Source: Pseudomonadota bacterium (GTDB taxonomy: Bacteria > Pseudomonadota > Alphaproteobacteria > JBCCHK01). From it: a stretch of DNA of 64,000 bases. The stretch's first letter is position 1; every line of letters starts with the position of its first letter. The position numbers were made by a program, and so were the translations under genes. The stretch is taken from assembly GCA_039028835.1 (NCBI GenBank), contig JBCCHK010000004.1, positions 104,370 through 168,369 of the forward strand, in the 5' to 3' direction. The notes beneath the pieces are model-generated. The model saw only the letters and a program-made list of their open reading frames with translations. It made no database searches and was not told where the DNA came from. Shown here piece by piece: positions 1 to 64,000 of the stretch.

Positions 1-1503
1 AAACATCCAAACGGCGAATAAAAGCAGACGGGTCAGCAATGCGCGGGGTTACAGTAATGCCTGCGCGGGCGAAGTTTGCAACCAGCGGAGCGATGACCTT
101 TTCCATCACGGGCGAACGATAGAGAATCTCAAAGGTAAAGACCTCGCCCGTTTCGTTGTGGGTCATGACGCCGTCTTGCACCTCCCATCCGGCCCTTTTC
201 ATCAGCGCCAAGGCGGTGCGCAGATTATGACGGAAGTTCCCATCACCTTTGGTTGTGGGCAGGGTGATGGGATCGGTAAACACCCGGTCATCGATCTGGC
301 CGCGATAGGGCTCAAGGGCCGCGCGTTCTTCGGCGCTTGGCAAGCCTGAGGCCGCCATGTCCGAATTGGGAAAATAGCTCATGGTGCGAGAATAAAGGCC
401 GTAGTGCACCGTGCGCCGGGCGGTTTCAAAATCATAAAAATACTGCATCGCCTCGCGCACCCGAGGGTCTTGGAATATCCCGCGGCGCAGATTCATCATC
501 AGCCCAAGCCAATTTTTTGGCTCTTGGGAAGGAATCGCCTCCAGCTTAAGCCGCCCGTCATCGACGGCCGGCAGGCCCTCAAAGCCGGTGGTCCATTCTT
601 GCGAGCTGGAGATCGGCATATAATCGATCTGCCCCCCCTTGAAGGCCTCGGTCATAATGTTGGCATCCCGGTAATAGTCATAGCGAATCGTCGCGAAGGC
701 CAAGGTGCCCTTAACAGCAGGATGATCCGCCCCCCAATAGTCGTCCACCAGCTCATAGGTGATCGACTTGCCAGGATCGACGGCACTGATCCGGTAGGGG
801 GCACTGCCCAATGGTGGCTCCAGCGAGGTCTCATCAAAGGTGCGATCTTGCCAATAATGCTTGGGCATGATGCCAAAGGTGGCGATTTGCCGCAGCACTC
901 GCCGATTGTCCGAGTCAGGCCGGACCTTGAATTCCACCGTTACGTCATCTAAAGCCGTCACGCTGGCCACATCGTTATAGAAACGGTCGCGATAGCGCGG
1001 CGCGGCATAGGCGCGTAAGGTCTCGTGGGTGAACACCACATCCTCAGCCGTAATCGGGTGACCGTCGTGAAAGGTTGCATCCTCGCGCATGGTGATAATC
1101 AGCCACGAACGATCGGGCGCTTCATAGATATCTTGCGCAATCAGCGGATAGTAGCTAATCAGCCCTTCATCCAAGTTCACGGTCAACAACCCGTCATTGA
1201 GGTTACTGGTGCCCACCGCCGGGGTGCCCTTGACGATATGGTAGTTCAGCGAATCAAAGGTGCCGACCTGGCCGAGCACCAAGTCGCCACCAGACGGCGC
1301 ATCCGGGTTGACGTAGTCAAAATGCGGATAATCCGAGGAGTACTTGGGCGGGGTGTCGAAAATCTCTAGCGCGAAAAAAGACCGCGCGTCGCTGGGGATG
1401 GTGACTTGGGCGTATGAGGGCCCTGCAAACAAGGTGGCGGTAAGTATGGCCATCGCAAAGGGCTTAGGGCGCAAACAAGAGAAAAGAGTCATGGCGGTGC
1501 TCA
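1..1503 (-). CDS. ABC transporter substrate-binding protein, family 5 (peptide/opine type). It is partial because the C-terminus runs off the window start. The N-terminus MSTAMTLFSCLRPKPFAMAILTATLFAGPSYAQ is signal-peptide like.
   Basis: I translated the minus strand from the ATG at 1503 by hand. It gives an uninterrupted ORF to position 1 with the overall character of a periplasmic solute-binding protein family 5. It is absent from the ORF track because it is truncated by the window edge. Confidence 0.7.
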
Positions 1504-1795
1504 TAGCGTAAGGGGGTATGGGCACGAGCATAGCGAATCTTTTCCTCGCCCGACAAGCGTTGTGCGGTTTTATGGTCAGATTTCGCCGATTTGTGCTCTT
1601 TTTTTGCCCCCATTTTGCCCTCATAGCTAGGAACAGAGAGGAACATAGGTCATAAAAATGTCATGCGGGGATGGTTTTGTGGATATATTACAGGCTTTTT
1701 CCAGGGATTCTTGTTCGCTAACATTGACTTAGCGCATTTTTTCTCTAAGAATCACCGAAAGGCGGGCTTGTGATCCCAGCCGTAGACCCCGGCAG

Positions 1796-1880
1796 TGTAT
1801 GCCTGGCCGCGTATGTTCATCGATGTATGTCTGGCGATATGTATCTGGTGATGTATGCTAGGCCATGTATGTCCGGTAAC
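1796..1880 (+). repeat. Array of about six imperfect 14-bp direct repeats with core GTATGYCTGG, upstream of pal
   Basis: The sequence reads gtatgcctggccgc / gtatgttcatcgat / gtatgtctggcgat / atgtatctggtgat / gtatgctaggccat / gtatgtccggtaac. Confidence 0.6.
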
Positions 1881-2019
1881 GTGCGCAACGACGCAAGAGA
1901 GGGTCTATCGGTGTGGTTACATGATCTGCACCCTGTCTCGTTGCTCATTAGCACACGGTTCGACGAAACCCTATTTAGATGAACACTCGTTCGGGCCATT
2001 CAACGATGGAATTACAAAT

Positions 2020-2559
2020 ATGAACCTCAAAATACATCCCAAGTATCTCCTCATTGGTTTGCTTGCTGTGACTTTGTCTGCGTGTGGAACCACATCCACA
2101 GAGAGCGCCTCGGCGACCGGCTCCCAAAGTGCCAGCAGTGGGAGCAGTAGCGGCCCCGCTGTCTCAAGCACCAGCCAAGACGGTGTGGCCAGTTCAATCG
2201 CCCCCGGCTCGGCCGAAGATCTGGAAGTCAACGTCGGTGATCGCGTGTTCTTCGATTTCGACGCTTATAATCTCACCCAAGGGGCGCAAACGATCCTGCG
2301 TCGGCAAGCCCAATGGTTGCGCCAGTATCCGGCCCTCAAGATCATCATCGAAGGTCACGCTGACGAACGCGGCACCCGCGAATACAACATGGCCCTCGGT
2401 GATCGTCGTGCCAATGCCGTGCAACAGTTCCTCATTGGCCTGGGGATTGCGGCGGATCGAATCTCCACCGTCAGTTACGGCAAGGAACGCCCGGCCGTGG
2501 TCGGTAGTGGCGAGTCCGTCTGGTCTAAAAACCGCCGAGGCGTGACCCGCGTGATGTAA
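2020..2559 (+). CDS. pal: Peptidoglycan-associated lipoprotein Pal (OmpA family)
   Basis: It has a lipobox LSAC after the signal peptide and a Ser/Ala-rich linker. The OmpA-like C-terminal domain shows the motifs RVFFDFD and IEGHADERGTREYNMALGDRRA. Confidence 0.9.
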   Translation: MNLKIHPKYLLIGLLAVTLSACGTTSTESASATGSQSASSGSSSGPAVSSTSQDGVASSIAPGSAEDLEVNVGDRVFFDFDAYNLTQGAQTILRRQAQWLRQYPALKIIIEGHADERGTREYNMALGDRRANAVQQFLIGLGIAADRISTVSYGKERPAVVGSGESVWSKNRRGVTRVM

Positions 2560-2572
2560 CAGGCGCACATTT

Positions 2573-2612
2573 TATAAAAAAGGCGTTGCAGGTTTTGCCT
2601 GCAACGCCTTTT
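2573..2612 (+). terminator. Rho-independent terminator after pal
   Basis: The sequence aaaaaaggcgttgcaggttttgcctgcaacgccttttttg is a perfect GC-rich stem followed by a T-run. Confidence 0.8.
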
Positions 2613-2838
2613 TTGTAACCCGTGCAAGACCGAAGGTGTTGCGATAAGGATAAAATGGTAATATATTGAACAGAAGTCCTTGAAAATGAATAGTCATCGC
2701 TCATGAGAGGCAATCTACTCATGGACTATGCGTTCCCATCAGGCAACCCGAGCAAGCAAGCAATCCGTTGCTCAAGCCTCACCACATGTCTTTTCTTTTC
2801 ATAAGGAAAGTTATAAAGAAAATTATAAGGAAATTATC

Positions 2839-3384
2839 ATGAGTGACCTCAAGAAAATTATTCAAGAAACCCAGGAGGCCTTCAAGCAAGAGCCTTCTCG
2901 TGCGCGGGCGGTTTTTGAGTCCCGTTCCGTCTTAGGGAAGGGGTTACGTTCGACGGCAACCATGCGGCACCATGAAATCACCGTGGATGAGCCCGAAAGC
3001 CTAGGTGGTAGCGATGCAGGTCCCAATCCGGTGGAGCTGATTCTCGCGGCCTTGGGGACGTGCCAGGAAATTACCTACCGCGCTTATGCGACGGCCTTGG
3101 GGATCGATCTTCAGTCGGTGTCGGTGTCGCTGCGCGGCGATATCGATCTGCGGGGCTTTTTTGCGGTGGATGATAAGGTGCGCCCAGGCTATGAGTCCAT
3201 CTTTGGTGATGTAGAAATCGTCTCCGATGCCAGTGTGGAAGAGCTTAACAAATTGAAAGAGGCGGTGAATGCCCATTGCCCCGTGTTGGACATTATTGCC
3301 AAGCCTGTGCCCGTTGACCTGGGCATCATCCACATGCCTGCCACGACTTGGGAAAACAGTCAACGTGCGCCTGGTCGTTCTTGA
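2839..3384 (+). CDS. OsmC/Ohr family peroxiredoxin-like protein
   Basis: The motif GPNPVELILAALGTCQ and the C-terminal HCPV are typical of OsmC-like proteins. The start MSDLKK is preceded by a short AT-rich duplication. Confidence 0.75.
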   Translation: MSDLKKIIQETQEAFKQEPSRARAVFESRSVLGKGLRSTATMRHHEITVDEPESLGGSDAGPNPVELILAALGTCQEITYRAYATALGIDLQSVSVSLRGDIDLRGFFAVDDKVRPGYESIFGDVEIVSDASVEELNKLKEAVNAHCPVLDIIAKPVPVDLGIIHMPATTWENSQRAPGRS

Positions 3385-3938
3385 TCATTCTCGCGCGCTT
3401 GGGCATCTCTGCTTCATGTTTGCGCACGGGGTGGCGGTGGTTTTGTGTCATAAAGTATAAAAAAGGTGCCTTATGCGCGCGTCAGCCAAAGAGGTTTTGC
3501 GTGCCGCCAGAAGGGCATCCTTTTCCTCATAGCGAGTCACGTGGTCATGGAGTCTTGATGATTTTTTCGTGTGCCGGTTTTCCTTGTGCTTGAGGTCTAT
3601 AAAATAAAATCCCGAAATACAGAGCAAAAGCCATTACCGCGCCCGGATGAGGTAAGCCTTAGGTGCTCATTTTGTCAAAAGACACCGGAGGCTTTGCCCT
3701 GAGGACCTTTTTTGTCTTTCGTATTTGTGGGTGCTGTCGGCAAGAGGCGATACGTGTGGATAAAATAACAAAAATAACGGTATAGGGAACAAAAATCGAG
3801 CATGCTGGGGTCATATCTGTTCTTACAGTTCTAAGACCAAGCCAAGCCCGCCCTACCCCAGTTGGGCGTCAGGTATCCCCGCCCAAGACCACCGAAGGCC
3901 TGTTAAGGCTTTCTAGGGCTTTGGCGAACAGATGTAAT

Positions 3939-3981
3939 CGCCCCCGCGCGCACCTCCTCCCATTTGCGTGGGGGCGATTTT
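3939..3981 (+). terminator. Hairpin cgcccccgcgcgcac...gtgcgtgggggcg followed by ATTTT. It may be the terminator of an unannotated small RNA in the 720-bp gene-free region.
   Basis: It is an inverted repeat followed by a short T-run. No protein-coding gene lies upstream within 550 bp. Confidence 0.25.
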
Positions 3982-4105
3982 CCCAAATCGGCGAGCAAAA
4001 CCAATTATCAAGGCTGATGATTAAGGCCGGTTGTCAAGAACCCGATTTGCGCTATGATAAGCGCGCCCGGCAAGCCAGCCGGGTCCTCGCCCCTAGGGCG
4101 AGGCT

Positions 4106-4181
<76 letters not shown>

Positions 4182-4184
4182 TCA

Positions 4185-4228
4185 TTTTTTTCGCATTTTT
4201 TTCGCATTTTTTTCGCATTTTTTTCGGC
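4185..4228 (+). repeat. 11-bp tandem repeat TTTTTTTCGCA in about four copies, immediately 3' of tRNA-Phe
   Basis: There are three perfect copies and one imperfect copy, directly visible in the sequence. Confidence 0.8.
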
Positions 4229-4369
4229 CATCTTTCCGGTTACTTACCGGTTATCTCACGATCATCTGGTCTCAAGCGAGGTTTGCGGCTAAGCGGGGTT
4301 GTGCGTGAATGATGGGTATTCCTGCAAAGTCCCCCTAAAGTCCCAAAAACGTGTAAGGCGCGGTGTTTT

Positions 4370-5560
4370 ATGACCATATCCACCATGACCGCTGACAAGG
4401 TTGCCGGCAAAACCGTGCTCGTGCGCGCTGATCTCAACGTGCCGATGCGTGAGGGGATCATCACCAACGATGCCCGCCTGCGCGCTATTATGCCGAGCTT
4501 GGATTTGCTCGGTCAGGCGGGTGCGAAAACCATCCTCATCAGCCACTTAGGTCGGCCCAAGGGTAAGCCCGATCCGACTCTCTCGCTCGCGCCGGTTGCC
4601 CGTGGCTTGCAAGAGGTCATGGGCCGGCCCGTCGGGTTTTGTGCGCACACCACCGGTGCGGCGGCAGCCCGCGCGATTGCCGCGCTTTCTGCGGGGGATG
4701 TCTTGGTGCTGGAAAACCTGCGCTTTGCTCCAGGCGAAGAAGCCAACGACTCAGCCTTTGCGCAAGCGTTAGCCGATCTGGGCGAGATTTACGTCAATGA
4801 CGGGTTTTCGGTCTCCCACCGGGCGCACGCCTCCACCCACGAACTGGCTAGGCGGCTTCCGGCCTTTGCTGGCCTTGCGCTCGCACGAGAGCTTGCGATG
4901 CTGGCGCGCGTCCTGGAAAAACCGGATCGTCCGCTGATGGCTCTGGTGGGCGGGGCTAAGGTCTCCACCAAACTTGGGGTCTTGCATCACCTGCTAAGCC
5001 AGGTGGATGTGCTCGCCATTGGTGGGGCGATGGCCAACACCTTTTTGCTGGCGCAAGACCTGCCGATCGGCGCATCTTTGGCCGAGCATGAGATGACCAA
5101 TCAAGCGCGCACGATTTTAGACCAGGCGGCGGCGCAAAACCGCCCGGTTCTGTTGCCCATCGATGTGGTGGTCGCGTCTGAATTAAAGCCGGCCCTCGCA
5201 ACCGCGATCAAACCGGTGCATGAGGTCGCCAGCAAGGACATGATTTTAGATTTGGGGCCAGCCACCGTTGCGGCCTGGACGAGGGAGATAGACAAGATGC
5301 GGACGTTGGTCTGGAATGGTCCTGTCGGTGCGTTTGAGGTGCCGCCCTTTGACCGCGCATCGGTGGATTTGGCTCATACCATTGCCGCGCGGGTCAGGGG
5401 CGGATCGTTGGCCTGCATCGGTGGCGGGGGGGATACCCTGGCGTGTCTGGCTAAGGCCGATGTGATCGAGGACATGACCTATGTATCCACCGCAGGCGGC
5501 GCTTTTTTAGAATGGTTGGAGGGGCGGGAACTTCCCGGTGTGGCGGTGCTCTCGTCGTGA
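4370..5560 (+). CDS. pgk: Phosphoglycerate kinase
   Basis: PGK N-terminal motifs are present (VLVRADLNVP, ISHLGRPKG). An alternative start is at 4385. Confidence 0.92.
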   Translation: MTISTMTADKVAGKTVLVRADLNVPMREGIITNDARLRAIMPSLDLLGQAGAKTILISHLGRPKGKPDPTLSLAPVARGLQEVMGRPVGFCAHTTGAAAARAIAALSAGDVLVLENLRFAPGEEANDSAFAQALADLGEIYVNDGFSVSHRAHASTHELARRLPAFAGLALARELAMLARVLEKPDRPLMALVGGAKVSTKLGVLHHLLSQVDVLAIGGAMANTFLLAQDLPIGASLAEHEMTNQARTILDQAAAQNRPVLLPIDVVVASELKPALATAIKPVHEVASKDMILDLGPATVAAWTREIDKMRTLVWNGPVGAFEVPPFDRASVDLAHTIAARVRGGSLACIGGGGDTLACLAKADVIEDMTYVSTAGGAFLEWLEGRELPGVAVLSS

Positions 5561-5602
5561 CAAGGGCTCTATCTTAGCAAGAGAGAAACCATCGAGATTG
5601 TT

Positions 5603-6364
5603 TTATGGGATGGGATTTTCTTTAACAAACTCATCACGCAGATGATTGATGTGCAAGCGGCGCTCTAAAAAAAGGCCCACAATAATCGCCAGCGCAATCG
5701 ACAGCCAGAAAATCGTATACGCCAGATCATTGTTGCTTAAGGTCAGCACGGAAGGCTCATCGCTGATCGCGCCTTCAGCCACGGCTGATGAGTCAGGGCC
5801 CAACACCAGCACTAGAGGCCAGTATTGTTCGACGTGCAAACGCTCGGCAATGGCCGAGATATCCACCCGGCGGAGTTGCTCGGTTTGATGGGTGTTGATG
5901 CTACGCTCGAGTTGCCCGGGAGGGAGCAAGAAACCAGTGGCGGTGATCGATTCGAGGCGTTCGATGGGCTGAAAAACGGCACCCCGTTCGATCCAACCCC
6001 GGTCCACCAGCACGTAACTGCCGCCGTTGGTAGGGAACATCATAGAAAAGACTCGCCGTCCGACCAGACCAAAACGCGTGATCCCATCGATCACTACGGT
6101 GTTTTGTGGGTCAAACCAACCGGTAACCGAGGCCTGGCGATAAATCCATTCGCCGTAGTGCTGGGGGGGGTGACGCGGCAACATTTTTACTGGTTGCGCG
6201 GTGCTTTGATAGATAATGTTGGTATAGGCGGTGGCTTCGATGGTGCGGGCAGAAAACCATAGACTCATAAGAATAGCGATCGCGCAAATCATGCGCAGGG
6301 TGATGACGATAATCCCGCGATAGGGCGCAAAAAAAGCGCGGATAATCTCCAGTTTTTCCATCAT
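5603..6364 (-). CDS. SURF1 family cytochrome oxidase assembly protein
   Basis: It has N- and C-terminal TM helices flanking a periplasmic domain of SURF1 type. It is alone here, not next to the cta genes. Confidence 0.7.
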   Translation of the reverse strand: MMEKLEIIRAFFAPYRGIIVITLRMICAIAILMSLWFSARTIEATAYTNIIYQSTAQPVKMLPRHPPQHYGEWIYRQASVTGWFDPQNTVVIDGITRFGLVGRRVFSMMFPTNGGSYVLVDRGWIERGAVFQPIERLESITATGFLLPPGQLERSINTHQTEQLRRVDISAIAERLHVEQYWPLVLVLGPDSSAVAEGAISDEPSVLTLSNNDLAYTIFWLSIALAIIVGLFLERRLHINHLRDEFVKENPIP

Positions 6365-6456
6365 TTTTTAGGTTAATGCTTCTCTTATTTGCTTTGTTTG
6401 CTTGCCTGTTGTCATGATCCGTCTACTTTCTGAAAGCAGAAGATTCCTTGGTTTGC

Positions 6457-9159
6457 TTAAGGGGCTTGGGATATATTTTTATCCGTCGATGCATCAACAT
6501 CATGGGCTTGGCCTGGGATATTTTCTTTATCCACCTTATTCGCTTTATCTTCTTTATCTGTTTTTTCTGTTTTCTGAGTTGTGCTGGTCCCGTTTGAGGC
6601 CTGGTTAATCACAAAATCTAGCGTATCACCCTTAAGGTCTGTTGTCACTTGTGCGCCGTCGGATAGATCACCAGCCAGCAAGGCATTGGCGAGGGGATTC
6701 TCCAGTTCCTCTTGCATTGTGCGCTTAAGAGGTCGTGCGCCGAAGACCGGATCGTAGCCCCGCTGTGCCAGCCAATTGCGTGCGGCTTCGCTTAAGGTGA
6801 GGGTAATATCGCGCTCGGCCAGGCGCGCATCCAGGGCCCGTAATTGCAGGTCTACAATGCCGCCCATGTGCGTGCGGCTCAGGCGGTTAAAGACTAGGAT
6901 ATCATCCAACCGGTTGAGAAACTCGGGCCGGAAATGTTGATGAACGGCGGCGAGCACCTGCTTGCTCGGCGGTGTGTCCTCATCGGCGTCGCTAAAATGC
7001 TCGCTACCCAGGTTGCTGGTCATGATGATGATGGTATTGCGAAAGTCCACCGTGCGGCCTTGTCCGTCGGTGAGCCGACCATCATCGAGAACTTGCAGAA
7101 GAATATGAAAAACGTCTGCGTGCGCTTTTTCTATCTCATCAAACAAGATGACCTGATAGGGGCGGCGGCGAATCGACTCGGTCAAGCTGCCGCCTTGCTC
7201 AAAGCCAACATAGCCAGGAGGTGCGCCGATCAGGCGGGCGACGGCGTGTTTTTCCATAAACTCTGACATGTCGATGCGCGTCATGGCCATTCGGTCATTA
7301 AAGAGAAACTCAGCCAAAGCCTTGGTCAGTTCGGTCTTGCCAACCCCAGTAGGGCCACAAAACAAAAAGGTGCCCAAAGGGCGATCAGGGTCATTCAGCC
7401 CCGCGCGCGCCCGGCGGATCGCCTTGGTGATTGTGCTAACCGCATGGTCCTGGCCGATGACGTGGCTGGCGAGCACGTCTTCCATCGCCAGCAGTTTTTG
7501 CCGATCTCCCTCCAGCATGCGCCCCGCAGGGATTCCGGTCCAGCGTGAGACAACCGAGGCGATATCATCTGTTGTCACCTCTTCACGAACCAGACCGCCG
7601 GATTTATTATCTTGAGCGTTTTCTATCTTTTTTTCCAGCTTGGGAATCTGGTCATAGGATAATTCACCTGCACGCGCCCAATCCCCCTGCCGTTGGGCGG
7701 CGGCGAGCTCGTTGCGGGCTTGTTCTAGGTCTTGCTTGAGGCGCGATTGGGCGGTGAGGGCTGATTTTTCTGCCTGCCATTCGTCGTTCATCTTTTGCGC
7801 TTGCGCTTCAAGCCTGCCGAGCGACTCATCGATCACGCCTAAACGGTCTTTCGAGCCCTCGTCGTTTTCTTTACGCAGGGCTTCACGCTCCACCTTCATC
7901 TGGATGATCCGCCGATCCAACTCATCCAGTTTTTCAGGCTTGCTGTCGACCTGCATGCGGACCCGGGCGGCGGCTTCGTCCACCAGATCGATGGCCTTAT
8001 CAGGTAAAAAACGATCAGAAATGTATCGATTGGACAGCTCGGTGGCGGTCACCAGAGCCGCATCGGTGATCCGCACCCGGTGGTGCATCTCATACTTTTC
8101 TTTGAGACCGCGCAGGATCGATACGGTATCTAAAACGGTGGGTTCGCTCGCATAGATGGGTGAGAATCGTCGGGTCAGAGCGGCGTCTTTTTCCACATGC
8201 TGGCGATATTCGTCCAGTGTGGTCGCACCAATACAGTGCAGCTCGCCGCGTGCCAAGGCGGGCTTGAGCATATTAGAGGCATCCATCGCGCCGTCCGCGC
8301 GTCCCGCTCCCACCAAGGTGTGGAGCTCATCGATGAACAGGATGATTTTGCCCGCCGCGCGAGTCACTTCCCCCAAGACGGTTTTCAAGCGTTCTTCGAA
8401 ATCACCGCGGTACTTCGCGCCGGCGATGAGGGCCCCTAGATCCAGCGATAACAGCAGCTTATCGCGCAGGGCCTCAGGCACATCGCCGCTGACAATCCGC
8501 TGGGCGAGTCCTTCGACAATGGCGGTCTTGCCGACGCCGGGCTCGCCGATCAGGACAGGGTTGTTTTTCGTCCGACGAGCGAGCACCTGGATCGTGCGGC
8601 GGATTTCCTCATCTCGGCCAATGACGGGATCGAGCTTGCCAGCGCGGGCATCAGCGGTGAGATCGCGGGCGTATTTTTTTAAGGCCTCGCGCTGGTCTTC
8701 GCTGTTGGGGTCATCAGCGGCGCGGCCTTGGCGGGTGGTGTTCACAGCGGCCTCAAGGTTGGCGGCGCTAATCCCGGCTTGGGCCATGTCTTGGTGCAGG
8801 CTGGAGTGCTGGGGCTGGCAGGCGGCCTGCAAGATGCGATCGGTGGTCACGAATCGGTCGCCGCTTTTATCGGCCAAGGCTTCGGCGGCGTTAAGTAGCT
8901 TACTTAAGGCCGGCGCGGGATAGATCTGAGAATCCGAGCTCTGCACGCGCGGTAGGGCGTCCAGCCTTGCATGCAGGGCGTTGCGCAGCTTTTGTGGGTC
9001 GCCGCCTGCGGTCTGGATTAGCTCATTGGTTTGATCTTGGGTGAGCAGGCTGGCAAGCAAGTGCTCGGGGTGCAGGTGCTGATGGTGGCGCGCCGCCGCG
9101 AGCGCCTGCATATCCGCAAGGGTTTGTTTTAGCCGGGTAGAAAAACGTTCAAAATTCAT
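6457..9159 (-). CDS. clpB: ATP-dependent chaperone ClpB
   Basis: The start is MNFERF. There are two AAA+ modules (GEPGVGKT and GPTGVGKT Walker A motifs) and a middle coiled coil. There is also an unusual 45-aa K/D/E/T-rich C-terminal tail. Confidence 0.92.
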
Positions 9160-9226
9160 AAAAATCTCGCAAGCAAACAACAGGATATCATGGCATTAAC
9201 CTTATTTATCGTATCCTTACTTATCT

Positions 9227-9256
9227 TATATGGTGTCGCCTGGAGGGTAATTCCAG
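9227..9256 (-). promoter_or_regulatory. Candidate sigma32-type heat-shock promoter for clpB (CTGGAAT-N15-CACCATAT on the minus strand)
   Basis: The reverse complement contains ctggaattaccctccaggcgacaccatat, which is loosely similar to CTTGAAA-N13-15-CCCCATNT. Confidence 0.3.
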
Positions 9257-9332
9257 TGGGGCAGAGTCTTTTCCGGGTCGCGTATCACCGGTCTCTTATG
9301 ACAGGAGAGAACAAGTCTAGGCTGGGTTAGGC

Positions 9333-10103
9333 TTGCCTGAGGCGCTTTTTACGCAGGTTTATCTAGGATTTGCTGTGGAAGACCATCGTCATCTGTTCCA
9401 GTCCTTTGGCGACACCCATCGCGGCGCCGTGCGCGAGCTTAACGAAGATCGCTTTTTGTGCGCGGATGAAGCCGGGCTGTGGGCCGTGGCCGATGGGATG
9501 GGTGGCGGCGATGCGGGCGATTACGCCAGCACCTTGGTGATCGATAGCCTTCATGAAATCACCACCTCGCGCTTAGCGTCCATGGCGCGGGCGGTGCGGG
9601 CACGCCTGCGCGACGCACATCAGTGCTTACGCAAAGAGGCTCTGGCGCGTGGCCACCGGGTAACCATCGGGAGCACCGTGGTGGTGCTATTATCTGATGG
9701 CGCGGACTATCTGATTTTATGGGTTGGGGATAGTCGGGTGTATGATTTTGATGGGCAGACCTTACGCCAACGCTCCCGCGATCACAGCCTAGTGCAAGAA
9801 ATGGTGGATACGGGGCAACTCACGTCTGAGCAGGCGCGCGATCATCCACGGGCGAACATTATCACCCGCGCCATTGGTGCGGCGGGTGATCTCCGGGTCG
9901 ATGAGGTAGGCGGCGCGATCACGCCTGAGCAGACCTTTTTGCTGTGCTCGGACGGGATCACCCATGCTTGCGCGCCGCCGGTCATCAGCCAGGCTCTGCA
10001 GGCGGCTACGCCAGAGAGGGCCGTCCAGACCTTGATGACGCACGCCTTACAAGCGCGCGCGCGCGATAACATCACGGCGGTGGTGGTGCGACCAAAAGGC
10101 TAG
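9333..10103 (+). CDS. PP2C-family Ser/Thr protein phosphatase
   Basis: The motifs RELNEDRF, ADGMGGGDAGDYAS and LLCSDG are present. The true start may be downstream of 9333. Confidence 0.75.
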   Translation: MPEALFTQVYLGFAVEDHRHLFQSFGDTHRGAVRELNEDRFLCADEAGLWAVADGMGGGDAGDYASTLVIDSLHEITTSRLASMARAVRARLRDAHQCLRKEALARGHRVTIGSTVVVLLSDGADYLILWVGDSRVYDFDGQTLRQRSRDHSLVQEMVDTGQLTSEQARDHPRANIITRAIGAAGDLRVDEVGGAITPEQTFLLCSDGITHACAPPVISQALQAATPERAVQTLMTHALQARARDNITAVVVRPKG

Positions 10104-10149
10104 CGCGCTGGTGGCTTGACAGGCCTGTTGATATCGGCAACCGTGAGAG

Positions 10150-10260
10150 ATATCCCTGGGGTGCCCGCAAAAAACAATGTCGCAAGACATCGTTTCATCA
10201 TGCGGGCTGAGAGGACAACCCAACGAACCTGATCCGGATCATACCGGCGAAGGGAGGGAT
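10150..10260 (+). promoter_or_regulatory. TPP (THI-box) riboswitch controlling thiBPQ
   Basis: The sequence ggggtgcccgc...gcgggctgagagg...acccaacgaacctgatccggatcataccggcgaagggag matches the conserved TPP aptamer. It is followed by complementary gcaaaacgcaaaac / tttgcgtttttgc segments and a T-run (10262-10347) that look like a terminator/antiterminator platform. Confidence 0.88.
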
Positions 10261-10408
10261 GCAAAACGCAAAACGGATGGTGCGGGCGTTCTATAACGCC
10301 CGCCGTCATCACGACGTCTGCTTTTTTATCTTTGCGTTTTTGCGTCGTACCCCCAAGGATTGAACAATCCGATCGATGGATTTTCATCGATACAATCCAA
10401 CGAGGGGT

Positions 10409-11404
10409 ATGATGCGCATCTTTTCTATATTTTTTGCCTTATGGTTTGTTTTGACTCTATCCCCCAGGGCGGTCTTGGCCACGCCAGGGGTGTTGACCAT
10501 CTATGCGGGCAGTTATTTTGCTTCCCAATGGGGGCCAGGCCCCCAGATCAAGGCGGCGTTTGAAACGCAGTGTGATTGCACGGTCGAGATCATCGCCGCC
10601 GAGGGCGGGCTCGCGCGCCTCCAGCTGGAAGGCGAAGCCTCGCCGGCAGACGTCATCATGAACATTCCCATCCATCAAATCACTCAGGCTAAAGCCTCCG
10701 GCTTGCTCAAAGCGCACGAGCTGATGATCGGTAACCTTGCCTTACCCATCGATTGGCGCGATCGCGTCTTTGTCCCGTGGGACTGGAGTTATCTTGCGTT
10801 CGTCTATGATCGCACGGTGATAGAAAACCCCCCGACGAGTCTGCGCAGCCTGATCGAGGACGATCATGAGTTTTCTTTTGTCTTCCCCGATCCCAACTTT
10901 AGCACCACCGGTATGGACCTGCTCGCGTGGATTCAAGCCGTCTACCCTGGCGACCAAGCGACTCGCGCCTGGCAACAGCTACGCCCCAAGGTGCGCACGG
11001 TCACCAAGGGATGGAGCGAGGCTTACGGTATGTTTACCAACGGGGAGGTGCCGATGGTGGTGAGTTATAGCACCTCACCTGCCTATCACCTGATTGCCGA
11101 CGAGAGCGATCGCTACGCCGCCGCCGCCTTTAGCGAAGGGCACTATGTCACCCTAGAGGTTGCCGCCCGCACCACGCAATCGGATGACCCGGCCCTGGCG
11201 CACGACTTTCTGGCCTTCATCCTTACCCCGGCGTTTCAAGAAATCATCCCCACCGCCAACTGGAGTTATCCGGTCATCGATGTGCCTTTGCCGGCAGCCT
11301 TTGACCAGCTGATCGCACCGACGCGCAGTTTGTATGTGCCGCCAGATCAGCTGGCGCGAGAAAAGCAGGCGTGGCTGATGCGCTGGCGGCAGGCGATGGA
11401 CTAA
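10409..11404 (+). CDS. thiB: Thiamine ABC transporter substrate-binding protein
   Basis: It has a signal peptide and ThiB/TbpA-like periplasmic binding protein character. It sits downstream of a TPP riboswitch and upstream of thiP and thiQ. Confidence 0.85.
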   Translation: MMRIFSIFFALWFVLTLSPRAVLATPGVLTIYAGSYFASQWGPGPQIKAAFETQCDCTVEIIAAEGGLARLQLEGEASPADVIMNIPIHQITQAKASGLLKAHELMIGNLALPIDWRDRVFVPWDWSYLAFVYDRTVIENPPTSLRSLIEDDHEFSFVFPDPNFSTTGMDLLAWIQAVYPGDQATRAWQQLRPKVRTVTKGWSEAYGMFTNGEVPMVVSYSTSPAYHLIADESDRYAAAAFSEGHYVTLEVAARTTQSDDPALAHDFLAFILTPAFQEIIPTANWSYPVIDVPLPAAFDQLIAPTRSLYVPPDQLAREKQAWLMRWRQAMD

Positions 11405-11408
11405 CGCT

Positions 11409-13064
11409 ATGCACCGCGCGCGCGCTTCCCGTCCCGCCCGCTCGTTGTCTGTGCATCTTATGCCAGGGCTCATCGCCGCAGGCGTGTGCGCCTGTATCGC
11501 CGGGGTGGCCCTGATGGCCCTCTTGCTGGCCGGCACCCAAGGCACAAGACAAGGGAGCATAGGACAGGCGGGGGCGGATTGGGCTGCGCTCGCCAGGATC
11601 GTCCGCTTTACGGTGATCCAGGCGATCCTTTCGGGCTTGCTTGCGATGGGGTTGGCGGTAGGTTTTGGGCGAGCGCTGGCCCGGCGGCGGTTTGTTGGGC
11701 GGCGCGTCGTGCTTGCGCTGTTGCCCTTACCGATGATAACCCCGCTGATCGTCGGCGGGCTCGGGATTCTCTCAGTCTATGGCCAGCAAGGCTGGCTGGC
11801 GGGCTACCTTGCGCGGGCCTTGGGTGAGGATGTGGTCTTCAATATTTACGGTTGGCCGGGGATTTTGCTCGCCCACGGGTTTTTTAATACAGCCTTCCTC
11901 ACCCGCCTGGTGGTGCAAGCCTATGGTGCGGTGCGGCCACAGACCTGGGCGATTGCCCGCCAGTTGGGGATTGAGGGCTGGCAGCGGTTTTATCGCATCG
12001 AATGGCCCTTGATCCGCACGGCTGTTTTCTCGGGCGGGCTCTTGGTGGTGGGGTTGTGCTTGACCAGCTTTGTTTTGATCTTGATGTTTGGTGGCGGACC
12101 GGGCAAGACCACCTTAGAGGTGGCAATCTATCAATCCCTGCGGATCGACTTTGCGCCCGCCCGCGCCGGCTGGCTTGCTTTGCTACAGCTTGCTTTGTGT
12201 GCCGTCTTTGTCGTGCTGTTTCTCGGCCTTGGCGGGGCCATCCAAGAGGATGCTGGGAACACCGCCGCCCAGCCCTTTGGTTTGGCGGACGGCGGTTTGC
12301 TCGGGGATGGTGTCTGGCTTGTGTTGGGCGGGTGGTTTGCTCTTGCGCCCTTGTTGGCGGTCGCGCTCTCGGCAGCGGCGGCGCCATGGGCGTGGATGAT
12401 CGCCGATCCAATTTTCTATCAAGCCCTTCTCACGAGTCTGGCGATCGGCATCGCCGCCGGGCTTTGCGGGCTCTTGATCGGCGGGAGTCTCGTGTGGTCG
12501 GCTTGCGGCGATCCCCGCTGGGGGCGGTTTTTTGATGGGGTTGGCACCTTGTGGCTGGTGATGCCGCCGCTGGCCTTGTCCGCCGGGTTGTTTTTGGCCT
12601 TACGCGCGGTGGGAATCTCGCCCATCGGTGGCGGGCCCGCCTGGGGGGTGGCGGCGGTGATCGGGGTCAACGGCCTTATGGCGGTGCCCTTTGTGATCCG
12701 CATTCTGCGCCCCCCCGCCGGGCGGATTGCCAAGCGGTATACGCCCCTGACTTTGAGCGTGGGGTTGCGCGGCTGGCGGCGGTTGTGGCGGGTAGAGGCA
12801 CCGCTCTTGCGCCGTCCTGCGGCTTTGGCTTTGGCTTTGGGGATCGTCTTCTCCCTCGGGGATTTAGGGGTCATGACCTTGTTTGGCTCACCCCGGTTGC
12901 AGACCCTGCCGCTCTATCTTTATCAGCTCATGGCGGGCTACCGCATAGACCAGGCCATGGCCGTGGCGGGCTTTTTGTTGTTGCTCAGCTTGGCGGTCTT
13001 CGCTGCCGTGTTTGCCCTCATCGCCGGGCGGTACCCAAGAGATGGGGGGGCGGGGTATGGCTGA
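11409..13064 (+). CDS. thiP: Thiamine ABC transporter permease (double permease domain)
   Basis: It is about 550 aa with two polytopic permease halves. It lies in the thiB-thiP-thiQ arrangement. Confidence 0.85.
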   Translation: MHRARASRPARSLSVHLMPGLIAAGVCACIAGVALMALLLAGTQGTRQGSIGQAGADWAALARIVRFTVIQAILSGLLAMGLAVGFGRALARRRFVGRRVVLALLPLPMITPLIVGGLGILSVYGQQGWLAGYLARALGEDVVFNIYGWPGILLAHGFFNTAFLTRLVVQAYGAVRPQTWAIARQLGIEGWQRFYRIEWPLIRTAVFSGGLLVVGLCLTSFVLILMFGGGPGKTTLEVAIYQSLRIDFAPARAGWLALLQLALCAVFVVLFLGLGGAIQEDAGNTAAQPFGLADGGLLGDGVWLVLGGWFALAPLLAVALSAAAAPWAWMIADPIFYQALLTSLAIGIAAGLCGLLIGGSLVWSACGDPRWGRFFDGVGTLWLVMPPLALSAGLFLALRAVGISPIGGGPAWGVAAVIGVNGLMAVPFVIRILRPPAGRIAKRYTPLTLSVGLRGWRRLWRVEAPLLRRPAALALALGIVFSLGDLGVMTLFGSPRLQTLPLYLYQLMAGYRIDQAMAVAGFLLLLSLAVFAAVFALIAGRYPRDGGAGYG

Positions 13065-13794
13065 GCTCCACCTCAAAGACCTCTCCCCGCAACGGGATCC
13101 GTCCCTGCGCTTTGATCTGGTCGTTCCCTCGGGCGGCTTTATCGGTCTTTTTGGGGCGAGCGGGGCGGGCAAGACCACCTTGTTGCATTTGATCGCCGGA
13201 CTGGAGGAGCGGGGCACGGGCCAGGTCTTGATCGGTGGCGAGGATCAGACCGAGTGGCCCGCCCACCGCCGCGGGGTCACCCTGCTCTTTCAGGACCATA
13301 ATCTTTTCGAGCATATGACGGTGTTTGCCAACATCGCCCTGGGAATCACGACCGGTACGCCGACGCCCGCCGAGCATGTGGCCGTGACCCGCGCGATTGA
13401 CCAGGTGGGCCTTACAGGGCTGGAGGATCGCCTACCCCATCAGCTTTCTGGCGGACAACAGGGGCGGGTGGGCCTCGCCCGTTGCCTTATGCGCCGCCGG
13501 GGGGTGCTCTTGTTGGATGAACCCTTTGCGGCTCTCGATCCGCCCCTGCGCTATGACATGGCGCACCTGTTGGCTGCATTACGCCAAGAGCATCGCATGA
13601 CAGTGGTGGTGGTCAGTCACGACCTCGCGCCCCTGATGGCTCACGCCGACGGCGCGGCACCCCTACAGGACGGACGGCTCGGAGCGATTATGACTTGGGC
13701 ACAGATTGCCCAGGATCCGCGGCTGGCGTCTTATGGGGCAGGGCTGACCAGTCAGTCGGCGCACTTTTCGGCGGAATCACCCGCAATGCCGTGA
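13057..13794 (+). CDS. thiQ: Thiamine ABC transporter ATP-binding protein
   Basis: It has Walker A GASGAGKT, signature LSGGQQ and Walker B LLLDEP. Its start overlaps the thiP stop (ATGGCTGA). Confidence 0.85.
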   Translation: MAELHLKDLSPQRDPSLRFDLVVPSGGFIGLFGASGAGKTTLLHLIAGLEERGTGQVLIGGEDQTEWPAHRRGVTLLFQDHNLFEHMTVFANIALGITTGTPTPAEHVAVTRAIDQVGLTGLEDRLPHQLSGGQQGRVGLARCLMRRRGVLLLDEPFAALDPPLRYDMAHLLAALRQEHRMTVVVVSHDLAPLMAHADGAAPLQDGRLGAIMTWAQIAQDPRLASYGAGLTSQSAHFSAESPAMP

Positions 13795-15079
13795 TTTGAT
13801 TGCGCTGGCGGGTCAAAATCTCAAAACGAAAGTCATAAAAGGTAAAGGTCTGGCCTACGTTGGGCAGGGCGCGCGCCTCGTGCAACACTAGCCCGGCGAT
13901 GGTCGAGGCATGGTCGTCCGGTAGCCGCCAGCCGTACTTGCGGTTCAAATCGCGGATGGTGACCGCCCCGTCGATGAGGTAGCCGCCACCCGGTGCCGGG
14001 CGTACCCCGGCGACCGGCAGGTCATGCTCGTCACTGATATCGCCGACAATCTCCTCTAGGATGTCCTCTAAAGTTACGATGCCTTGAAAGGTGCCGTACT
14101 CATCCACCACCAGGGCAAAGTGGCCTTGACGGGCCCGAAAGGCCTGCAGTTGGCCGATCAGAGCGGTGGTTTCCGGCACGAACCAAGGCCGAGACAAAAG
14201 GGCCTCGATGCCAGCGGCGTCGATCTGCTGCGGGGCGGCGTGACTGCGCAGCAGGTCCTTGAGCAGCAGGATGCCGATGATGTTGTCCGGCTGATCTCGC
14301 CATACCGGCAGGCGCGAGTAAGGACTTTGTGAGGCCTTTTGCCAAATCTCCGCATCGTCGATATCCAATGTCTGAACATTGTTGCGATGGGTCATAATCT
14401 CCCCCACCTGGACGTCGCGCAGATCCAAGATCGAGTGCAGCATGGCCTGTTCCTCATGGACCCCTTGCAAGAGAAGGCTGATCGCACCGCGGAGCTCCTC
14501 GCCCGAGGCGCGCCGCGACGCCTGCCGGGGACGGTGGCCGAACATGCGCAGAAGGCCTGTGACCAGTCCGTTAATCAGGCTGATGGCCGGGGCGAAGAGG
14601 ATGAGTAAAAACCGCAACAGGGGCGCAAGGGTCAAGGCCATGCGCTCGGCGCGTCCCAGTGCGAGAGTCTTGGGCAGAATCTCGGCAAAGACCAAAATCA
14701 CCAGAGTCATGACCAAGGTCGCCGTGGCCACCGCACCGCTTCCCATGCGGCTCACCAGAAAACTGGTGAACAAGGCCGAGGCTAAGATGTTCACCAGGTT
14801 GTTACCGAGCAAAATCGTGGAGATCAGCCGCCCGCGCTGGTCCATCAGGCGGCGCATCAATCGCGCCCGGCGGGAGCCTTCCTGCGCCCACTGGTGAATG
14901 CGGTGAGGACTGGCGGCGGTAATCGCCGTCTCACTGCCAGAAAACAGCGCCGAACAGGCAATCAGCAACGCAATTGCGAGCAGGGTCCATAAATCCAAGT
15001 TGTCCCAGAACATCACACACCACGCAAAAGCGGACTCGAGCCAAGAAGCAAGCAGGGAGGCGATCGTGGCGTCGTCCAT
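13688..15079 (-). CDS. HlyC/CorC family transporter (DUF21-CBS-CorC_HlyC, TlyC-like)
   Basis: It has the N-terminal DUF21 TM region, a CBS pair and a CorC_HlyC C-terminal domain. Its start overlaps the aroB stop (ATGA). Confidence 0.8.
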   Translation of the reverse strand: MDDATIASLLASWLESAFAWCVMFWDNLDLWTLLAIALLIACSALFSGSETAITAASPHRIHQWAQEGSRRARLMRRLMDQRGRLISTILLGNNLVNILASALFTSFLVSRMGSGAVATATLVMTLVILVFAEILPKTLALGRAERMALTLAPLLRFLLILFAPAISLINGLVTGLLRMFGHRPRQASRRASGEELRGAISLLLQGVHEEQAMLHSILDLRDVQVGEIMTHRNNVQTLDIDDAEIWQKASQSPYSRLPVWRDQPDNIIGILLLKDLLRSHAAPQQIDAAGIEALLSRPWFVPETTALIGQLQAFRARQGHFALVVDEYGTFQGIVTLEDILEEIVGDISDEHDLPVAGVRPAPGGGYLIDGAVTIRDLNRKYGWRLPDDHASTIAGLVLHEARALPNVGQTFTFYDFRFEILTRQRNQITALRVIPPKSAPTDWSALPHKTPAADPGQSVPKS

Positions 15080-16194
15080 CAGCAGGACTCCGCCATGGCC
15101 GCCGCCACCGCTTGGCGCACGGCGCCCTCATGGACGTCTGTGACAACCTCAGCTTGGCCGAGTGCGCGCAAGAGCACAAAGGTCAGCCGCCCCTCTTCGG
15201 CTTTCTTATCGCGTCGCATGGTGGCGATAAAGTCTGGCCAGGGCGGCAGACTTGCGGGCCGGGTGGGCAATCCGGTTGCTTTGAGGTGATGGCGAATCCG
15301 CACCACGTCATCGCGTGCGATCATACCCAAATGGGCGGATAAGTGCGCGGCCATGACGATTCCCATGGCGACGGCCTCTCCATGAATGAGAGCCCGCCGG
15401 TATTGCTGCGCCTGTTCTAGGGCGTGGGCGAAGGTATGGCCCAAGTTCAAGAGTGCGCGCCGGTCGTTGTCCCGCTCGTCTTCGCTGGTGATGCGCGCCT
15501 TGTGGCGGCAACAGGTGGCAATGGCGTAAGCAAGGGCGGCGGGCTCACGGCGCAGGACGTCGGCGGCGTTTGTCTCCAGCCACGTCAAAAAGGCTGCATC
15601 GCCGAGCAGGGCATATTTGTAGATTTCCGCGTAGCCCGCGCGCATCTCACGCGCAGGCAGGCTGGCAAGCCATGCGGTATCGCAGATGACCCCTCGGGGC
15701 TGATAAAAGACACCGATCAGGTTCTTACCCAAGCGGCTGTTCACGCCGGTTTTCCCGCCGATGGCGCTGTCGACCTGCGCGAGCAGCGTGGTGGGGATGT
15801 GGATCAGGGGAAGGCCGCGCAAGGCAAGGGCGGCGGCGCATCCCGCCAGGTCGCCAATCACCCCGCCGCCAAAGGCGATAACGTGGGTACGGCGGTCGAT
15901 CCTGGCCGCCAGCATGTCCTCAACCAGCCGGATCAAGCGGGAGGGGGACTTGCTTTGCTCGCCGCTGGGGACGATGAGGGTGGCTTTGATTTTGGTGCCT
16001 AACAGGTGCGTGAGGGTCTGTCCATGCTGGCGCATGACCCGCGGCTCAGAGACCAGCAGGTGCTCTCCTGGCCTGATCATCTCGGCCGCGGTGGTTTTGC
16101 TGATGCCGTGCCCGACGCGGACCCGATAGCTTCGTGCACCCAGCTCGACGTCGATGTCGAGGGGGGCGTTCGCAGGCATAGAAGGAGAGGTCAT
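15079..16194 (-). CDS. aroB: 3-dehydroquinate synthase
   Basis: The motifs GGGVIGDLAG, IPTTLLAQVDSAIGGKTGVN and HGEAVAMG are present. I placed the start at MTSPSMP. Confidence 0.88.
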   Translation of the reverse strand: MTSPSMPANAPLDIDVELGARSYRVRVGHGISKTTAAEMIRPGEHLLVSEPRVMRQHGQTLTHLLGTKIKATLIVPSGEQSKSPSRLIRLVEDMLAARIDRRTHVIAFGGGVIGDLAGCAAALALRGLPLIHIPTTLLAQVDSAIGGKTGVNSRLGKNLIGVFYQPRGVICDTAWLASLPAREMRAGYAEIYKYALLGDAAFLTWLETNAADVLRREPAALAYAIATCCRHKARITSEDERDNDRRALLNLGHTFAHALEQAQQYRRALIHGEAVAMGIVMAAHLSAHLGMIARDDVVRIRHHLKATGLPTRPASLPPWPDFIATMRRDKKAEEGRLTFVLLRALGQAEVVTDVHEGAVRQAVAAAMAESC

Positions 16195-16208
16195 GAGTAC
16201 CGAGTTTC

Positions 16209-16224
16209 TGGCATAAAACTTGCA
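16209..16224 (+). promoter_or_regulatory. Sigma54 (-24/-12) promoter TGGCAT-N5-TTGCA, oriented toward the 1164-aa repeat protein
   Basis: The sequence tctggcataaaacttgcaaca has correct GG/GC spacing. It is nearly identical to the flgF promoter at 20112. Confidence 0.6.
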
Positions 16225-16604
16225 ACAAAACAGCCCAAAGACGCCAAGCACGATCACCATCGTGGATCTTTGGTCTATCATTTTCGATCATTTTATGATA
16301 GGATTGCGGCATAAAACATCCCTAACCCATCCTTAATATCCAAGGCTTGTGGGTTGTTCTGCAAAAACGTCAAAAAACCCGAAAATCGGGCTGAGCAAGA
16401 GCGGGACAAAACAGGACAAGACCAAGCCAAACGGGTTGACAACAGAGGGCCATAAAAAAGGAACATAAAGGCAGTGAAGGCCAAGAACGGTCAGCCACTC
16501 ATCCGCCTTTTCGCTTTTCCTCATGGGCTTTGTCCTTAGCTTAAGGACCGTTTGTTTAAGGATGATGAACGGATGTTGCGTGCCAAAGAAGTTGGACAAC
16601 GACA

Positions 16605-19600
16605 ATGACAACCATCGCTTCGGCCAGTCTGCCTGGAATCGCAGGCTGGAAACACTTCCTCAAGAATGAGGAAAAGCAGCTCGCAGAGTTCCGCAACGAT
16701 CCCACCGTCAAGCGGGACATAGACAAGTTCTTAAAAGAGCTTGAAGGTGTTAGCTCGTCCAAAGAACTGATCGATAATTTCTATACCCGCCGCTTTATTG
16801 GTGCCGCCTTTAGCCTGGGGCAGTACGAAGACGCCAACGGCCTACTTAAAAAAGTCCTGGAAGAAGGCACCACATCAGAGACCCTCGATGGCTTCGTTTA
16901 TGAAAATGGCGAGCGAAAGCCGCGTGTCAAACAAGCCCTCGCCGTGCAGATGAACGAACCAAGTCTGATTGCGATGACAACGATTTTGGACTTTACCGGC
17001 GGCTATAACCCTCTCAAAAACAAAAACACCGTCGATCATGTGATCGAGCGTTTCGTACGCCGCCGGTTTGAGGCGCAAATCCAAGCAAGCAACCCGGAGC
17101 TTGCCCAAGCCGTCATCTATAAGCGCATGGCCAGCGAGACGCAGTCAACAGCGCAGCTCGCGCAGCAACGCTTTGAAGAGTTTAAGACCCTCGCGGACAC
17201 CACCGAAAAGATCAAGGCATTCAAAGCCGAAATCGCAACCCTCAATGAAAGCAGTTCGGTCAGCCAAAAAGAGGTCCTTTACGACATTATGCAAGATCGT
17301 TCCAATTGGCTCATCATGATGCGCCGGTTTGGTGGCACGGCCACCAGGGAAAACCACGATACGTTCATGTTCAATTTCGATAAAGAATATCAATCTATCA
17401 CGACCAAAGGTGAAACCACCGATGGGACCAAACTCAGCGAGCAAGACCTCATCGATCACTTTTTTGCCAAAACGCAAAACGGGCGTGATAACAGTGCCCG
17501 CCTAAGTGTCGCGCTCAGCTACGGTGTGCCCAGCCAAAGAACAGACAGCGCAGATCAGGTGTATGAGCAGGTCAGTGAAAAGGTGCTCGCGAAAAAACAA
17601 GCGCAAAGTCTGATCGACAATGAGACCACCCGTACCTTTCTCACCAAAGCCTATAATCTGCAGACCTTCGCGAAAGATCCGGCCATCTTGCACGAGCTCA
17701 TGACCTCTGGGGTAAGACCGTCTTCTAGGAATCCCATGCCGCTGGCCTTGATGCTGGAGGATCCCCGCGCCGTGTCATTCGCCCAAACCTTGGACTTTTC
17801 CCAAGGTAGCAATCCTTTAGCAGAAAAAGATGCCATAGACCTCGTGGTCAACGCTTATACTGCGCAGACTTTTATAGACAAACAAGCGCCCACCCGGCAC
17901 GCACAAGCCCGGCAGGACAATAGCGAACTGCTTGAGGCCATGCGCACGAAACTGAGCGGCGTGCGCAACCTTGATGACCTGCTCGAGGATGATGAACTGC
18001 GTAGCTTTGTGGCCCGTGCCTTCGATCTAGATGATCTTGCCGGCAATAAGGACATTTTTGCCAAAGCGATGACGACGATTCGTCTTGATTTTGCCGGGCA
18101 CGAAGAGGGCAAGCCCGTCTTTACCGAAAAAGGGATCTTAGAGCAGCTCAAGCAGGCGTACATTGACCGCGAAACCAGCCAAACCCAGGCGCGTATCGAT
18201 GCTTTTAACCGCCAAGCCGATAGGATCCAAACGATCGATGGCCTCAGCGACGATCAGCGTACCTTCCTGGCCTATAGCCTAGGGTGGTCGGGCTTTGCGG
18301 CGAATGCTGATCTGGTGACCCGAGCTCTGGAGGCCCGGCAGACGTTCTTTGATCCCCAACAAACACTCCAAGACCAACTGGCCCATGTGATCGACGCCTA
18401 TAAAACCCAGCACAAGGTGGATGAGACCGACGCCCAAGTGATCGCGGCCCGGGCGGCAGCGGGGTCGGTTGCGGATCTCAGCGAAGCCCTCAATCATCAG
18501 GATATGGGCGCGATGATCGCCGAGGTTACGAACCTTATAGATCAAAAGGATGATCCGCGCCTCTTACAACAGATATTCACAGCACCCGTACCGCGCCTTG
18601 GTGCAGGGCAAACCATGGCGGCCTATGCGGAGGACCTGAGCAAGGGCTATCGCGCCGCGTTCACGCAAGCGCAGGTCACCGCGCGTGCCGAAACTCTGAT
18701 CGATAAAATAGAAAAGATCACCAGTACTCGTGCGCTCATCGATGATGATGCCATGCGTCATTTCACGGCCATTGCCACCGGCCACGAGAGTTTGAAAGAT
18801 TCGAAATATGCCCTGTCTCAGGCGCTCGAACGAAAATCGTTGCCAGATAGAAACATGATCTTTGTTAAATTGGTCAGCCGCCTGGATTTTGCCAATGGCA
18901 ACAATCCTTTTGCCGATCGGCGGTTGGTGGATCGTTTCGCCATCGAATACCGAGCCTTGCGTGAAGAAACGGCCAAAACGGTTAGGACGTTAACGCCAGA
19001 AAAAATCCAGGAAGAGATTTTAGCCTTTCGCCGTGCCGTGCCGACCATAAAAACGATGGAAGACTTTCTCGCTAACGACGACGCGCGGCGCGTCGTTACT
19101 GAAACCACGGGGGTGGGGAATTATCAAGATGATATCGGCACCCTGCGCTCAGTCTTACGCGGCGAGCGTGATTTTTCCGGGGGTATGAACACCTATGCCT
19201 TAAGCCAGGCTCTTGATTTTTCAGGGGGTAAGAATCCGCTCGCTCAAGCCAGTAAGGTCCAAGAGGTGCTCGATCGCTACGTCCATCGTCAATACGTTGC
19301 TGTCGGGCGGTCTTCTGAGTTGAGCGAATACAGCAAAATCATTGCCAAAAGAAGTGAGAGCGAAGTCAAGATCATCGCCGATTTCAGAGAGGCGGTGAAA
19401 ACCATCGAAAGCGTCGATCAACTGCTCTCTAACGGTCAAGTCCGCGAGTTCATCACCAAGGCCTTTGGTTTGTCTGAAAACTGGAGAGCCGATGACCAAC
19501 TTTTGCGCGGCCTTATGACGGGCGAGCAAGAGGGCCGTGATGTTCGCACCGCAGCCATGGGCAGCCAAGATATTCGCGTTCATGCTTTCCTCAACGCCAT

Positions 19601-20099
19601 AGACTTTAGCCAAGATAAGAACCCGCTCAAGGATGAGGCGACGGTCGATGGCATTGTTGATCGTTATATCGCCCGTGAGTTTGAGTTCGAGCTCTCGGTG
19701 GTGAATCCGGGGCTTGCGGATGCGTTGCGTTACAAACGTGTCACCGATGAGCACGGCACCCTGAGCGCACCGACGGATCGCATCACCAACTGGTACCAGG
19801 TCATGGCAGATCAACAACTGGATCGATTTGTGGCTACCACCTTAGGCTTTCCCCAAGAAGTCCTAAGCACCAAGATGGAAAAGCGTCTGTCGCTTTATGA
19901 AAGCCGGGTTAAAATTGACGAGCTGTTTAATCCCGACAATGTCGAGAAGTATGCCGAGCGGTACCTTGCGCAAGCCGCAGTCAGTGCCTCGCAAACCGGC
20001 TCAAGCCAGACGGATATTGCATTGCAACTCCTGCAAGGGACCGGTTTTTCCCAAGATTCTTTTGCCACATTAGCCAGTCAGTCTCCCATCGGCTCATAA
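16605..20099 (+). CDS. Giant (1164 aa) flagellum-associated repeat protein made of about six DUF1217-like units
   Basis: The motifs LDF(S/T/A)xG.NPL...VD...RY are internally repeated (TILDFTGGYNPL, TLDFSQGSNPL, RLDFAGHEEG, RLDFANGNNPF, ALDFSGGKNPL, AIDFSQDKNPL). Each is preceded by an R.F..A(F/Y).L motif. Confidence 0.7.
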   Translation: MTTIASASLPGIAGWKHFLKNEEKQLAEFRNDPTVKRDIDKFLKELEGVSSSKELIDNFYTRRFIGAAFSLGQYEDANGLLKKVLEEGTTSETLDGFVYENGERKPRVKQALAVQMNEPSLIAMTTILDFTGGYNPLKNKNTVDHVIERFVRRRFEAQIQASNPELAQAVIYKRMASETQSTAQLAQQRFEEFKTLADTTEKIKAFKAEIATLNESSSVSQKEVLYDIMQDRSNWLIMMRRFGGTATRENHDTFMFNFDKEYQSITTKGETTDGTKLSEQDLIDHFFAKTQNGRDNSARLSVALSYGVPSQRTDSADQVYEQVSEKVLAKKQAQSLIDNETTRTFLTKAYNLQTFAKDPAILHELMTSGVRPSSRNPMPLALMLEDPRAVSFAQTLDFSQGSNPLAEKDAIDLVVNAYTAQTFIDKQAPTRHAQARQDNSELLEAMRTKLSGVRNLDDLLEDDELRSFVARAFDLDDLAGNKDIFAKAMTTIRLDFAGHEEGKPVFTEKGILEQLKQAYIDRETSQTQARIDAFNRQADRIQTIDGLSDDQRTFLAYSLGWSGFAANADLVTRALEARQTFFDPQQTLQDQLAHVIDAYKTQHKVDETDAQVIAARAAAGSVADLSEALNHQDMGAMIAEVTNLIDQKDDPRLLQQIFTAPVPRLGAGQTMAAYAEDLSKGYRAAFTQAQVTARAETLIDKIEKITSTRALIDDDAMRHFTAIATGHESLKDSKYALSQALERKSLPDRNMIFVKLVSRLDFANGNNPFADRRLVDRFAIEYRALREETAKTVRTLTPEKIQEEILAFRRAVPTIKTMEDFLANDDARRVVTETTGVGNYQDDIGTLRSVLRGERDFSGGMNTYALSQALDFSGGKNPLAQASKVQEVLDRYVHRQYVAVGRSSELSEYSKIIAKRSESEVKIIADFREAVKTIESVDQLLSNGQVREFITKAFGLSENWRADDQLLRGLMTGEQEGRDVRTAAMGSQDIRVHAFLNAIDFSQDKNPLKDEATVDGIVDRYIAREFEFELSVVNPGLADALRYKRVTDEHGTLSAPTDRITNWYQVMADQQLDRFVATTLGFPQEVLSTKMEKRLSLYESRVKIDELFNPDNVEKYAERYLAQAAVSASQTGSSQTDIALQLLQGTGFSQDSFATLASQSPIGS

Positions 20100-20111
20100 C
20101 AGCCCCTCATC

Positions 20112-20126
20112 TGGCATAAATCTTGC
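20112..20126 (+). promoter_or_regulatory. Sigma54 promoter TGGCAT-N5-TTGCT for flgFGAH
   Basis: The sequence ctggcataaatcttgcttg lies 43 bp upstream of the flgF ATG. Confidence 0.65.
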
Positions 20127-20168
20127 TTGTACTTACGTGAGACGTGTTTCACACGGGAGTACAGGACA

Positions 20169-20909
20169 ATGGACAACACAAGCTATATTTCATTAGCCCG
20201 GGCCACATCGCTGCAACGGCGGCTGGATGTCATCGCCCATAATATCGCCAACATGAACACCACCGGCTACAAAAAGCGCAAGATGGTGTTCAGCGAGTTT
20301 CTGGTCCAAGCGCAACGCCCGTTCGTCGATCGCGACGTGCGGGAATATAAATCGGTCATCGACGAGCGCACCATCCGTGATGTCGAAGACGGCACCCATC
20401 TGGAGACAGGCAATCCTTTTGATCTCGCCCTGTCTGGCACGGGATTTTTCAAGGTCGCCTATAACAATGGCGTTGCCTATACCCGCGCCGGTAACTTCGC
20501 CCTTAATGCCAACAACGAATTGACCACCATTGGCGGTCGGCAAGTGCTCTCTGGGGGCGATCAACCGATCCTGATCCCCCAAGGGGCGCAAGATATCTCG
20601 ATCACCCAATCAGGCCAGCTGTTTGCCGATGGGCTTGCCGTCGGCCAGCTTGAGATCGTGCAGTTTGATGATCTGCAAGACATGGAAAGCATCGGCGATT
20701 CGCTGATGATTACAACCCAAGAAGAACAGCCTGCGCCAGACGCGGTCGTGCGCCAAGGCAAGCTCGAGCAATCCAACGTCAATCCTATTCTTGAGATGAC
20801 CCGGATGATCGATACCTTGCGGACATTTCAGGCCAATCAAAAGATGATCGAAGACCATCACAGCCGGCAACGCACGTCGATCCGCAGCATCGCCGATCCA
20901 AAACTCTAA
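20169..20909 (+). CDS. flgF: Flagellar basal-body rod protein FlgF
   Basis: It has the rod-protein N-terminal motif SLARATSLQRRLDVIAHNIANMNTTGYK and a C-terminal rod domain. Confidence 0.88.
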   Translation: MDNTSYISLARATSLQRRLDVIAHNIANMNTTGYKKRKMVFSEFLVQAQRPFVDRDVREYKSVIDERTIRDVEDGTHLETGNPFDLALSGTGFFKVAYNNGVAYTRAGNFALNANNELTTIGGRQVLSGGDQPILIPQGAQDISITQSGQLFADGLAVGQLEIVQFDDLQDMESIGDSLMITTQEEQPAPDAVVRQGKLEQSNVNPILEMTRMIDTLRTFQANQKMIEDHHSRQRTSIRSIADPKL

Positions 20910-20937
20910 GACAAAACATACCTAAAGGATTAAAACC

Positions 20938-21723
20938 ATGAGATCACTGAGTACAGGCGCGATGGGCATGCTCGCCCAGCAGCTCAATGTAGACGTGCTG
21001 TCAAACAACATCGCGAACTTGACCACCACCAGTTTCAAAAGAAGTCGCGCTGAGTTTCAAGATTTTCTATACCAATCCTACCGTCGCGTCGGGACCACCT
21101 CCTCTGATGCGGGCACCATTGTTCCCGTAGGGGTGCAGGTCGGCGGCGGTGTCCGCGCAGCGGGGACCTATCGAATCCACGAACAAGGGGCGGTTAAGGT
21201 GACTGAAAACCCCCTTGATCTGGCGATCAACGGACACGGGTTTTTCCAAGTGAACCTGCCCGACGGCACCCTTGGCTATACCCGCGCGGGCTCTTTTCAG
21301 ATTAGTCCTGAGGGCAACATCGTTACTGTGGACGGCTATACGATTGTCGGCCCTGATGCCTTGCCGGCAGGGGCCACCGGGATCACCGTGAATGAACAAG
21401 GTACCGTTCAAGCCACCATTCAAGGCCAGGATGCCGCTATTGAATTAGGACAGTTCGAGCTTGCCCGTTTTGTCAACGATGCGGGCCTTGAGGCGATTGG
21501 TAATAACAACTACATCGTCACCGCCGCCTCCGGCGATCCGGCGATTGGTGTGCCGGGTGCGGAAGGGTATGGCCGTATTCGGCAAGGCATGATCGAAAAC
21601 TCCAACGTCAATGTCGTTGAAGAAGTCACCCAACTGATTACCGCGCAGCGGGCTTACGAGATGAACTCTAAGGTCATCTCGACCTCAGATGAGATGCTGC
21701 GCTCGATTGTTCAACTACGATAA
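20938..21723 (+). CDS. flgG: Flagellar basal-body rod protein FlgG
   Basis: It begins MRSLSTGAMGMLAQQLNVDVLSNNIANLTTTSFK and ends ...LRSIVQLR. Confidence 0.92.
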   Translation: MRSLSTGAMGMLAQQLNVDVLSNNIANLTTTSFKRSRAEFQDFLYQSYRRVGTTSSDAGTIVPVGVQVGGGVRAAGTYRIHEQGAVKVTENPLDLAINGHGFFQVNLPDGTLGYTRAGSFQISPEGNIVTVDGYTIVGPDALPAGATGITVNEQGTVQATIQGQDAAIELGQFELARFVNDAGLEAIGNNNYIVTAASGDPAIGVPGAEGYGRIRQGMIENSNVNVVEEVTQLITAQRAYEMNSKVISTSDEMLRSIVQLR

Positions 21724-21735
21724 GGGGATAAGGCC

Positions 21736-22590
21736 ATGAAAAAGTTTCTCTGGATGTGGCTTGTGGGGGGACTCGGTGCGCTTTTGGTGGCCGGTGATCT
21801 GCTCGCCGCTACAGCAATCAAGGTGCCAGCTCGGATCGAGGTCAGTACCGCCCACGTCACACTGGGGGATATTTTCATCGGTGTCGATCAAAGGATTGCC
21901 GATAAAATCGTCGTGCAAGCCCCGCCCAAAGGCCATGAGGTCATCATCCCGATTACCTGGATTGTGCGGGTCGCCAGCACTTATGACATCAATTGGTCGC
22001 CCTCACCCAACCGTACAACCATGATTACCATCTATCACCTCACGCAAAACCAGCAACAGGTACGGCTGCGTGATGACCTGACGCGGATGATTAAAAGATC
22101 ACTCGCGCAAAACAATGATGACGAGCCTGTGCAAACGGTGCCGCGCGAAACCGGTGATGTCAGTGAGGAACACCGTCTGCAGATTCCTGTGCTGGTGCGT
22201 GCAACGCGCCCAGGTGAGATTATTACCCGCGATGATCTCCAGTGGCGCACCTTACCCAAGCACGTGCGTGCCCCGCGGTCTATTCAGTCCATGGATGAGA
22301 TCATCGGCAAGACGCCCGTACGCTGGCTTAGTGCCGGGCGGGCCTTGCAATCCCATCAATTCAAAAACCCGCCGGTCGTCGAGCGGGGCGAGGTGGTCAC
22401 GGTGATCATCAGGCACAAAAGTTTGCGTATTACCACCAGTGGACGCGCCCTTGAGAGCGGCGCGATTGGTGAGGTCATCGACGTCATCAACGCCAGCAGC
22501 AAGAAAACGATTCAGGCCGAGGTCATTGGCCGTGGTCAAGCGCAGGTTACCCTGCCCTCCAGTCTTCTTGCGCAAAACGATATTTATTAA
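21736..22590 (+). CDS. flgA: Flagellar P-ring assembly chaperone FlgA
   Basis: It has a signal peptide and a C-terminal SAF domain (GEVIDVINASSKKTIQAEVIGRG). Its position between flgG and flgH supports the call. Confidence 0.75.
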   Translation: MKKFLWMWLVGGLGALLVAGDLLAATAIKVPARIEVSTAHVTLGDIFIGVDQRIADKIVVQAPPKGHEVIIPITWIVRVASTYDINWSPSPNRTTMITIYHLTQNQQQVRLRDDLTRMIKRSLAQNNDDEPVQTVPRETGDVSEEHRLQIPVLVRATRPGEIITRDDLQWRTLPKHVRAPRSIQSMDEIIGKTPVRWLSAGRALQSHQFKNPPVVERGEVVTVIIRHKSLRITTSGRALESGAIGEVIDVINASSKKTIQAEVIGRGQAQVTLPSSLLAQNDIY

Positions 22591-22637
22591 ACCTTGGGGA
22601 TACCTTGATCGGTGCCCTCACACATCAGGAAGGTCGA

Positions 22638-23393
22638 ATGAGAAAATATATTATCTATAAGCTGTTTGTCGTCATGGCCCTGGTCCTATCGGGTTGCGGT
22701 ATGGGTGATCGGCTTGCAAGTGTGGGTAAAGCACCTGCGTTTACACCGGTTGCCAACCCCGTCCAGCAACCTGATTATCATCAGGTCAGTCTGCCCATGC
22801 CCCGTCCTCGGACGCAGATGAACGAAGCCAACTCGCTCTGGCAGTCCGGCTCGCGCGCTTTTTTCCGCGACCAACGGGCGCGGCAAGTGGGTGATATCCT
22901 CACTGTGCTGATCGATATCAACGATAATGCGAATCTGCAAAACAGCACGACGCGCAATCGTACGGCCAACAGTGATGCCTCCACCATTCCGTCTGAGTTG
23001 GGGCTGGATGCGCTTGGCCGGGCCGCGCGTAAGGTTCTCCCTGGCTCTGATTTAACGGCGATCCCAGAGATGAACTCAGGGCAAGCAACCGATGGGCGCG
23101 GTACCATTCAACGCAACGAGCGGGTCCGCTTGCAGGTCGCGGCGGTGGTCAGCGACGTGCTTCCTAATGGCAACTTTTTTATCCATGGCCGGCAAGAAGT
23201 GCGGGTGAACTTTGAGGTGCGAGATTTAGAAATCGCCGGGGTTATTCGCCCAGAAGACATCACCAACACCAACACGATTAACCTCACCCAAGTCGCTGAG
23301 GCGCGGGTGACCTATGGTGGCCGCGGGCTGATTAGCAACGCGCAACAGCCGCGGATCGGTCAACAGATTTACGATATTATCTATCCGTTCTAA
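22638..23393 (+). CDS. flgH: Flagellar L-ring lipoprotein FlgH
   Basis: It has a lipobox LSGC and FlgH-like sequence (SLWQSGSRAFFRDQRA ... GNFFIHGRQEVRVN). Confidence 0.88.
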   Translation: MRKYIIYKLFVVMALVLSGCGMGDRLASVGKAPAFTPVANPVQQPDYHQVSLPMPRPRTQMNEANSLWQSGSRAFFRDQRARQVGDILTVLIDINDNANLQNSTTRNRTANSDASTIPSELGLDALGRAARKVLPGSDLTAIPEMNSGQATDGRGTIQRNERVRLQVAAVVSDVLPNGNFFIHGRQEVRVNFEVRDLEIAGVIRPEDITNTNTINLTQVAEARVTYGGRGLISNAQQPRIGQQIYDIIYPF

Positions 23394-23429
23394 TCTGTCT
23401 TTTTCTACTTTTTCAAAACGCTGGTGAGT

Positions 23430-23468
23430 AAGGCCGCCGGTCAGCCGTGAGGGCTGATCGGCGGCCTT
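23430..23468. terminator. Bidirectional hairpin between the convergent genes flgH and pepN
   Basis: The sequence aaggccgccggtcagcc-gtga-gggctgatcggcggcctt is a nested inverted repeat. Confidence 0.6.
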
Positions 23469-23481
23469 CATGCATCCAGGC

Positions 23482-26088
23482 TTACGTATCCAGGCTTCGG
23501 CGCGCGAGCTCATAGATATACGGATCGGGTTTGGCCGCCAGCACCCGCTCAATTTCACGACGTAAGGCTTTTGAAAGGCGCTCGGTGAGAAGATTCCAGT
23601 TGCTCAGCTGGCGCATGATCCGTGCGGCGGCTTGTGGGTTAGTTTTCTGCCAATCAAGGATCATATTGGTGATAAAGCGGTAGCTAACGGGATGATGAAA
23701 GCTGCTGGGGTTGTTGGTGGCAAAACTTGCAAGCAGGGCATAAGCGCGGGAAGGCCGCTCTAAGGTGAAGGCCGGATGACGTGCCAGGCGGCGCACCGCT
23801 GTGCGGGTTTGCGCGCCACGCCGCGCGCAGGCTTGCACGGAAAACCAGGCATCGATCACCAGGTTATGATCCTGCCATTGATGATAGAAACTTTGCAAAA
23901 TGTCCTCTCGTTCGGGCCAGTCGTGATCCACCAACGCACGAAGGCCGGCGTATATTTCCGTCATAGACTCGCGCTTGCGATTATTTTCTATATGCTCGAT
24001 GACCAAAGTCCGCTTGGGTTCATCCTCCGGGTGACTGGCAAGATACATCAGGCACCGATTGCGCAAGGCGCGCCGCCCCATCGCGGCCGCGTCGGTGGCG
24101 CGGGGGTCTGTGGCCTCAAGGGCGTGATAGATCTTGCGCAAGAGAGGAGCAAAGGCGCAGGCAATTTGCCGCCGAGCGCCATGAGCGCGCCGGGCAATGG
24201 CAGCAGGATTGATCGGCGTCCAGTCGCGTGCTAAATCTTCCTCGCTTGGCAGGGCGATTAAATCGGCCAACAGGGCCGGATTCTCTTGCCAGCGCTCAAG
24301 GTTGGTGCCGAGGGCATCCAGCAGGCTTTGGCTTAGGGGCGCGTTCGCGTGGCGATGGCGACGCATCTGCTGGCGCATGAGCTGTTGGCCTGCATCCCAA
24401 CGACTCACCCCGTCGCTATCAAAACGATACAGCGCAAGAAGCTCAACTGGTTTTTGTCCGGTTAAGATCACTGGCGCGGAAAAGCCGCGCGCTAAGGAGG
24501 CGACCGGTTTGCTGGTGACGCCGGAGAAGGTGAGCCGATGATGCGCATCGTTAAGCACAGCCAGATGCTCCGTGGCGGTCGTTTTACCGTATTGAACGTT
24601 AAGAGGCGTTCCCTTGCGGGTAAACAGCACAACGACGAAGGGAATCGGTGCTTTATTGTGATCTTGGATGGTGACATCTAGCGTGTAGGTGCGTGCCAAA
24701 CGATCATAGGTTTGTTTTTCTATATGAATCGTCGGGGTGCCTTTTTGCGTATACCAGCGGGCAAAGTCTTTAAGATCAAGGCCGCTAGAATCGCTCATCG
24801 CGGATAGAAAATCCTCGCAAGTTACCGCTTGCAGATCATGTCGCATGAGATAGAAATAAACAGCCCTTGTAAAGGCCTCTGCGCCCATCATAGTGCGCAT
24901 CATGCGCAAAACCTCGGCGCCCTTATCGTAGACCGTGCGGGTATACAAATTGCCGACCGAAATATAGGAATCCGGGCGAATGGGGTGAGCAAGCGGTCCT
25001 GCATCCTCGGCAAACTGCCCCCCGCGCAGGGCGCGCACGCTATCGATGCGGGCAACCTCATAGCCGTCGATGTCCTCGCTATAGAGTTGGTCGCGTAACA
25101 CCGTCAGGCCTTCCTTGAGGGTGAGTTGAAACCAATCACGGCAGGTCACCCGATTGCCGGTCCAGTTATGAAAGTATTCGTGGGCGATAACGCTTTCGAC
25201 CCGGCGGTGGGTAGCATCGGTGCTGGTGGCGGTCTCGCAGAGCAATAACGACGTATTGAAAATGTTCAGGCCCTTATTTTCCATCGCTCCAGCATTAAAG
25301 TGATGGCTAGCGACGATGGTATAGGTGCTAAGATCGTACTCAAGGCCAAAGACGCGCTCGTCCCATGCCATAGATCGCTTCAAAGCAGCCAGGGCGAGAT
25401 GGCACTGATCGATATCGGCCTGGTCGGCATAGACGGCCAGCGCAATGCTCCGCCCCGACGGGGTCGTGTGAGTACTGGTCAGCCGTGCGAGTTTCCCCGC
25501 CACCATGGCAAACAGGTAAGACGGTTTAGGAAAGGGATCCTCAAAACGTGCCCAATGAGTCTCGCCGTCTTGTCCGCGTTCGATGCAATCACCGTTGCTG
25601 AGCAAGACCGGATAATCCGATAGGTTCGCGCGCAAGGTCACCCGGTAGCGGGCGAGCACATCGGGGCGATCACAAAAAAACGTGATGCAACGAAAGCCCT
25701 CGGGCTCGCATTGGGTACAGAGCAAAGTGCCCGATTCATACAAGCCCTCTAAGGTGGTATTCGCGCGCGGATTGATGAGCGTTTCGGTTGTCAGGGTAAA
25801 GCGCGCGGGGGCATGCGCGATGGTCAGTCCGCCATCTGGCGTGCGTGTCCATTCACGCTCGTCTAAGGTTTGGTTATCGATACGGATCGAGCGCACGATA
25901 AGACCCTGCGCGCCATCCAGGGTGATCTCGCCGGGCTGGCCTTGGTTGCAGGTGAGCGTTGCGCGGACAAGGGTTTTTTGGGGGTCTAGATCGACGTGCA
26001 GATCGACATCGTCGATGGTGAGTGATGGCGGCCTATAGTCTGCAAGGAGGATGGGTGACGGCGGTGAGGATTTTATATCGGTTTTCAC
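23482..26088 (-). CDS. pepN: Aminopeptidase N (M1 family)
   Basis: It has the GAMEN motif and the zinc-binding HEYFHNWTGNRVT...E motif. It is about 870 aa. Confidence 0.92.
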   Translation of the reverse strand: MKTDIKSSPPSPILLADYRPPSLTIDDVDLHVDLDPQKTLVRATLTCNQGQPGEITLDGAQGLIVRSIRIDNQTLDEREWTRTPDGGLTIAHAPARFTLTTETLINPRANTTLEGLYESGTLLCTQCEPEGFRCITFFCDRPDVLARYRVTLRANLSDYPVLLSNGDCIERGQDGETHWARFEDPFPKPSYLFAMVAGKLARLTSTHTTPSGRSIALAVYADQADIDQCHLALAALKRSMAWDERVFGLEYDLSTYTIVASHHFNAGAMENKGLNIFNTSLLLCETATSTDATHRRVESVIAHEYFHNWTGNRVTCRDWFQLTLKEGLTVLRDQLYSEDIDGYEVARIDSVRALRGGQFAEDAGPLAHPIRPDSYISVGNLYTRTVYDKGAEVLRMMRTMMGAEAFTRAVYFYLMRHDLQAVTCEDFLSAMSDSSGLDLKDFARWYTQKGTPTIHIEKQTYDRLARTYTLDVTIQDHNKAPIPFVVVLFTRKGTPLNVQYGKTTATEHLAVLNDAHHRLTFSGVTSKPVASLARGFSAPVILTGQKPVELLALYRFDSDGVSRWDAGQQLMRQQMRRHRHANAPLSQSLLDALGTNLERWQENPALLADLIALPSEEDLARDWTPINPAAIARRAHGARRQIACAFAPLLRKIYHALEATDPRATDAAAMGRRALRNRCLMYLASHPEDEPKRTLVIEHIENNRKRESMTEIYAGLRALVDHDWPEREDILQSFYHQWQDHNLVIDAWFSVQACARRGAQTRTAVRRLARHPAFTLERPSRAYALLASFATNNPSSFHHPVSYRFITNMILDWQKTNPQAAARIMRQLSNWNLLTERLSKALRREIERVLAAKPDPYIYELARRSLDT

Positions 26089-27017
26089 GAGGAGTCTCTA
26101 GCAATAGGAGGGATGTTTTCTATAGAGTTATTTTCTATAAAATCGCACCGTGGCGCCAGCAAAAGACGGCGATGGTCGCACATCCTCGCGCGGGCGCACA
26201 CGCTGCGCAAGGGCTCATAGCATACCGACATAGAAAAAGCGGTGGCGTGTAGGACGGTATCCTCATCGATGACGAAGGCGACGTGATCGGTCGTATCTTT
26301 TTCTTGAAAAAATAGCAAATCTCCCCGCCGGCGATAATCGGCTTTGATGCCTAAACTGCGCTGTTGTTGGTCGCTATCGCGCGGCGCGGGGATGCCCGCG
26401 GCGCACAAGGCCAGCTGAATGAGGGCCGAGCAATCCAGCCCCCGGCCACTGCGCCCGCCCCAGCGATAGGGCGCGCCGAGGAATTGCACGGCGGTCGCTA
26501 GGATGTTAGGGCGAGCTTGCCCGAGCGGCAGGAGGTGACCAGAAGGCACCCAGCCGCCGCTGGCAAGCTGTGCCCAGTTGTCTTGGTAGCCGGTCACGGC
26601 AACCTGCGCCAGCATGTCCAATGGGCGCAAAGGAGTCCTTTTAAGGTCCGGGGCGGGATAAACATGGCTGGCGCGCAGCCCAACCCAGTGGGTGGTCGCA
26701 GGCGCATCGGTGGTCAGGGCTTGGCTTGCCACGTAGCCTACGTAACCATCGGCGCAAGACTGGCCCCAGGCATAGAGGCCATCGTCCTCGAAAACATCAA
26801 AAGCCTCACCTTCTAACAACTCGCTGGTGGCGGCATCCCCGGCCGGCGATGCCGTCATGATCGCCGCTTGGCGGGCGTGAGCGCGATAAGGGGAAGCAAA
26901 GCGCAAGGGCGCGGCAACCTCGCCCAGCGTCCCGTCCTCAAACAGCGGGCGTAAGTAGGCGGCCGCCAGATCATCGCGCCAGGGGTGCTGGCGCGGGTCT
27001 AGGTGAACAGCATTCAT
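26085..27017 (-). CDS. NlpC/P60 (C40) family peptidase with an N-terminal SH3b-like region. The start is ambiguous among 27017, 27068 and 27089.
   Basis: It has the catalytic Cys motif GAPYRWGGRSGRGLDCSALIQ and a downstream His (TDHVAFVI). Its stop overlaps the pepN start. Confidence 0.7.
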   Translation of the reverse strand: MNAVHLDPRQHPWRDDLAAAYLRPLFEDGTLGEVAAPLRFASPYRAHARQAAIMTASPAGDAATSELLEGEAFDVFEDDGLYAWGQSCADGYVGYVASQALTTDAPATTHWVGLRASHVYPAPDLKRTPLRPLDMLAQVAVTGYQDNWAQLASGGWVPSGHLLPLGQARPNILATAVQFLGAPYRWGGRSGRGLDCSALIQLALCAAGIPAPRDSDQQQRSLGIKADYRRRGDLLFFQEKDTTDHVAFVIDEDTVLHATAFSMSVCYEPLRSVCARARMCDHRRLLLAPRCDFIENNSIENIPPIARDSS

Positions 27018-27027
27018 CCAGGCACGC

Positions 27028-28473
27028 TCATCGATCAGACCGGCCGCGAGGACGGGCGCGCGTGCCATAGCGCGCGGCCAGCAAAGCAAAGCAGGTGCGT
27101 AATCCCATGGCCTCGCCGCCGCGCGGGCGTCCTGGGCGGCTATCGATGGTGTAAGCCATCATATCCAGGTGCGCCCAGGCGATCGCGGGATCGACAAAAG
27201 CCTTTAAGAACAGGGCGGCTTCAATCGCCCCGCCGAAAGGGTTGCGCGAGGCGTTGGTGATATCGGCAGGGGTGGCCTTAATGTGGCGAGCATAGGGCCC
27301 ATAAAGGGGCAGCTGCCAGAGGGGATCGCCGGTCTGACGGCTGTTTTTCAGCATCTCGCGCGCGAGTTTTTCATCGTTGCTGAACAACGCGGGAATCTCG
27401 CTCCCCAACGCGACCCGCGCGGCCCCTGTTAGGGTGGCGAAATCAAGTAACAGGTCGGGCTTTTGCTCGCAGGCGGCGGCGAGCGCATCGGCGAGAATCA
27501 CTCGACCTTCAGCATCGGTGTGGCCGACCTCGATGGTCAGACCCTTGCGGGTGGTGATGATGTCCAGCGGACGCATGGCGTTGCCGTCAACGACGTTATC
27601 CGCTGCCGGGATCAGCACCCGCAGGCGCAGGTTGAGCTTGGCGTGCATTATCATGGCCGCGAGCCCAAGCGCGTGGGCCGCCCCGCCCATGTCCTTTTTC
27701 ATCAGCAGCATCGCCGGCGCAGGCTTGAGGTTTAACCCGCCGGTATCAAAACACACCCCCTTGCCCACCAGGGTGACCCGCGGGGCGCGGGTTCGTTCGG
27801 CACCCCAGGTGAGGTCGATCATCCGGGGGGGGCGGGGGCTGGTGTTGCCAACTGCAGCCAGGGCAGGGAAGGCGGCATCTAGTTTGCGGCCTTGCCAGAC
27901 GGTGATGCGCGCGCCAAAGGCCTTGGCCAAGCGGCGGGCGGTTTGGGCGAGGTCATGCGGGGATTGCTCTTGCGCCGGGGCGTTAATCAGGGCGCGGGTC
28001 TGGCAAATGCCGCCGATCAGGCGGCTCGCCGCCGCCCGGTCACAGTCTTTCGGCCAGGTCAAGCTCGCAAAGGCGGGGGCGGGGCTGGTTTTACGGTGAT
28101 AGCCCTCACACCCCAAACTCCAGCCCACCACGAGGGCCTGCTGGTGGGTTTTGCTCTGGCCATAGGGCTCTAGGTGGTAGGTCTGCGCTGCATCGAGCTG
28201 CCTCGCCGCTGCCGCCAGGGCAAAGGGATCGACCGGATCGCCAGCCCCCACCAGACAGCGATACGCCGCATCCGGGTTGCGGGGGGGCAACAGGAGTAAC
28301 TGGCTAGCCTCGCCGGTAAACCGTTGTCCCGTTAGCAAGGCGCGGGCCAACGGGTCTTGCGATTTTTTCCAGGCCGCCAAATCTTTCGGCGCAACCACGA
28401 TGATCGGGATCGTTTTGCGGCGAGCGGCGGTAAGTCCCGGCGGCCGATAGGAGGGGGTCAGCAAGGTCATCAT
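27028..28473 (-). CDS. pepA: Leucyl aminopeptidase (M17 family)
   Basis: The motifs VGKGVCFDTGG, NTDAEGR and GAAHALG are present. Confidence 0.88.
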   Translation of the reverse strand: MMTLLTPSYRPPGLTAARRKTIPIIVVAPKDLAAWKKSQDPLARALLTGQRFTGEASQLLLLPPRNPDAAYRCLVGAGDPVDPFALAAAARQLDAAQTYHLEPYGQSKTHQQALVVGWSLGCEGYHRKTSPAPAFASLTWPKDCDRAAASRLIGGICQTRALINAPAQEQSPHDLAQTARRLAKAFGARITVWQGRKLDAAFPALAAVGNTSPRPPRMIDLTWGAERTRAPRVTLVGKGVCFDTGGLNLKPAPAMLLMKKDMGGAAHALGLAAMIMHAKLNLRLRVLIPAADNVVDGNAMRPLDIITTRKGLTIEVGHTDAEGRVILADALAAACEQKPDLLLDFATLTGAARVALGSEIPALFSNDEKLAREMLKNSRQTGDPLWQLPLYGPYARHIKATPADITNASRNPFGGAIEAALFLKAFVDPAIAWAHLDMMAYTIDSRPGRPRGGEAMGLRTCFALLAARYGTRARPRGRSDR

Positions 28474-28806
28474 CGCCTCGTTTTACCACATAATCGCGGG
28501 CTGGGGGCAGACAGCGACGCGCACGTTAATCCGGACTTTCGCACGGCAAACGCTTGAACATCGCCCCTGGCTGTGCTAGCGCTAAGGCTGAGGGTTGGGT
28601 CGTTTGGGGCCGTGACCACAAGAGACGATACTAAAACGACATTGCCGGAAATCACCGCCTAGGCATGGCCTGCCAAAAGGCCTTCCCAATCCCTGGGGTT
28701 AGCTTATAGGTTTGGGTAGGATGGTCTTGAGCATGAGGCAAGAGTACGCAGAGCCGTTAGGGGAAGCCACAGGGGAAGCCATGGGACAAACAACAACACC
28801 GTTGCT

Positions 28807-29343
28807 ATGACCGCGCGCATGGATCTTGCTGATCGCTACGCCTGTGCGTTGTTTGATTCTCTCGTCCCGTCTGCGCGCGAGGCCATGGCCCGTGAATTAG
28901 CGACATTGGACGAGCTTTTGGCCACCAACGAGTCGCTGATAGCCCTTTCCCGTCCGACTCTTACCCGTAGCCAACGAATCAACGCCATTACGGGCTTGAT
29001 GAGCGCGGCCAAGACATCAGATGTGTTGCGGCGGTTTGCTGGTACTGTGGCGGCCAACGGCCGGTGGGCTCTGATTCGCCCGATCATCAAAGCGTTTGGG
29101 CGTCGTCATCGGCACGCGATGGGGATCCAAACGGCCTACGTGACCACCGCCCATACCATAGACAATCCCGATGAGATCATCAGCCGTGTGCGCGAGGTTT
29201 ATGGTGAGACCGCCGAGGTGGTGCTCGCCGTCGATCCCGCGATTGGTGGCGGGGTGACGATCCGGGTCGGCTCCCAGATGGTCGATGGGTCAGTTCGGAC
29301 TCGGCTTGCCAACCTGCGCCGGGCCATCGAAGCAAGCGTTTAA
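28807..29343 (+). CDS. atpH: ATP synthase F1 delta subunit (OSCP)
   Basis: The N-terminus ADRYACALFD is of OSCP type. It lies directly upstream of atpA. Confidence 0.85.
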   Translation: MTARMDLADRYACALFDSLVPSAREAMARELATLDELLATNESLIALSRPTLTRSQRINAITGLMSAAKTSDVLRRFAGTVAANGRWALIRPIIKAFGRRHRHAMGIQTAYVTTAHTIDNPDEIISRVREVYGETAEVVLAVDPAIGGGVTIRVGSQMVDGSVRTRLANLRRAIEASV

Positions 29344-29367
29344 CAGCGTTAACAAAGGAAACATTTC

Positions 29368-30897
29368 ATGGAAATTCGCCCTTCTGAAATATCGGATGTC
29401 CTGCGCAAGCAGATCGAAGATTTTGATAACACCACCCAGGTCTCAGAGGTCGGTCAAGTGCTCGCGGTCGGTGACGGCGTGGCGCGGGTCTATGGCCTTG
29501 ATAAAATTGAAGCGGGCGAGATGGTCGAGTTTCCCGGCTCAATCAAGGGCATGGCTCTCAATCTTGCCGCAGACCACGTCGGAGTCGTGATTTTTGGCGA
29601 AGACCGCCAGATTAAAGAAGGCGATACGGTCAAGCGTACGGGGCGCATCGTCGATGTGCCTGTCGGCAAGGGTTTGCTGGGCCGGGTCGTCAGCCCCTTG
29701 GGGGAGCCGCTAGACGGCAAGGGCGCGATTGACTCAGATCAGCGCAGCCGAGTCGAGGTCAAGGCGCCAGGAATTATCCCGCGCAAAAGCGTGTCCGAGC
29801 CGATGCAAACAGGCCTTAAGGCCATCGATGCTTTGGTCCCCATTGGCCGCGGTCAGCGTGAGTTGATTATCGGTGACCGGCAGACTGGTAAGACCGCCAT
29901 TGCGCTGGATACGATCATCAATCAAAAGGCGGCGAATGCTGGCAAGGATGAGAGTAAGAAACTCTATTGCATCTATGTGGCGATTGGTCAAAAGCGTTCG
30001 TCCGTCGCGCGCATCGTGCGCACCTTAGAAGAAGCCGGGGCGATGGACTATACGATTGTGGTCAGTGCAACTGCTTCTGACCCGGCGCCGATGCAGTTCT
30101 TGGCGCCGTACGCTGGGTGCGTGATGGGGGAATACTTCCGCGATAACGGCATGCATGCCTTGATTATCTATGATGATCTAAGCAAGCAGGCGGTGGCCTA
30201 TCGTCAGATGTCTTTGTTGCTGCGTCGTCCGCCAGGCCGGGAAGCCTATCCGGGGGATGTTTTCTATATTCACAGCCGCTTGCTCGAGCGTGCCGCCAAA
30301 TTAAACCAGGAGCATGGCGGTGGCTCGTTAACCGCTTTACCGATCATCGAAACCCAAGCGGGGGACGTGTCGGCCTATATTCCGACCAACGTAATTTCTA
30401 TCACCGATGGACAGATTTTCTTGGAAACCAGTCTTTTCTATAAAGGGATTCGGCCGGCCATTAATGTCGGAATTTCCGTGAGCCGGGTGGGCTCGGCCGC
30501 GCAGATCAAAGCCATGAAGCAGGTCGCGGGCACTATCAAGCTAGACCTTGCGCAGTATCGGGAAATGGAGGCCTTTTCCCAGTTCGCCTCGGACTTGGAT
30601 GCCTCGACCCAGCGCCTGCTGGCCCGTGGCGCGCGCCTTACCCAATTGCTTAAGCAAAGCCAGTACGCGCCCTTATCGGTCGCCGAACAGGTTGCGGTGA
30701 TTTTTGCGGGTGTTAACGGCTATCTGCAAAACGTCAAAGAAGCGGATGTCAGCCGTTTTGAAGAAGGCTTACTGGAGCGTCTGCGCGGTGCGGGCAAAGA
30801 CCTGCTGGCCGAGATCGAAAGTCAAGGGGCGATCGTAAAAGAGCTCGAGGATAAACTGCACGCACTCGTCAAAAATTTTGCACAAGGCTTTTCATAA
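29368..30897 (+). CDS. atpA: ATP synthase F1 alpha subunit
   Basis: It has Walker A GDRQTGKT and highly conserved alpha-subunit sequence throughout. Confidence 0.95.
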
Positions 30898-30913
30898 GCA
30901 ATAGGCATCCACG

Positions 30914-33649
<2,736 letters not shown>

Positions 33650-33869
33650 AACGCGCACGACGCAGGGGCAAAACTGCGCGGCGGTCTCAACAAGCACAGA
33701 TGTATGATGAACCCTCGGTCAAGGCCGCGCCTTGTGCGTCGGGCTTTTGTTATTTTGCTCTTTTTTGCTAGCATGGTTATCCGCTTGCCAAACAAGCAAC
33801 ACAAAGAGGTAGCGATGATAGTGTCTGTTGGCTCGGTTGTTGGGGATGCTAGATAAAATAAGGAGTGAG

Positions 33870-34307
33870 ATGATGACTTTTGGACAATCGATTAAAACCT
33901 GTTTCTCAAAATACGCAGTCTTTCGCGGGCGGGCGTCCCGCAGTGAGTTCTGGTGGTTTAACATCACCTTGACGCTGGTGGCGATCATTTTGGATACAGT
34001 GTCTCGCCTCTTTCCTGTGAGCTCGACCCCCGAGATGATTTTTTTAGGCATTTCACTGCTTATTTATTTAGCGACTTTGCTTCCTGTGTTGGCTGTAACA
34101 GTCCGACGGTTGCATGATCGTGATTTTTCCGGCTGGTGGCTTCTGCTGGTACTGATTCCTTTGCTGGGATGGTTAGTTTTATTCATTTTCATGGTGTTGC
34201 GCGGCACAGAAGGGGAGAATCGCTTTGGACCATCCCCATTGTTGGCCCCATCGCAGTCCCCACCGCAGGCCCCGTCCCAGGCAACAGTGCCGCCGTCCTC
34301 ATCATAA
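33870..34307 (+). CDS. DUF805 family inner-membrane protein (YhaH/YhaI-like)
   Basis: The motifs FRGRASRSEFWWF, RRLHDRDFSGWWLL, IPLLGWL and GTEGENRFGP are present. There is a strong RBS aaggagtg before ATGATG. Confidence 0.75.
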   Translation: MMTFGQSIKTCFSKYAVFRGRASRSEFWWFNITLTLVAIILDTVSRLFPVSSTPEMIFLGISLLIYLATLLPVLAVTVRRLHDRDFSGWWLLLVLIPLLGWLVLFIFMVLRGTEGENRFGPSPLLAPSQSPPQAPSQATVPPSSS

Positions 34308-34327
34308 CTGCCTATCATTAGAGAGCT

Positions 34328-35005
34328 ATGTTGATGGGTTTGAGTCTCCGGCGATGTGAGTTGCCGATCAAAGGGCTCTTTGCGGTTCTCCTTCTTGGGG
34401 TCATCGCGCTGACTGACAACAGCCAAGCCGATGGCCACGAGCATCGTCGCCATGTCGGTAGTTATGGGGCATGGATGACCTTTGAGATCATCGATACCTT
34501 TGAGGATCGAGCGGTGGCCTGGTCGGCGCGTGCGTCCGCGCGTGCCAGTGCGGGCGAAGGCAAGCCAGACGAAGAATCGCCCTGGCTGGAGATTTATTGT
34601 CGCTCCTTTCATGAGATGGGTTTGCGCGCGTCTTTTCCCGGCACGTTTGACCCGCCGCGCACCGCGAGCTTGCAACTCGATCCGGGTAGTGCGGCCCTTT
34701 CTGCTGTTGCAGGCACCGCGCCGCGGGTGACGATTCCCGATATCAAAATTGCCGACAACCCCACGTCGCTCACCGTAACGTTTCGCATCGACCGCGAGCC
34801 GATCATCAAAACCCGCGGGCAGGCGCCTGATCTGCTTGCCACGAATCCGGTCCAGGTGCGCCGAGTGCTCGCTAAGATGCGCCCGGGGCGCGAGATGCGG
34901 GTGCGAATCCAGCACAAGAACGCCGCGTATGTCTTACGCGTTGATCTGACGGGCGTGACAGCGGCAAGCCGGTGGGTTGCGCAAGAATGCGGCGCACGTT
35001 TGTAG
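34328..35005 (+). CDS. Hypothetical secreted protein (has a signal peptide and no recognisable domain)
   Basis: It has a hydrophobic N-terminus (LFAVLLLGVIALT) and two Cys residues (EIYCRSF, AQECGARL). It is sandwiched between DUF805 genes. Confidence 0.45.
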   Translation: MLMGLSLRRCELPIKGLFAVLLLGVIALTDNSQADGHEHRRHVGSYGAWMTFEIIDTFEDRAVAWSARASARASAGEGKPDEESPWLEIYCRSFHEMGLRASFPGTFDPPRTASLQLDPGSAALSAVAGTAPRVTIPDIKIADNPTSLTVTFRIDREPIIKTRGQAPDLLATNPVQVRRVLAKMRPGREMRVRIQHKNAAYVLRVDLTGVTAASRWVAQECGARL

Positions 35006-35103
35006 CGCGCCTTAGTTAGCCTTTGCCTTCGTGCTATCATTGTACCACTCGATGTGGGGCATAGATAAAAAATTGATGAATCCCAACCTGTAATGGATGA
35101 GAC

Positions 35104-36807
35104 ATGGTGATGCGCGCGATTCAACAATCCTGGCGAGACTTTGCCGCCTTTTCCGGGCGTACGGGGCGCGAAGATTTTATCACCTTGACCGTCTTTACGA
35201 TCTTCGCTCTCATCGTCGTGGTGATAGGTTTTCGCTTTGTCGGGGATCGCTTTTGGCTGGCCTACAGTTTGCAGTGGGCTGGACTGTTTTTTATTCTACT
35301 GCCCTATATGGCGGCGTTAGCGCGACGGTTTCGTGATGTTGGTCGGCCGCCGTGGCTGTGTTTGTTGGTTTTAGCACCGCCTTTTGGGTGGTTTGTGATT
35401 GCCGGTCTCGCTTTTCGTCCCGGTGTTTTATCCCAATGCGCCGTCGCGCAGAACTCATCGGCGGACATGGTGCCGGCGGTTAGAAAAGCCTTTGCAGGTT
35501 TCTTTAGTTTCCAAGGCAAGATTAACCGCGGTGAATACCTTTATTGGACCGCCTTTTGGTGGGGAGTGCTCTTGTTTATCTTTCCCTATCCCATTTTTGC
35601 TGAGATCGATTTAATCCTGGTGGGTCACGGTATGTCATCGGATGCTGAGCTGGCCTTAACGTTTACCGGTCTTTTTATCATCCTAACCTTTTTCCCCGGA
35701 ATCTCTATGAGCGTGCGCAGGCTGCGTGATGTCGGGATGAGCGGGGGATGGTGGTGGTTGTGCCTGATTCCATTTGGTGCGGGCACGGTCTTGCTTTTGC
35801 AGCTTCTTCCCACGCGGTCACAACAAGAACTGCCGGTAGAATCGGATGCCCCTACCATGTCATTGACCCAGGCCATTAAGCACGCCTATAGAACCTATGG
35901 GCGGTTTGCCGGGCGGGTGCCGCGGGCGGGTTTCTGGTGGTTTGTTGTTTTTGTGCCGTTGGCCTGGATTGCTTGGATGGTTATGCTCACGACTCTCGTG
36001 GATGTTCTTGAGGAGACCGGTGTTTATCGTGACACACATCTTGAAGAGATGTGGGGATGGATTGCCACTGTTACAGTCGTGATATCCCTGTTGGCGGGAC
36101 TTTTTGCTCTCGGGATTCCGGTGACGGCTTTATTCGTGCGGCGATTTCATGATTTAGGGCTCCCGGGATGGTTGGTGTTGCTATGGTTTTTTCCGGTTTC
36201 CGGGTGGCTTACGATACTGATTTTATTGACCCAGCAAGGCATGGCAGGCGCGAACACCTATGGCCCCGATCCCTTGGTGACGTCGATCTCATCCCAGCCT
36301 GTGCGCGCTGATGATTTTTGGCCAACCATTAAGCAGGTTTTTCGCCGTTCCTTTTCCTGGCGAGGTCGATCTGATCGGCGCACATTTCTTTATTGGCTAT
36401 TTTTCAGCGCAATTGCCATTAATAGTCTGCCGCTAGAAACAGAGGTAGAGTCTTTTGATATATTCTTATCGAGCGCAAATACTGCCCTCATGTTTTATTA
36501 TTGGCTGTTTAGGTTGATTATGTTTTTTCCTAACCTTGCGATTGTGATTCGCCGTTTGCACGATGTGGGCATGTCCGGTTGGTGGTTGATCCTTTTATTT
36601 CTGACGCAAATTTGTGTCCTTTGGTTTATCGCCGTGTATACCTATGGTCCTGCCGCCTATGATCTTGCGCACGATCCGGCATTATTTTCAGAAGTCATGG
36701 CCGTGGTTCTTAGACTGGTCACATTCATCCTAGCGATGATGGCTTTGCTCCTTGTATTGTTACAACCCAGTTATCATCCGCAGAAATCCAAACTTCCCGC
36801 GAGATAG
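35104..36807 (+). CDS. Membrane protein consisting of four tandem DUF805 domains
   Basis: The DUF805 signature (FSGR..R.EFW ... RRLHD.G.SGWW ... GxN.YGP) recurs four times. The four Arg-rich RRLHD-type motifs are ARRFRDVGRPPW, VRRLRDVGMSGGWWW, VRRFHDLGLPGW and IRRLHDVGMSGWW. Confidence 0.7.
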   Translation: MVMRAIQQSWRDFAAFSGRTGREDFITLTVFTIFALIVVVIGFRFVGDRFWLAYSLQWAGLFFILLPYMAALARRFRDVGRPPWLCLLVLAPPFGWFVIAGLAFRPGVLSQCAVAQNSSADMVPAVRKAFAGFFSFQGKINRGEYLYWTAFWWGVLLFIFPYPIFAEIDLILVGHGMSSDAELALTFTGLFIILTFFPGISMSVRRLRDVGMSGGWWWLCLIPFGAGTVLLLQLLPTRSQQELPVESDAPTMSLTQAIKHAYRTYGRFAGRVPRAGFWWFVVFVPLAWIAWMVMLTTLVDVLEETGVYRDTHLEEMWGWIATVTVVISLLAGLFALGIPVTALFVRRFHDLGLPGWLVLLWFFPVSGWLTILILLTQQGMAGANTYGPDPLVTSISSQPVRADDFWPTIKQVFRRSFSWRGRSDRRTFLYWLFFSAIAINSLPLETEVESFDIFLSSANTALMFYYWLFRLIMFFPNLAIVIRRLHDVGMSGWWLILLFLTQICVLWFIAVYTYGPAAYDLAHDPALFSEVMAVVLRLVTFILAMMALLLVLLQPSYHPQKSKLPAR

Positions 36808-36866
36808 CACCATCTGTGGTACCATAGATATAGATCTGCGCCTTAACCCGGAAGGAGTTTCTCACC

Positions 36867-37577
36867 ATGGATATGTCCGGCCAGCTTACAATTGCCGCAC
36901 CCCGTGATAGGGTGTGGGACGCGCTTAATGATGAGAAAATTTTGCAAGACGCCGTGCCCGGCTGTCAGGAAGTCGTGCGCGTGGATGAAACTCACTTTAC
37001 CGCCAAGGTGAAACAGAAAATCGGCCCGATCAGTGCGAGTTTTTCCGTTAAAATCGAACTAAGTGACCTTGATCCGCCGCAAGGGTATAAAATCTCCGGC
37101 AGTGGCGATGGCGGTGCGGTCGGTTTCGCCAAGGGCGGCGCCAGCGTGTCGCTGGTTGAGGTTGACGGCCAGACGACACTGTCTTATGAGGTGCAAGCGC
37201 AGGTGGGCGGCAAAATTGCACAACTCGGCGCCCGGTTGATCGACAGCGCGGCAAGAAAACTCGCCGCTCAGTTTTTTCGTGACTTCAAGCAAGCGGTAGA
37301 AGCCGCTCAGTTTTTTCGTGACTTCAAGCAAGCGATAGAAACCGCCAACGCGGTTGCTCCTACGCCCTCTACACCTGCCGCGCCTATGGCCGCTGTGTCC
37401 AACGCTGCCCCTGCTACCCCCGCCGATGCTCCACCGCCCACGAGCGCACATCCCGCAAAAGCACAAAAAACACTTTTGCGTTGGCCGGGGGCGCCCTCTG
37501 GTGGGGTGCGCTTGCTCTATTTTGCCATCATCGTCGCCGTGGTTGCGCTGGTCACGTGGCTGTTGACCACCCAATAG
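36867..37577 (+). CDS. CoxG-like SRPBCC protein (carbon monoxide dehydrogenase subunit G family) with a Pro/Ala-rich linker and a C-terminal transmembrane anchor
   Basis: The N-terminal 150 aa are of CoxG type (MDMSGQLTIAAPRDRVWDALND...GPISASF...SGDGGAVGFAKGGASVSL...LGARLIDSAARKLAAQFF). The C-terminus LLYFAIIVAVVALVTWLLT is hydrophobic. Confidence 0.75.
   Translation: MDMSGQLTIAAPRDRVWDALNDEKILQDAVPGCQEVVRVDETHFTAKVKQKIGPISASFSVKIELSDLDPPQGYKISGSGDGGAVGFAKGGASVSLVEVDGQTTLSYEVQAQVGGKIAQLGARLIDSAARKLAAQFFRDFKQAVEAAQFFRDFKQAIETANAVAPTPSTPAAPMAAVSNAAPATPADAPPPTSAHPAKAQKTLLRWPGAPSGGVRLLYFAIIVAVVALVTWLLTTQ
37266..37343 (+). repeat. Near-perfect 39-bp tandem duplication inside the CoxG-like gene, encoding AQFFRDFKQA(V/I)E(A/T) twice
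   Basis: The sequence gctcagttttttcgtgacttcaagcaagcg(g/a)tagaa(g/a)cc occurs twice with 2 mismatches. Confidence 0.9.
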
Positions 37578-37601
37578 AAAAATAGAAAATAGTTTCGGCA
37601 A

Positions 37602-38891
37602 TCAATACCGATAGTGCTCGGGCTTAAAGGCGCCTTCATCTTCCACGCCGATATACTTGGCTTGCGCCTCATTTAAGGTGGTTAGCTTTGCGCCGAGCCG
37701 CTCCAGGTGCAGGCTTGCGACCTTTTCATCCAAATGACGCGGCAGGCGATAGACCTTATGCTCATAATTCTTGTGATTTTCCCATAACTCGATCTGCGCG
37801 AGCACTTGATTGGTGAACGAGGCGCTCATGACAAAACTGGGATGCCCTGTTGCGCATCCCAAGTTCACAAGTCGCCCCTTGGCAAGCAAAATCAGTCGCT
37901 TGCCGTCGGGAAAGATCACTTCATCGACCTGGGGCTTGACCTCCTCCCAGCGTAGGTTGCGCAACGCTTCGGTTTGGATTTCCGAGTCAAAATGGCCGAT
38001 GTTACAGACAATCGCCCGATCCTTCATCTCACGCATATGATCCAGCGTAATCACATCGATGTTGCCTGTCGCGGTGACGAACACATCGCCGATCGGCGCG
38101 AGAGCTTCCATGGTGGCGACCTGATAGCCTTCCATGGCGGCTTGCAACGCGCAGATGGGATCGACCTCGGTGACGATCACCCGCGCGCCTTGACTACGCA
38201 AGCTTGCCGCCGAGCCTTTGCCGACATCGCCATAGCCGCAGACCACAGCAGTCTTGCCCGCCAGCATGACATCGGTCGCCCGCTTGATGCCGTCCACCAA
38301 ACTCTCCCGGCAACCATAAAGGTTATCGAACTTTGACTTGGTCACGCTGTCGTTCACGTTGATCGCCGGGACTTTTAATGTGCCGGCTTGCGCCATTTCA
38401 TACAATCGACGCACGCCGGTGGTGGTTTCTTCAGACAAGCCGACGATATCCTCCAGCAACTGGGAGTGCTTTTCATGAATCAAAGCGGTCACATCGCCGC
38501 CGTCGTCTAAGATCAAGTTGGGTCGCCAGTCGTTCGGGCCACGCAAGGTCTGCTCGATACACCACCAGAACTCATCTTCGCTCTCACCCTTCCAGGCAAA
38601 CACGGGGATGCCGGCTTGCGCCATTGCGGCGGCGGCATGGTCTTGGGTTGAGAAGATATTGCATGAGCTCCAGCGTACGGTGGCCCCCAGGGCAGTGAGG
38701 GTCTCGATCAGCACCGCGGTTTGAATGGTCATGTGCAAACAGCCAACGATCCGCGCGCCCTTAAGGGGCTTGGCGCGGCCATATTGTTCGCGCAAGGCCA
38801 TCAACCCGGGCATTTCGGTTTGCGCAATATCGATTTCCTTGCGCCCCCATTGGGCTTGAGTAATATCAGCAATTTTGTAATCGACCGCCAT
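37602..38891 (-). CDS. ahcY: Adenosylhomocysteinase
   Basis: The N-terminus [35 protein letters not shown] and an NAD-binding region are highly conserved SAHH sequence. Confidence 0.93.
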
Positions 38892-38944
38892 GATCGTAGA
38901 GCCTCTTTTTTTGTTGTCGATAAGGGGGTGAGGGGATTTGGATG

Positions 38945-39247
38945 TTAGCCCTTCATGCGGTTGATATGTTCAACCGCAATGGTGCCGCTGATGCGGAAAT
39001 AGACAACCAGGATGGCAAGACCGATGGCCGCCTCCGCCGCCGCGACAGCCAAAATAATGAGGGCAAAAATATGCCCCGCAACATCACCAGAAAAGCTAGA
39101 AAACGCGACAAAGTTTGTTGTCACCGAGAGCAAAATGAGCTCCACCGACATTAAAATCACAATCACGTTCTTGCGATTGATAAAGATTCCCGTCACCCCA
39201 ATGGTGAACAAAATCGCGCTAAGGACAAGGTAGTGCGTTAACGTCAT
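38945..39247 (-). CDS. nuoK: NADH-quinone oxidoreductase subunit K
   Basis: It is 100 aa and reads [32 protein letters not shown], which is canonical NuoK. Confidence 0.9.
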
Positions 39248-39882
39248 GAGCGATTCTTCGGTGACTTGCTCTTCGGGTCTTGCTTTTGTTTCGGAGCAAA
39301 GAAAGACTCGCCCCCTTGGCCACTCCCCACCGTTATGAGCTTGAGAACGTCGGCGGGTTTGCGCGCGGTTTGTGCGCCGATGTCTTGCCGGCGTACGTCC
39401 GTGCGGCGGCGCAGGGTCAGGGCAATCGCCCCGATCATGGCGACCAGCAGGATGATCCCTGCGGTCTGGAAAGGATAGACATAGACAGTATAGAGAACGC
39501 GCCCGATATCTTGCGCCGAGATCGGCGTGATCGTAGTGCGCTCCGGCATCAAAAAGGCCACGGTCAGCAATTGCGCGAGCAGGACAGCCCCCACCAGAAG
39601 CCCCAGCGGCAGGTAGGTCAAAAAGCCTTGCCGCAGGGCGGTAAAGTCCACATCCATCATCATCACGACGAATAAAAACAACACCGCCACCGCGCCGACA
39701 TAGACAATGACGAGAATCATCGCCAAAAACTCCGCGCCCAGCAGGACAAACAGCCCCGCAGCGGTAAAAAAGGTCATAATCAAGAGCAGGACCGCATGAA
39801 CAGGGTTGCGCACACTGATAACCCCAATCGCGCCCGCAATCAACACGGCGGCAAAGGCGTAGAAAACCACATCGATCAACAT
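39244..39882 (-). CDS. nuoJ: NADH-quinone oxidoreductase subunit J
   Basis: It has NuoJ-type TM helices ([26 protein letters not shown]). Its stop overlaps the nuoK start. Confidence 0.88.
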
Positions 39883-40120
39883 TCGCGGTATGCTCCTGGT
39901 TGGGCTCTGGTTCTGGTTTGGCTTTTGGCGCGGCGCCCTGGGGGGGGGCTTATCACAAGGCTCTTATACCAAGGTTCTTGTCATAAGATTCTTGAGGGTT
40001 TTCTGGCGAGTCGTTCCGGCCAACAGGGACAAAACGAAACTATCTTGAAACGATCTTACTGTACTGCGTTGCGCGGGTAAGCAAAAGGGGGCATAACTAT
40101 TTTCTCATGGAACGGGCGAG

Positions 40121-41665
40121 ATGGCACTTTTAAGAGCGAGCGCAACCTTCAGCAGCTGGACCGGCCTATCGCGGCTGACGGGGTTTGGACGCGATTTAAT
40201 GATCGCGATCATCTTGGGGGTGAGTCCCCTTGCCGATATTTTTGTCATGGCGTTGGTCATTCCGAGCTTGTTCCGTAGTTTCACTGGAGAGGGGGCGTTT
40301 TCCAGCGCCTTCGTTCCGCGCTATTCAGGCCTGCGCACAACGCAAGGGCAAGCCCATGCGAGTGACTTTGCCGCCAAGGTCATCGGCCTGATTATTCTCG
40401 TCACAGTGCTGATCACAGGGGTTGTCTGGGCGGCAGCGCCGTGGATCATGCCTGTCATGGTGCCCTGGCTGGAAGCAAGCCAGACCCTTAAGGCGGTCGC
40501 CGTGAACCTGCTACAAATCACGATCACATACGTGATTCTGGTCTCCCTGGTGGCTCTTCTTGGCGGTTTGCTGACCGAGCATGATGTCTATGCGCCGCTC
40601 GCAGGGAGTCAGGTGATTTATAATCTTCTCGTGATTTTCGCGGCTTGGGTGAGTGTGATTGTCGGCGGCCAGACGGTCTACTTCATGGCTTGGGCGGTGA
40701 TCGGTGCAGGATCCCTTCAGCTTTTATGGGTCCTCATCGTCATGATCCGCCGCCGTATTGTCCTGCCACTCAGACAAATGGCTCGGTGTCTGCAATTTGA
40801 TGATCGCTTTAAGGATTTCATGCGAGGACTCGGCCCGGCGGTGTTGGCTAGTTGCCTGCTGCCGATCTCCACCGTTGCAGACAACATCATGGCCGCCTGG
40901 CTCGGCACGGGTAATGTTTCTCAGATTTACTACGCATCCCGGCTGTATCAGTTGCCCTACAGTTTGGTCGCGATTGCTTTCGCTGCGGCTTTGATCCCGA
41001 GCCTCTCGCGGTTTTATGCGAAAGCGGCTCATGGCCCCGCCGCAGACCTCTTGCGTACAACCTTGCTGGGGGCGCTCATGATTGCAGTGCCGGCGGCCGT
41101 AGGCATTGCCATTCTTGCCCAGCCGATTATTCAAGCCGTCTATGCCTACGGCGCCTTTACCGATGAGGCAGCGGTCTTGGTGGGGCGTATTTTGATGATT
41201 TATGCCCTGGTCATTCCTCCGCTTACGGTTGTGAAAATCTTGACCTCTTCATTTTTTGCGCAAAAAGACACGACAACACCCTTTAAGTTGCTCTGTTTGT
41301 CTGTCGCTCTGAATATCTCAACATCATTGATCTCCATTCAATTTATCGGCGTGATGGGAATTGCGCTGGGGACGGCAGTAGCCAGTTGGACTCATGCGGC
41401 CGTGATATGGTGGATGCATCAGCGGCGGCGCGGGTCCCTCATCGACGACCGCGGCTGGCGATGGTTTGGGGCGATCATCCTGGCCGTGCTCGGTATGGCG
41501 GCAGGTGTGTGGGGGTTGCGCGCGCCGATCCTCTACCTCACGATGGATTTCGGTGGTGTGATTGTCGCGTTGTTGATCCTCATACCCTTAGGGATGCTGA
41601 TCTACGGCGGGCTGGCCCAGGTGTTGGGCCTGCGGGCTTTGCTCGGGCAAGTCAGTCGGGCGTAG
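40121..41665 (+). CDS. murJ: Lipid II flippase MurJ (MviN)
   Basis: It is 514 aa with 14 TM helices. The N-terminal region LSRLTGFGRDLMIAIILG is of MurJ type. Confidence 0.85.
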   Translation: MALLRASATFSSWTGLSRLTGFGRDLMIAIILGVSPLADIFVMALVIPSLFRSFTGEGAFSSAFVPRYSGLRTTQGQAHASDFAAKVIGLIILVTVLITGVVWAAAPWIMPVMVPWLEASQTLKAVAVNLLQITITYVILVSLVALLGGLLTEHDVYAPLAGSQVIYNLLVIFAAWVSVIVGGQTVYFMAWAVIGAGSLQLLWVLIVMIRRRIVLPLRQMARCLQFDDRFKDFMRGLGPAVLASCLLPISTVADNIMAAWLGTGNVSQIYYASRLYQLPYSLVAIAFAAALIPSLSRFYAKAAHGPAADLLRTTLLGALMIAVPAAVGIAILAQPIIQAVYAYGAFTDEAAVLVGRILMIYALVIPPLTVVKILTSSFFAQKDTTTPFKLLCLSVALNISTSLISIQFIGVMGIALGTAVASWTHAAVIWWMHQRRRGSLIDDRGWRWFGAIILAVLGMAAGVWGLRAPILYLTMDFGGVIVALLILIPLGMLIYGGLAQVLGLRALLGQVSRA

Positions 41666-41817
41666 GTTTCGGGCTTAAGCGAGACGCCCCCCTAATATCC
41701 TCATCGACCCATCCTGGCTGTGTGTCCTTTCCGGTTGTTTTGTTGTATGATCCTACCTTAGCGTCTTCTACCCGTGTTTTGTAAGGGGCGCGTGATCGCC
41801 ACGCGCAGGGATATCTC

Positions 41818-42012
41818 ATGGCAGTTCCAAAGAAAAAAACCTCAAAATCTCGTCGCAATCAGCGACGCGCCCACGATGCGCTGGCCCGTCCCACCTACGT
41901 GGAAAATCGTGAGTCTGGCGAGCTTGTGCGCCCCCATCATATCGACCCAACCACGGGACGCTATCGGGATCGAGACATCCTCGCGATCGACGATGAGGAT
42001 GAGGACGCCTAG
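41818..42012 (+). CDS. rpmF: 50S ribosomal protein L32 with an acidic C-terminal tail
   Basis: It begins [19 protein letters not shown]. Confidence 0.9.
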
Positions 42013-42024
42013 CCAGGGGTTCCT

Positions 42025-43095
42025 GTGAGCCAAACGATGACGCGCGAGTTTGCGTCCTCCTCGCATCCTGTTCTCGCGGTCGATGCAATGGGCGGCGATG
42101 GCGGGCCGACAGTCACGTTGGCCGGGATGGCCCTCGCCTTGCAAGCCTATCCGCAGTGTACCTGCCTTTTGTTCGGCGATGAGCAGGTCCTGCGCCCTGT
42201 GCTTAAAAAGTTTCCCATCTTGCAGCAAGCGGTGCGTGGCATCGTCCACACCGATGATGTCATCACCAACGACGACAAGCCCTCAGTGGCTTTGCGCCAA
42301 GGACGTAGTTCAAGCATGCGCTTGGCGATCAACGCTGTCGCCGAGGGTCAGGCGGACGCGATTATCTCAGCTGGGAACACCGGCGCGCTCATGGCTATGG
42401 CCAAGTTTGTCCTCAAGACCTACCCCGAGATTGACCGTCCCGCCATTGTCAGCCTCATGCCCACCCTCAAGCACGATACGGTGTTGCTCGATCTCGGTGC
42501 CAACACCGAATGTAGCGCCGATAACCTCGTACAGTTTGGCATCATGGGCGCGATGTACTGCATGGCGGTGCGCAAGGTCACCCGCCCGACGGTGCGGATT
42601 CTCAATATCGGCGCCGAAACCCTTAAGGGGCATGACTTGGTCAAGCAGGCCGCCTTGAGCCTCTCGCAGATCGAGTTCCCCGGCGTGTATGAGGGCTTCA
42701 TCGAAGGCGATGATATCGGCAAGGGCATGGCCGATGTGGTCGTCACCGACGGCTTTACCGGCAACGTCGCGCTTAAGGTTGCGGAAGGAACGTCCCGGCT
42801 CTATTCGGCTTGGCTGCGCGAACAGTTCACCTCAACCTGGCGCGCGAAACTTGGCTATCTGGTGGCAAGGCCTGCCCTACAAGCTCTGCGCGCGCGGGTC
42901 GATCCCCGACACTATAACGGCGCGTTACTGATCGGCTTGCGCGGGGTGTGCATCAAGAGTCACGGCGGCACCGATGCGATTGGTTTTGCCAATGCGGTGG
43001 AGGTTGGCTTGCAGCTTGTGACCTCGAACTTTCAGAAGTCTTTGCATCAGGAGTTTGAACGCTATGCCGGTCGCATGGTTGGAGCCATCGCGTGA
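42025..43095 (+). CDS. plsX: Phosphate acyltransferase PlsX
   Basis: It follows the conserved rpmF-plsX-fabH order. It has the PlsX N-terminus AVDAMGGDGGP. Confidence 0.9.
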   Translation: MSQTMTREFASSSHPVLAVDAMGGDGGPTVTLAGMALALQAYPQCTCLLFGDEQVLRPVLKKFPILQQAVRGIVHTDDVITNDDKPSVALRQGRSSSMRLAINAVAEGQADAIISAGNTGALMAMAKFVLKTYPEIDRPAIVSLMPTLKHDTVLLDLGANTECSADNLVQFGIMGAMYCMAVRKVTRPTVRILNIGAETLKGHDLVKQAALSLSQIEFPGVYEGFIEGDDIGKGMADVVVTDGFTGNVALKVAEGTSRLYSAWLREQFTSTWRAKLGYLVARPALQALRARVDPRHYNGALLIGLRGVCIKSHGGTDAIGFANAVEVGLQLVTSNFQKSLHQEFERYAGRMVGAIA

Positions 43096-44090
43096 TCTCT
43101 CCCATCACAACCGCACCGACCATCAGAGCCCGAATCATCGGCACCGGTGGGTATCTGCCGGGCGCGCCGGTGACCAACGACGACCTTGCGCAGAAGATCG
43201 ACACCACCGACGCATGGATCGCCCAGCGCACTGGGATTCGCCAGCGTCACATTGCCAGCGAGGACGAGCAATGTTCGGACCTGGCGATCAAGGCCGGGCA
43301 AGTAGCTCTTAAGGCCGCGAACGTCACGCCTGAGGGTATCGACGCGGTGGTGGTGGCCACCACCACGCCGGATTTAATTTTTCCCTCGACCGCAACGCGG
43401 GTGCAGGCCGAGTTGGGCATCCCCGGCGGCATGGCCTTTGATGTCCAAGCCGTCTGCGCGGGCTTTGTTTATGCCCTCACGGTGGCTCAATCATTGATCG
43501 TTTCCGGGCAATCCCGTCGCTTGCTGTTGGTCGGCGCGGAGACCTATTCTCGGATTTTGGATTGGTCAGACCGGCGCACCTGCGTGCTGTTTGGCGACGG
43601 CGCGGGCGCAGTGGTGCTCGAACGATGCGAAGGGGATGGCACCTGCGCTGATACCGGCGTGCTCTCGGCTTACTTGGACTCCGATGGCCGGCTGCGCGAT
43701 GTGCTGTATGTCCAGGGCGGGATCAACCAGCCCGATCGCGCCAACGCCTTGCAGATGAATGGCCGGGAGGTCTTTCGCCATGCGGTCGTGAAATTGGCGC
43801 AGGCCGCTGAGACGGTCATCGCCCAAGCAGGCGTGCGTGGTGATGAGATCGACTGGTTTGTCCCCCACCAGGCCAATCTGCGCATTATCTCGGCTGCGGC
43901 GGAGCGGGTCGGGGTCGCGATGGACCGGGTCGTGCTCACCGTCGATCGCCATGCCAACACGTCGGCGGCCTCGGTACCGCTGGCTTTGGATGTGGCGGTG
44001 CGCGACGGTCGGATCCAGCCGGGTCATCTCTTGCTCTTTGAAGCCTTGGGCGGCGGCTTGACCTGGGGAGCCGCGCTCGTACGCATGTAG
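43092..44090 (+). CDS. fabH: 3-oxoacyl-ACP synthase III
   Basis: It has a GTG start overlapping the plsX stop. The catalytic Cys context is AFDVQAVCAGFVYAL. The Asn that completes the catalytic triad is in HQANLRII. Confidence 0.9.
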   Translation: MISPITTAPTIRARIIGTGGYLPGAPVTNDDLAQKIDTTDAWIAQRTGIRQRHIASEDEQCSDLAIKAGQVALKAANVTPEGIDAVVVATTTPDLIFPSTATRVQAELGIPGGMAFDVQAVCAGFVYALTVAQSLIVSGQSRRLLLVGAETYSRILDWSDRRTCVLFGDGAGAVVLERCEGDGTCADTGVLSAYLDSDGRLRDVLYVQGGINQPDRANALQMNGREVFRHAVVKLAQAAETVIAQAGVRGDEIDWFVPHQANLRIISAAAERVGVAMDRVVLTVDRHANTSAASVPLALDVAVRDGRIQPGHLLLFEALGGGLTWGAALVRM

Positions 44091-44175
44091 CCCTGTGATC
44101 GCCATGCGCCGCGACAAGCGTGCCGGTTTGTGCTAAAATCCAGCGTGTTTTTCTAGAGTTTTTCCTGATCGTTCG

Positions 44176-45621
44176 ATGCTGAAGTTTGTTGATACACCGC
44201 GGCAAATGCCCGACAAGCGCGATGCTGCCACCCGTACCCGGGATTGGCAGGAAATCTATCCGCCCTTTGATCCAGACCGGGCGCAGATTCAGGCCGCGCG
44301 CTGTTCCCAGTGCGGCGTTCCCTACTGTCAGGTGCATTGCCCGCTCCATAACCATATTCCCGATTGGCTGATGCTCGCGGCCCATGAGCGGATGCGCGAG
44401 GCTTATGAGCTCGTTTCGCTCACCAACGCGCTACCGGAAATCTGTGGCCGGATTTGCCCGCAAGATCGATTGTGTGAAGGCAACTGTGTGATCGAGCAGG
44501 CGGGCCACGGCACGGTGACCATCGGCACAATCGAACAGCACATCACCCACACCGCCTGGGACCAGGGCTGGATCACCCCCATCACGCCCCCCCGAGAGCG
44601 ACGCCAATCGGTGGGAATCATCGGGGCGGGCCCCGGCGGCTTGGCCGCTGCGGTGCGGTTGCGCGCCGAGGGCTTCCAGGTCCATATTTATGACCGCTAT
44701 GACCGTCCGGGCGGCCTGATGATCTATGGTATTCCCAACTTCAAGCTGGATAAAAAAGTGGTCGCTCGCCGAACAGACTGGCTGGCTGACTCCAAGGTGC
44801 GGTTTAAGCTGGGGGTCGATGTGGGGCGCGATATCACCCTGGCGGATTTACGCAAACGTCATGACGCGGTATTGCTGGCTTGCGGTGCTTATCACGCCCA
44901 CGAGCTCAAGGCCCCGGGGGTCGGCTTGCCGGGCGTGGTGCCGGCCTTGCATTACTTAACGGCCTCTAATCGTAAGGGGCTGGGCGATCAGGTGGCTGAT
45001 TTTGACCAGCTCGATGCCCGCGGGCGGCGCGTGGCGGTCATCGGCGGCGGTGATACGGCCATGGATTGTGTGCGCACGGCGACGCGTCAGGGGGCCTCAA
45101 AGGTGGTGTGCTATTACCGCCGGGATCGAGAGAATATGCCGGGCTCGCAGCGCGAGGTGCACCATGCCATGGAGGAAAATGTGACCTTCACGTGGCTCAC
45201 GGGGCCCAAGGCGATTTACGGCGATGACCGGGCACAGGGTCTGCTGATTCAATCCTATCGTTTGGGTCCGCCCGATGAGCTTGGCCGCCGCGCGCCGGTG
45301 GCCAGCCAAGCAAAGCCGCAAAAGGCCGCCGCAGACTTGGTGATCCCGGCGCTTGGGTTTGTGCCGGAGGACATGCAAAAAACCATGCCGGGCCTACGCA
45401 CCCGTAGCCCGGATGATCCCCATAGCCCCGTAGCAGTATCCTGGCGCACCATGGCCACGAACCTACCTGGGGTTTTCGCGGCTGGGGATGTGGTGCGCGG
45501 TGCTTCGTTGGTGGTGTGGGCGGTGGCCGATGGTCAGCAAGCGGCCAACGCGATCAGCCAATACCTACAAGGGCATGATTACTGGCAGCCCGAGGCCGTC
45601 AACGAAGAGGCCTTTGCCTAA
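44176..45621 (+). CDS. gltD: Glutamate synthase small (beta) subunit-like NADPH oxidoreductase
   Basis: It has a 4Fe-4S Cys cluster (CSQCGVPYCQ..CP..CEGNC) and an FAD/NAD Rossmann motif GIIGAGPGGLAAA. It is highly similar to GltD along its full length. No gltB is adjacent. Confidence 0.85.
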   Translation: MLKFVDTPRQMPDKRDAATRTRDWQEIYPPFDPDRAQIQAARCSQCGVPYCQVHCPLHNHIPDWLMLAAHERMREAYELVSLTNALPEICGRICPQDRLCEGNCVIEQAGHGTVTIGTIEQHITHTAWDQGWITPITPPRERRQSVGIIGAGPGGLAAAVRLRAEGFQVHIYDRYDRPGGLMIYGIPNFKLDKKVVARRTDWLADSKVRFKLGVDVGRDITLADLRKRHDAVLLACGAYHAHELKAPGVGLPGVVPALHYLTASNRKGLGDQVADFDQLDARGRRVAVIGGGDTAMDCVRTATRQGASKVVCYYRRDRENMPGSQREVHHAMEENVTFTWLTGPKAIYGDDRAQGLLIQSYRLGPPDELGRRAPVASQAKPQKAAADLVIPALGFVPEDMQKTMPGLRTRSPDDPHSPVAVSWRTMATNLPGVFAAGDVVRGASLVVWAVADGQQAANAISQYLQGHDYWQPEAVNEEAFA

Positions 45622-45627
45622 GGCTGT

Positions 45628-46305
45628 TTATTTTTCATCACTTGCAAAAAAGCGATAGGCAAAAGTGATGGTTTCAACATCCTGGGTGAGCTCGTCATTC
45701 ATGATCGCCGGGTTGATATAGACCACGAACGGCATTGTGACGGTCTCGTTGCCTTGTAGGACATGCTCGGTCAGGCAAAAGCATTCGAGCTTATGAACGT
45801 ACGTGGCGGCAGACGCAGGCAAGACGTTAAAGGTGGAGGTGCCGCCACGGGGTTCATTCGAGCGGTTATGGGCTGTGAAGGTCATGCGGATTTCCTCGCC
45901 GATGGGCAGGACGTGCAAGGTTTGATCGGGCGCAAAGTCCCACGACAAATCCGCTTGCACATCGCCCACCAGACGCGCTTGCAGGTCAGGCAAGGCCGCG
46001 CTATGGCCTGTGTGATGGGCATGTTCAGGTATGGCATCAGAGCCGTGGCGGGCGGCCATGGTTTGGCTCGTCTTTATCTCTTCGCTCATGCCGATCTGGG
46101 GCGTGCCGCCGTAGCCGGTTACTTCACAAAACAGCCGGTAAAGGACAGGTGAGGCGTAGGTCACGGCGACCATCAAGAATGCTAAGGACGCAACCAGGGC
46201 GAGGGGTCGGTAACGGGAAGGGATAGAAAAAGACATGGTTTTTTCCGGGGTTAAAGTGTCGTTGGGATAAACGACTAGAATTGGGTGATGCGGACGATAG
46301 GCCAC
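45628..46305 (-). CDS. ctaG: Cytochrome c oxidase assembly protein CtaG/Cox11, with a His-rich insertion
   Basis: It has LYRLFCEVTGYGG and the copper-binding CFC motif (ECFCL). An extra RHGSDAIPEHAHHTGHSA segment is present. The start is GTG at 46305, or alternatively the Met at MSFSIPS. Confidence 0.8.
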   Translation of the reverse strand: MAYRPHHPILVVYPNDTLTPEKTMSFSIPSRYRPLALVASLAFLMVAVTYASPVLYRLFCEVTGYGGTPQIGMSEEIKTSQTMAARHGSDAIPEHAHHTGHSAALPDLQARLVGDVQADLSWDFAPDQTLHVLPIGEEIRMTFTAHNRSNEPRGGTSTFNVLPASAATYVHKLECFCLTEHVLQGNETVTMPFVVYINPAIMNDELTQDVETITFAYRFFASDEK

Positions 46306-46388
46306 ACATAAAAGACAACCGCTGCGATGAGAATCGCAAGAAAGATAAGGAGGTTTCGTTTTTTTAGGTTCATGGGTTTGCTCATCAT
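46275..46388 (-). CDS. Small 37-aa single-TM protein between ctaB and ctaG (CoxF-like position)
   Basis: My hand translation gives MMSKPMNLKKRNLLIFLAILIAAVVFYVWPIVRITQF. It is absent from the ORF track because it is shorter than 60 aa. Confidence 0.4.
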   Translation of the reverse strand: MMSKPMNLKKRNLLIFLAILIAAVVFYVWPIVRITQF

Positions 46389-46398
46389 TGATTAAGAG

Positions 46399-47277
46399 TT
46401 ACGCATGGCCGAAGATAATAAGGCTACAGGTGATAAACAGAAAAAAGATAGACATACGAAAACCTTTCTTTGCGGTGCCTTCGAAGGCTTTGTTTTTATG
46501 GAGGGCCCACCAAGTGCGCAAACACAAACCAAGCCATAGAGCAGAAAAGAATCCCAGCTGTAGCAAGACAACCCAAGTCAGCCCTGCGCTGATCCCGGCA
46601 TAGATGATCGCAAGGGCGGTGAGTAGTGTATAGAAAAAAATCTGCCGCGCGGTTTTGAGGGGGCCGATGATATTATTCATCATCGGGATTTTCGCGCGGG
46701 CGTATTCATCTTCATGATACAGGGCCAGCGTCCAAAAGTGCGGCGGTGTCCATAGAAAAATCGCAACCCCCAAAGCAATCGGTGTGAGGCTAAGCTCGTC
46801 AGTGATCGCGCTATAGCCGATCAACGGTGCTAGCGCGCCCGCACCGCCGCCGATGACGATATTTTGTGGTGTGGTGCGCTTAAGCCAGGCAGTATAGACC
46901 GCCGTATAGATCAAGATCGCAATCGCAAGCAAGCAGGCGGCCAGTGCGCCTATCGTCAGCAGTAGTCCGGCAACGCCGATCACACATAAGATAGCAGAAA
47001 AGATATAGGCATGACTTGGCGCGATACGTCCAGCCGGGACAGGGCGGCGACAGGTGCGCGACATGAGGCCATCGACGTCGCCCTCAAAGGCCATATTAAA
47101 GGCCGCCGCGCCAAAGACGCCGCACGCAACAAACCCCAAGACGGTGAGCCACGGTAACGCCGCCAGCGAGATCCCAAGATCACCTGCGGCGAGAATCATG
47201 CCGATCGCAGTGGTGAATAAAACCAGGCTGTTAACGCGAAACTTGATGAGCGTGAGGTAATCACTGATCTGCTGCAT
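46399..47277 (-). CDS. ctaB: Protoheme IX farnesyltransferase (heme O synthase)
   Basis: It has UbiA-family TM topology. I placed the start at MQQISDY. It overlaps the ctaD stop. Confidence 0.88.
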
Positions 47278-48856
47278 GGCCCTTAACCTTGGGCATGGTT
47301 TCAAACTTGGGCATGGTTTCAAACTGGTGGAAGGGCGGCGGGGAGCTCACGCTCCATTCTAGGGTTTGTGCGCCTTCGCCCCAATAGTTCGCCTCAACCC
47401 GGCGGCCAGCCGTCACGGTATAAATGGCGATAACGATAAACAAGAGAGTCGACGCGCCCGTAACGTAAGAGCCGATAGAGGAAACGTAATTCCAAAAGGC
47501 ATAGACATCCGGGTAGTCAGGAATGCGCCTTGGCATGCCTTGTAAGCCCAAGAAATGCTGCGGGAAGAACACCACGTTGACGCCGATAAAGGTGGTCCAG
47601 AAATGCACCTTGCCCCAAAACTCGGGGTATTGGCGGCCACTCATCTTGCCGATCCAATAGTAAAACCCAGCAAAGATAGCAAATACCGCGCCCAGAGATA
47701 AGACATAGTGAAAGTGTGCGACGACGTAATAGGTGTCGTGCAACACTGCAGCCATGCCGCCGCCGGAAAGCACCACCCCGGTGACCCCGCCGGCGGTAAA
47801 CAAAAACAGAAAACCGACAGCCCACAACATCGGGGTGGTCAGGCGGATCGATCCGCCGTACATGGTGGCGATCCAGCTAAAAACTTTAATCCCGGTGGGG
47901 ATCGCAATCAGCATGGTCGCGGCGGTAAAGTACTGGCGTGAACCCGGAGAGATACCGGCGACAAACATGTGATGCGCCCACACCAGCGAGCCCAAAAAGC
48001 CAATGCCGATCATGGCATAGACCATCCCGAGATAACCAAAAATAGGCCGACGCGAAAAGGTCGAGATGACCTGCGAGATGATGCCAAAGGCCGGTAGGAT
48101 CATGATGTAAACCTCCGGGTGGCCAAAGAACCAGAACAGATGCTGGAAGAGCAACGGATCGCCGCCGCCATCAGGGTTAAAGAAGGCTGTGCCAAAGTTT
48201 CTATCGGTCAACAACATGGTAATCGCGCCCGCAAGCACAGGGACCACGGCGACCAACAAAAAGGCGGTGATGAGAATGGCCCAAACAAACAGCGGCATTT
48301 TGTGCAAGGACATGCCTGGGGTGCGCATGTTAAAGATGGTGGTAATAAAGTTCGCCGCCCCCAGGATGGAGGAAGCCCCCGCCAGGTGCAGGGCAAAGAT
48401 GGCCATATCCACCGATGCGCCAGGATGCCCCAAGGCCGAGGATAAAGGCGGGTAAACCGTCCAGCCGGTGCCAGCACCTTCGCCGACAAAAACCGAGGCG
48501 GAGAGCAAAACCAACGCTGGGACAAGCAGCCAAAAAGAGATGTTGTTCATGCGCGGGAAGGCCATATCCGGCGCACCGATCATGAGCGGTATAAACCAGT
48601 TGCCAAACCCGCCGATCAGCGCAGGCATGACCAAAAAGAAGACCATCAGCAGACCGTGGGCGGTGATAAACACATTCCAGGTCTGGCCGTCTACGTATTG
48701 GAGCTCGGGGTACATGAGCTCCAAGCGCATGATGATAGAAAAGCCGCCCCCCACAAGGCCCGAAACAATGGCAAAAATCAGGTAGAGCGTGCCAATGTCC
48801 TTATGGTTGGTAGAAAACAACCACCGTTGAATAAAACCGGGTTTGTGATCGCTCAT
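47261..48856 (-). CDS. ctaD: Cytochrome c oxidase subunit I
   Basis: Canonical CoxI sequence is present ([19 protein letters not shown], the His ligands). I placed the start at MSDHKPG. Confidence 0.95.
47288..47323 (-). repeat. Perfect 18-bp tandem duplication at the 3' end of ctaD that duplicates FETMPK
   Basis: The sequence cttgggcatggtttcaaa occurs twice, giving a CtaD C-terminus of ...[22 protein letters not shown]. Confidence 0.9.
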
Positions 48857-48893
48857 GAAGAGGGCTCCTAAGGGCTTTGAGAAAATAAAGGGG

Positions 48894-49793
48894 TTACGGG
48901 GTTGCCCGGGCAAGGGCGGCGCGTGGCGGTGGCGCGGCGGGGCCGCCTAAGGCCAGGCTTTCGGCAACCCAAGACTCGAACTGGTCTTTAGAGACGACGC
49001 GCACCTCGATGGGCATGAAGCCGTGGCCGATACCGCACAGCTCGGAGCACTGGCCGTAGTAGGTGCCTTCCTTTTCTGCCGGAACGAAGGCCCAATCCGA
49101 GGTCATGCGCCCAGGAAGAGCATCCCGGCGCACAGCAAAGTTCGGCACCGCAAAGGAATGCAAGACATCGCCAGAGGTGATGAGAAACTCCACATTGGTC
49201 TCGCTCGGGATCACCAGAGGGGCATCGACCGACAGCAAGCGCACTTGGCCGGGACCGATGTCCTCGTCAGGGATCATGATCGAGGTGAACTCCTCAACCT
49301 CCAGATCGGGATATTCATAACTCCAATACCACTGGTAGCCGCGCACGATGACAGTGAGTTCTGCGGGCGGGGGGTTATCCTCGATATGGATGAGTTTGAA
49401 GGAAGGGATGGCCAGCGCAACGATAATGACGGTGGGCACCAGGGTCCAGATAACCTCAAGCGGGCCGTTATGGGTCCGCTGAGAGATCACCGGGTTACGG
49501 CGGCCGGCGCGATAACGCCAGAGGATATACAAAATCAAGGAAAGGACAAAAAGCGAGATGCCAAAGCACATAATGAGCAAATAATTGTTCATGGTGTGCA
49601 CCGCATCCGCAATGGGCGTCACAGGGCCTAAAAGATTGAACCCCATGGGGTCGCGCTCAATACCGGCAGCGAGACTTTGGGGGCTGACCAGCAACCCCGC
49701 AAGACCAAGCAAGGCCTTAGGGGCAAAGCGACGGTTAAGGCCGCGGACAAAACAATGAAGTTGTGGGAGAAAACGAGGTGAGCGGTGGCTCAT
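48894..49793 (-). CDS. ctaC: Cytochrome c oxidase subunit II
   Basis: It has the CuA site HSFAVP...[13 protein letters not shown] and two N-terminal TM helices. Confidence 0.93.
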
Positions 49794-49857
49794 GTCAGGT
49801 GTCCTTTATGTCCTTTGCGTCCTTATGATGCGAGATGATCGTGCGGCACCATCATGC

Positions 49858-49893
49858 GACGATACGATGGTGCATGTGACGATACGATGGTGC
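49858..49893. repeat. 16-bp direct repeat GACGATACGATGGTGC, two copies 4 bp apart, upstream of ctaC
   Basis: The sequence reads gacgatacgatggtgcatgtgacgatacgatggtgc. It is a possible operator or regulator binding site in the cta promoter region. Confidence 0.5.
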
Positions 49894-50237
49894 GACATGG
49901 TCATAAAACTGCGTACCCATCTTATCTTACTTCCCCTGCCTTTGGTATGCCTTGGCTTTTGTTTGGTGAAGATTTTTTCATGATTCATTCCTTTTGTGCC
50001 CCTTTTGATGACAGGGGTGAGATGACTTCATGGGGACCCCGCCTGAGATTGAGGTGGGATTGTTGCCCTTGGAGGAGGATAATGCTATAGCCGACGGCAG
50101 GTGAGTGATCGATGTCGGTCCGTGTCGATCCGCGAGCCCCGGCGCGTTGACACGAGCATCAGCCTTGCTGATTGGTCTTTTGCCAACACATTTTTAATAG
50201 ATACGCTTAGATAAAGCTTAAGAGATAAGAGGGTCTT

Positions 50238-53200
50238 GTGCGCATCCTAGCCTTGCTGGTCTTCGTGGGACTCCTGGCTGCTCTTGTGATCGTTCCTAAC
50301 TTTTTAGATTGGAATCGTTACCGGGCGCCGCTGGCGGGTCATTTGGAGTCGCTGTTTGGCGGGGAGATTGATTTGCGTGGCGGGGTTACCTTGCGCACTT
50401 TACCGACGCCGCGATTGCAAGTCACCGACGTGCGTTGGCAGACGCCGACAGGCCAAGACGTGCACATCGGGCAGATCATGGCCGAAACGGGGCTCTTTTC
50501 GCTGGCGCAGGCGCGGGTTAACCAGATCACCATAAGCGGCATGACGGTGGACCAGGGGCTAACCTTACAGGCGGCGCAAAAAGCGCTCGGGGTCGTGGCG
50601 CGCTTTTCGCCCGAGCGGGTGAGCCTCAACAAAGGCGCAGGCGTGTTGTTGCCGATGGGCGAAGAAATCGTCTTTGACGAGATCTATGGTCAGTTTGTCC
50701 AAGGCCAATCCGGTGCGCCGAGCCAGTTTATCGGCCGAGCCTTAGCCATGGGTCGCCCCTTTGAGGTGGATATCAGCTGGCAAGATCGAGGCCTTGGTCG
50801 CGGCCAGGACATCCGCGCCAAGCTGGCCTCCGGCGGTGTAGATAACGAGATCAAATTTGACGGCACCATGAGTAATGCGGGCAACCTGCGAGGAAGCCTG
50901 ACGGCGCGGGGCTTTAGTTTTCGCAACCTGATTAGCATGATGAATCAGACTCCGTCGTGGTTTGTCGATCAACCCTATTTTGTCACGGGTGGCCTGGCGG
51001 TGGGGCCTGACACGGTGCGCTATGCGGTGGAAGACGGCGCCTTGGGGCGCACGCGATTGACCGGTGAGGTCGTCCTGGCGCGCGAGAGTTTGGCCGTGCG
51101 TGATATTAAGATCGACGGCCAGCAGTTTGATGTCCGTGATGTCCTCTCTCCCCAGGGTTTGGCCGAGTTGACGGGTCAGGAAAGTCGTTTGGGCATTTTA
51201 GGGCAAGTCTGGCTTGCTCTGCCGCGCTCGACGGAAGGTTTTAATGTGTCTTTGACCGCCGAGTCGCTCATCATGCCCGAGGTGACCTATGCGCCCTTGG
51301 CGTTGGAGGCCCATGCGGCAGGCGATCGTTTGTTGCTCAAGACCTTGGATCTCACCATGCCGGATCGAACCCAGATCAAGGCACAGGGGGATTTATCTGT
51401 GACCTCCGACCAGGTCATGGCCTCGCACCTGATGATCGATATCCTCAGCGAGGATGTCCATCAGATCGCACAATTCTTTGGGATTCGGAATTGGTTTGAC
51501 TGGGTGCGCCCGGGTAGCCGTGGTCACCTGCAAGGTGCCATGACCCTGGATGATCGTGAATTTCACCTGCAGCAGGGCACACTCAACATCGGCCCGCTGC
51601 GAGCCCAGGGGAGCGTGCGCACGGGCCTTGCGCCTGGCACACCGCTGGTCATCGAGGCGACGATAGACCCGATCAACGGCATCGATTTTGCCCCTCAAGA
51701 TCAAGCACCCCAAGCTCAGAGCCAGCTCGAGGTCTTGCAAGGATTACAAGAAGCGCTTGCGCAGACTCTGATGACCGCCCACCGCCAGCCCATCGACCTG
51801 AAGATCACGAGCCCGGCTTTACGCATGTCGGCGTTGACCTGGCGGGACGTGCGGGCGGATTTGCGTCTTGACCCCCAGGCCTGGCAGATCAACACCCTTA
51901 CGGTCAACGATTGGGACGGTGTTGCGGTGGTCATGAGCGGTCAGCAAGACCGGCAAACGGGGGCGTTTGCCGGCACCATTTCTGGCTCAGGCGCCGACCT
52001 CTCGCGCCTGCAAACCGCGCTGAGAATCCTGCCGCAAATCAAGACCAGCGCATTAGGTGAAGGTCAGTTCACCGTGCGCGTGACTCATGAGCAAAACGCA
52101 AATCCGCAAGTCGCCTGGCGGTCAATCTTCGAAGGCTTGGACCTTTCGGCCGATGTCAGTGTATCGCCCACGGTGATGGCCCCTCAAGCGTTGTTTGGTT
52201 CTGTGCGCTTGGTGAGTGCTGATGCCTCTGCCCTGGGGCGCGCCGTGCCGTGGCTGTCGGGTTTGCCGCCCGTGATGGTCGATGCGGTCGCCCAACTTGA
52301 CTATACCCCCGAGCGGATCAGCCTGGAGGGCCTCACTGCCCAGATTGGTGCGGCGGGGGTTGCTGGTCGTGGCGTGATAACCATTGCGGACGGCGACGCG
52401 CAGGCGGCTGTCAGTGTGCAGGTCGATGAGGTCGATATCCCCGTCCTCGCTGCTGCTGGGCACACCTTATGGCAAGCCTTGCCAGAGGTGACGCCGCGCG
52501 CGGCGCGCTGGACGGGCGACCTCTCGCTCAATGCCAGCCGTGCAAGCCTGGCTGCGGTCACCTTCGATCAGCCCGCCATGGCCTTGCGTTTTGACCCACA
52601 ACAGATCGAGATCCAGGCCCTCACCAGCACCCTATGGGGTGGCAATTTCGGCAGCGAACTGACCTTCTCGGCAGGGGACACCCTCACCCCCGCGCGCTTG
52701 GCAGGCAAGATACGCCTGGCAGGGGTGAACGCCCAGCCTTTGATCGAGCTTGTGGCAGGCACCACCGCCATAGATGGGCAAGCGGATATGGAGGTCGATA
52801 TAAACCTGGAAGGCGACCAAGACCTAAGCGAGACCTTTGATACCATCGCAGCCCGCGGGCGGCTGACCGTGCGCGAGGGGACGTTGAGGGGCGTGAACTT
52901 CAGTTCGTTGGCGCGCAAGCTGGTGACGGCCCGCCAGTCTAGCGACGTGAATGAAGCCATCGAGACCGGCATGGGTGGTGGCAACACAGACTTTACCGTG
53001 CTCAATGTTCCCTTTGACTCGCAACTTGGCATTGTGCGTAGCCAAGACCTGCGCTTTGAGACGGCGAATGTTTCCCTCCAAGGCCGTGGGCAATTTGCCC
53101 TCACGAGCCGCGAACTGGAAGCCTTGCTCCAGGCGACGTTCCTTGATTTCGATGACGCCCCGCCGCTTGAGATGAAGCTGTCTGGCACGACCACTGAACC

Positions 53201-53279
53201 TCAGGTGGATACCCAAAGCGGGCGATTGATTCTCTATATGACCGATAGCTTTTTGGATGACACCTCGCCGCAATCCTAG
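50238..53279 (+). CDS. AsmA family outer-membrane assembly protein
   Basis: It has a GTG start. There is an N-terminal TM anchor, then an AsmA-like N-terminal region (NFLDWNRYRAPLAGHLESLFGGEIDL) and a long beta-rich body. It is 1013 aa. Confidence 0.6.
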   Translation: MRILALLVFVGLLAALVIVPNFLDWNRYRAPLAGHLESLFGGEIDLRGGVTLRTLPTPRLQVTDVRWQTPTGQDVHIGQIMAETGLFSLAQARVNQITISGMTVDQGLTLQAAQKALGVVARFSPERVSLNKGAGVLLPMGEEIVFDEIYGQFVQGQSGAPSQFIGRALAMGRPFEVDISWQDRGLGRGQDIRAKLASGGVDNEIKFDGTMSNAGNLRGSLTARGFSFRNLISMMNQTPSWFVDQPYFVTGGLAVGPDTVRYAVEDGALGRTRLTGEVVLARESLAVRDIKIDGQQFDVRDVLSPQGLAELTGQESRLGILGQVWLALPRSTEGFNVSLTAESLIMPEVTYAPLALEAHAAGDRLLLKTLDLTMPDRTQIKAQGDLSVTSDQVMASHLMIDILSEDVHQIAQFFGIRNWFDWVRPGSRGHLQGAMTLDDREFHLQQGTLNIGPLRAQGSVRTGLAPGTPLVIEATIDPINGIDFAPQDQAPQAQSQLEVLQGLQEALAQTLMTAHRQPIDLKITSPALRMSALTWRDVRADLRLDPQAWQINTLTVNDWDGVAVVMSGQQDRQTGAFAGTISGSGADLSRLQTALRILPQIKTSALGEGQFTVRVTHEQNANPQVAWRSIFEGLDLSADVSVSPTVMAPQALFGSVRLVSADASALGRAVPWLSGLPPVMVDAVAQLDYTPERISLEGLTAQIGAAGVAGRGVITIADGDAQAAVSVQVDEVDIPVLAAAGHTLWQALPEVTPRAARWTGDLSLNASRASLAAVTFDQPAMALRFDPQQIEIQALTSTLWGGNFGSELTFSAGDTLTPARLAGKIRLAGVNAQPLIELVAGTTAIDGQADMEVDINLEGDQDLSETFDTIAARGRLTVREGTLRGVNFSSLARKLVTARQSSDVNEAIETGMGGGNTDFTVLNVPFDSQLGIVRSQDLRFETANVSLQGRGQFALTSRELEALLQATFLDFDDAPPLEMKLSGTTTEPQVDTQSGRLILYMTDSFLDDTSPQS

Positions 53280-53327
53280 CAGATGGTGAGACTCTGACCT
53301 CTTGGCTAACCCTTTGGATATGATCTT

Positions 53328-55784
53328 GTGAAGTTTTCTTTTTCTTGGCTTAAAAGACACCTGATAACCGATCTTTCCCTCCAGGATATCGCGACGCGCC
53401 TTACCCAGATTGGCTTGGAGGTCGAAGAGATCGAGGATCCGCGTGCGCGGCTGGCGGCCTTCGTCGCAGGTAAGGTCATCGAGTGTCGGTCTCACCCGAA
53501 TGCAGACCGCTTGCGGGTGTGCACCGTCGATGACGGGCAAAAACACTGGCCAGTGGTGTGCGGTGCGCCCAATGCTCGCAAAGGGATGGTCGGAGTCTTT
53601 GCCCGAGCAGGCTCGGTGATTCCGGTCACCGGGGAGGTGCTCAAGGCGGCTAAGATTCGCGGTCAAGACTCCCGCGGCATGTTGTGCTCGAGCTACGAGA
53701 TGGGCGTCGATGAAAATCACGATACGATCATCGAACTGCCGCAAGGTACCGCCCCTGGCACCCCCTATAGCGAGATTGCGGGCCTGGATGACCCGATTTT
53801 GACCGTGGCGATTACGCCAAACCGCGGCGACTGGGCTTGTGTGCATGGCATTGCACGAGATTTAGCTGCTGCCAGAGCCGGCACCTTGCGGCCCCTATCG
53901 CTGACGTCACCGTCGCCGACCGGTAGCCCTTCGGTTACCGTGCGGCTGGATTTTCCAGAGATCGACTCACCTATCGATCCATCACCGTGCCGGTTTTTTG
54001 CGTTGGCGTGTGTGCGCGGGGTGCGCAATGGGCAAAGCCCGCCGGAGATTCGGCGACTGTTGGAGTCTGCCGGGCTCCGCCCCCTTTCCTGCCTGGTGGA
54101 TGTCACGAACTTTTTTACCCTGGATCGTGCGCGCCCCTTGCATGTCTTTGATGCGGACAAGGTGTGCGGTGATATCGTCTTGCGCCTGGCGAAGGACGGC
54201 GAGCGGTTCGACGGCTTGGATGGTAAAAGCTATACCCTAGAGGCGGGCATGACGGTCATCTGTGATGACAATGGCATCATTTCTTTGGCGGGCATCATGG
54301 GTGGCATGAGCACCCGCTGTGATGAAAACACCACCGATGTGCTGGTAGAGGCGGCAGTCTTCGATCCCCGCCGCACGGCGGTCACGGGACGCAAACTGAT
54401 GATCCTGAGCGATGCGCGCTACCGCTTTGAGCGCGGCATCGACGAGGTGGCCACGGTGCCAGGTCTTAAGCAGGCTTGCGCCATGATAACAGACTTATGC
54501 GGTGGCCAGGTTGAGTCCTTCTTTGAAGTGGGCGATCACGCCCCGCCAGCGGGGACCATCGACCTGCCCGAAGGCTTCATTAAAAAGATGAGCGCGGTCC
54601 CCGTGCCCCTAGATCGTCAGGCCGAGATACTCACCGACCTTGGCTTTACCGTAAGCAAGAACGGTAAAGACAAAAACGGATCAGGCCTATCAGCGCAACC
54701 GCCGACCTGGCGGCACGACCAAGACCAGCCGATGGACTTGGTGGAGGAGATTTTGCGTATCCACGGCTATGAGGCTGTGCCGGTTTTACCGGTCCAAGCA
54801 ACGGCCCGCCCGTCGGCTCATCCAGACAGCAGGCGTGACGCGCGGGTGCGTTTGGCCCTTGCCATGCGCGGGCTGAATGAAACGGTGGCCTATTCTTTTA
54901 TGGCCGAAGATCAGGCCGCGCACCTGGCGCCGATCGATCCGCGCTTGCGCCTGGCGAATCCCTTGGGGGAGGGGAGCTATATGCGCCCGACGGCGGCCGC
55001 GCACTTGCTTGCGGGCTGTGCACGTAATCTGGCGCGCGGCGCAAGCCAGGTCGCGCTGTTTGAGATCGGTCCAGCCTACCATGGGCTGGCGCCCGAGGAT
55101 CAGGAAACTCAAGCGGTGATCGTGCGTTGCGGCGAGGCGACGGGGCGCCATTGGTTGGCGACGGCGCGCGCCGTCGACCTGTTTGATATGAAGGCCGATG
55201 CTCTGGCTGGGCTCGAGGCGGCGGGCGTTGCCCGCCATTCAGTGCAGTTTCACGACCTTAGCAACGATGACCCAAACGCAGGGCTTTATCACCCAGGCCA
55301 GCGTGGCGCATGGGTGCAAGGCCCTAGGGTCCTCGCTCGCTTTGGTATGGCCCATCCTGCTGTGGCGGCCGGGTGCGGACTAGAGGCTCCTGCGGGGTTG
55401 TGTGAGATTTTGCTCGATACGCTCACCCCTCGAGCGCGCAAGGGTTTTGCGCCCTATCGGCCGTCCAGTCTCCAGCCGGTTGCGCGCGACTATGCCTTTA
55501 TTGTGCCGACGGCGGTGGTCATTGAAGATTTGTTACGCTGTGTGCGGGCGGCCCTCAAGCCGACGAAGGACCTAACGATTGATCTGGCGATTGAATCGAT
55601 CGCTGTGTTCGATATCTATGAGGGTGCGCCGCTTGCAGATGGTGAGAAATCAGTGGCCCTCACGGTGACCTATCAGCCCACTCATCAGGCCCTAACAGAA
55701 AGCCAGCTGCAGAACCTTGAACAGGCGATTAGCAGCCGAGCGCACAAGGATTTGGGCGCTCGTTTGCGTGACGGTGGTCGCTAG
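53328..55784 (+). CDS. pheT: Phenylalanine--tRNA ligase beta subunit
   Basis: It begins MKFSFSWLKRHLITDLSLQDIATRLTQIGLEVEEIE, which is the canonical PheT N-terminus. B3/4 and FDX-ACB regions are present. No pheS lies upstream. Confidence 0.92.
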   Translation: MKFSFSWLKRHLITDLSLQDIATRLTQIGLEVEEIEDPRARLAAFVAGKVIECRSHPNADRLRVCTVDDGQKHWPVVCGAPNARKGMVGVFARAGSVIPVTGEVLKAAKIRGQDSRGMLCSSYEMGVDENHDTIIELPQGTAPGTPYSEIAGLDDPILTVAITPNRGDWACVHGIARDLAAARAGTLRPLSLTSPSPTGSPSVTVRLDFPEIDSPIDPSPCRFFALACVRGVRNGQSPPEIRRLLESAGLRPLSCLVDVTNFFTLDRARPLHVFDADKVCGDIVLRLAKDGERFDGLDGKSYTLEAGMTVICDDNGIISLAGIMGGMSTRCDENTTDVLVEAAVFDPRRTAVTGRKLMILSDARYRFERGIDEVATVPGLKQACAMITDLCGGQVESFFEVGDHAPPAGTIDLPEGFIKKMSAVPVPLDRQAEILTDLGFTVSKNGKDKNGSGLSAQPPTWRHDQDQPMDLVEEILRIHGYEAVPVLPVQATARPSAHPDSRRDARVRLALAMRGLNETVAYSFMAEDQAAHLAPIDPRLRLANPLGEGSYMRPTAAAHLLAGCARNLARGASQVALFEIGPAYHGLAPEDQETQAVIVRCGEATGRHWLATARAVDLFDMKADALAGLEAAGVARHSVQFHDLSNDDPNAGLYHPGQRGAWVQGPRVLARFGMAHPAVAAGCGLEAPAGLCEILLDTLTPRARKGFAPYRPSSLQPVARDYAFIVPTAVVIEDLLRCVRAALKPTKDLTIDLAIESIAVFDIYEGAPLADGEKSVALTVTYQPTHQALTESQLQNLEQAISSRAHKDLGARLRDGGR

Positions 55785-56100
55785 GGCGCATTGGGGGCTT
55801 TGGGGTTAGATTTTTATGGGCAGAAGGCTTGACGGGATGGGCGTAAGCAGGTAAATCTAAGACCTACAAAGGACAAATTGCGCTTATGGCGCACGTGAGG
55901 CCCTGTCTATGACCTATAGGCGGGGTGTTTCGTGTGCGTTGTGGGCTTTTTTTGACTTCTGGCATGCGGCCTGATGGATTACACCTCGCGTTCGGTTCGC
56001 CATCGCCCTAATAAAGGGATTGACGGTGCCGAAATCGCGGGCTTTGCCTGGAGGTCACTAAGGCACGATTCTCAAGAAGAGGATCACAAGGGCAGGGATC

Positions 56101-56535
56101 ATGGCCAAAAAAATCGTCGGCACGATCAAATTGCAGATACCTGCCGGAGGGGCGAATCCCTCCCCGCCCGTTGGTCCTGCCCTTGGCCAGCGCGGTTTGA
56201 ATATCATGGAGTTTTGTAAGGCCTTCAACGCCGCAACCCAAGACATGGACAAAGGCGTGCCGGTCCCTGTGCTGATTACCGCCTACGCCGATAAGAGCTT
56301 TACCTTTACCACCCGCACCCCGCCCATGGCCTATCTCCTTAAAAAGGCGGCGGGCCTGGACAAAGGTAGCGCGACGGTCGGGCGGATTCCCAGTGTGGGG
56401 AAAATCAGCAAGGACCAGGCCTTCGCCATTGCCGAGCAAAAAATGAAAGACCTCAATGCCTTTAATAAGGACGCGGCGCTGAAGATGGTGGTCGGTTCGG
56501 CGCGCTCCATGGGTATCGACGTGACCGGGGTATAA
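56101..56535 (+). CDS. rplK: 50S ribosomal protein L11
   Basis: It begins [44 protein letters not shown]. Confidence 0.95.
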
Positions 56536-56537
56536 TC

Positions 56538-57254
56538 ATGTCAAAACTCAGTAAACGCGCTCGCAACATCGCTAAGACCATCCCCCAAGGGCAGGACACG
56601 ACGTGGGCCGTCAAGGACGCCATCGAGTCTCTTAAAAAGGTCAGCGCGGTCAAGTTTGACGAAACCCTAGAAATCGCCCTGCGCCTCGGGGTCGATCCCC
56701 GTCACGCCGATCAGCAGGTGCGCGGCACCGTGCAGATGCCCCATGGCACCGGTAAGGATGTGCGTGTCGCTGTCTTTGCCCAAGGGGATGACGCCAAAGC
56801 CGCTCAAAAGGCCGGCGCGGACCTTGTCGGTGCCGATGATCTGGCGGCGCGAGTGCAAGAGGGCGACATGCCCTTTGATCGTTGTATTGCCACCCCAGAC
56901 ATGATGGTGCTGGTGGGCAAACTTGGCCGCGTCCTGGGCCCGCGCGGGCTGATGCCCAACCCGAAGCTCGGCACGGTGACCAAAGATGTCGCTGAGGCCG
57001 TGCGCGCCGCCAAGGCCGGCTCGGTAAACTTTCGCACCGACAAGGCCGGGGTCATCCATGGCGGGCTGGGCAAACTTAGCGCAAGCGCAGACGCCTTGAG
57101 CGACAATGTCGGCGCGTTCATGCAAGCGATCATCAAGGCCAAGCCCTCTGGCGCGAAAGGCAACTATATTCTCTCCGCGAGTTTATCCTCCACCATGGGC
57201 CCTGGTATGGCCCTTGATTTGGCGGGTCTGCACGCCAGCGGATCACCTAAGTAG
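56538..57254 (+). CDS. rplA: 50S ribosomal protein L1
   Basis: L1 family sequence is present ([19 protein letters not shown]...). Confidence 0.93.
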
Positions 57255-57276
57255 CGAGGCTGTCAGGCAAACAATC

Positions 57277-57786
57277 ATGATTCGCGCACAAAAAGTCGAA
57301 CGGGTCAAAGCCCTCACCAAAGAGCTAGAAAACGCCGCGGGTGTTTTTGTGACTCGCGGCGAAGGGCTGGATGCCACGCAAACCTACGAGTTGCGTTGCC
57401 GTCTCAATGAAGTCGGCGCCCAGTTCCGGGTCGTCAAAAATCGGTTGGTGCGTATCGCGCTTGCTGATACCCCTGTTAAGGCTGTCGCCGACACGGTGGC
57501 GGGCGCCACGGCATTGGTTTTGGCCGAGGATCCGCTTGCTGCGGCTAAGGCCCTCACCAAGTTTGCCAACGATAACAAACAACACCTCACGCTTGTCTCA
57601 GGCGTTGTCGACGGCGAGCTCATCGACGAGACGACCATTAAGGCTTTGGCCGCGCTGCCGAGCCAAGATGAGCTTCGCGCTAAAATCCTCGGGCTTTTGA
57701 TGACCCCGGCGAGTCGCCTCGCCCGTGTCACGCAAGCGCCCGCCCAACACCTTGCCGCCGTCCTGGCGGCGCGCGCCGCGCAATAA
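57277..57786 (+). CDS. rplJ: 50S ribosomal protein L10
   Basis: The start is [13 protein letters not shown]. It lies only 22 nt after rplA. Confidence 0.88.
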
Positions 57787-57814
57787 CCCAATCGCACCAA
57801 AGGAGTATGGTCTC

Positions 57815-58195
57815 ATGGCTGACCTGGCAAAATTAGTTGATGAACTTTCCACCTTGACCGTTATGGAAGCCGCCGAGCTTTCCAAACAGTTGGAAGAAAA
57901 ATGGGGCGTGACGGCCGTTGCCGCTGTTGCCGCCCCGGCCGCCGCCGCAGGCGCGGCAGGCACAGATGCTGCCGGAGAAGAGAAGACAGATTTTACCGTC
58001 GTGCTTGCTTCTGCGGGCGATAAAAAGATCAACGTGATTAAAGAGGTTCGCGCCATCACTTCGCTGGGTCTCAAAGAAGCCAAGGATTTGGTGGAAGGAG
58101 CCCCTAAGCCACTTAAAGAGGGTGTGAACAAGCAAGAAGCCGAAGAGATTAAGAAGAAACTTGAAGAAGCTGGCGCAACCGTTGAGTTGAAATAA
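57815..58195 (+). CDS. rplL: 50S ribosomal protein L7/L12
   Basis: It begins [32 protein letters not shown]. It has an Ala-rich hinge and the C-terminus [17 protein letters not shown]. An RBS aggagt precedes it. Confidence 0.95.
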
Positions 58196-58201
58196 GACGC
58201 A

Positions 58202-58238
58202 CGAACCAAACGATTTTGGTCGCACGTCTCGTGCTTTT
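58202..58238 (+). terminator. Attenuator-like hairpin in the rplL-rpoB spacer
   Basis: The stems cgaaccaaa...tttggtcg and gcacg-tct-cgtgc are followed by TTTT. Confidence 0.4.
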
Positions 58239-58273
58239 CACAGCATTGTATCAACGCTAACAACGGTTCAGTT

Positions 58274-61200
58274 ATGGCAGGTTTCCAACGAATTCACAAA
58301 GCCCTTCGTAAGAGCTTTGGCCGCGTTTCTTCGGCCCTTGATATGCCGAATCTCATCGAAGTGCAGAGAAGTTCTTATGAGCAGTTCTTGCAGCACGGTA
58401 TAGAAGATAGAAAAGATATCGGCTTGCAGGCGGTTTTCCGTTCTGTCTTTCCCGTGCAGGATTATCTTGGCCGGGCCGAATTAGAGTTCATCCGCTACGA
58501 ATTAGAAGAACCCAAGTACGACGTCGACGAATGCCAACAACGGGGAGTTACCTATGCCTCGGCATTGCGGGTGACCTTATCCTTGACCATCTATGATGTG
58601 GATGAAGACACGAGTGTCCGCACCTTTAGGGAAAGCCGCGAGCAGGATGTTTACGTCGGTGATATCCCGTTGATGACCGAAAACGGGACTTTTATCATCA
58701 ATGGTACTGAGCGGGTGGTCGTCTCACAAATGCACAGATCACCCGGCGTCGTGTTCGATCACGACCGTGGCAAGAGTCACGCCTCGGGAAAATTTCTATA
58801 CAATGCGCGGATTATTCCCTATTGGGGAGCGTGGATCGATTTCGAGTTCGATCACAAAGACCTTTTGTATGTGCGGATTGACCGGCGGCGCAAGTTGCCT
58901 GTGACGACTCTGCTGCAGTCTTTACGCGATGAAAAAGCCGAAGACAACGTTGGGAGTGATAAAGCTGGTTTGATGGATCGTGCGGGTATCTTAAAACATT
59001 TCTATAGTTTTATTAAAGTCACCAAGGTCAAGTCTGGCGATTATCATGCGGCGTTCGAGGCCAAGCAATGGAAAGGCGTACGCCCCACCAAAGATCTGAT
59101 CGATGGGGCAAGCGGTGAGGTGCTCGCCAAAGCGGGCGAGCGCATCAGCAACACCAAAATAGAAAAATGGAAAAACATTAAAACCTATCAGATCGATCTG
59201 ACCGGCCATTATCTCGGGCACGATATTATCGATGGGAAAACCGGTGAAGTACTCGCCCTTGCGGGCACGGAAATCACCGACGATGTCCTCAAGGTCATGG
59301 CCGAGATCGAGTCTTTTGATATTGTCGCGGCCGACGATGCTTCGGTCGGGCCATACCTCTTGCAAACCCTTGCGATCGATAAAAACACTGTCCGTTCCCA
59401 AGCGCTGATCGATATCTATCGAGTCATTCGCCCGGGTGAGCCGGCCACCATCGAGGCCGCCGAACGGTTGTTTCATTCCTTGTTTTTTGACAGCGAACGC
59501 TATGATCTTTCCGCTGTTGGTCGGGTCAAGATGAATGCCCATCTGGGTCTTGAAACGGACGATCAAGTGCGCACCCTGCGTAATGTCGATCTGCTGGTTA
59601 TCATCAAAATGCTGTGCGAGCTTAAAGAAGGCCAAGGGGATATCGATGATATCGATAACTTGGGCAATCGACGGGTGCGCTCGGTGGGCGAGTTGATCGA
59701 AAACCAATTTCGCGTGGGCCTGATGCGGATGGATCGTACAATCCGCGAGCGTATGAGTTCGGCTGATTTTGATAAAATCACGCCCCATGATTTGGTCAAT
59801 GCCCGTCCGGCGGTGACCGCCGTGCGCGAGTTCTTTGGCTCGTCTCAACTCAGCCAGTTTATGGATCAAACCAACCCGCTCTCTGAAGTCACCCACAAAC
59901 GCCGCTTATCGGCATTGGGTCCGGGTGGCCTCACGCGTGAGCGCGCAGGTTTTGAAGTGCGCGATGTGCACACCACCCACTATGGTCGGATTTGTCCGAT
60001 TGAAACCCCAGAAGGACCGAACATCGGCTTGATTAACTCGCTCGCCAGTTATGCGCGTATCAATCGATACGGCTTTATCGAAAGCCCCTATAGAAAAGTC
60101 CAAAAGGGTAAAATTAAAGATGAGTTTGTCTATCTTTCCGCTGATATGGAAAAGGATCACACGATCGGCCAAGCCACCGACGGTTGGTCCCAAGAAGATG
60201 CCTTTGTCTCTGCCCGGCAAAACGGCGAGTATACCCAAGTCAGCAAAGACCAAGTGGATCTTGTCGATGTCTCGCCGATGCAAACTGTGTCGGTCGCGGC
60301 CTCGCTCATTCCCTTTTTGGAGAATGACGATGCCAACCGGGCCCTGATGGGCTCTAACATGCAACGGCAAGCCTTGCCTTTGCTCACTCCCGAAGCCCCG
60401 ATGGTGGGCACCGGCATGGAAGAAACGGTCGCCCGGGACTCCGGCGCTGTTATCATCGCCCGCCGTAAAGGCGTGGTCGATCAGGTCGATGCCTCGCGGG
60501 TCGTGGTGCGGATCACCGAAGAGGTGGCCGCTGACGAGTCCGCCGTGGATGTCTATCGTTTGCGCAAGTTTCATCGCTCTAATCAAAACACCTGCATTAA
60601 CCAGCGCGTCCTAGTCCAGCAAGGTCAGGCCGTGGAGCGCGGCGATATCTTAGCGGATGGTCCATCCACCGATCGCGGTGAGCTTGCCCTTGGGCGCAAT
60701 GTCCTGTGTGCCTTTATGCCGTGGCATGGCTATAACTTTGAGGATTCGATCCTAATCTCAGAGCGCGTGGTGCGCGATGACGTGTTTACCTCGATCCATA
60801 TAGAAGAGTTCGATGTCCTACCGCGTGATACCAAACTGGGGCCCGAAGAAATTACCCGTGATGTCCCCAACGTCAGTGAAGAGTCGCTGCGTCACCTGGA
60901 TGAAGCGGGCATTGTCTATGTTGGCGCCGAGGTTGGTCCAGGCGATATCCTGGTCGGGAAAGTCACCCCCAAAGGAGAGACTCCGATCACCCCGGAAGAA
61001 AAATTACTCCGCGCTATCTTCGGCGAGAAAGCCTCCCACGTCCGCGATACATCATTGTTGGTGCCCCCTGGCGTGCGCGGCACAGTCGTCGATGTAGCAA
61101 TTTTTTCCCGCCGCGGAGTAGAAAAAGACGAACGCTCCATTGCCATCGAGCGATTGGAAATCGAACGCCTGGCCAAAGATCGAGATGATGAGATCGTGAT

Positions 61201-62392
61201 CCTGAATCGATCGGTTGGCAAACGGCTGCGCGAGTTTCTCATCGGCGAGAAGGTTGTCAGTGCGCCAGGATCGATCAAGAAGGGTACGAACATCGATGCC
61301 GCCATGCTCGATGAATTGCCGATGAAAAAATGGCGTGAGATCAGCATCACAAATGAAAAGAAGATGGGCGATATCGAGGTCATCTTCAAAAGTGCCGATG
61401 CCGCGCGCAAGGATATTCATGCGCGTTTTACCTCCAAGGTCGATAAGTTGCAGCATGGCGATGAGTTGCCGCAGGGGGTGCTCAAGATGATTAAGGTCTT
61501 CGTCGCCGTGAAACGCAAAGTCCAGCCAGGCGATAAAATGGCGGGTCGGCACGGCAACAAGGGGGTCATCTCTCGCATCATGCCGATTGCCGACATGCCG
61601 TTTCTTGAGGATGGCACGCCGGTCGATGTCGTGCTCAACCCCCTGGGGGTGCCCTCGCGGATGAATGTCGGTCAGATTTTGGAAACCCACATGGGCTGGG
61701 CCTGTGTCGGGATGGGTAAGAAAATCCAACGCCTGCTCGACACTATGACGCAAGCCGCCAAGCGGGATGCGAATGCGTCTAAGGCAGCCCTCAAAGACCT
61801 TCGTAGCAACGTCCAAACGATCTATAAAAACACCTTGCATAATAAAGATGTTGCCGCCATGGACGATCACAGCATGGTCAACCTCGCGGATTCTTTGGTG
61901 CGCGGAGTGCCGATTGCAACGCCTGTGTTTGATGGCGCACGCGAGGCTGACATTGTGCAGATGATGGAGCTGGCGGGTGTCAACAGCGTCGGTCAAGAAC
62001 AACTGATCGATGGCCAAACCGGTGAGCCTTTCGATCGCCCGGTGACGGTGGGCTATATCTATATGATGAAGCTACACCATCTGGTGGATGATAAGATCCA
62101 CGCGCGCTCGACCGGACCCTATTCGCTGGTGACTCAACAACCGCTCGGCGGCAAGGCTCTGTTCGGCGGCCAACGTTTTGGCGAGATGGAGGTCTGGGCC
62201 CTACAGGCCTATGGCGCGGCCTATACCTTGCAAGAGATTTTGACCGTCAAGTCCGATGATGTGGCGGGCCGAACCCAAGCATACGAATCCGTCATCCGTG
62301 GCGATAATGATTTTGAAATCGGCTTGCCCGAAAGTTTCAACGTCCTGGTCAAAGAGCTCAAGGCGCTCGGCCTGGATGTGGAACTAAGCTAA
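58274..62392 (+). CDS. rpoB: DNA-directed RNA polymerase beta subunit
   Basis: It is 1372 aa. Conserved RpoB segments run throughout (for example the rif region [38 protein letters not shown]). Confidence 0.97.

Positions 62393-64000
<1,608 letters not shown>

What the first reader, a model, noticed from the sequence alone, without database searches (positions are those of the whole stretch)
16605..20099. 1164-aa protein built from about six DUF1217-like repeats, co-regulated with flagellar rod genes
The protein has no catalytic motifs. It is made of a recurring bipartite unit: (D/N)xxxRxF(I/V)xxAFxL, then about 60 aa, then LDFSxGxNPLxxxxxVDxxxDRYxxxxF. The unit recurs at about aa 62/128, 340/397, 460/493, 722/763, 810/873 and 918/988. 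DUF1217 (PF06748) proteins are, as far as I recall, confined to alphaproteobacteria, loosely flagellum-linked and functionally uncharacterised. I recall known members being much shorter, with one to three repeats. A six-repeat 1164-aa version lies immediately upstream of flgF-flgG-flgA-flgH. It is preceded by a sigma54 promoter almost identical to the flgF promoter. This suggests an uncharacterised structural or scaffolding component of the flagellar basal body or hook, or a hook/rod-associated secreted substrate with no type III signal annotated.
Basis: partly seen in the sequence, partly recalled or inferred. Interest (0 to 1): 0.72.

Follow-up and report, generated by a model that had tools for sequence, protein, structure and literature searches.

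The report
Expanded DUF1217 flagellar protein gene
This is a real 1164-residue, all-helical protein of the uncharacterised, flagellum-linked DUF1217 family of alphaproteobacteria, enlarged by copying one half of its domain six to eight times; it is an unusually long and divergent member of a known family, and the family's lack of cysteine hints that its members are exported like flagellar rod proteins.

Summary
ORF 16605-20099 (+) encodes a 1164-aa protein that matches Pfam DUF1217 (126 bits).

What repeats is only the N-terminal half of the DUF1217 fold. One C-terminal half and a conserved tail follow, giving (N)6-8-C-tail. This (N)n-C layout is the family rule, with n from 1 to at least 10 and ORFs over 1400 aa in Rhizobium.

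The flagellar link is strong:
- The gene sits directly upstream of flgF-flgG-flgA-flgH, in a five-gene islet among housekeeping genes.
- A DUF1217 gene directly precedes flgF in 59 of 88 complete genome loci sampled.
- Those flgF-linked genes are nearly all single-domain. The exception that matters is the closest homologue (28% identity), which has six N-halves in a motA/DUF1217/flgF/fliI locus.

Both genes carry near-identical sigma54-type promoters.

The fold is an orphan: only PDB 2o8s matches. The family is almost cysteine-free, like rod proteins and unlike FliI or MotA. It also has an uncharged N-terminal peptide and no Sec signal. I therefore favour a non-enzymatic assembly factor exported by the flagellar type III system, but this is untested.

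Verdict: a new member of a known kind, of moderate interest.

The parts
16208..16223 (+). Sigma54-type -24/-12 promoter motif CTGGCATAAAACTTGC. It lies 15 nt beyond the likely aroB start on the other strand and about 380 nt upstream of the DUF1217 ATG.
   Evidence: It matches the flgF promoter motif at 15 of 16 positions. Only these two exact matches occur in 64 kb. Function is not tested.
16224..16604 (+). Presumed long 5' leader of about 370 nt, purine-rich. It contains the inverted repeat 16308-16336 / 16556-16584 and a hairpin at 16532-16548.
   Evidence: No Rfam match. No + strand ORF longer than 48 aa. Its role is unknown.
16605..20099 (+). DUF1217-family gene encoding 1164 aa plus stop. 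The protein has no Cys, pI 5.2, no transmembrane segment or signal peptide, and is predicted all-alpha.
16605..17069 (+). N-half unit 1 (aa 1-155), including the uncharged N-terminal peptide MTTIASASLPGIAG.
17070..17564 (+). Helical spacer (aa 156-320) with no detectable family signal. It begins with a short remnant of a C-half (NPELAQAVIYKR).
17565..17873 (+). N-half unit 2 (aa 321-423)
17886..18194 (+). N-half unit 3 (aa 428-530), shortened
18177..18581 (+). Two degenerate partial units (aa 525-590 and 610-659)
18642..18989 (+). N-half unit 4 (aa 680-795)
18972..19319 (+). N-half unit 5 (aa 790-905), with a local 15-codon duplication of the LDF motif at 19154-19234.
19326..19691 (+). N-half unit 6 (aa 908-1029). 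Together with the C-half it forms the one complete DUF1217 domain.
19692..19973 (+). The single C-half (aa 1030-1123)
   Evidence: 75 bits; Pfam positions 80-149
19983..20096 (+). Conserved C-terminal tail (aa 1127-1164; ...DIALQLLQG...), predicted with low confidence and probably flexible.
20111..20126 (+). Sigma54-type promoter motif CTGGCATAAATCTTGC for flgF. It starts 12 nt after the DUF1217 stop codon, and no terminator lies between them.
20169..23393 (+). flgF (20169-20909), flgG (20938-21723), flgA (21736-22590) and flgH (22605-23393)
   Evidence: NCBIfam TIGR02490, TIGR02488, TIGR03170, NF001305

Best explanation
**Shown.** The ORF is an intact gene for a divergent, enlarged member of the DUF1217 family (PDB 2o8s / Atu0559 type).
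- The architecture is six clear and two degenerate copies of the N-terminal half of the DUF1217 fold, then one C-terminal half, then a conserved flexible tail.
- The gene belongs to a five-gene flagellar islet with flgF-flgG-flgA-flgH.
- It has its own sigma54-type promoter, nearly identical to the flgF promoter.

**Inferred.**
- The gene is co-regulated with the rod and ring genes as a middle-class (Caulobacter class III-like) flagellar gene.
- The protein is non-enzymatic. It has no Sec signal, and the family is cysteine-free with an uncharged Ser/Thr/Gly-rich N-terminus.
- From these features I infer that it leaves the cytoplasm through the flagellar type III export apparatus and acts in assembly of the axial structure.
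- The conserved C-half plus tail would be the end that docks on a conserved flagellar partner. FlgF, the proximal rod protein, is the prime candidate because of the near-invariant gene adjacency.
- The N-half modules would form a helical extension or multivalent scaffold. Its length is set by module number and has grown here by intragenic duplication.

**Likelihoods.**
- Family identity and architecture: about 0.95.
- Flagellar role: about 0.8.
- Export by the flagellar type III system: about 0.4.
- FlgF as the direct partner: about 0.25.
For: **Family and fold**
- Pfam DUF1217 at 126 bits.
- PDB 2o8s is the only sequence hit.

**Architecture**
- (N)n-C-tail is seen in the query and in 60 of the 151 best representatives with n of 2 or more.
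- Repeat significance was tested.
- Units 1, 2, 5 and 6 are each other's best matches among 362 units from other proteins. No unit of P0003 is among the top five matches of any query unit. This indicates lineage-specific duplication.

**Flagellar link**
- The islet is flanked by aroB and pepN.
- In a sample of 120 genome loci, 59 of 88 complete DUF1217 genes are followed directly by flgF.
- In all 66 flgF-linked loci measured, the DUF1217 stop and the flgF start are 10 nt or less apart.
- The closest homologue, P0003, lies in a motA/DUF1217/flgF/fliI locus.
- Other homologues lie in flagellin-flaF-flbT-orf-DUF1217 clusters.
- Atu0559 is co-transcribed with flgF (bioRxiv 10.1101/533729).
- SMc03023 is co-induced with flagellar genes (PMC2848241).
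- Brucella has motA-DUF1217-flgF (PMC7410920).
- The query's C-half and first unit score about 10 bits higher against the flgF-linked class than against the stand-alone long class.

**Promoters:**

**Export inference**
- The protein has 0 Cys in 1164 aa. Window proteins average 0.88% Cys, so P is about 3e-5.
- 172 of 175 representatives and 114 of 118 genome-locus ORFs are Cys-free (0.013% Cys).
- In the same loci, rod proteins have 0.055% Cys, cytoplasmic FliI 0.60% (1 of 56 Cys-free) and MotA 2.0%.
- Residues 2-13 are only 4% charged across 157 family members, against 25% further along the protein.
- There is no hydrophobic segment; the maximum 19-aa Kyte-Doolittle mean is 0.89.
Against: - No experiment shows secretion or any phenotype for a DUF1217 protein.
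- The single-domain homologue crystallised as a soluble globular protein (2o8s).
- The N-terminal region from about residue 12 is conserved and predicted helical, so it is not obviously a disordered export signal.
- No Flg_bb_rod / Flg_bbr_C axial-protein motifs are present.
- Many long paralogues lie among non-flagellar genes, so the family's function need not be tied to the rod.
- Lack of cysteine is correlative and could have another cause.
- The upstream sigma54 motif is about 380 nt from the start codon. Its use, and RpoN/FlbD dependence, are untested.
- No shared enhancer element was found beyond the promoter itself.
- The full-length model is poor (pLDDT 61, pTM 0.35), so nothing can be said about overall shape.
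Confidence: 0.45

Rival explanations
1. The protein is a cytoplasmic regulator of flagellar gene expression, like the putative Caulobacter regulator FlaY/FlaEY. It would stay in the cell and modulate flagellin or late-gene expression, for example together with FlaF/FlbT or by sensing assembly state. The repeated N-halves would act as protein- or RNA-binding modules.
For: - Two of the four closest homologues (P0005 and P0008) lie directly after flagellin-flaF-flbT and a small ORF, with 4-nt overlaps.
- Caulobacter flaY is described as a putative flagellar regulator (PMC3667746).
- FlaE/FlaY are reported to modulate flagellin expression (PMC8921679, citing Minnich 1988).
- From memory, and not tested here, FlaEY (954 aa) is a multi-repeat DUF1217 protein.
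- The fold is a soluble helical domain.
Against: - No DNA- or RNA-binding domain was detected.
- Near-total absence of cysteine across the family matches exported rod proteins, not cytoplasmic FliI in the same loci.
- A "regulatory" phenotype in Caulobacter would also arise indirectly from an assembly checkpoint.
- In this window the gene sits with rod and ring genes, not with flagellin genes.
Confidence: 0.27
2. The protein is exported or surface-associated and works outside the flagellum, for example as a type I secretion substrate or an envelope or adhesion scaffold. Its position next to flgF would be a co-expression convenience rather than a structural partnership.
For: - It is cysteine-free, acidic (pI 5.2) and modular, with a conserved C-terminal tail and no N-terminal Sec signal.
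- Long paralogues have conserved non-flagellar synteny, Tex-UbiA-DUF6101-DUF1217-FAD oxidase-Sua5.
- Others sit next to encapsulin or HSP20 genes.
Against: - No RTX or other known type I secretion repeats were found, and no secretion genes lie nearby.
- The linkage to flgF is tight and recurs across differently arranged clusters.
- Linkage to flagellin/flaF/flbT also recurs.
- The gene has a flagellar-type sigma54 promoter.
Confidence: 0.12
3. The gene is a decaying, functionally dispensable expansion. Only the terminal N+C domain would work, as in the 260-aa orthologues. The extra units and spacers would be neutral baggage, or the long ORF a fused relic.
For: - Units 3 and 4, the two partial units and the spacers (aa 156-320 and 490-680) are strongly degenerate and poorly modelled.
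- No close relative exists to show purifying selection. The best non-self match is 28% identical among 1.84 billion representatives.
Against: - A 3.5-kb frame remains open, and the protein is helical and cysteine-free throughout.
- Unit 1 keeps the family's canonical N-terminus.
- Multi-N architectures recur independently in many lineages. This argues that module number is selected.
Confidence: 0.08

Closest known systems
AGR_C_984p / Atu0559 of Agrobacterium (PDB 2o8s) and its flgF-linked orthologues SMc03023 (Sinorhizobium meliloti) and BMEII1108 / BOV_A0118 (Brucella)
   Same: - Same Pfam family.
- The gene lies directly upstream of flgF on the same strand.
- Function is unknown, but the gene is co-expressed with flagellar genes (10.1101/533729, PMC2848241, PMC7410920).
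- Cysteine-free with an uncharged N-terminus.
   Different: - Those proteins have one N-half and one C-half (about 260-330 aa). They sit between motA and flgF-fliI, with a gap of 10 nt or less to flgF.
- Here the protein has 6-8 N-halves and 1164 aa. The neighbours are aroB upstream and flgG-flgA-flgH downstream.
- A 69-nt gap to flgF holds a separate promoter.
- Identity is only about 20-28%.
P0003, an 812-aa metagenomic DUF1217 protein (Logan SRR31326941; locus L123)
   Same: - Best non-self hit: E=7e-23, 28% identity.
- It has six N-halves and one C-half.
- It lies directly upstream of flgF.
   Different: - Its locus is the Hyphomicrobiales type, motA / DUF1217 / flgF / fliI, with an 8-bp gap.
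- Its units are not the closest relatives of the query's units, so the expansions look independent.
- It is compact, with no long spacers.
Stand-alone long DUF1217 proteins, e.g. Allorhizobium undicola P0002 (728 aa), Rhizobium sp. Root1220 (ORF 1108 aa), P0152 (1129 aa) and the Rhodospirillales MAG protein P0154/P0155 (993 aa)
   Same: - Same (N)5-10-C-tail architecture and comparable length.
- Cysteine-free.
   Different: - They are not next to flagellar genes.
- The query's C-half and first unit score about 10 bits lower against this class than against the flgF-linked class.
Caulobacter crescentus FlaEY (flaE/flaY, 'regulatory protein')
   Same: - It is a long flagellum-related protein of unknown mechanism (PMC3667746, PMC8921679).
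- From memory only, it carries DUF1217 repeats and lies in the flagellin/flaF/flbT region.
- Multi-N DUF1217 genes in that type of context were seen here (L129, L130).
   Different: - Membership could not be tested, because no FlaEY sequence was available to the tools.
- The window gene lies with rod and ring genes, not flagellin genes.
Type III secretion molecular rulers (FliK, YscP)
   Same: This is a working analogy only. Both have a variable-length repeat-bearing region followed by one conserved C-terminal domain, no Sec signal and no Cys, and both are encoded in flagellar or injectisome clusters.
   Different: - No FliK/T3S4 (Flg_hook) domain or any sequence similarity was found.
- The N-half units are folded helical modules, not extended linkers.
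- From my own knowledge, alphaproteobacteria already encode FliK.

Membership tests
Pfam PF06748 (DUF1217) | Match to the family HMM above the gathering score | tested here: met
   126.5 bits against a cut-off of 22.9, E=1.2e-36, 4 stretches. The best stretch is aa 953-1113, covering model positions 1-149.
Pfam PF06748 (DUF1217) | All-alpha fold of the solved member (PDB 2o8s) | tested here: met
Pfam PF06748 (DUF1217) | Family architecture: one or more N-halves, one terminal C-half, then a conserved tail | tested here: met
   Query: N-halves at aa 1-155, 321-423, 436-490, 672-745, 782-897 and 917-1026; C-half at 1030-1123; tail at 1127-1159. 142 of the 151 best representatives are (N)n-C.
Pfam PF06748 (DUF1217) | Family-wide composition signature found here: no cysteine and an uncharged N-terminal dodecapeptide | tested here: met
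   0 Cys in 1164 aa, and MTTIASASLPGIAG has no charged residue. In the family, 172/175 and 114/118 proteins are Cys-free, and residues 2-13 are 4% charged.
flgF-linked DUF1217 orthologue group (Atu0559 / SMc03023 / BMEII1108) | Gene immediately upstream of flgF on the same strand | tested here: met
   Stop at 20099 and flgF ATG at 20169. The gap is 69 nt and holds its own promoter, against 10 nt or less in 66/66 genome loci.
flgF-linked DUF1217 orthologue group (Atu0559 / SMc03023 / BMEII1108) | Single or double N-half, about 260-440 aa | tested here: not met
   Of 59 complete flgF-linked loci, 46 have one N-half, 11 have two and 2 have four; none has five or more. The query has 6-8 N-halves and 1164 aa.
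flgF-linked DUF1217 orthologue group (Atu0559 / SMc03023 / BMEII1108) | Flanked by motA (divergent) and flgF-fliI | tested here: not met
   Upstream is aroB. Downstream of flgF are flgG-flgA-flgH, then pepN.
flgF-linked DUF1217 orthologue group (Atu0559 / SMc03023 / BMEII1108) | Sequence closer to this class than to the stand-alone long class | tested here: inconclusive
   C-half plus tail: 54.8 against 44.5 bits. First unit: 35.1 against 23.7 bits. True class members differ by about 30 bits.
Caulobacter FlaEY-type flagellar 'regulatory' proteins | Sequence homology to FlaEY | not testable with these tools
   No FlaEY sequence could be retrieved. The afdb50 library was unavailable. The link rests on memory.
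Caulobacter FlaEY-type flagellar 'regulatory' proteins | Location in a flagellin / flaF / flbT cluster | tested here: not met
   There are no flagellin, flaF or flbT genes in the 64-kb window. Homologues P0005 and P0008 do have that context.
Flagellar axial proteins (rod/hook/junction family) exported by the flagellar type III system | Conserved Flg_bb_rod N-terminal and Flg_bbr_C C-terminal motifs | tested here: not met
   Pfam finds only DUF1217.
Flagellar axial proteins (rod/hook/junction family) exported by the flagellar type III system | Export through the flagellar type III apparatus | not testable with these tools
   Only indirect indicators are available: no Cys, no Sec signal and an uncharged N-terminus.
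Sigma54-dependent (Caulobacter class III-like) flagellar promoters | -24 GG and -12 GC elements with canonical spacing (TGGCAC-N5-TTGCW) | tested here: met
   TGGCAT-AAAAC-TTGCA at 16209-16224 and TGGCAT-AAATC-TTGCT at 20112-20127.
Sigma54-dependent (Caulobacter class III-like) flagellar promoters | Upstream activator (FlbD-type) binding sites | tested here: inconclusive
   No motif beyond the promoter is shared between the two regions, apart from one weak 14-mer with 2 mismatches. No rpoN or flbD gene lies in the window.
Sigma54-dependent (Caulobacter class III-like) flagellar promoters | RpoN-dependent transcription start | not testable with these tools
   This needs RNA-seq or 5'-RACE in wild type and an rpoN mutant.
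Type III secretion rulers (FliK / YscP) | C-terminal T3S4 / Flg_hook domain | tested here: not met
   No Pfam match, even at E up to 5, on the C-terminal fragment.

The most novel reading that the evidence does not exclude
DUF1217 proteins are an unrecognised class of substrates of the alphaproteobacterial flagellar type III export system. They would be cysteine-free, helical, modular proteins that dock on the proximal rod (FlgF) through the C-half and tail. The number of N-half modules, expanded independently in several lineages and to 6-8 here, would set a physical dimension or valency of a periplasmic or extracellular flagellar accessory structure, in the manner of a ruler or spacer.
Probability: 0.2. 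Interest if true: 0.75.

Novelty: new member of a known kind. Interest (0 to 1): 0.42.

Why it matters
DUF1217 is one of the few widely conserved genes inside alphaproteobacterial flagellar clusters that still has no function. This is so even though a crystal structure (PDB 2o8s) was released in 2007 and the gene is the first in the flgF operon of Agrobacterium, Sinorhizobium and Brucella.

This locus adds no new family, but working through it brought out family-wide features that make the question testable:
- The domain splits into an N-half that multiplies (1 to at least 10 copies) and a single C-half with a tail.
- The gene is almost always glued to flgF, or sits next to flaF/flbT.
- The proteins avoid cysteine as strictly as rod proteins do, while FliI and MotA in the same loci do not.

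If the family proves to be an exported flagellar component or ruler-like scaffold, that would add a part to the alphaproteobacterial flagellum. It might also re-interpret the old Caulobacter "regulatory" genes flaE and flaY.

Tried and rejected
**Searches that failed or were unavailable**
- The search for homologous proteins: the word index returned only 2-10 hits, even with alignments.
I replaced it with a hand-made degenerate DNA pattern for R-x-A-L-x-F-x-R...D-x-x-L-x-x-V...L-P. That pattern recalls only about 13% of family members. The loci returned were mostly Hyphomicrobiales, so the repeat-number statistics are not a fair sample of all alphaproteobacteria.
- Self-BLAST for repeats: returned nothing useful. 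I replaced it with motif and HMM analysis.
- Foldseek against AFDB, to test FlaEY and see annotations: library unavailable.

**Searches that returned nothing informative**
- Rfam on the leader and gene: only a sub-threshold hit inside the coding region.
- CtrA-box search: no more matches than chance.
- Search for a shared enhancer near the two promoters: nothing convincing.
- Pfam on the spacers aa 156-320 and 490-680: no extra domain.
- Literature for a functional study of DUF1217, Atu0559, SMc03023, BMEII1108 or FlaEY: only mentions as an unknown or putative regulator.

**Low-confidence result**
- Full-length AlphaFold model: pLDDT 61, pTM 0.35. I drew no conclusion on overall shape.

**Ideas considered and rejected**
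- Spurious or fused ORF: rejected because the canonical family N-terminus, C-half and tail sit at the two ends of one open frame.
- Axial rod/hook-family protein: rejected because the Flg_bb_rod motifs are absent.
- Enzyme: rejected because no catalytic domain was found.

Full report
**1. The observation**

The ORF at 16605-20099 (+) is real: ATG start, 1164 codons plus stop. 16605 is the first possible in-frame start. Homologues align from their own residues 2-11 to query residues 2-14, so the N-terminus is correctly placed.

Pfam assigns the protein to PF06748 (DUF1217) with E=1.2e-36, 126.5 bits against a gathering score of 22.9, in four stretches. Nothing else is credible. NCBIfam has no model for it.

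- The LDF-x-G-x-NP motif lies at aa 128, 396, 494, 760, 870 and 999.
- The R-x-F-(I/V)-x-x-A-(F/Y)-x-L motif has its R-x-F core at aa 62, 343, 466, 718, about 830 and 947.

In a leave-one-out test, each unit scored 30-71 bits against an HMM of the other five. The best of 200 shuffles reached 4-12 bits. Units are 18-32% identical to each other. Two more degenerate partial units lie at aa 525-590 and 610-659. A trace of the repeat is still visible in the DNA at the LDF motif.

**2. Anatomy**

I split the family alignment (87 sequences, A1) into an N-half and a C-half.
- The C-half covers 87 columns: ALYF-x-R ... LGLP ... D-x-D-x-Q ... DP ... RF.

Only the N-half is repeated in the window protein.
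- N-halves lie at aa 1-155, 321-423, 436-490, 672-745, 782-897 and 917-1026.
- One C-half follows at aa 1030-1123.
- A tail at aa 1127-1159 matches the family's tail.

So the protein is (N)6-8-C-tail, not six complete DUF1217 domains.

The segments at aa 156-320 and 490-680 carry no other Pfam domain. They are predicted helical but with low confidence.

**3. Surroundings**

Downstream lie flgF (true ATG at 20169), flgG, flgA and flgH. Upstream, on the other strand, is aroB, and beyond flgH is pepN. The rest of the window is housekeeping: thiamine transporter, ClpB, ATP synthase, cytochrome oxidase, PheT, RpoB and others. The five flagellar genes therefore form a small islet.

From my own knowledge, flgF-flgG-flgA-flgH is the order of the sigma54-dependent class III flgF operon of Caulobacter (Dingwall et al. 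1992). I did not check this here.

Two sigma54-type motifs, CTGGCATAAAACTTGC (16208-16223) and CTGGCATAAATCTTGC (20111-20126), are the only such pair in 64 kb.
- The second starts 12 nt after the DUF1217 stop codon and about 30 nt before the flgF Shine-Dalgarno and ATG. No terminator lies between.
- The first sits 15 nt beyond the probable aroB start. The NCBIfam aroB match begins at residue 52 of the 400-aa ORF, and Met30 gives a start at 16194.
- The first is also about 380 nt upstream of the DUF1217 ATG. This implies a leader of about 370 nt that has no Rfam match, modest predicted structure (z=-1.8) and an inverted repeat that could mask the region just before the start codon.

Promoter use is inferred from sequence only.

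**4. Relatives**

An exhaustive phmmer search of 1.84 billion representatives found 412 proteins at E up to 1e-3. The best non-self hit is only 28% identical (P0003, E=7e-23). The exact protein is already in NCBI as [quoted passage not shown].

Among the 151 best representatives, the architectures are NC 91, N2C 11, N3C 15, N4C 10, N5C 9, N6C 4 and N7C 2. Long relatives include a 1129-aa protein, a 993-aa Rhodospirillales MAG protein, and 830-aa proteins of Jiella and Rhizobium tubonense.

The tool-made patterns failed, so I scanned the genome collection with my own degenerate pattern for the C-half. This returned 120 loci, mostly Hyphomicrobiales. They fall into two groups.
- **flgF follows directly (59 complete genes).** N-half counts are one in 46, two in 11 and four in 2. 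None has five or more.
- **No flgF neighbour (29 complete genes).** Ten have one N-half and 19 have four to seven. ORFs reach 1108, 1137 and at least 1413 aa in Rhizobium.

In all 66 flgF-linked loci measured, the DUF1217 stop and the flgF start are 10 nt or less apart.

Gene-context look-ups added further cases.
- The closest homologue, P0003 (six N-halves), lies between a divergent motA and flgF-fliI.
- P0005 and P0008 follow flagellin-flaF-flbT and a small ORF.
- P0002, P0152, P0154, P0030 and P0023 have no flagellar neighbours. P0004 starts near the end of its contig and has no flagellar gene downstream.

The window gene is thus a rare combination of long and flgF-linked, but it has a precedent.
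- Its C-half and first unit score about 10 bits better against the flgF-linked class than against the stand-alone class. This preference is weak.
- Its units 1, 2, 5 and 6 are each other's best matches among 362 units from other proteins.
- No P0003 unit ranks in the top five for any query unit.

The expansion therefore happened within this lineage, independently of other long members.

**5. Literature**

No functional study was found.
- Brucella has motA-DUF1217-flgF-fliI, with function and location listed as unknown (PMC7410920).
- Atu0559 is part of the flg-fli polycistron together with flgF (bioRxiv 10.1101/533729).
- SMc03023 is induced with flagellar genes and is "of yet unknown function" (PMC2848241).
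- Caulobacter flaY is "a putative flagellar regulator" (PMC3667746).
- FlaE/FlaY are said to modulate flagellin expression (PMC8921679).

That FlaEY is a DUF1217 protein is my recollection only and could not be tested.

**6. A clue to mechanism**

The protein has no cysteine in 1164 residues. Other proteins in the window contain 0.88% Cys, which gives P of about 3e-5 for zero.

The same holds for the whole family and for the controls in the same genome loci:

| Protein set | Cys content | Cys-free |
|---|---|---|
| DUF1217 representatives | 0.008% | 172 of 175 |
| DUF1217 ORFs in genome loci | 0.013% of 53,459 residues | 114 of 118 |
| Rod proteins | 0.055% | 97 of 105 |
| Cytoplasmic FliI | 0.60% | 1 of 56 |
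| MotA | 2.0% | 1 of 53 |
| Other ORFs of 300 aa or more | 1.2% | 109 of 878 |

Further features point the same way.
- Residues 2-13 are only 4% charged across 157 members and are rich in Gly, Ser, Leu, Thr, Ala and Ile. Residues 14-25 are 25% charged.
- The query begins MTTIASASLPGIAG.
- There is no hydrophobic segment or Sec signal, and the pI is 5.2.

From my own knowledge, flagellin and the other axial proteins exported by the flagellar type III system characteristically lack cysteine and carry uncharged N-terminal signals.

Taken together with the operon position, I think the most likely reading is a non-enzymatic protein that leaves the cell through the flagellar export apparatus and acts in axial assembly. 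The conserved C-half and tail would be the docking end, with FlgF the obvious candidate partner. The N-half modules would form a variable-length helical extension. I put export at about 0.4 and the FlgF partnership at about 0.25.

The main rival is a cytoplasmic regulator working with FlaF/FlbT (0.27). Other rivals:
- Export for a non-flagellar role (0.12).
- A largely vestigial expansion (0.08).

**7. Verdict**

The item is a divergent, enlarged member of a known but uncharacterised family, not a new kind of element.

Its value lies in pointing at a neglected flagellar gene family and in the testable family-wide features found on the way. Interest is 0.42.

Noticed in passing
window 16224-16604: There is a leader of about 370 nt, purine-rich, between the sigma54-type motif and the DUF1217 start codon. 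It holds an inverted repeat (16308-16336 / 16556-16584; 29 nt, 72% complementary) that could pair with the region just upstream of the start codon. It also holds a hairpin with a T-run at 16532-16548 and a degenerate third copy of the promoter motif at 16305-16321. There is no Rfam match. The public contig L001 calls a 63-aa ORF on the minus strand (16293-16484), which is probably spurious.
   Followed up: partly
window 15079-16281 (-): The aroB ORF as listed (400 aa) probably starts at Met30 (16194). The NCBIfam aroB match begins at residue 52, and the first 29 residues look like read-through of the intergenic region. This places the sigma54 motif outside aroB.
   Followed up: partly
window 19154-19234: There is a local 15-codon tandem duplication inside repeat unit 5. 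It gives two adjacent copies of the LDF-type motif (RDFSGGMN and LDFSGGKN), with 75% DNA identity.
   Followed up: no
window 35104-36807 (+): A 567-aa protein has four DUF805 stretches (Pfam E=4.5e-61). This is another multi-repeat protein of unknown function in the same window.
   Followed up: no
L129 2808-7581 and L130 3858-7860: There is a third conserved context for DUF1217 genes: flagellin, flaF, flbT, a 110-137-aa ORF with no Pfam match, then a three- or four-N-half DUF1217 gene whose start overlaps the small ORF by 4 nt. This resembles the Caulobacter flaF-flbT region.
   Followed up: partly
L002 and L126: Stand-alone long DUF1217 genes (728 and 1129 aa) share the synteny Tex - UbiA - DUF6101 - DUF1217 - FAD-linked oxidase - Sua5. 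This points to a stable non-flagellar locus for one paralogue class.
   Followed up: no
L061 1347-8000 (Rhizobium sp. RAF56): Two long DUF1217 ORFs lie in tandem. One is at least 1413 aa with 10 N-halves and runs off the stored chunk. The other is 766 aa with 5 N-halves. These are the largest repeat counts seen.
   Followed up: no
proteins P0043, P0117, P0125 (811-829 aa) and P0097 (854 aa): In P0043, P0117 and P0125, one N+C DUF1217 domain sits at the N-terminus and is followed by about 600 residues with no DUF1217 signal. P0097 has an N-half at its N-terminus and a C-half near its C-terminus with no signal between, and JGI names it FlgG. These are possible fusions with another domain.
   Followed up: no
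window 16001-24000: The flagellar islet has a lower G+C content (0.52-0.56) than the genes just upstream (0.62-0.64 at 12001-16000). Other parts of the window are equally low, so this is not clear evidence of transfer.
   Followed up: no
genome loci L003-L122: In all 66 flgF-linked loci measured, the DUF1217 stop codon and the flgF start codon are 10 nt or less apart. This suggests translational coupling. The window differs, with a 69-nt gap that carries a separate promoter.
   Followed up: yes

Follow-up and report, generated by a model that had tools for sequence, protein, structure and literature searches.

The DUF805 locus

The window (the whole stretch of DNA that was analysed, 64,000 nt) contains three consecutive ORFs on one strand, two of which encode proteins with the DUF805 domain (PF05656):

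33828..34307, forward strand: single-domain DUF805 paralogue (PF05656, 108.6 bits; 159 aa from TTG 33828)
34328..35005, forward strand: intervening ORF (225/223 aa; signal-peptide-like N-terminus; also called in the Logan contig described below)
35104..36807, forward strand: four-copy DUF805 inner-membrane protein gene (567 aa, open ORF, PF05656 four times)

DUF805 is a large, widespread family of bacterial membrane proteins with neither a known function nor a solved structure. The single-domain gene, which the first-pass annotation had placed about 800 bp upstream of the four-copy gene, is indeed present. Its more likely start is ATG 33873, which gives a protein of 144 aa, as in the Logan gene call. 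The product is canonical, retaining 27 of the 29 positions that are each at least 80% conserved in the DUF805 family, and its nearest relative among the four copies is the third, D3 (38% identity). The intervening ORF begins 20 bp past the single-domain gene and ends 98 bp ahead of the four-copy gene on the same strand, and is possibly co-transcribed; it had no match in Pfam, NCBIfam, PADLOC or PHROG. The PADLOC defence-system models and NCBIfam gave no match for any gene of the locus.

The frame of the four-copy gene is free of stops and frameshifts over its 1.7 kb. In the NCBI protein of the same metagenome-assembled genome (MAG; MEM7046672.1), translation starts two codons downstream, at ATG 35110, to give 565 aa, and a GGATGAG ribosome-binding site is better spaced for this ATG than for the start at 35104.

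In a sequence that comes from a MAG, two to four adjacent DUF805 genes could have been merged by frameshift errors or in a chimeric contig. We consider this extremely improbable. In the Logan assembly of run SRR22824298, a contig of 3,587 bp matches window positions 33706-37292 at 100% identity and includes the ORF intact; the 3.6 kb are thus identical between two different assemblers, although both assemblies represent one strain and the reads are possibly shared. No DNA-level similarity was found between the four DUF805 copies, leaving no repeats that could mislead an assembler, and the merger would need three separate errors that deleted three stop codons while a single frame was retained. 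In addition, many two-copy relatives have linkers that are just as short. With no DNA similarity among the copies and the identical ORF recovered by a second assembler, the four-copy gene is genuine; no frameshift or misassembly was seen, and the reading of the region as several adjacent genes was rejected.

Four diverged copies in one polypeptide

Over the whole four-copy protein, PF05656 scored 204.6 bits in four stretches. When the quarters were scanned singly, they scored 48.1, 60.7, 81.0 and 52.4 bits, all above the Pfam gathering score of 25.7 bits, so that the proposed presence of four DUF805 domains in one ORF was upheld by four domain matches rather than one. A local DUF805 HMM set the domain bounds at aa 2-106, 122-239, 252-392 and 406-512, with gaps of 15, 12 and 13 residues separating the envelopes. 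The resulting features of the protein are as follows:

35104..35436, forward strand: copy D1 (aa 1-111; 48.1 bits; 12/29 conserved positions; the most degenerate copy)
35461..35832, forward strand: copy D2 (aa 120-243; 60.7 bits; 15/29 conserved positions)
35857..36288, forward strand: copy D3 (aa 252-395; 81.0 bits; 23/29 conserved positions; the sole near-canonical copy)
36310..36660, forward strand: copy D4 (aa 403-519; 52.4 bits; 14/29 conserved positions)
36676..36759, forward strand: 13th hydrophobic helix (aa 525-552; outside all DUF805 copies; followed by the basic tail QKSKLPAR)

The two halves of the protein were modelled separately in AF2 because homologues pile onto D3 or D2-D3 in full-length alignments. 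Hydropathy and the AF2 secondary structure agreed on an N-terminal amphipathic helix and three hydrophobic segments in each of the four copies. The AF2 helices span residues 2-11, 22-44, 50-79 and 83-90 plus 94-103 in D1; 119-131, 142-172, 179-209 and 214-221 plus 223-234 in D2; 254-263, 274-305, 313-350 and 355-362 plus 366-375 in D3; and 402-415, 425-440, 453-487 and 494-500 plus 504-510 in D4. The 13th helix reaches a Kyte-Doolittle peak of 2.78, and AF2 predicted a helix at the same residues (281-308 of the modelled fragment).

The first-pass annotation had assigned three complete motifs to every copy, which held only in part. The N-terminal motif F(S/A)GR..R.EFW is found in approximate form in all four copies, and its exact form had been overstated. 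The motif RRLHD.G.SGWW is exact in D4 but reads RRFHD in D3, and Arg replaces the 99%-conserved His90 in D1 (RRFRD, without SGW) and D2 (RRLRD). The tail G.N.YGP.P is intact only in D3 (GANTYGPDP); it is degenerate in D4 (YTYGPAAY) and absent from D1 and D2. D3 also has FAGR..R and P..G, D2 has FQGK..R, and D4 has WRGR..R and lacks P..G. A likeness of RRLHD and GRxxR to nucleotide-binding RxxD and RxxxR-type motifs was dropped as unsupported pattern-matching.

Two sets of residues can be distinguished by their retention. The core G19, R20, R23, P80, R87, R88 and D91 occurs in all four copies, with K20 in D2. The second set, comprising W27, H90, S95/G96/W97, P105/G108 and the G123-N125-G128-P131 tail, is largely retained by D3 and not by D1, D2 and D4, which have lost near-invariant residues, among them His90, Trp27 and the tail motif. 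By this comparison, G-R..R, P and RR..D would make up a structural and topogenic core, and His90, Trp27 and the GxNxYGPxP tail a probable functional site of DUF805.

Pairwise identity of the copies is about 19-38% (25-38% in the MAFFT alignment and 19-29% over shared HMM columns). The BLOSUM62 scores were 114 for both D1-D3 and D2-D4, and 45-70 for the remaining pairs; the grouping of D1 with D3 and of D2 with D4 was the best in 1,960 of 2,000 bootstraps (98%), and indels are common to each of these two pairs. Because copies 1/3 and 2/4 pair in this way, the sequence comparison shows that the A-B-A-B order came from tandem duplication of a two-domain A-B gene. We rejected the idea that in known two-copy proteins the first domain corresponds to D1/D3 and the second to D2/D4: both halves of 43 such proteins match D3 best, and no correspondence of A and B with the sampled two-copy lineages was found among them. 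Since both of their halves resemble D3 most, the sampled two-copy proteins and the four-copy protein probably arose independently.

The family is, as the first-pass annotation had stated, normally single-domain: nearly all of 7,962 DUF805 profile matches are 123-160 aa long. In a search of 1.84 billion representatives with one DUF805 query, there were matches to 10,598 clusters at 50% identity. The best 150 of these matches comprised about 104 one-copy proteins, 46 two-copy proteins (metagenomic representatives), about one incomplete three-copy protein and a single four-copy protein, the one studied here; in a few proteins (P0012, P0014 and P0117) a third copy is present but incomplete. At 90% identity, two-copy proteins make up about 25 clusters. 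The rarity of the fourfold form was thus confirmed within the best 150 of the 10,598 matches. The suggestion that a tandem DUF805 architecture was undescribed did not survive, as two-copy proteins recur: the databases already contain the two-copy fusion, of which the four-copy form is a rare extension. No orthologue of the four-copy protein was found in GTDB genomes or JGI metagenomes, by a word-indexed search of 5.8 billion proteins, or among the best 150 of the 10,598 matches of the exhaustive HMMER search.

The E. coli proteins YhaH and YhaI and the upstream paralogue have in common with the four-copy protein the Pfam match, three hydrophobic segments, the Pro of TM2, and the [FW]xG[RK]xxR and RRxHD motifs. 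Single-domain DUF805 proteins have 120-160 aa and one domain, whereas the four-copy protein has four domains, three of them degraded, and an extra helix. The two-copy proteins (P0005, P0153, P0276, and P0283 from an Abditibacteriota MAG) are head-to-tail fusions like the four-copy protein, and their linkers of 3-17 residues mostly lack a transmembrane helix, as in the protein studied here. However, most of them keep both copies canonical (about 100-130 bits per copy), in contrast to the three degenerate copies of four seen here.

Orientation of the DUF805 unit in the membrane

Several indirect lines of evidence support a cytoplasmic location for both ends of the DUF805 unit (N-in/C-in), namely charge distribution, covariation, fusions to soluble domains and the fluorescence of a GFP fusion. 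In 252 single-domain proteins the mean K+R counts were 4.75 in the N-terminal region, 0.39 in loop 1, 2.99 in the RRLHD loop and 1.77 in the C-terminal tail. The bias is the same in the first and second halves of 62 two-copy proteins and in every copy of the present protein, which under the N-in/C-in model has about 34 K+R inside and 6 outside.

A mean-field covariation analysis (Neff 290-383) recovered the TM1-TM2 pairing and the contacts between the FSGR and RRLHD motifs. It also coupled the C-terminal tail to these two regions, with scores of 3.39 for positions 22-132 and 2.54 for 93-121 (shuffle maxima at most 1.97), and with further pairs at 93-127 and 20-128. Tail pairs scoring above 1.0 were 22 of 735 on the cytoplasmic side versus 2 of 441 on the periplasmic side (p = 2e-4). 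The column-shuffle null of the covariation analysis takes no account of phylogeny.

FHA domains lie C-terminal to DUF805 in P0333, P0038 and P0095 with no hydrophobic segment between; P0115 has a zinc ribbon at its N-terminus, and P0284 has one in the linker between its domains. These proteins share the DUF805 module and show that fusions are tolerated at both of its ends; what they add is a soluble signalling or zinc-binding domain, not more DUF805. A C-terminal GFP fusion of E. coli YhaH gave membrane fluorescence, in a screen limited to proteins with cytoplasmic C-termini (PMC3225971).

Since both unit ends appear cytoplasmic, the third hydrophobic segment would not cross the membrane but most likely form a re-entrant element in which the helix breaks at the conserved P-x-x-G. 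In all four copies, AF2 gave two short helices split at the P-x-x-G position. Segment 3 is about 21 residues long, which is also an ordinary length for a transmembrane helix, and covariation inside it was at noise level, below the shuffle threshold. At the end of the protein, a cytoplasmic C-terminus fits the 13th helix and the basic tail KSKLPAR better; with this, segment 3 of D4 alone would have to be membrane-spanning under the N-in/C-in model.

If instead all three segments of each unit spanned the membrane in a true 3-TM bundle, so that its two ends lay on opposite faces, neighbouring units would be inverted (A up, B down) in a 13-TM protein, an arrangement comparable to the inverted repeats found in many transporters that evolved from dual-topology ancestors. 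Three hydrophobic segments per unit and the absence of a linker helix favour such an alternation; the A-B-A-B pattern would suit two orientation classes, and a 13-TM N-out/C-in chain would have its basic tail inside and a weak overall K+R bias, at roughly 24 inside versus 16 outside. Segment 3 of D2 is interrupted at one residue only, as would also suit a full-length helix with a kink. In a minority of cases, two-copy proteins (P0030, P0045, P0017 and P0031) have an extra helix after each unit, as expected if the unit ends were opposite and some lineages had corrected this. However, the charge asymmetry is equal in the four copies, in the halves of the two-copy proteins and in single-domain proteins, with no sign that even-numbered copies have adapted to inversion; the C-terminal tail covaries with the N-terminal motif and the RRLHD loop rather than with loop 1; and the FHA and zinc-ribbon fusions, together with the fluorescence of YhaH-GFP, put the unit ends in the cytoplasm. 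We therefore regard alternation as unlikely.

Dual-topology proteins of the EmrE and Fluc type differ from DUF805 on the same two points: their K+R bias is near zero or opposite, whereas that of DUF805 is strong and identical in single-domain proteins, in the halves of two-copy proteins and in all four copies, and their unit termini lie on opposite sides, whereas those of DUF805 seem to lie on the same side, as judged from the FHA and zinc-ribbon fusions and covariation. SemiSWEET/SWEET and PnuC proteins are built from small 3-TM units, which act as dimers but also occur fused as 3+1+3, and SWEETs need the inversion-linker helix for parallel bundles. The four-copy protein has no such helix: none of its three inter-unit linkers contains a hydrophobic segment, and the sole extra helix follows D4. 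A non-crossing third segment would be at odds with the naive view of DUF805 members as 3-TM proteins, and the cytoplasmic location of the unit ends is possibly the more useful result for work on YhaH and YhaI.

Architecture and possible role of the four-copy protein

In the architecture that we propose, each unit would begin with the amphipathic helix bearing the basic [FW]xG[RK]xxR motif, continue with a TM1-TM2 helical hairpin that carries the RRxHD motif at its end, and close with the third hydrophobic segment, which as a re-entrant element would keep the chain on the cytoplasmic side. With both ends of every unit cytoplasmic, the units could be joined head-to-tail in the same orientation by short linkers without transmembrane helices. 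The four units most likely lie next to one another, linked covalently into a pseudo-tetramer or into two pseudo-dimers, and would thereby mimic an even-numbered homo-oligomer of ordinary single-domain DUF805 proteins. D3 alone would retain the full cytoplasmic-face site (Arg/His/Asp plus the GxNxYGPxP tail), whereas D1, D2 and D4, which keep the structural and topogenic core only, are probably structural partners. On balance we lean towards this reading as a whole, in which an A-B-A-B-derived protein of four parallel N-in/C-in units forms a pseudo-tetramer or two pseudo-dimers. The packing itself and any transport or channel-like activity are suggested indirectly; in the AF2 half-models (pTM 0.52 and 0.61, pLDDT 76 and 81), inter-domain confidence was moderate.

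The first-pass annotation had suggested that the family functions as an oligomer and that the fusion fixes its stoichiometry. This idea is reasonable in view of the 1x/2x/4x series, the A-B-A-B duplication and the three degenerate copies, each of which is indirectly consistent with it; proteins with three copies are hardly seen, in contrast to the 1x, 2x and 4x forms. The four-copy and two-copy forms would argue for an even-numbered, parallel working assembly.

The four-copy protein could also be an accident, that is, a recent lineage-specific fusion and duplication that is tolerated and slowly decaying, with only D3 and the upstream paralogue functional. The protein is a singleton across all databases searched, three of its four copies lack near-invariant residues (His90, Trp27 and the tail motif), and a canonical single-domain copy adjoins it. 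The GC3 of the gene (0.55) is also below that of the neighbouring housekeeping genes (0.66-0.72) and falls to its minimum of 0.46 in D4 plus the tail. Yet functional pseudo-symmetric fusions typically contain degenerate copies. The 1.7-kb frame is intact, the fusion must be old because the copies are so diverged (about 19-38% identity), and every copy retains three hydrophobic segments and the G-R-R-P-RR-D core at 48-81 Pfam bits, with the AF2 half-models reasonably confident for all four. An accidental origin thus seems rather doubtful to us, and we continue to favour a working assembly of four units.

Concatenated channels offer a parallel: KcsA-type channels are tetramers of 1x subunits, K2P and TPC channels are dimers of 2x subunits, and Nav/Cav channels are 4x monomers. 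The DUF805 proteins resemble them in the 1x/2x/4x series, in divergence after fusion and in the derivation of the 4x form from a 2x form, as a matter of analogy rather than homology. A Foldseek search against the PDB gave no fold match to channels (best E 0.85, TM-score at most 0.18), and a profile search of PDB sequences with DUF805 returned only noise, with no similarity to channels. We consider it distinctly improbable that DUF805 is an oligomeric channel- or transport-like module of two TM helices and a re-entrant hairpin, arranged as a parallel tetramer with a cytoplasmic Arg/His/Asp site, of which the four-copy protein would be a natural single-chain pseudo-tetramer. If this were so, the four-copy protein would relate to DUF805 as Nav/Cav does to KcsA and would be a ready target for the structure and stoichiometry of the family. 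In any case, cryo-EM or native mass spectrometry would be far easier on its single chain of 567 aa than on a 14-kDa protomer.

The literature that we found on DUF805 function consists of passing mentions, with one experimental phenotype: YhaH of E. coli is required for infection by the phages PhiWec188 and PhiWec190 (PMC12548472). Correct insertion of YhaH depends on YidC (PMC3225971). We also observed that phages themselves carry copies of DUF805 (phrog_12855).

Four-copy DUF805 gene and its assembly

The four-copy DUF805 gene is an uninterrupted ORF whose product was matched by the Pfam model PF05656 in four stretches (204.6 bits in total). The quarters of the protein scanned separately scored 48.1, 60.7, 81.0, and 52.4 bits, all above the PF05656 gathering score of 25.7; the four copies read in the first-pass annotation were thereby confirmed, and the separate single-domain gene upstream was confirmed by its own PF05656 match. 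The genes concerned are as follows.

33828-34307, + strand, canonical single-domain DUF805 gene (PF05656, 108.6 bits)
34328-35005, + strand, 225-aa ORF between the single-domain and four-copy genes, called in both assemblies
35104-36807, + strand, four-copy DUF805 gene, 567 codons
36867-37577, + strand, CoxG/SRPBCC-like gene with an internal tandem repeat at 37263-37345

A custom DUF805 HMM built from 48 single-domain relatives placed the copies, D1 to D4, at aa 2-106, 122-239, 252-392, and 406-512; D4 is followed by an extra strongly hydrophobic helix (aa 525-552) and a basic tail. The same protein is deposited at NCBI as MEM7046672.1 (Pseudomonadota MAG), beginning two codons downstream at the ATG at 35110, for which the spacing from the GGATGAG ribosome-binding site is better.

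An assembly artefact is very unlikely. The copies share 25-38% identity in a MAFFT alignment (19-29% across shared HMM columns) and no detectable similarity at the DNA level, so there is no repeat to mislead an assembler. The Logan assembly of run SRR22824298 contained a 3,587-bp contig that was 100% identical to window positions 33706-37292 and agreed with it in all four gene calls and in frame, against the misassembly or frameshift envisaged earlier; since this contig comes from the same strain, it supports the assembly, not evolutionary conservation.

The copies have diverged unequally. At 29 positions that were at least 80% conserved across 309 single-domain DUF805 proteins, D1 kept 12, D2 15, D3 23, and D4 14 residues, and the upstream paralogue 27. 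The G.N.YGP.P tail is intact in D3 only, the RRLHD His (99% conserved) is replaced by Arg in D1 and D2, Trp27 is absent from D1, D2, and D4, and P..G is absent from D4. G19, R/K20, R23, P80, R87, R88, and D91 are retained in all four. The initial description of three complete motifs in each copy was idealised.

Distribution and origin of tandem DUF805 proteins

The DUF805 family is huge and, as first supposed, overwhelmingly single-domain: 7,962 of 8,000 scored candidates matched the domain profile at E <= 1e-8, and nearly all were 123-160 aa long. When 1.84 billion cluster representatives were searched exhaustively with phmmer, 10,598 matched; only the four-copy protein itself fell below 1e-30, and the runner-up scored 110 bits. 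Because HMMER adds scores across domains, multi-copy proteins rank at the top; besides the query, which alone had four copies, the best 150 of the 10,598 hits comprised approximately 104 one-copy and 46 two-copy proteins and one protein, P0012, whose three copies are partly degenerate. A protein whose four copies have diverged strongly could escape this count. Two related proteins, P0014 and P0117, contain two copies and a fragment. A two-copy profile returned approximately 25 clusters of two-copy proteins (240-339 aa) and no protein of 400 aa or more, and no orthologue of the four-copy protein was found in GTDB (one genome per species) or in JGI metagenome contigs. Thus, tandem DUF805 is a known and recurrent yet minor architecture, previously known with one and two copies; the four-copy form, a singleton across all databases searched (best 150 phmmer hits inspected), is what is new, and the earlier claim of an undescribed architecture holds for it but not for tandem DUF805 in general.

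BLOSUM62 scores over 102 shared HMM columns were 114 for both D1-D3 and D2-D4 and 45-70 for the other four pairs, and this grouping was the best in 1,960 of 2,000 bootstraps. Together with indels common to the partners within each pair, it indicates that the gene arose through tandem duplication of a two-copy ancestor, A-B, with D1 and D3 derived from A and D2 and D4 from B. The gene showed no orthology to the sampled two-copy lineages, and both halves of two-copy proteins were most similar to D3, the most canonical copy, which suggests that DUF805 fusions arose repeatedly.

Topology and interpretation of the four-copy protein

Hydrophobic segments number three per DUF805 unit and are absent from the three inter-unit linkers; direct fusion of plain 3-TM units would therefore give neighbours opposite orientations. 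That both unit ends are instead cytoplasmic is fairly well supported by four independent lines of evidence (charge, covariation, domain fusions, and an experiment on a relative). Across 252 single-domain proteins, the N-terminal region carried on average 4.75 K+R, loop 1 carried 0.39, the RRLHD loop 2.99, and the C-tail, which looks like an inside segment, 1.77. Both domains of 62 two-copy proteins shared this profile, as did D1-D4, with no adaptation to inversion in the charges of downstream copies.

Mean-field DCA, run on 438 domain sequences (Neff 383) and on the 341 whose termini were free of gaps (Neff 290), recovered the contacts expected between antiparallel TM1 and TM2, between the N-helix and the cytoplasmic end of TM2, and between FSGR and RRLHD. 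It also coupled the C-tail to the N-motif and RRLHD loop, with pairs 22-132 (3.39) and 93-121 (2.54) above the shuffle maxima of 1.3-2.0, followed by 93-127 (1.93), 20-128 (1.72), 93-126, 20-131, 92-115, and 91-125. Scores above 1.0 were found for 22 of 735 pairs between the tail and the cytoplasmic side versus 2 of 441 with the periplasmic side (Mann-Whitney p = 1.8e-4); as the shuffle null ignores phylogeny, we regard this covariation as moderate evidence for a cytoplasmic C-tail. FHA domains, which bind phosphothreonine in the cytoplasm, directly follow DUF805 with no intervening hydrophobic segment in P0333 (68 bits), P0038 (44 bits), and P0095 (62 bits), and P0115 has a zinc ribbon at its N-terminus, P0284 one in the linker between its domains. 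GFP fused to the C-terminus of E. coli YhaH fluoresced at the membrane in a screen limited to proteins with cytoplasmic C-termini (PMC3225971).

AlphaFold2 half-models of moderate quality (aa 245-567, pLDDT 76, pTM 0.52; aa 1-250, pLDDT 81, pTM 0.61) broke the third segment of D1-D4 into two short helices at the P-x-x-G position, as would fit a re-entrant hairpin. Since a single residue interrupts the helix in D2, for which a kink could account, and covariation within the segment was at noise level, the hairpin geometry is more tentative than the same-side termini. No solved structure in the PDB resembled the half-models. A minority of two-copy proteins (P0030, P0045, P0017, and P0031) carry an extra segment-3-like hydrophobic stretch after each copy, giving 4+4 segments versus 3+3 otherwise; two consecutive re-entrant segments are one possibility for reconciling them with an N-in/C-in topology.

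Because both ends would lie in the cytoplasm, any number of units could be concatenated in parallel through short linkers. The series found runs 1x, 2x, and 4x, almost without 3x, and the conserved site is degenerate in all copies but one. The module may thus normally form an even-numbered homo-oligomer tolerant of covalent linkage. From this series, the origin by doubling, and the one intact site, we infer that the four-copy protein is a pseudo-tetramer in one chain, or else two pseudo-dimers, in which D3 is the putative sole fully competent unit; the oligomer interpretation of the first-pass annotation is supported to this extent. KcsA, K2P/TPC, and Nav/Cav channels likewise represent an oligomeric module and its covalently linked forms in a 1x/2x/4x series, by analogy and not homology, and interest in the protein would rise if the pseudo-tetramer or a channel-like reading were borne out. 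The helix after D4, the 13th, would either carry the final 15 residues to the periplasm or, if the third segment of D4 (which lacks P..G) spans the membrane, return the basic tail inside.

An arrangement of 13 TM helices with units in alternating orientation is possible but at odds with all four lines of evidence; its best model places approximately 24 K+R inside and 16 outside, versus approximately 34 and 6 in the parallel model. A tolerated, decaying fusion is hard to dismiss, as the protein is a singleton and its GC3 lies below that of its neighbours. However, old copy divergence combined with an intact 1.7-kb frame, and with a hydrophobic architecture and residue core preserved in every copy, argues for constraint.

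Neighbourhood, phage, and signalling links

The + strand carries atpG, atpD, atpC, the single-domain DUF805 gene, the 225-aa ORF, the four-copy gene, and the CoxG/SRPBCC-like gene, followed by ahcY, nuoK, and nuoJ (- strand) and then murJ. The 225-aa ORF, which may be co-transcribed with both DUF805 genes, has a signal peptide-like N-terminus (RR, hydrophobic core, SQA) and no match in Pfam, NCBIfam, PADLOC, or PHROGs; a 283-aa ORF overlapping it on the opposite strand (34064-34915) is probably spurious. GC3 was 0.55 in the four-copy gene (0.46 in the part encoding D4 and the tail), 0.57 in the single-domain gene, and 0.60 in the CoxG-like gene, clearly lower than in the flanking atpD, ahcY, nuoJ, and murJ (0.67-0.72), for which low expression or a foreign origin could account; the 225-aa ORF (0.67) is typical.

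D1-D4 and the single-domain paralogue matched phrog_12855 (142.5 and 103.9 bits), a 'membrane protein' in the moron/host-takeover category, indicating from sequence matches that DUF805 modules are also phage-borne. Their carriage by phages is notable given that phages PhiWec188 and PhiWec190 need E. coli YhaH to infect, the only DUF805 phenotype found (PMC12548472). DUF805 with a C-terminal, phosphothreonine-binding FHA domain occurred in at least three separate protein clusters (P0333, P0038, and P0095), which hints that it can be the membrane part of signalling proteins linked to Ser/Thr phosphorylation.

In the CoxG-like gene, 39 bp are duplicated in tandem and in frame (2.1 copies, 95% match), repeating the peptide AAQFFRDFKQA(V/I)E, and the independent Logan contig terminates exactly at this repeat. 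Other features of the CoxG/SRPBCC-like protein are a linker rich in Pro and Ala and a hydrophobic anchor at the C-terminus. The genes nuoJ (Oxidored_q3) and nuoK (Oxidored_q2) at 38945-39882 on the - strand form an isolated pair, preceded by the divergently oriented murJ and followed by same-strand ahcY, not nuoL/M/N, as if the NADH dehydrogenase gene cluster had been split.
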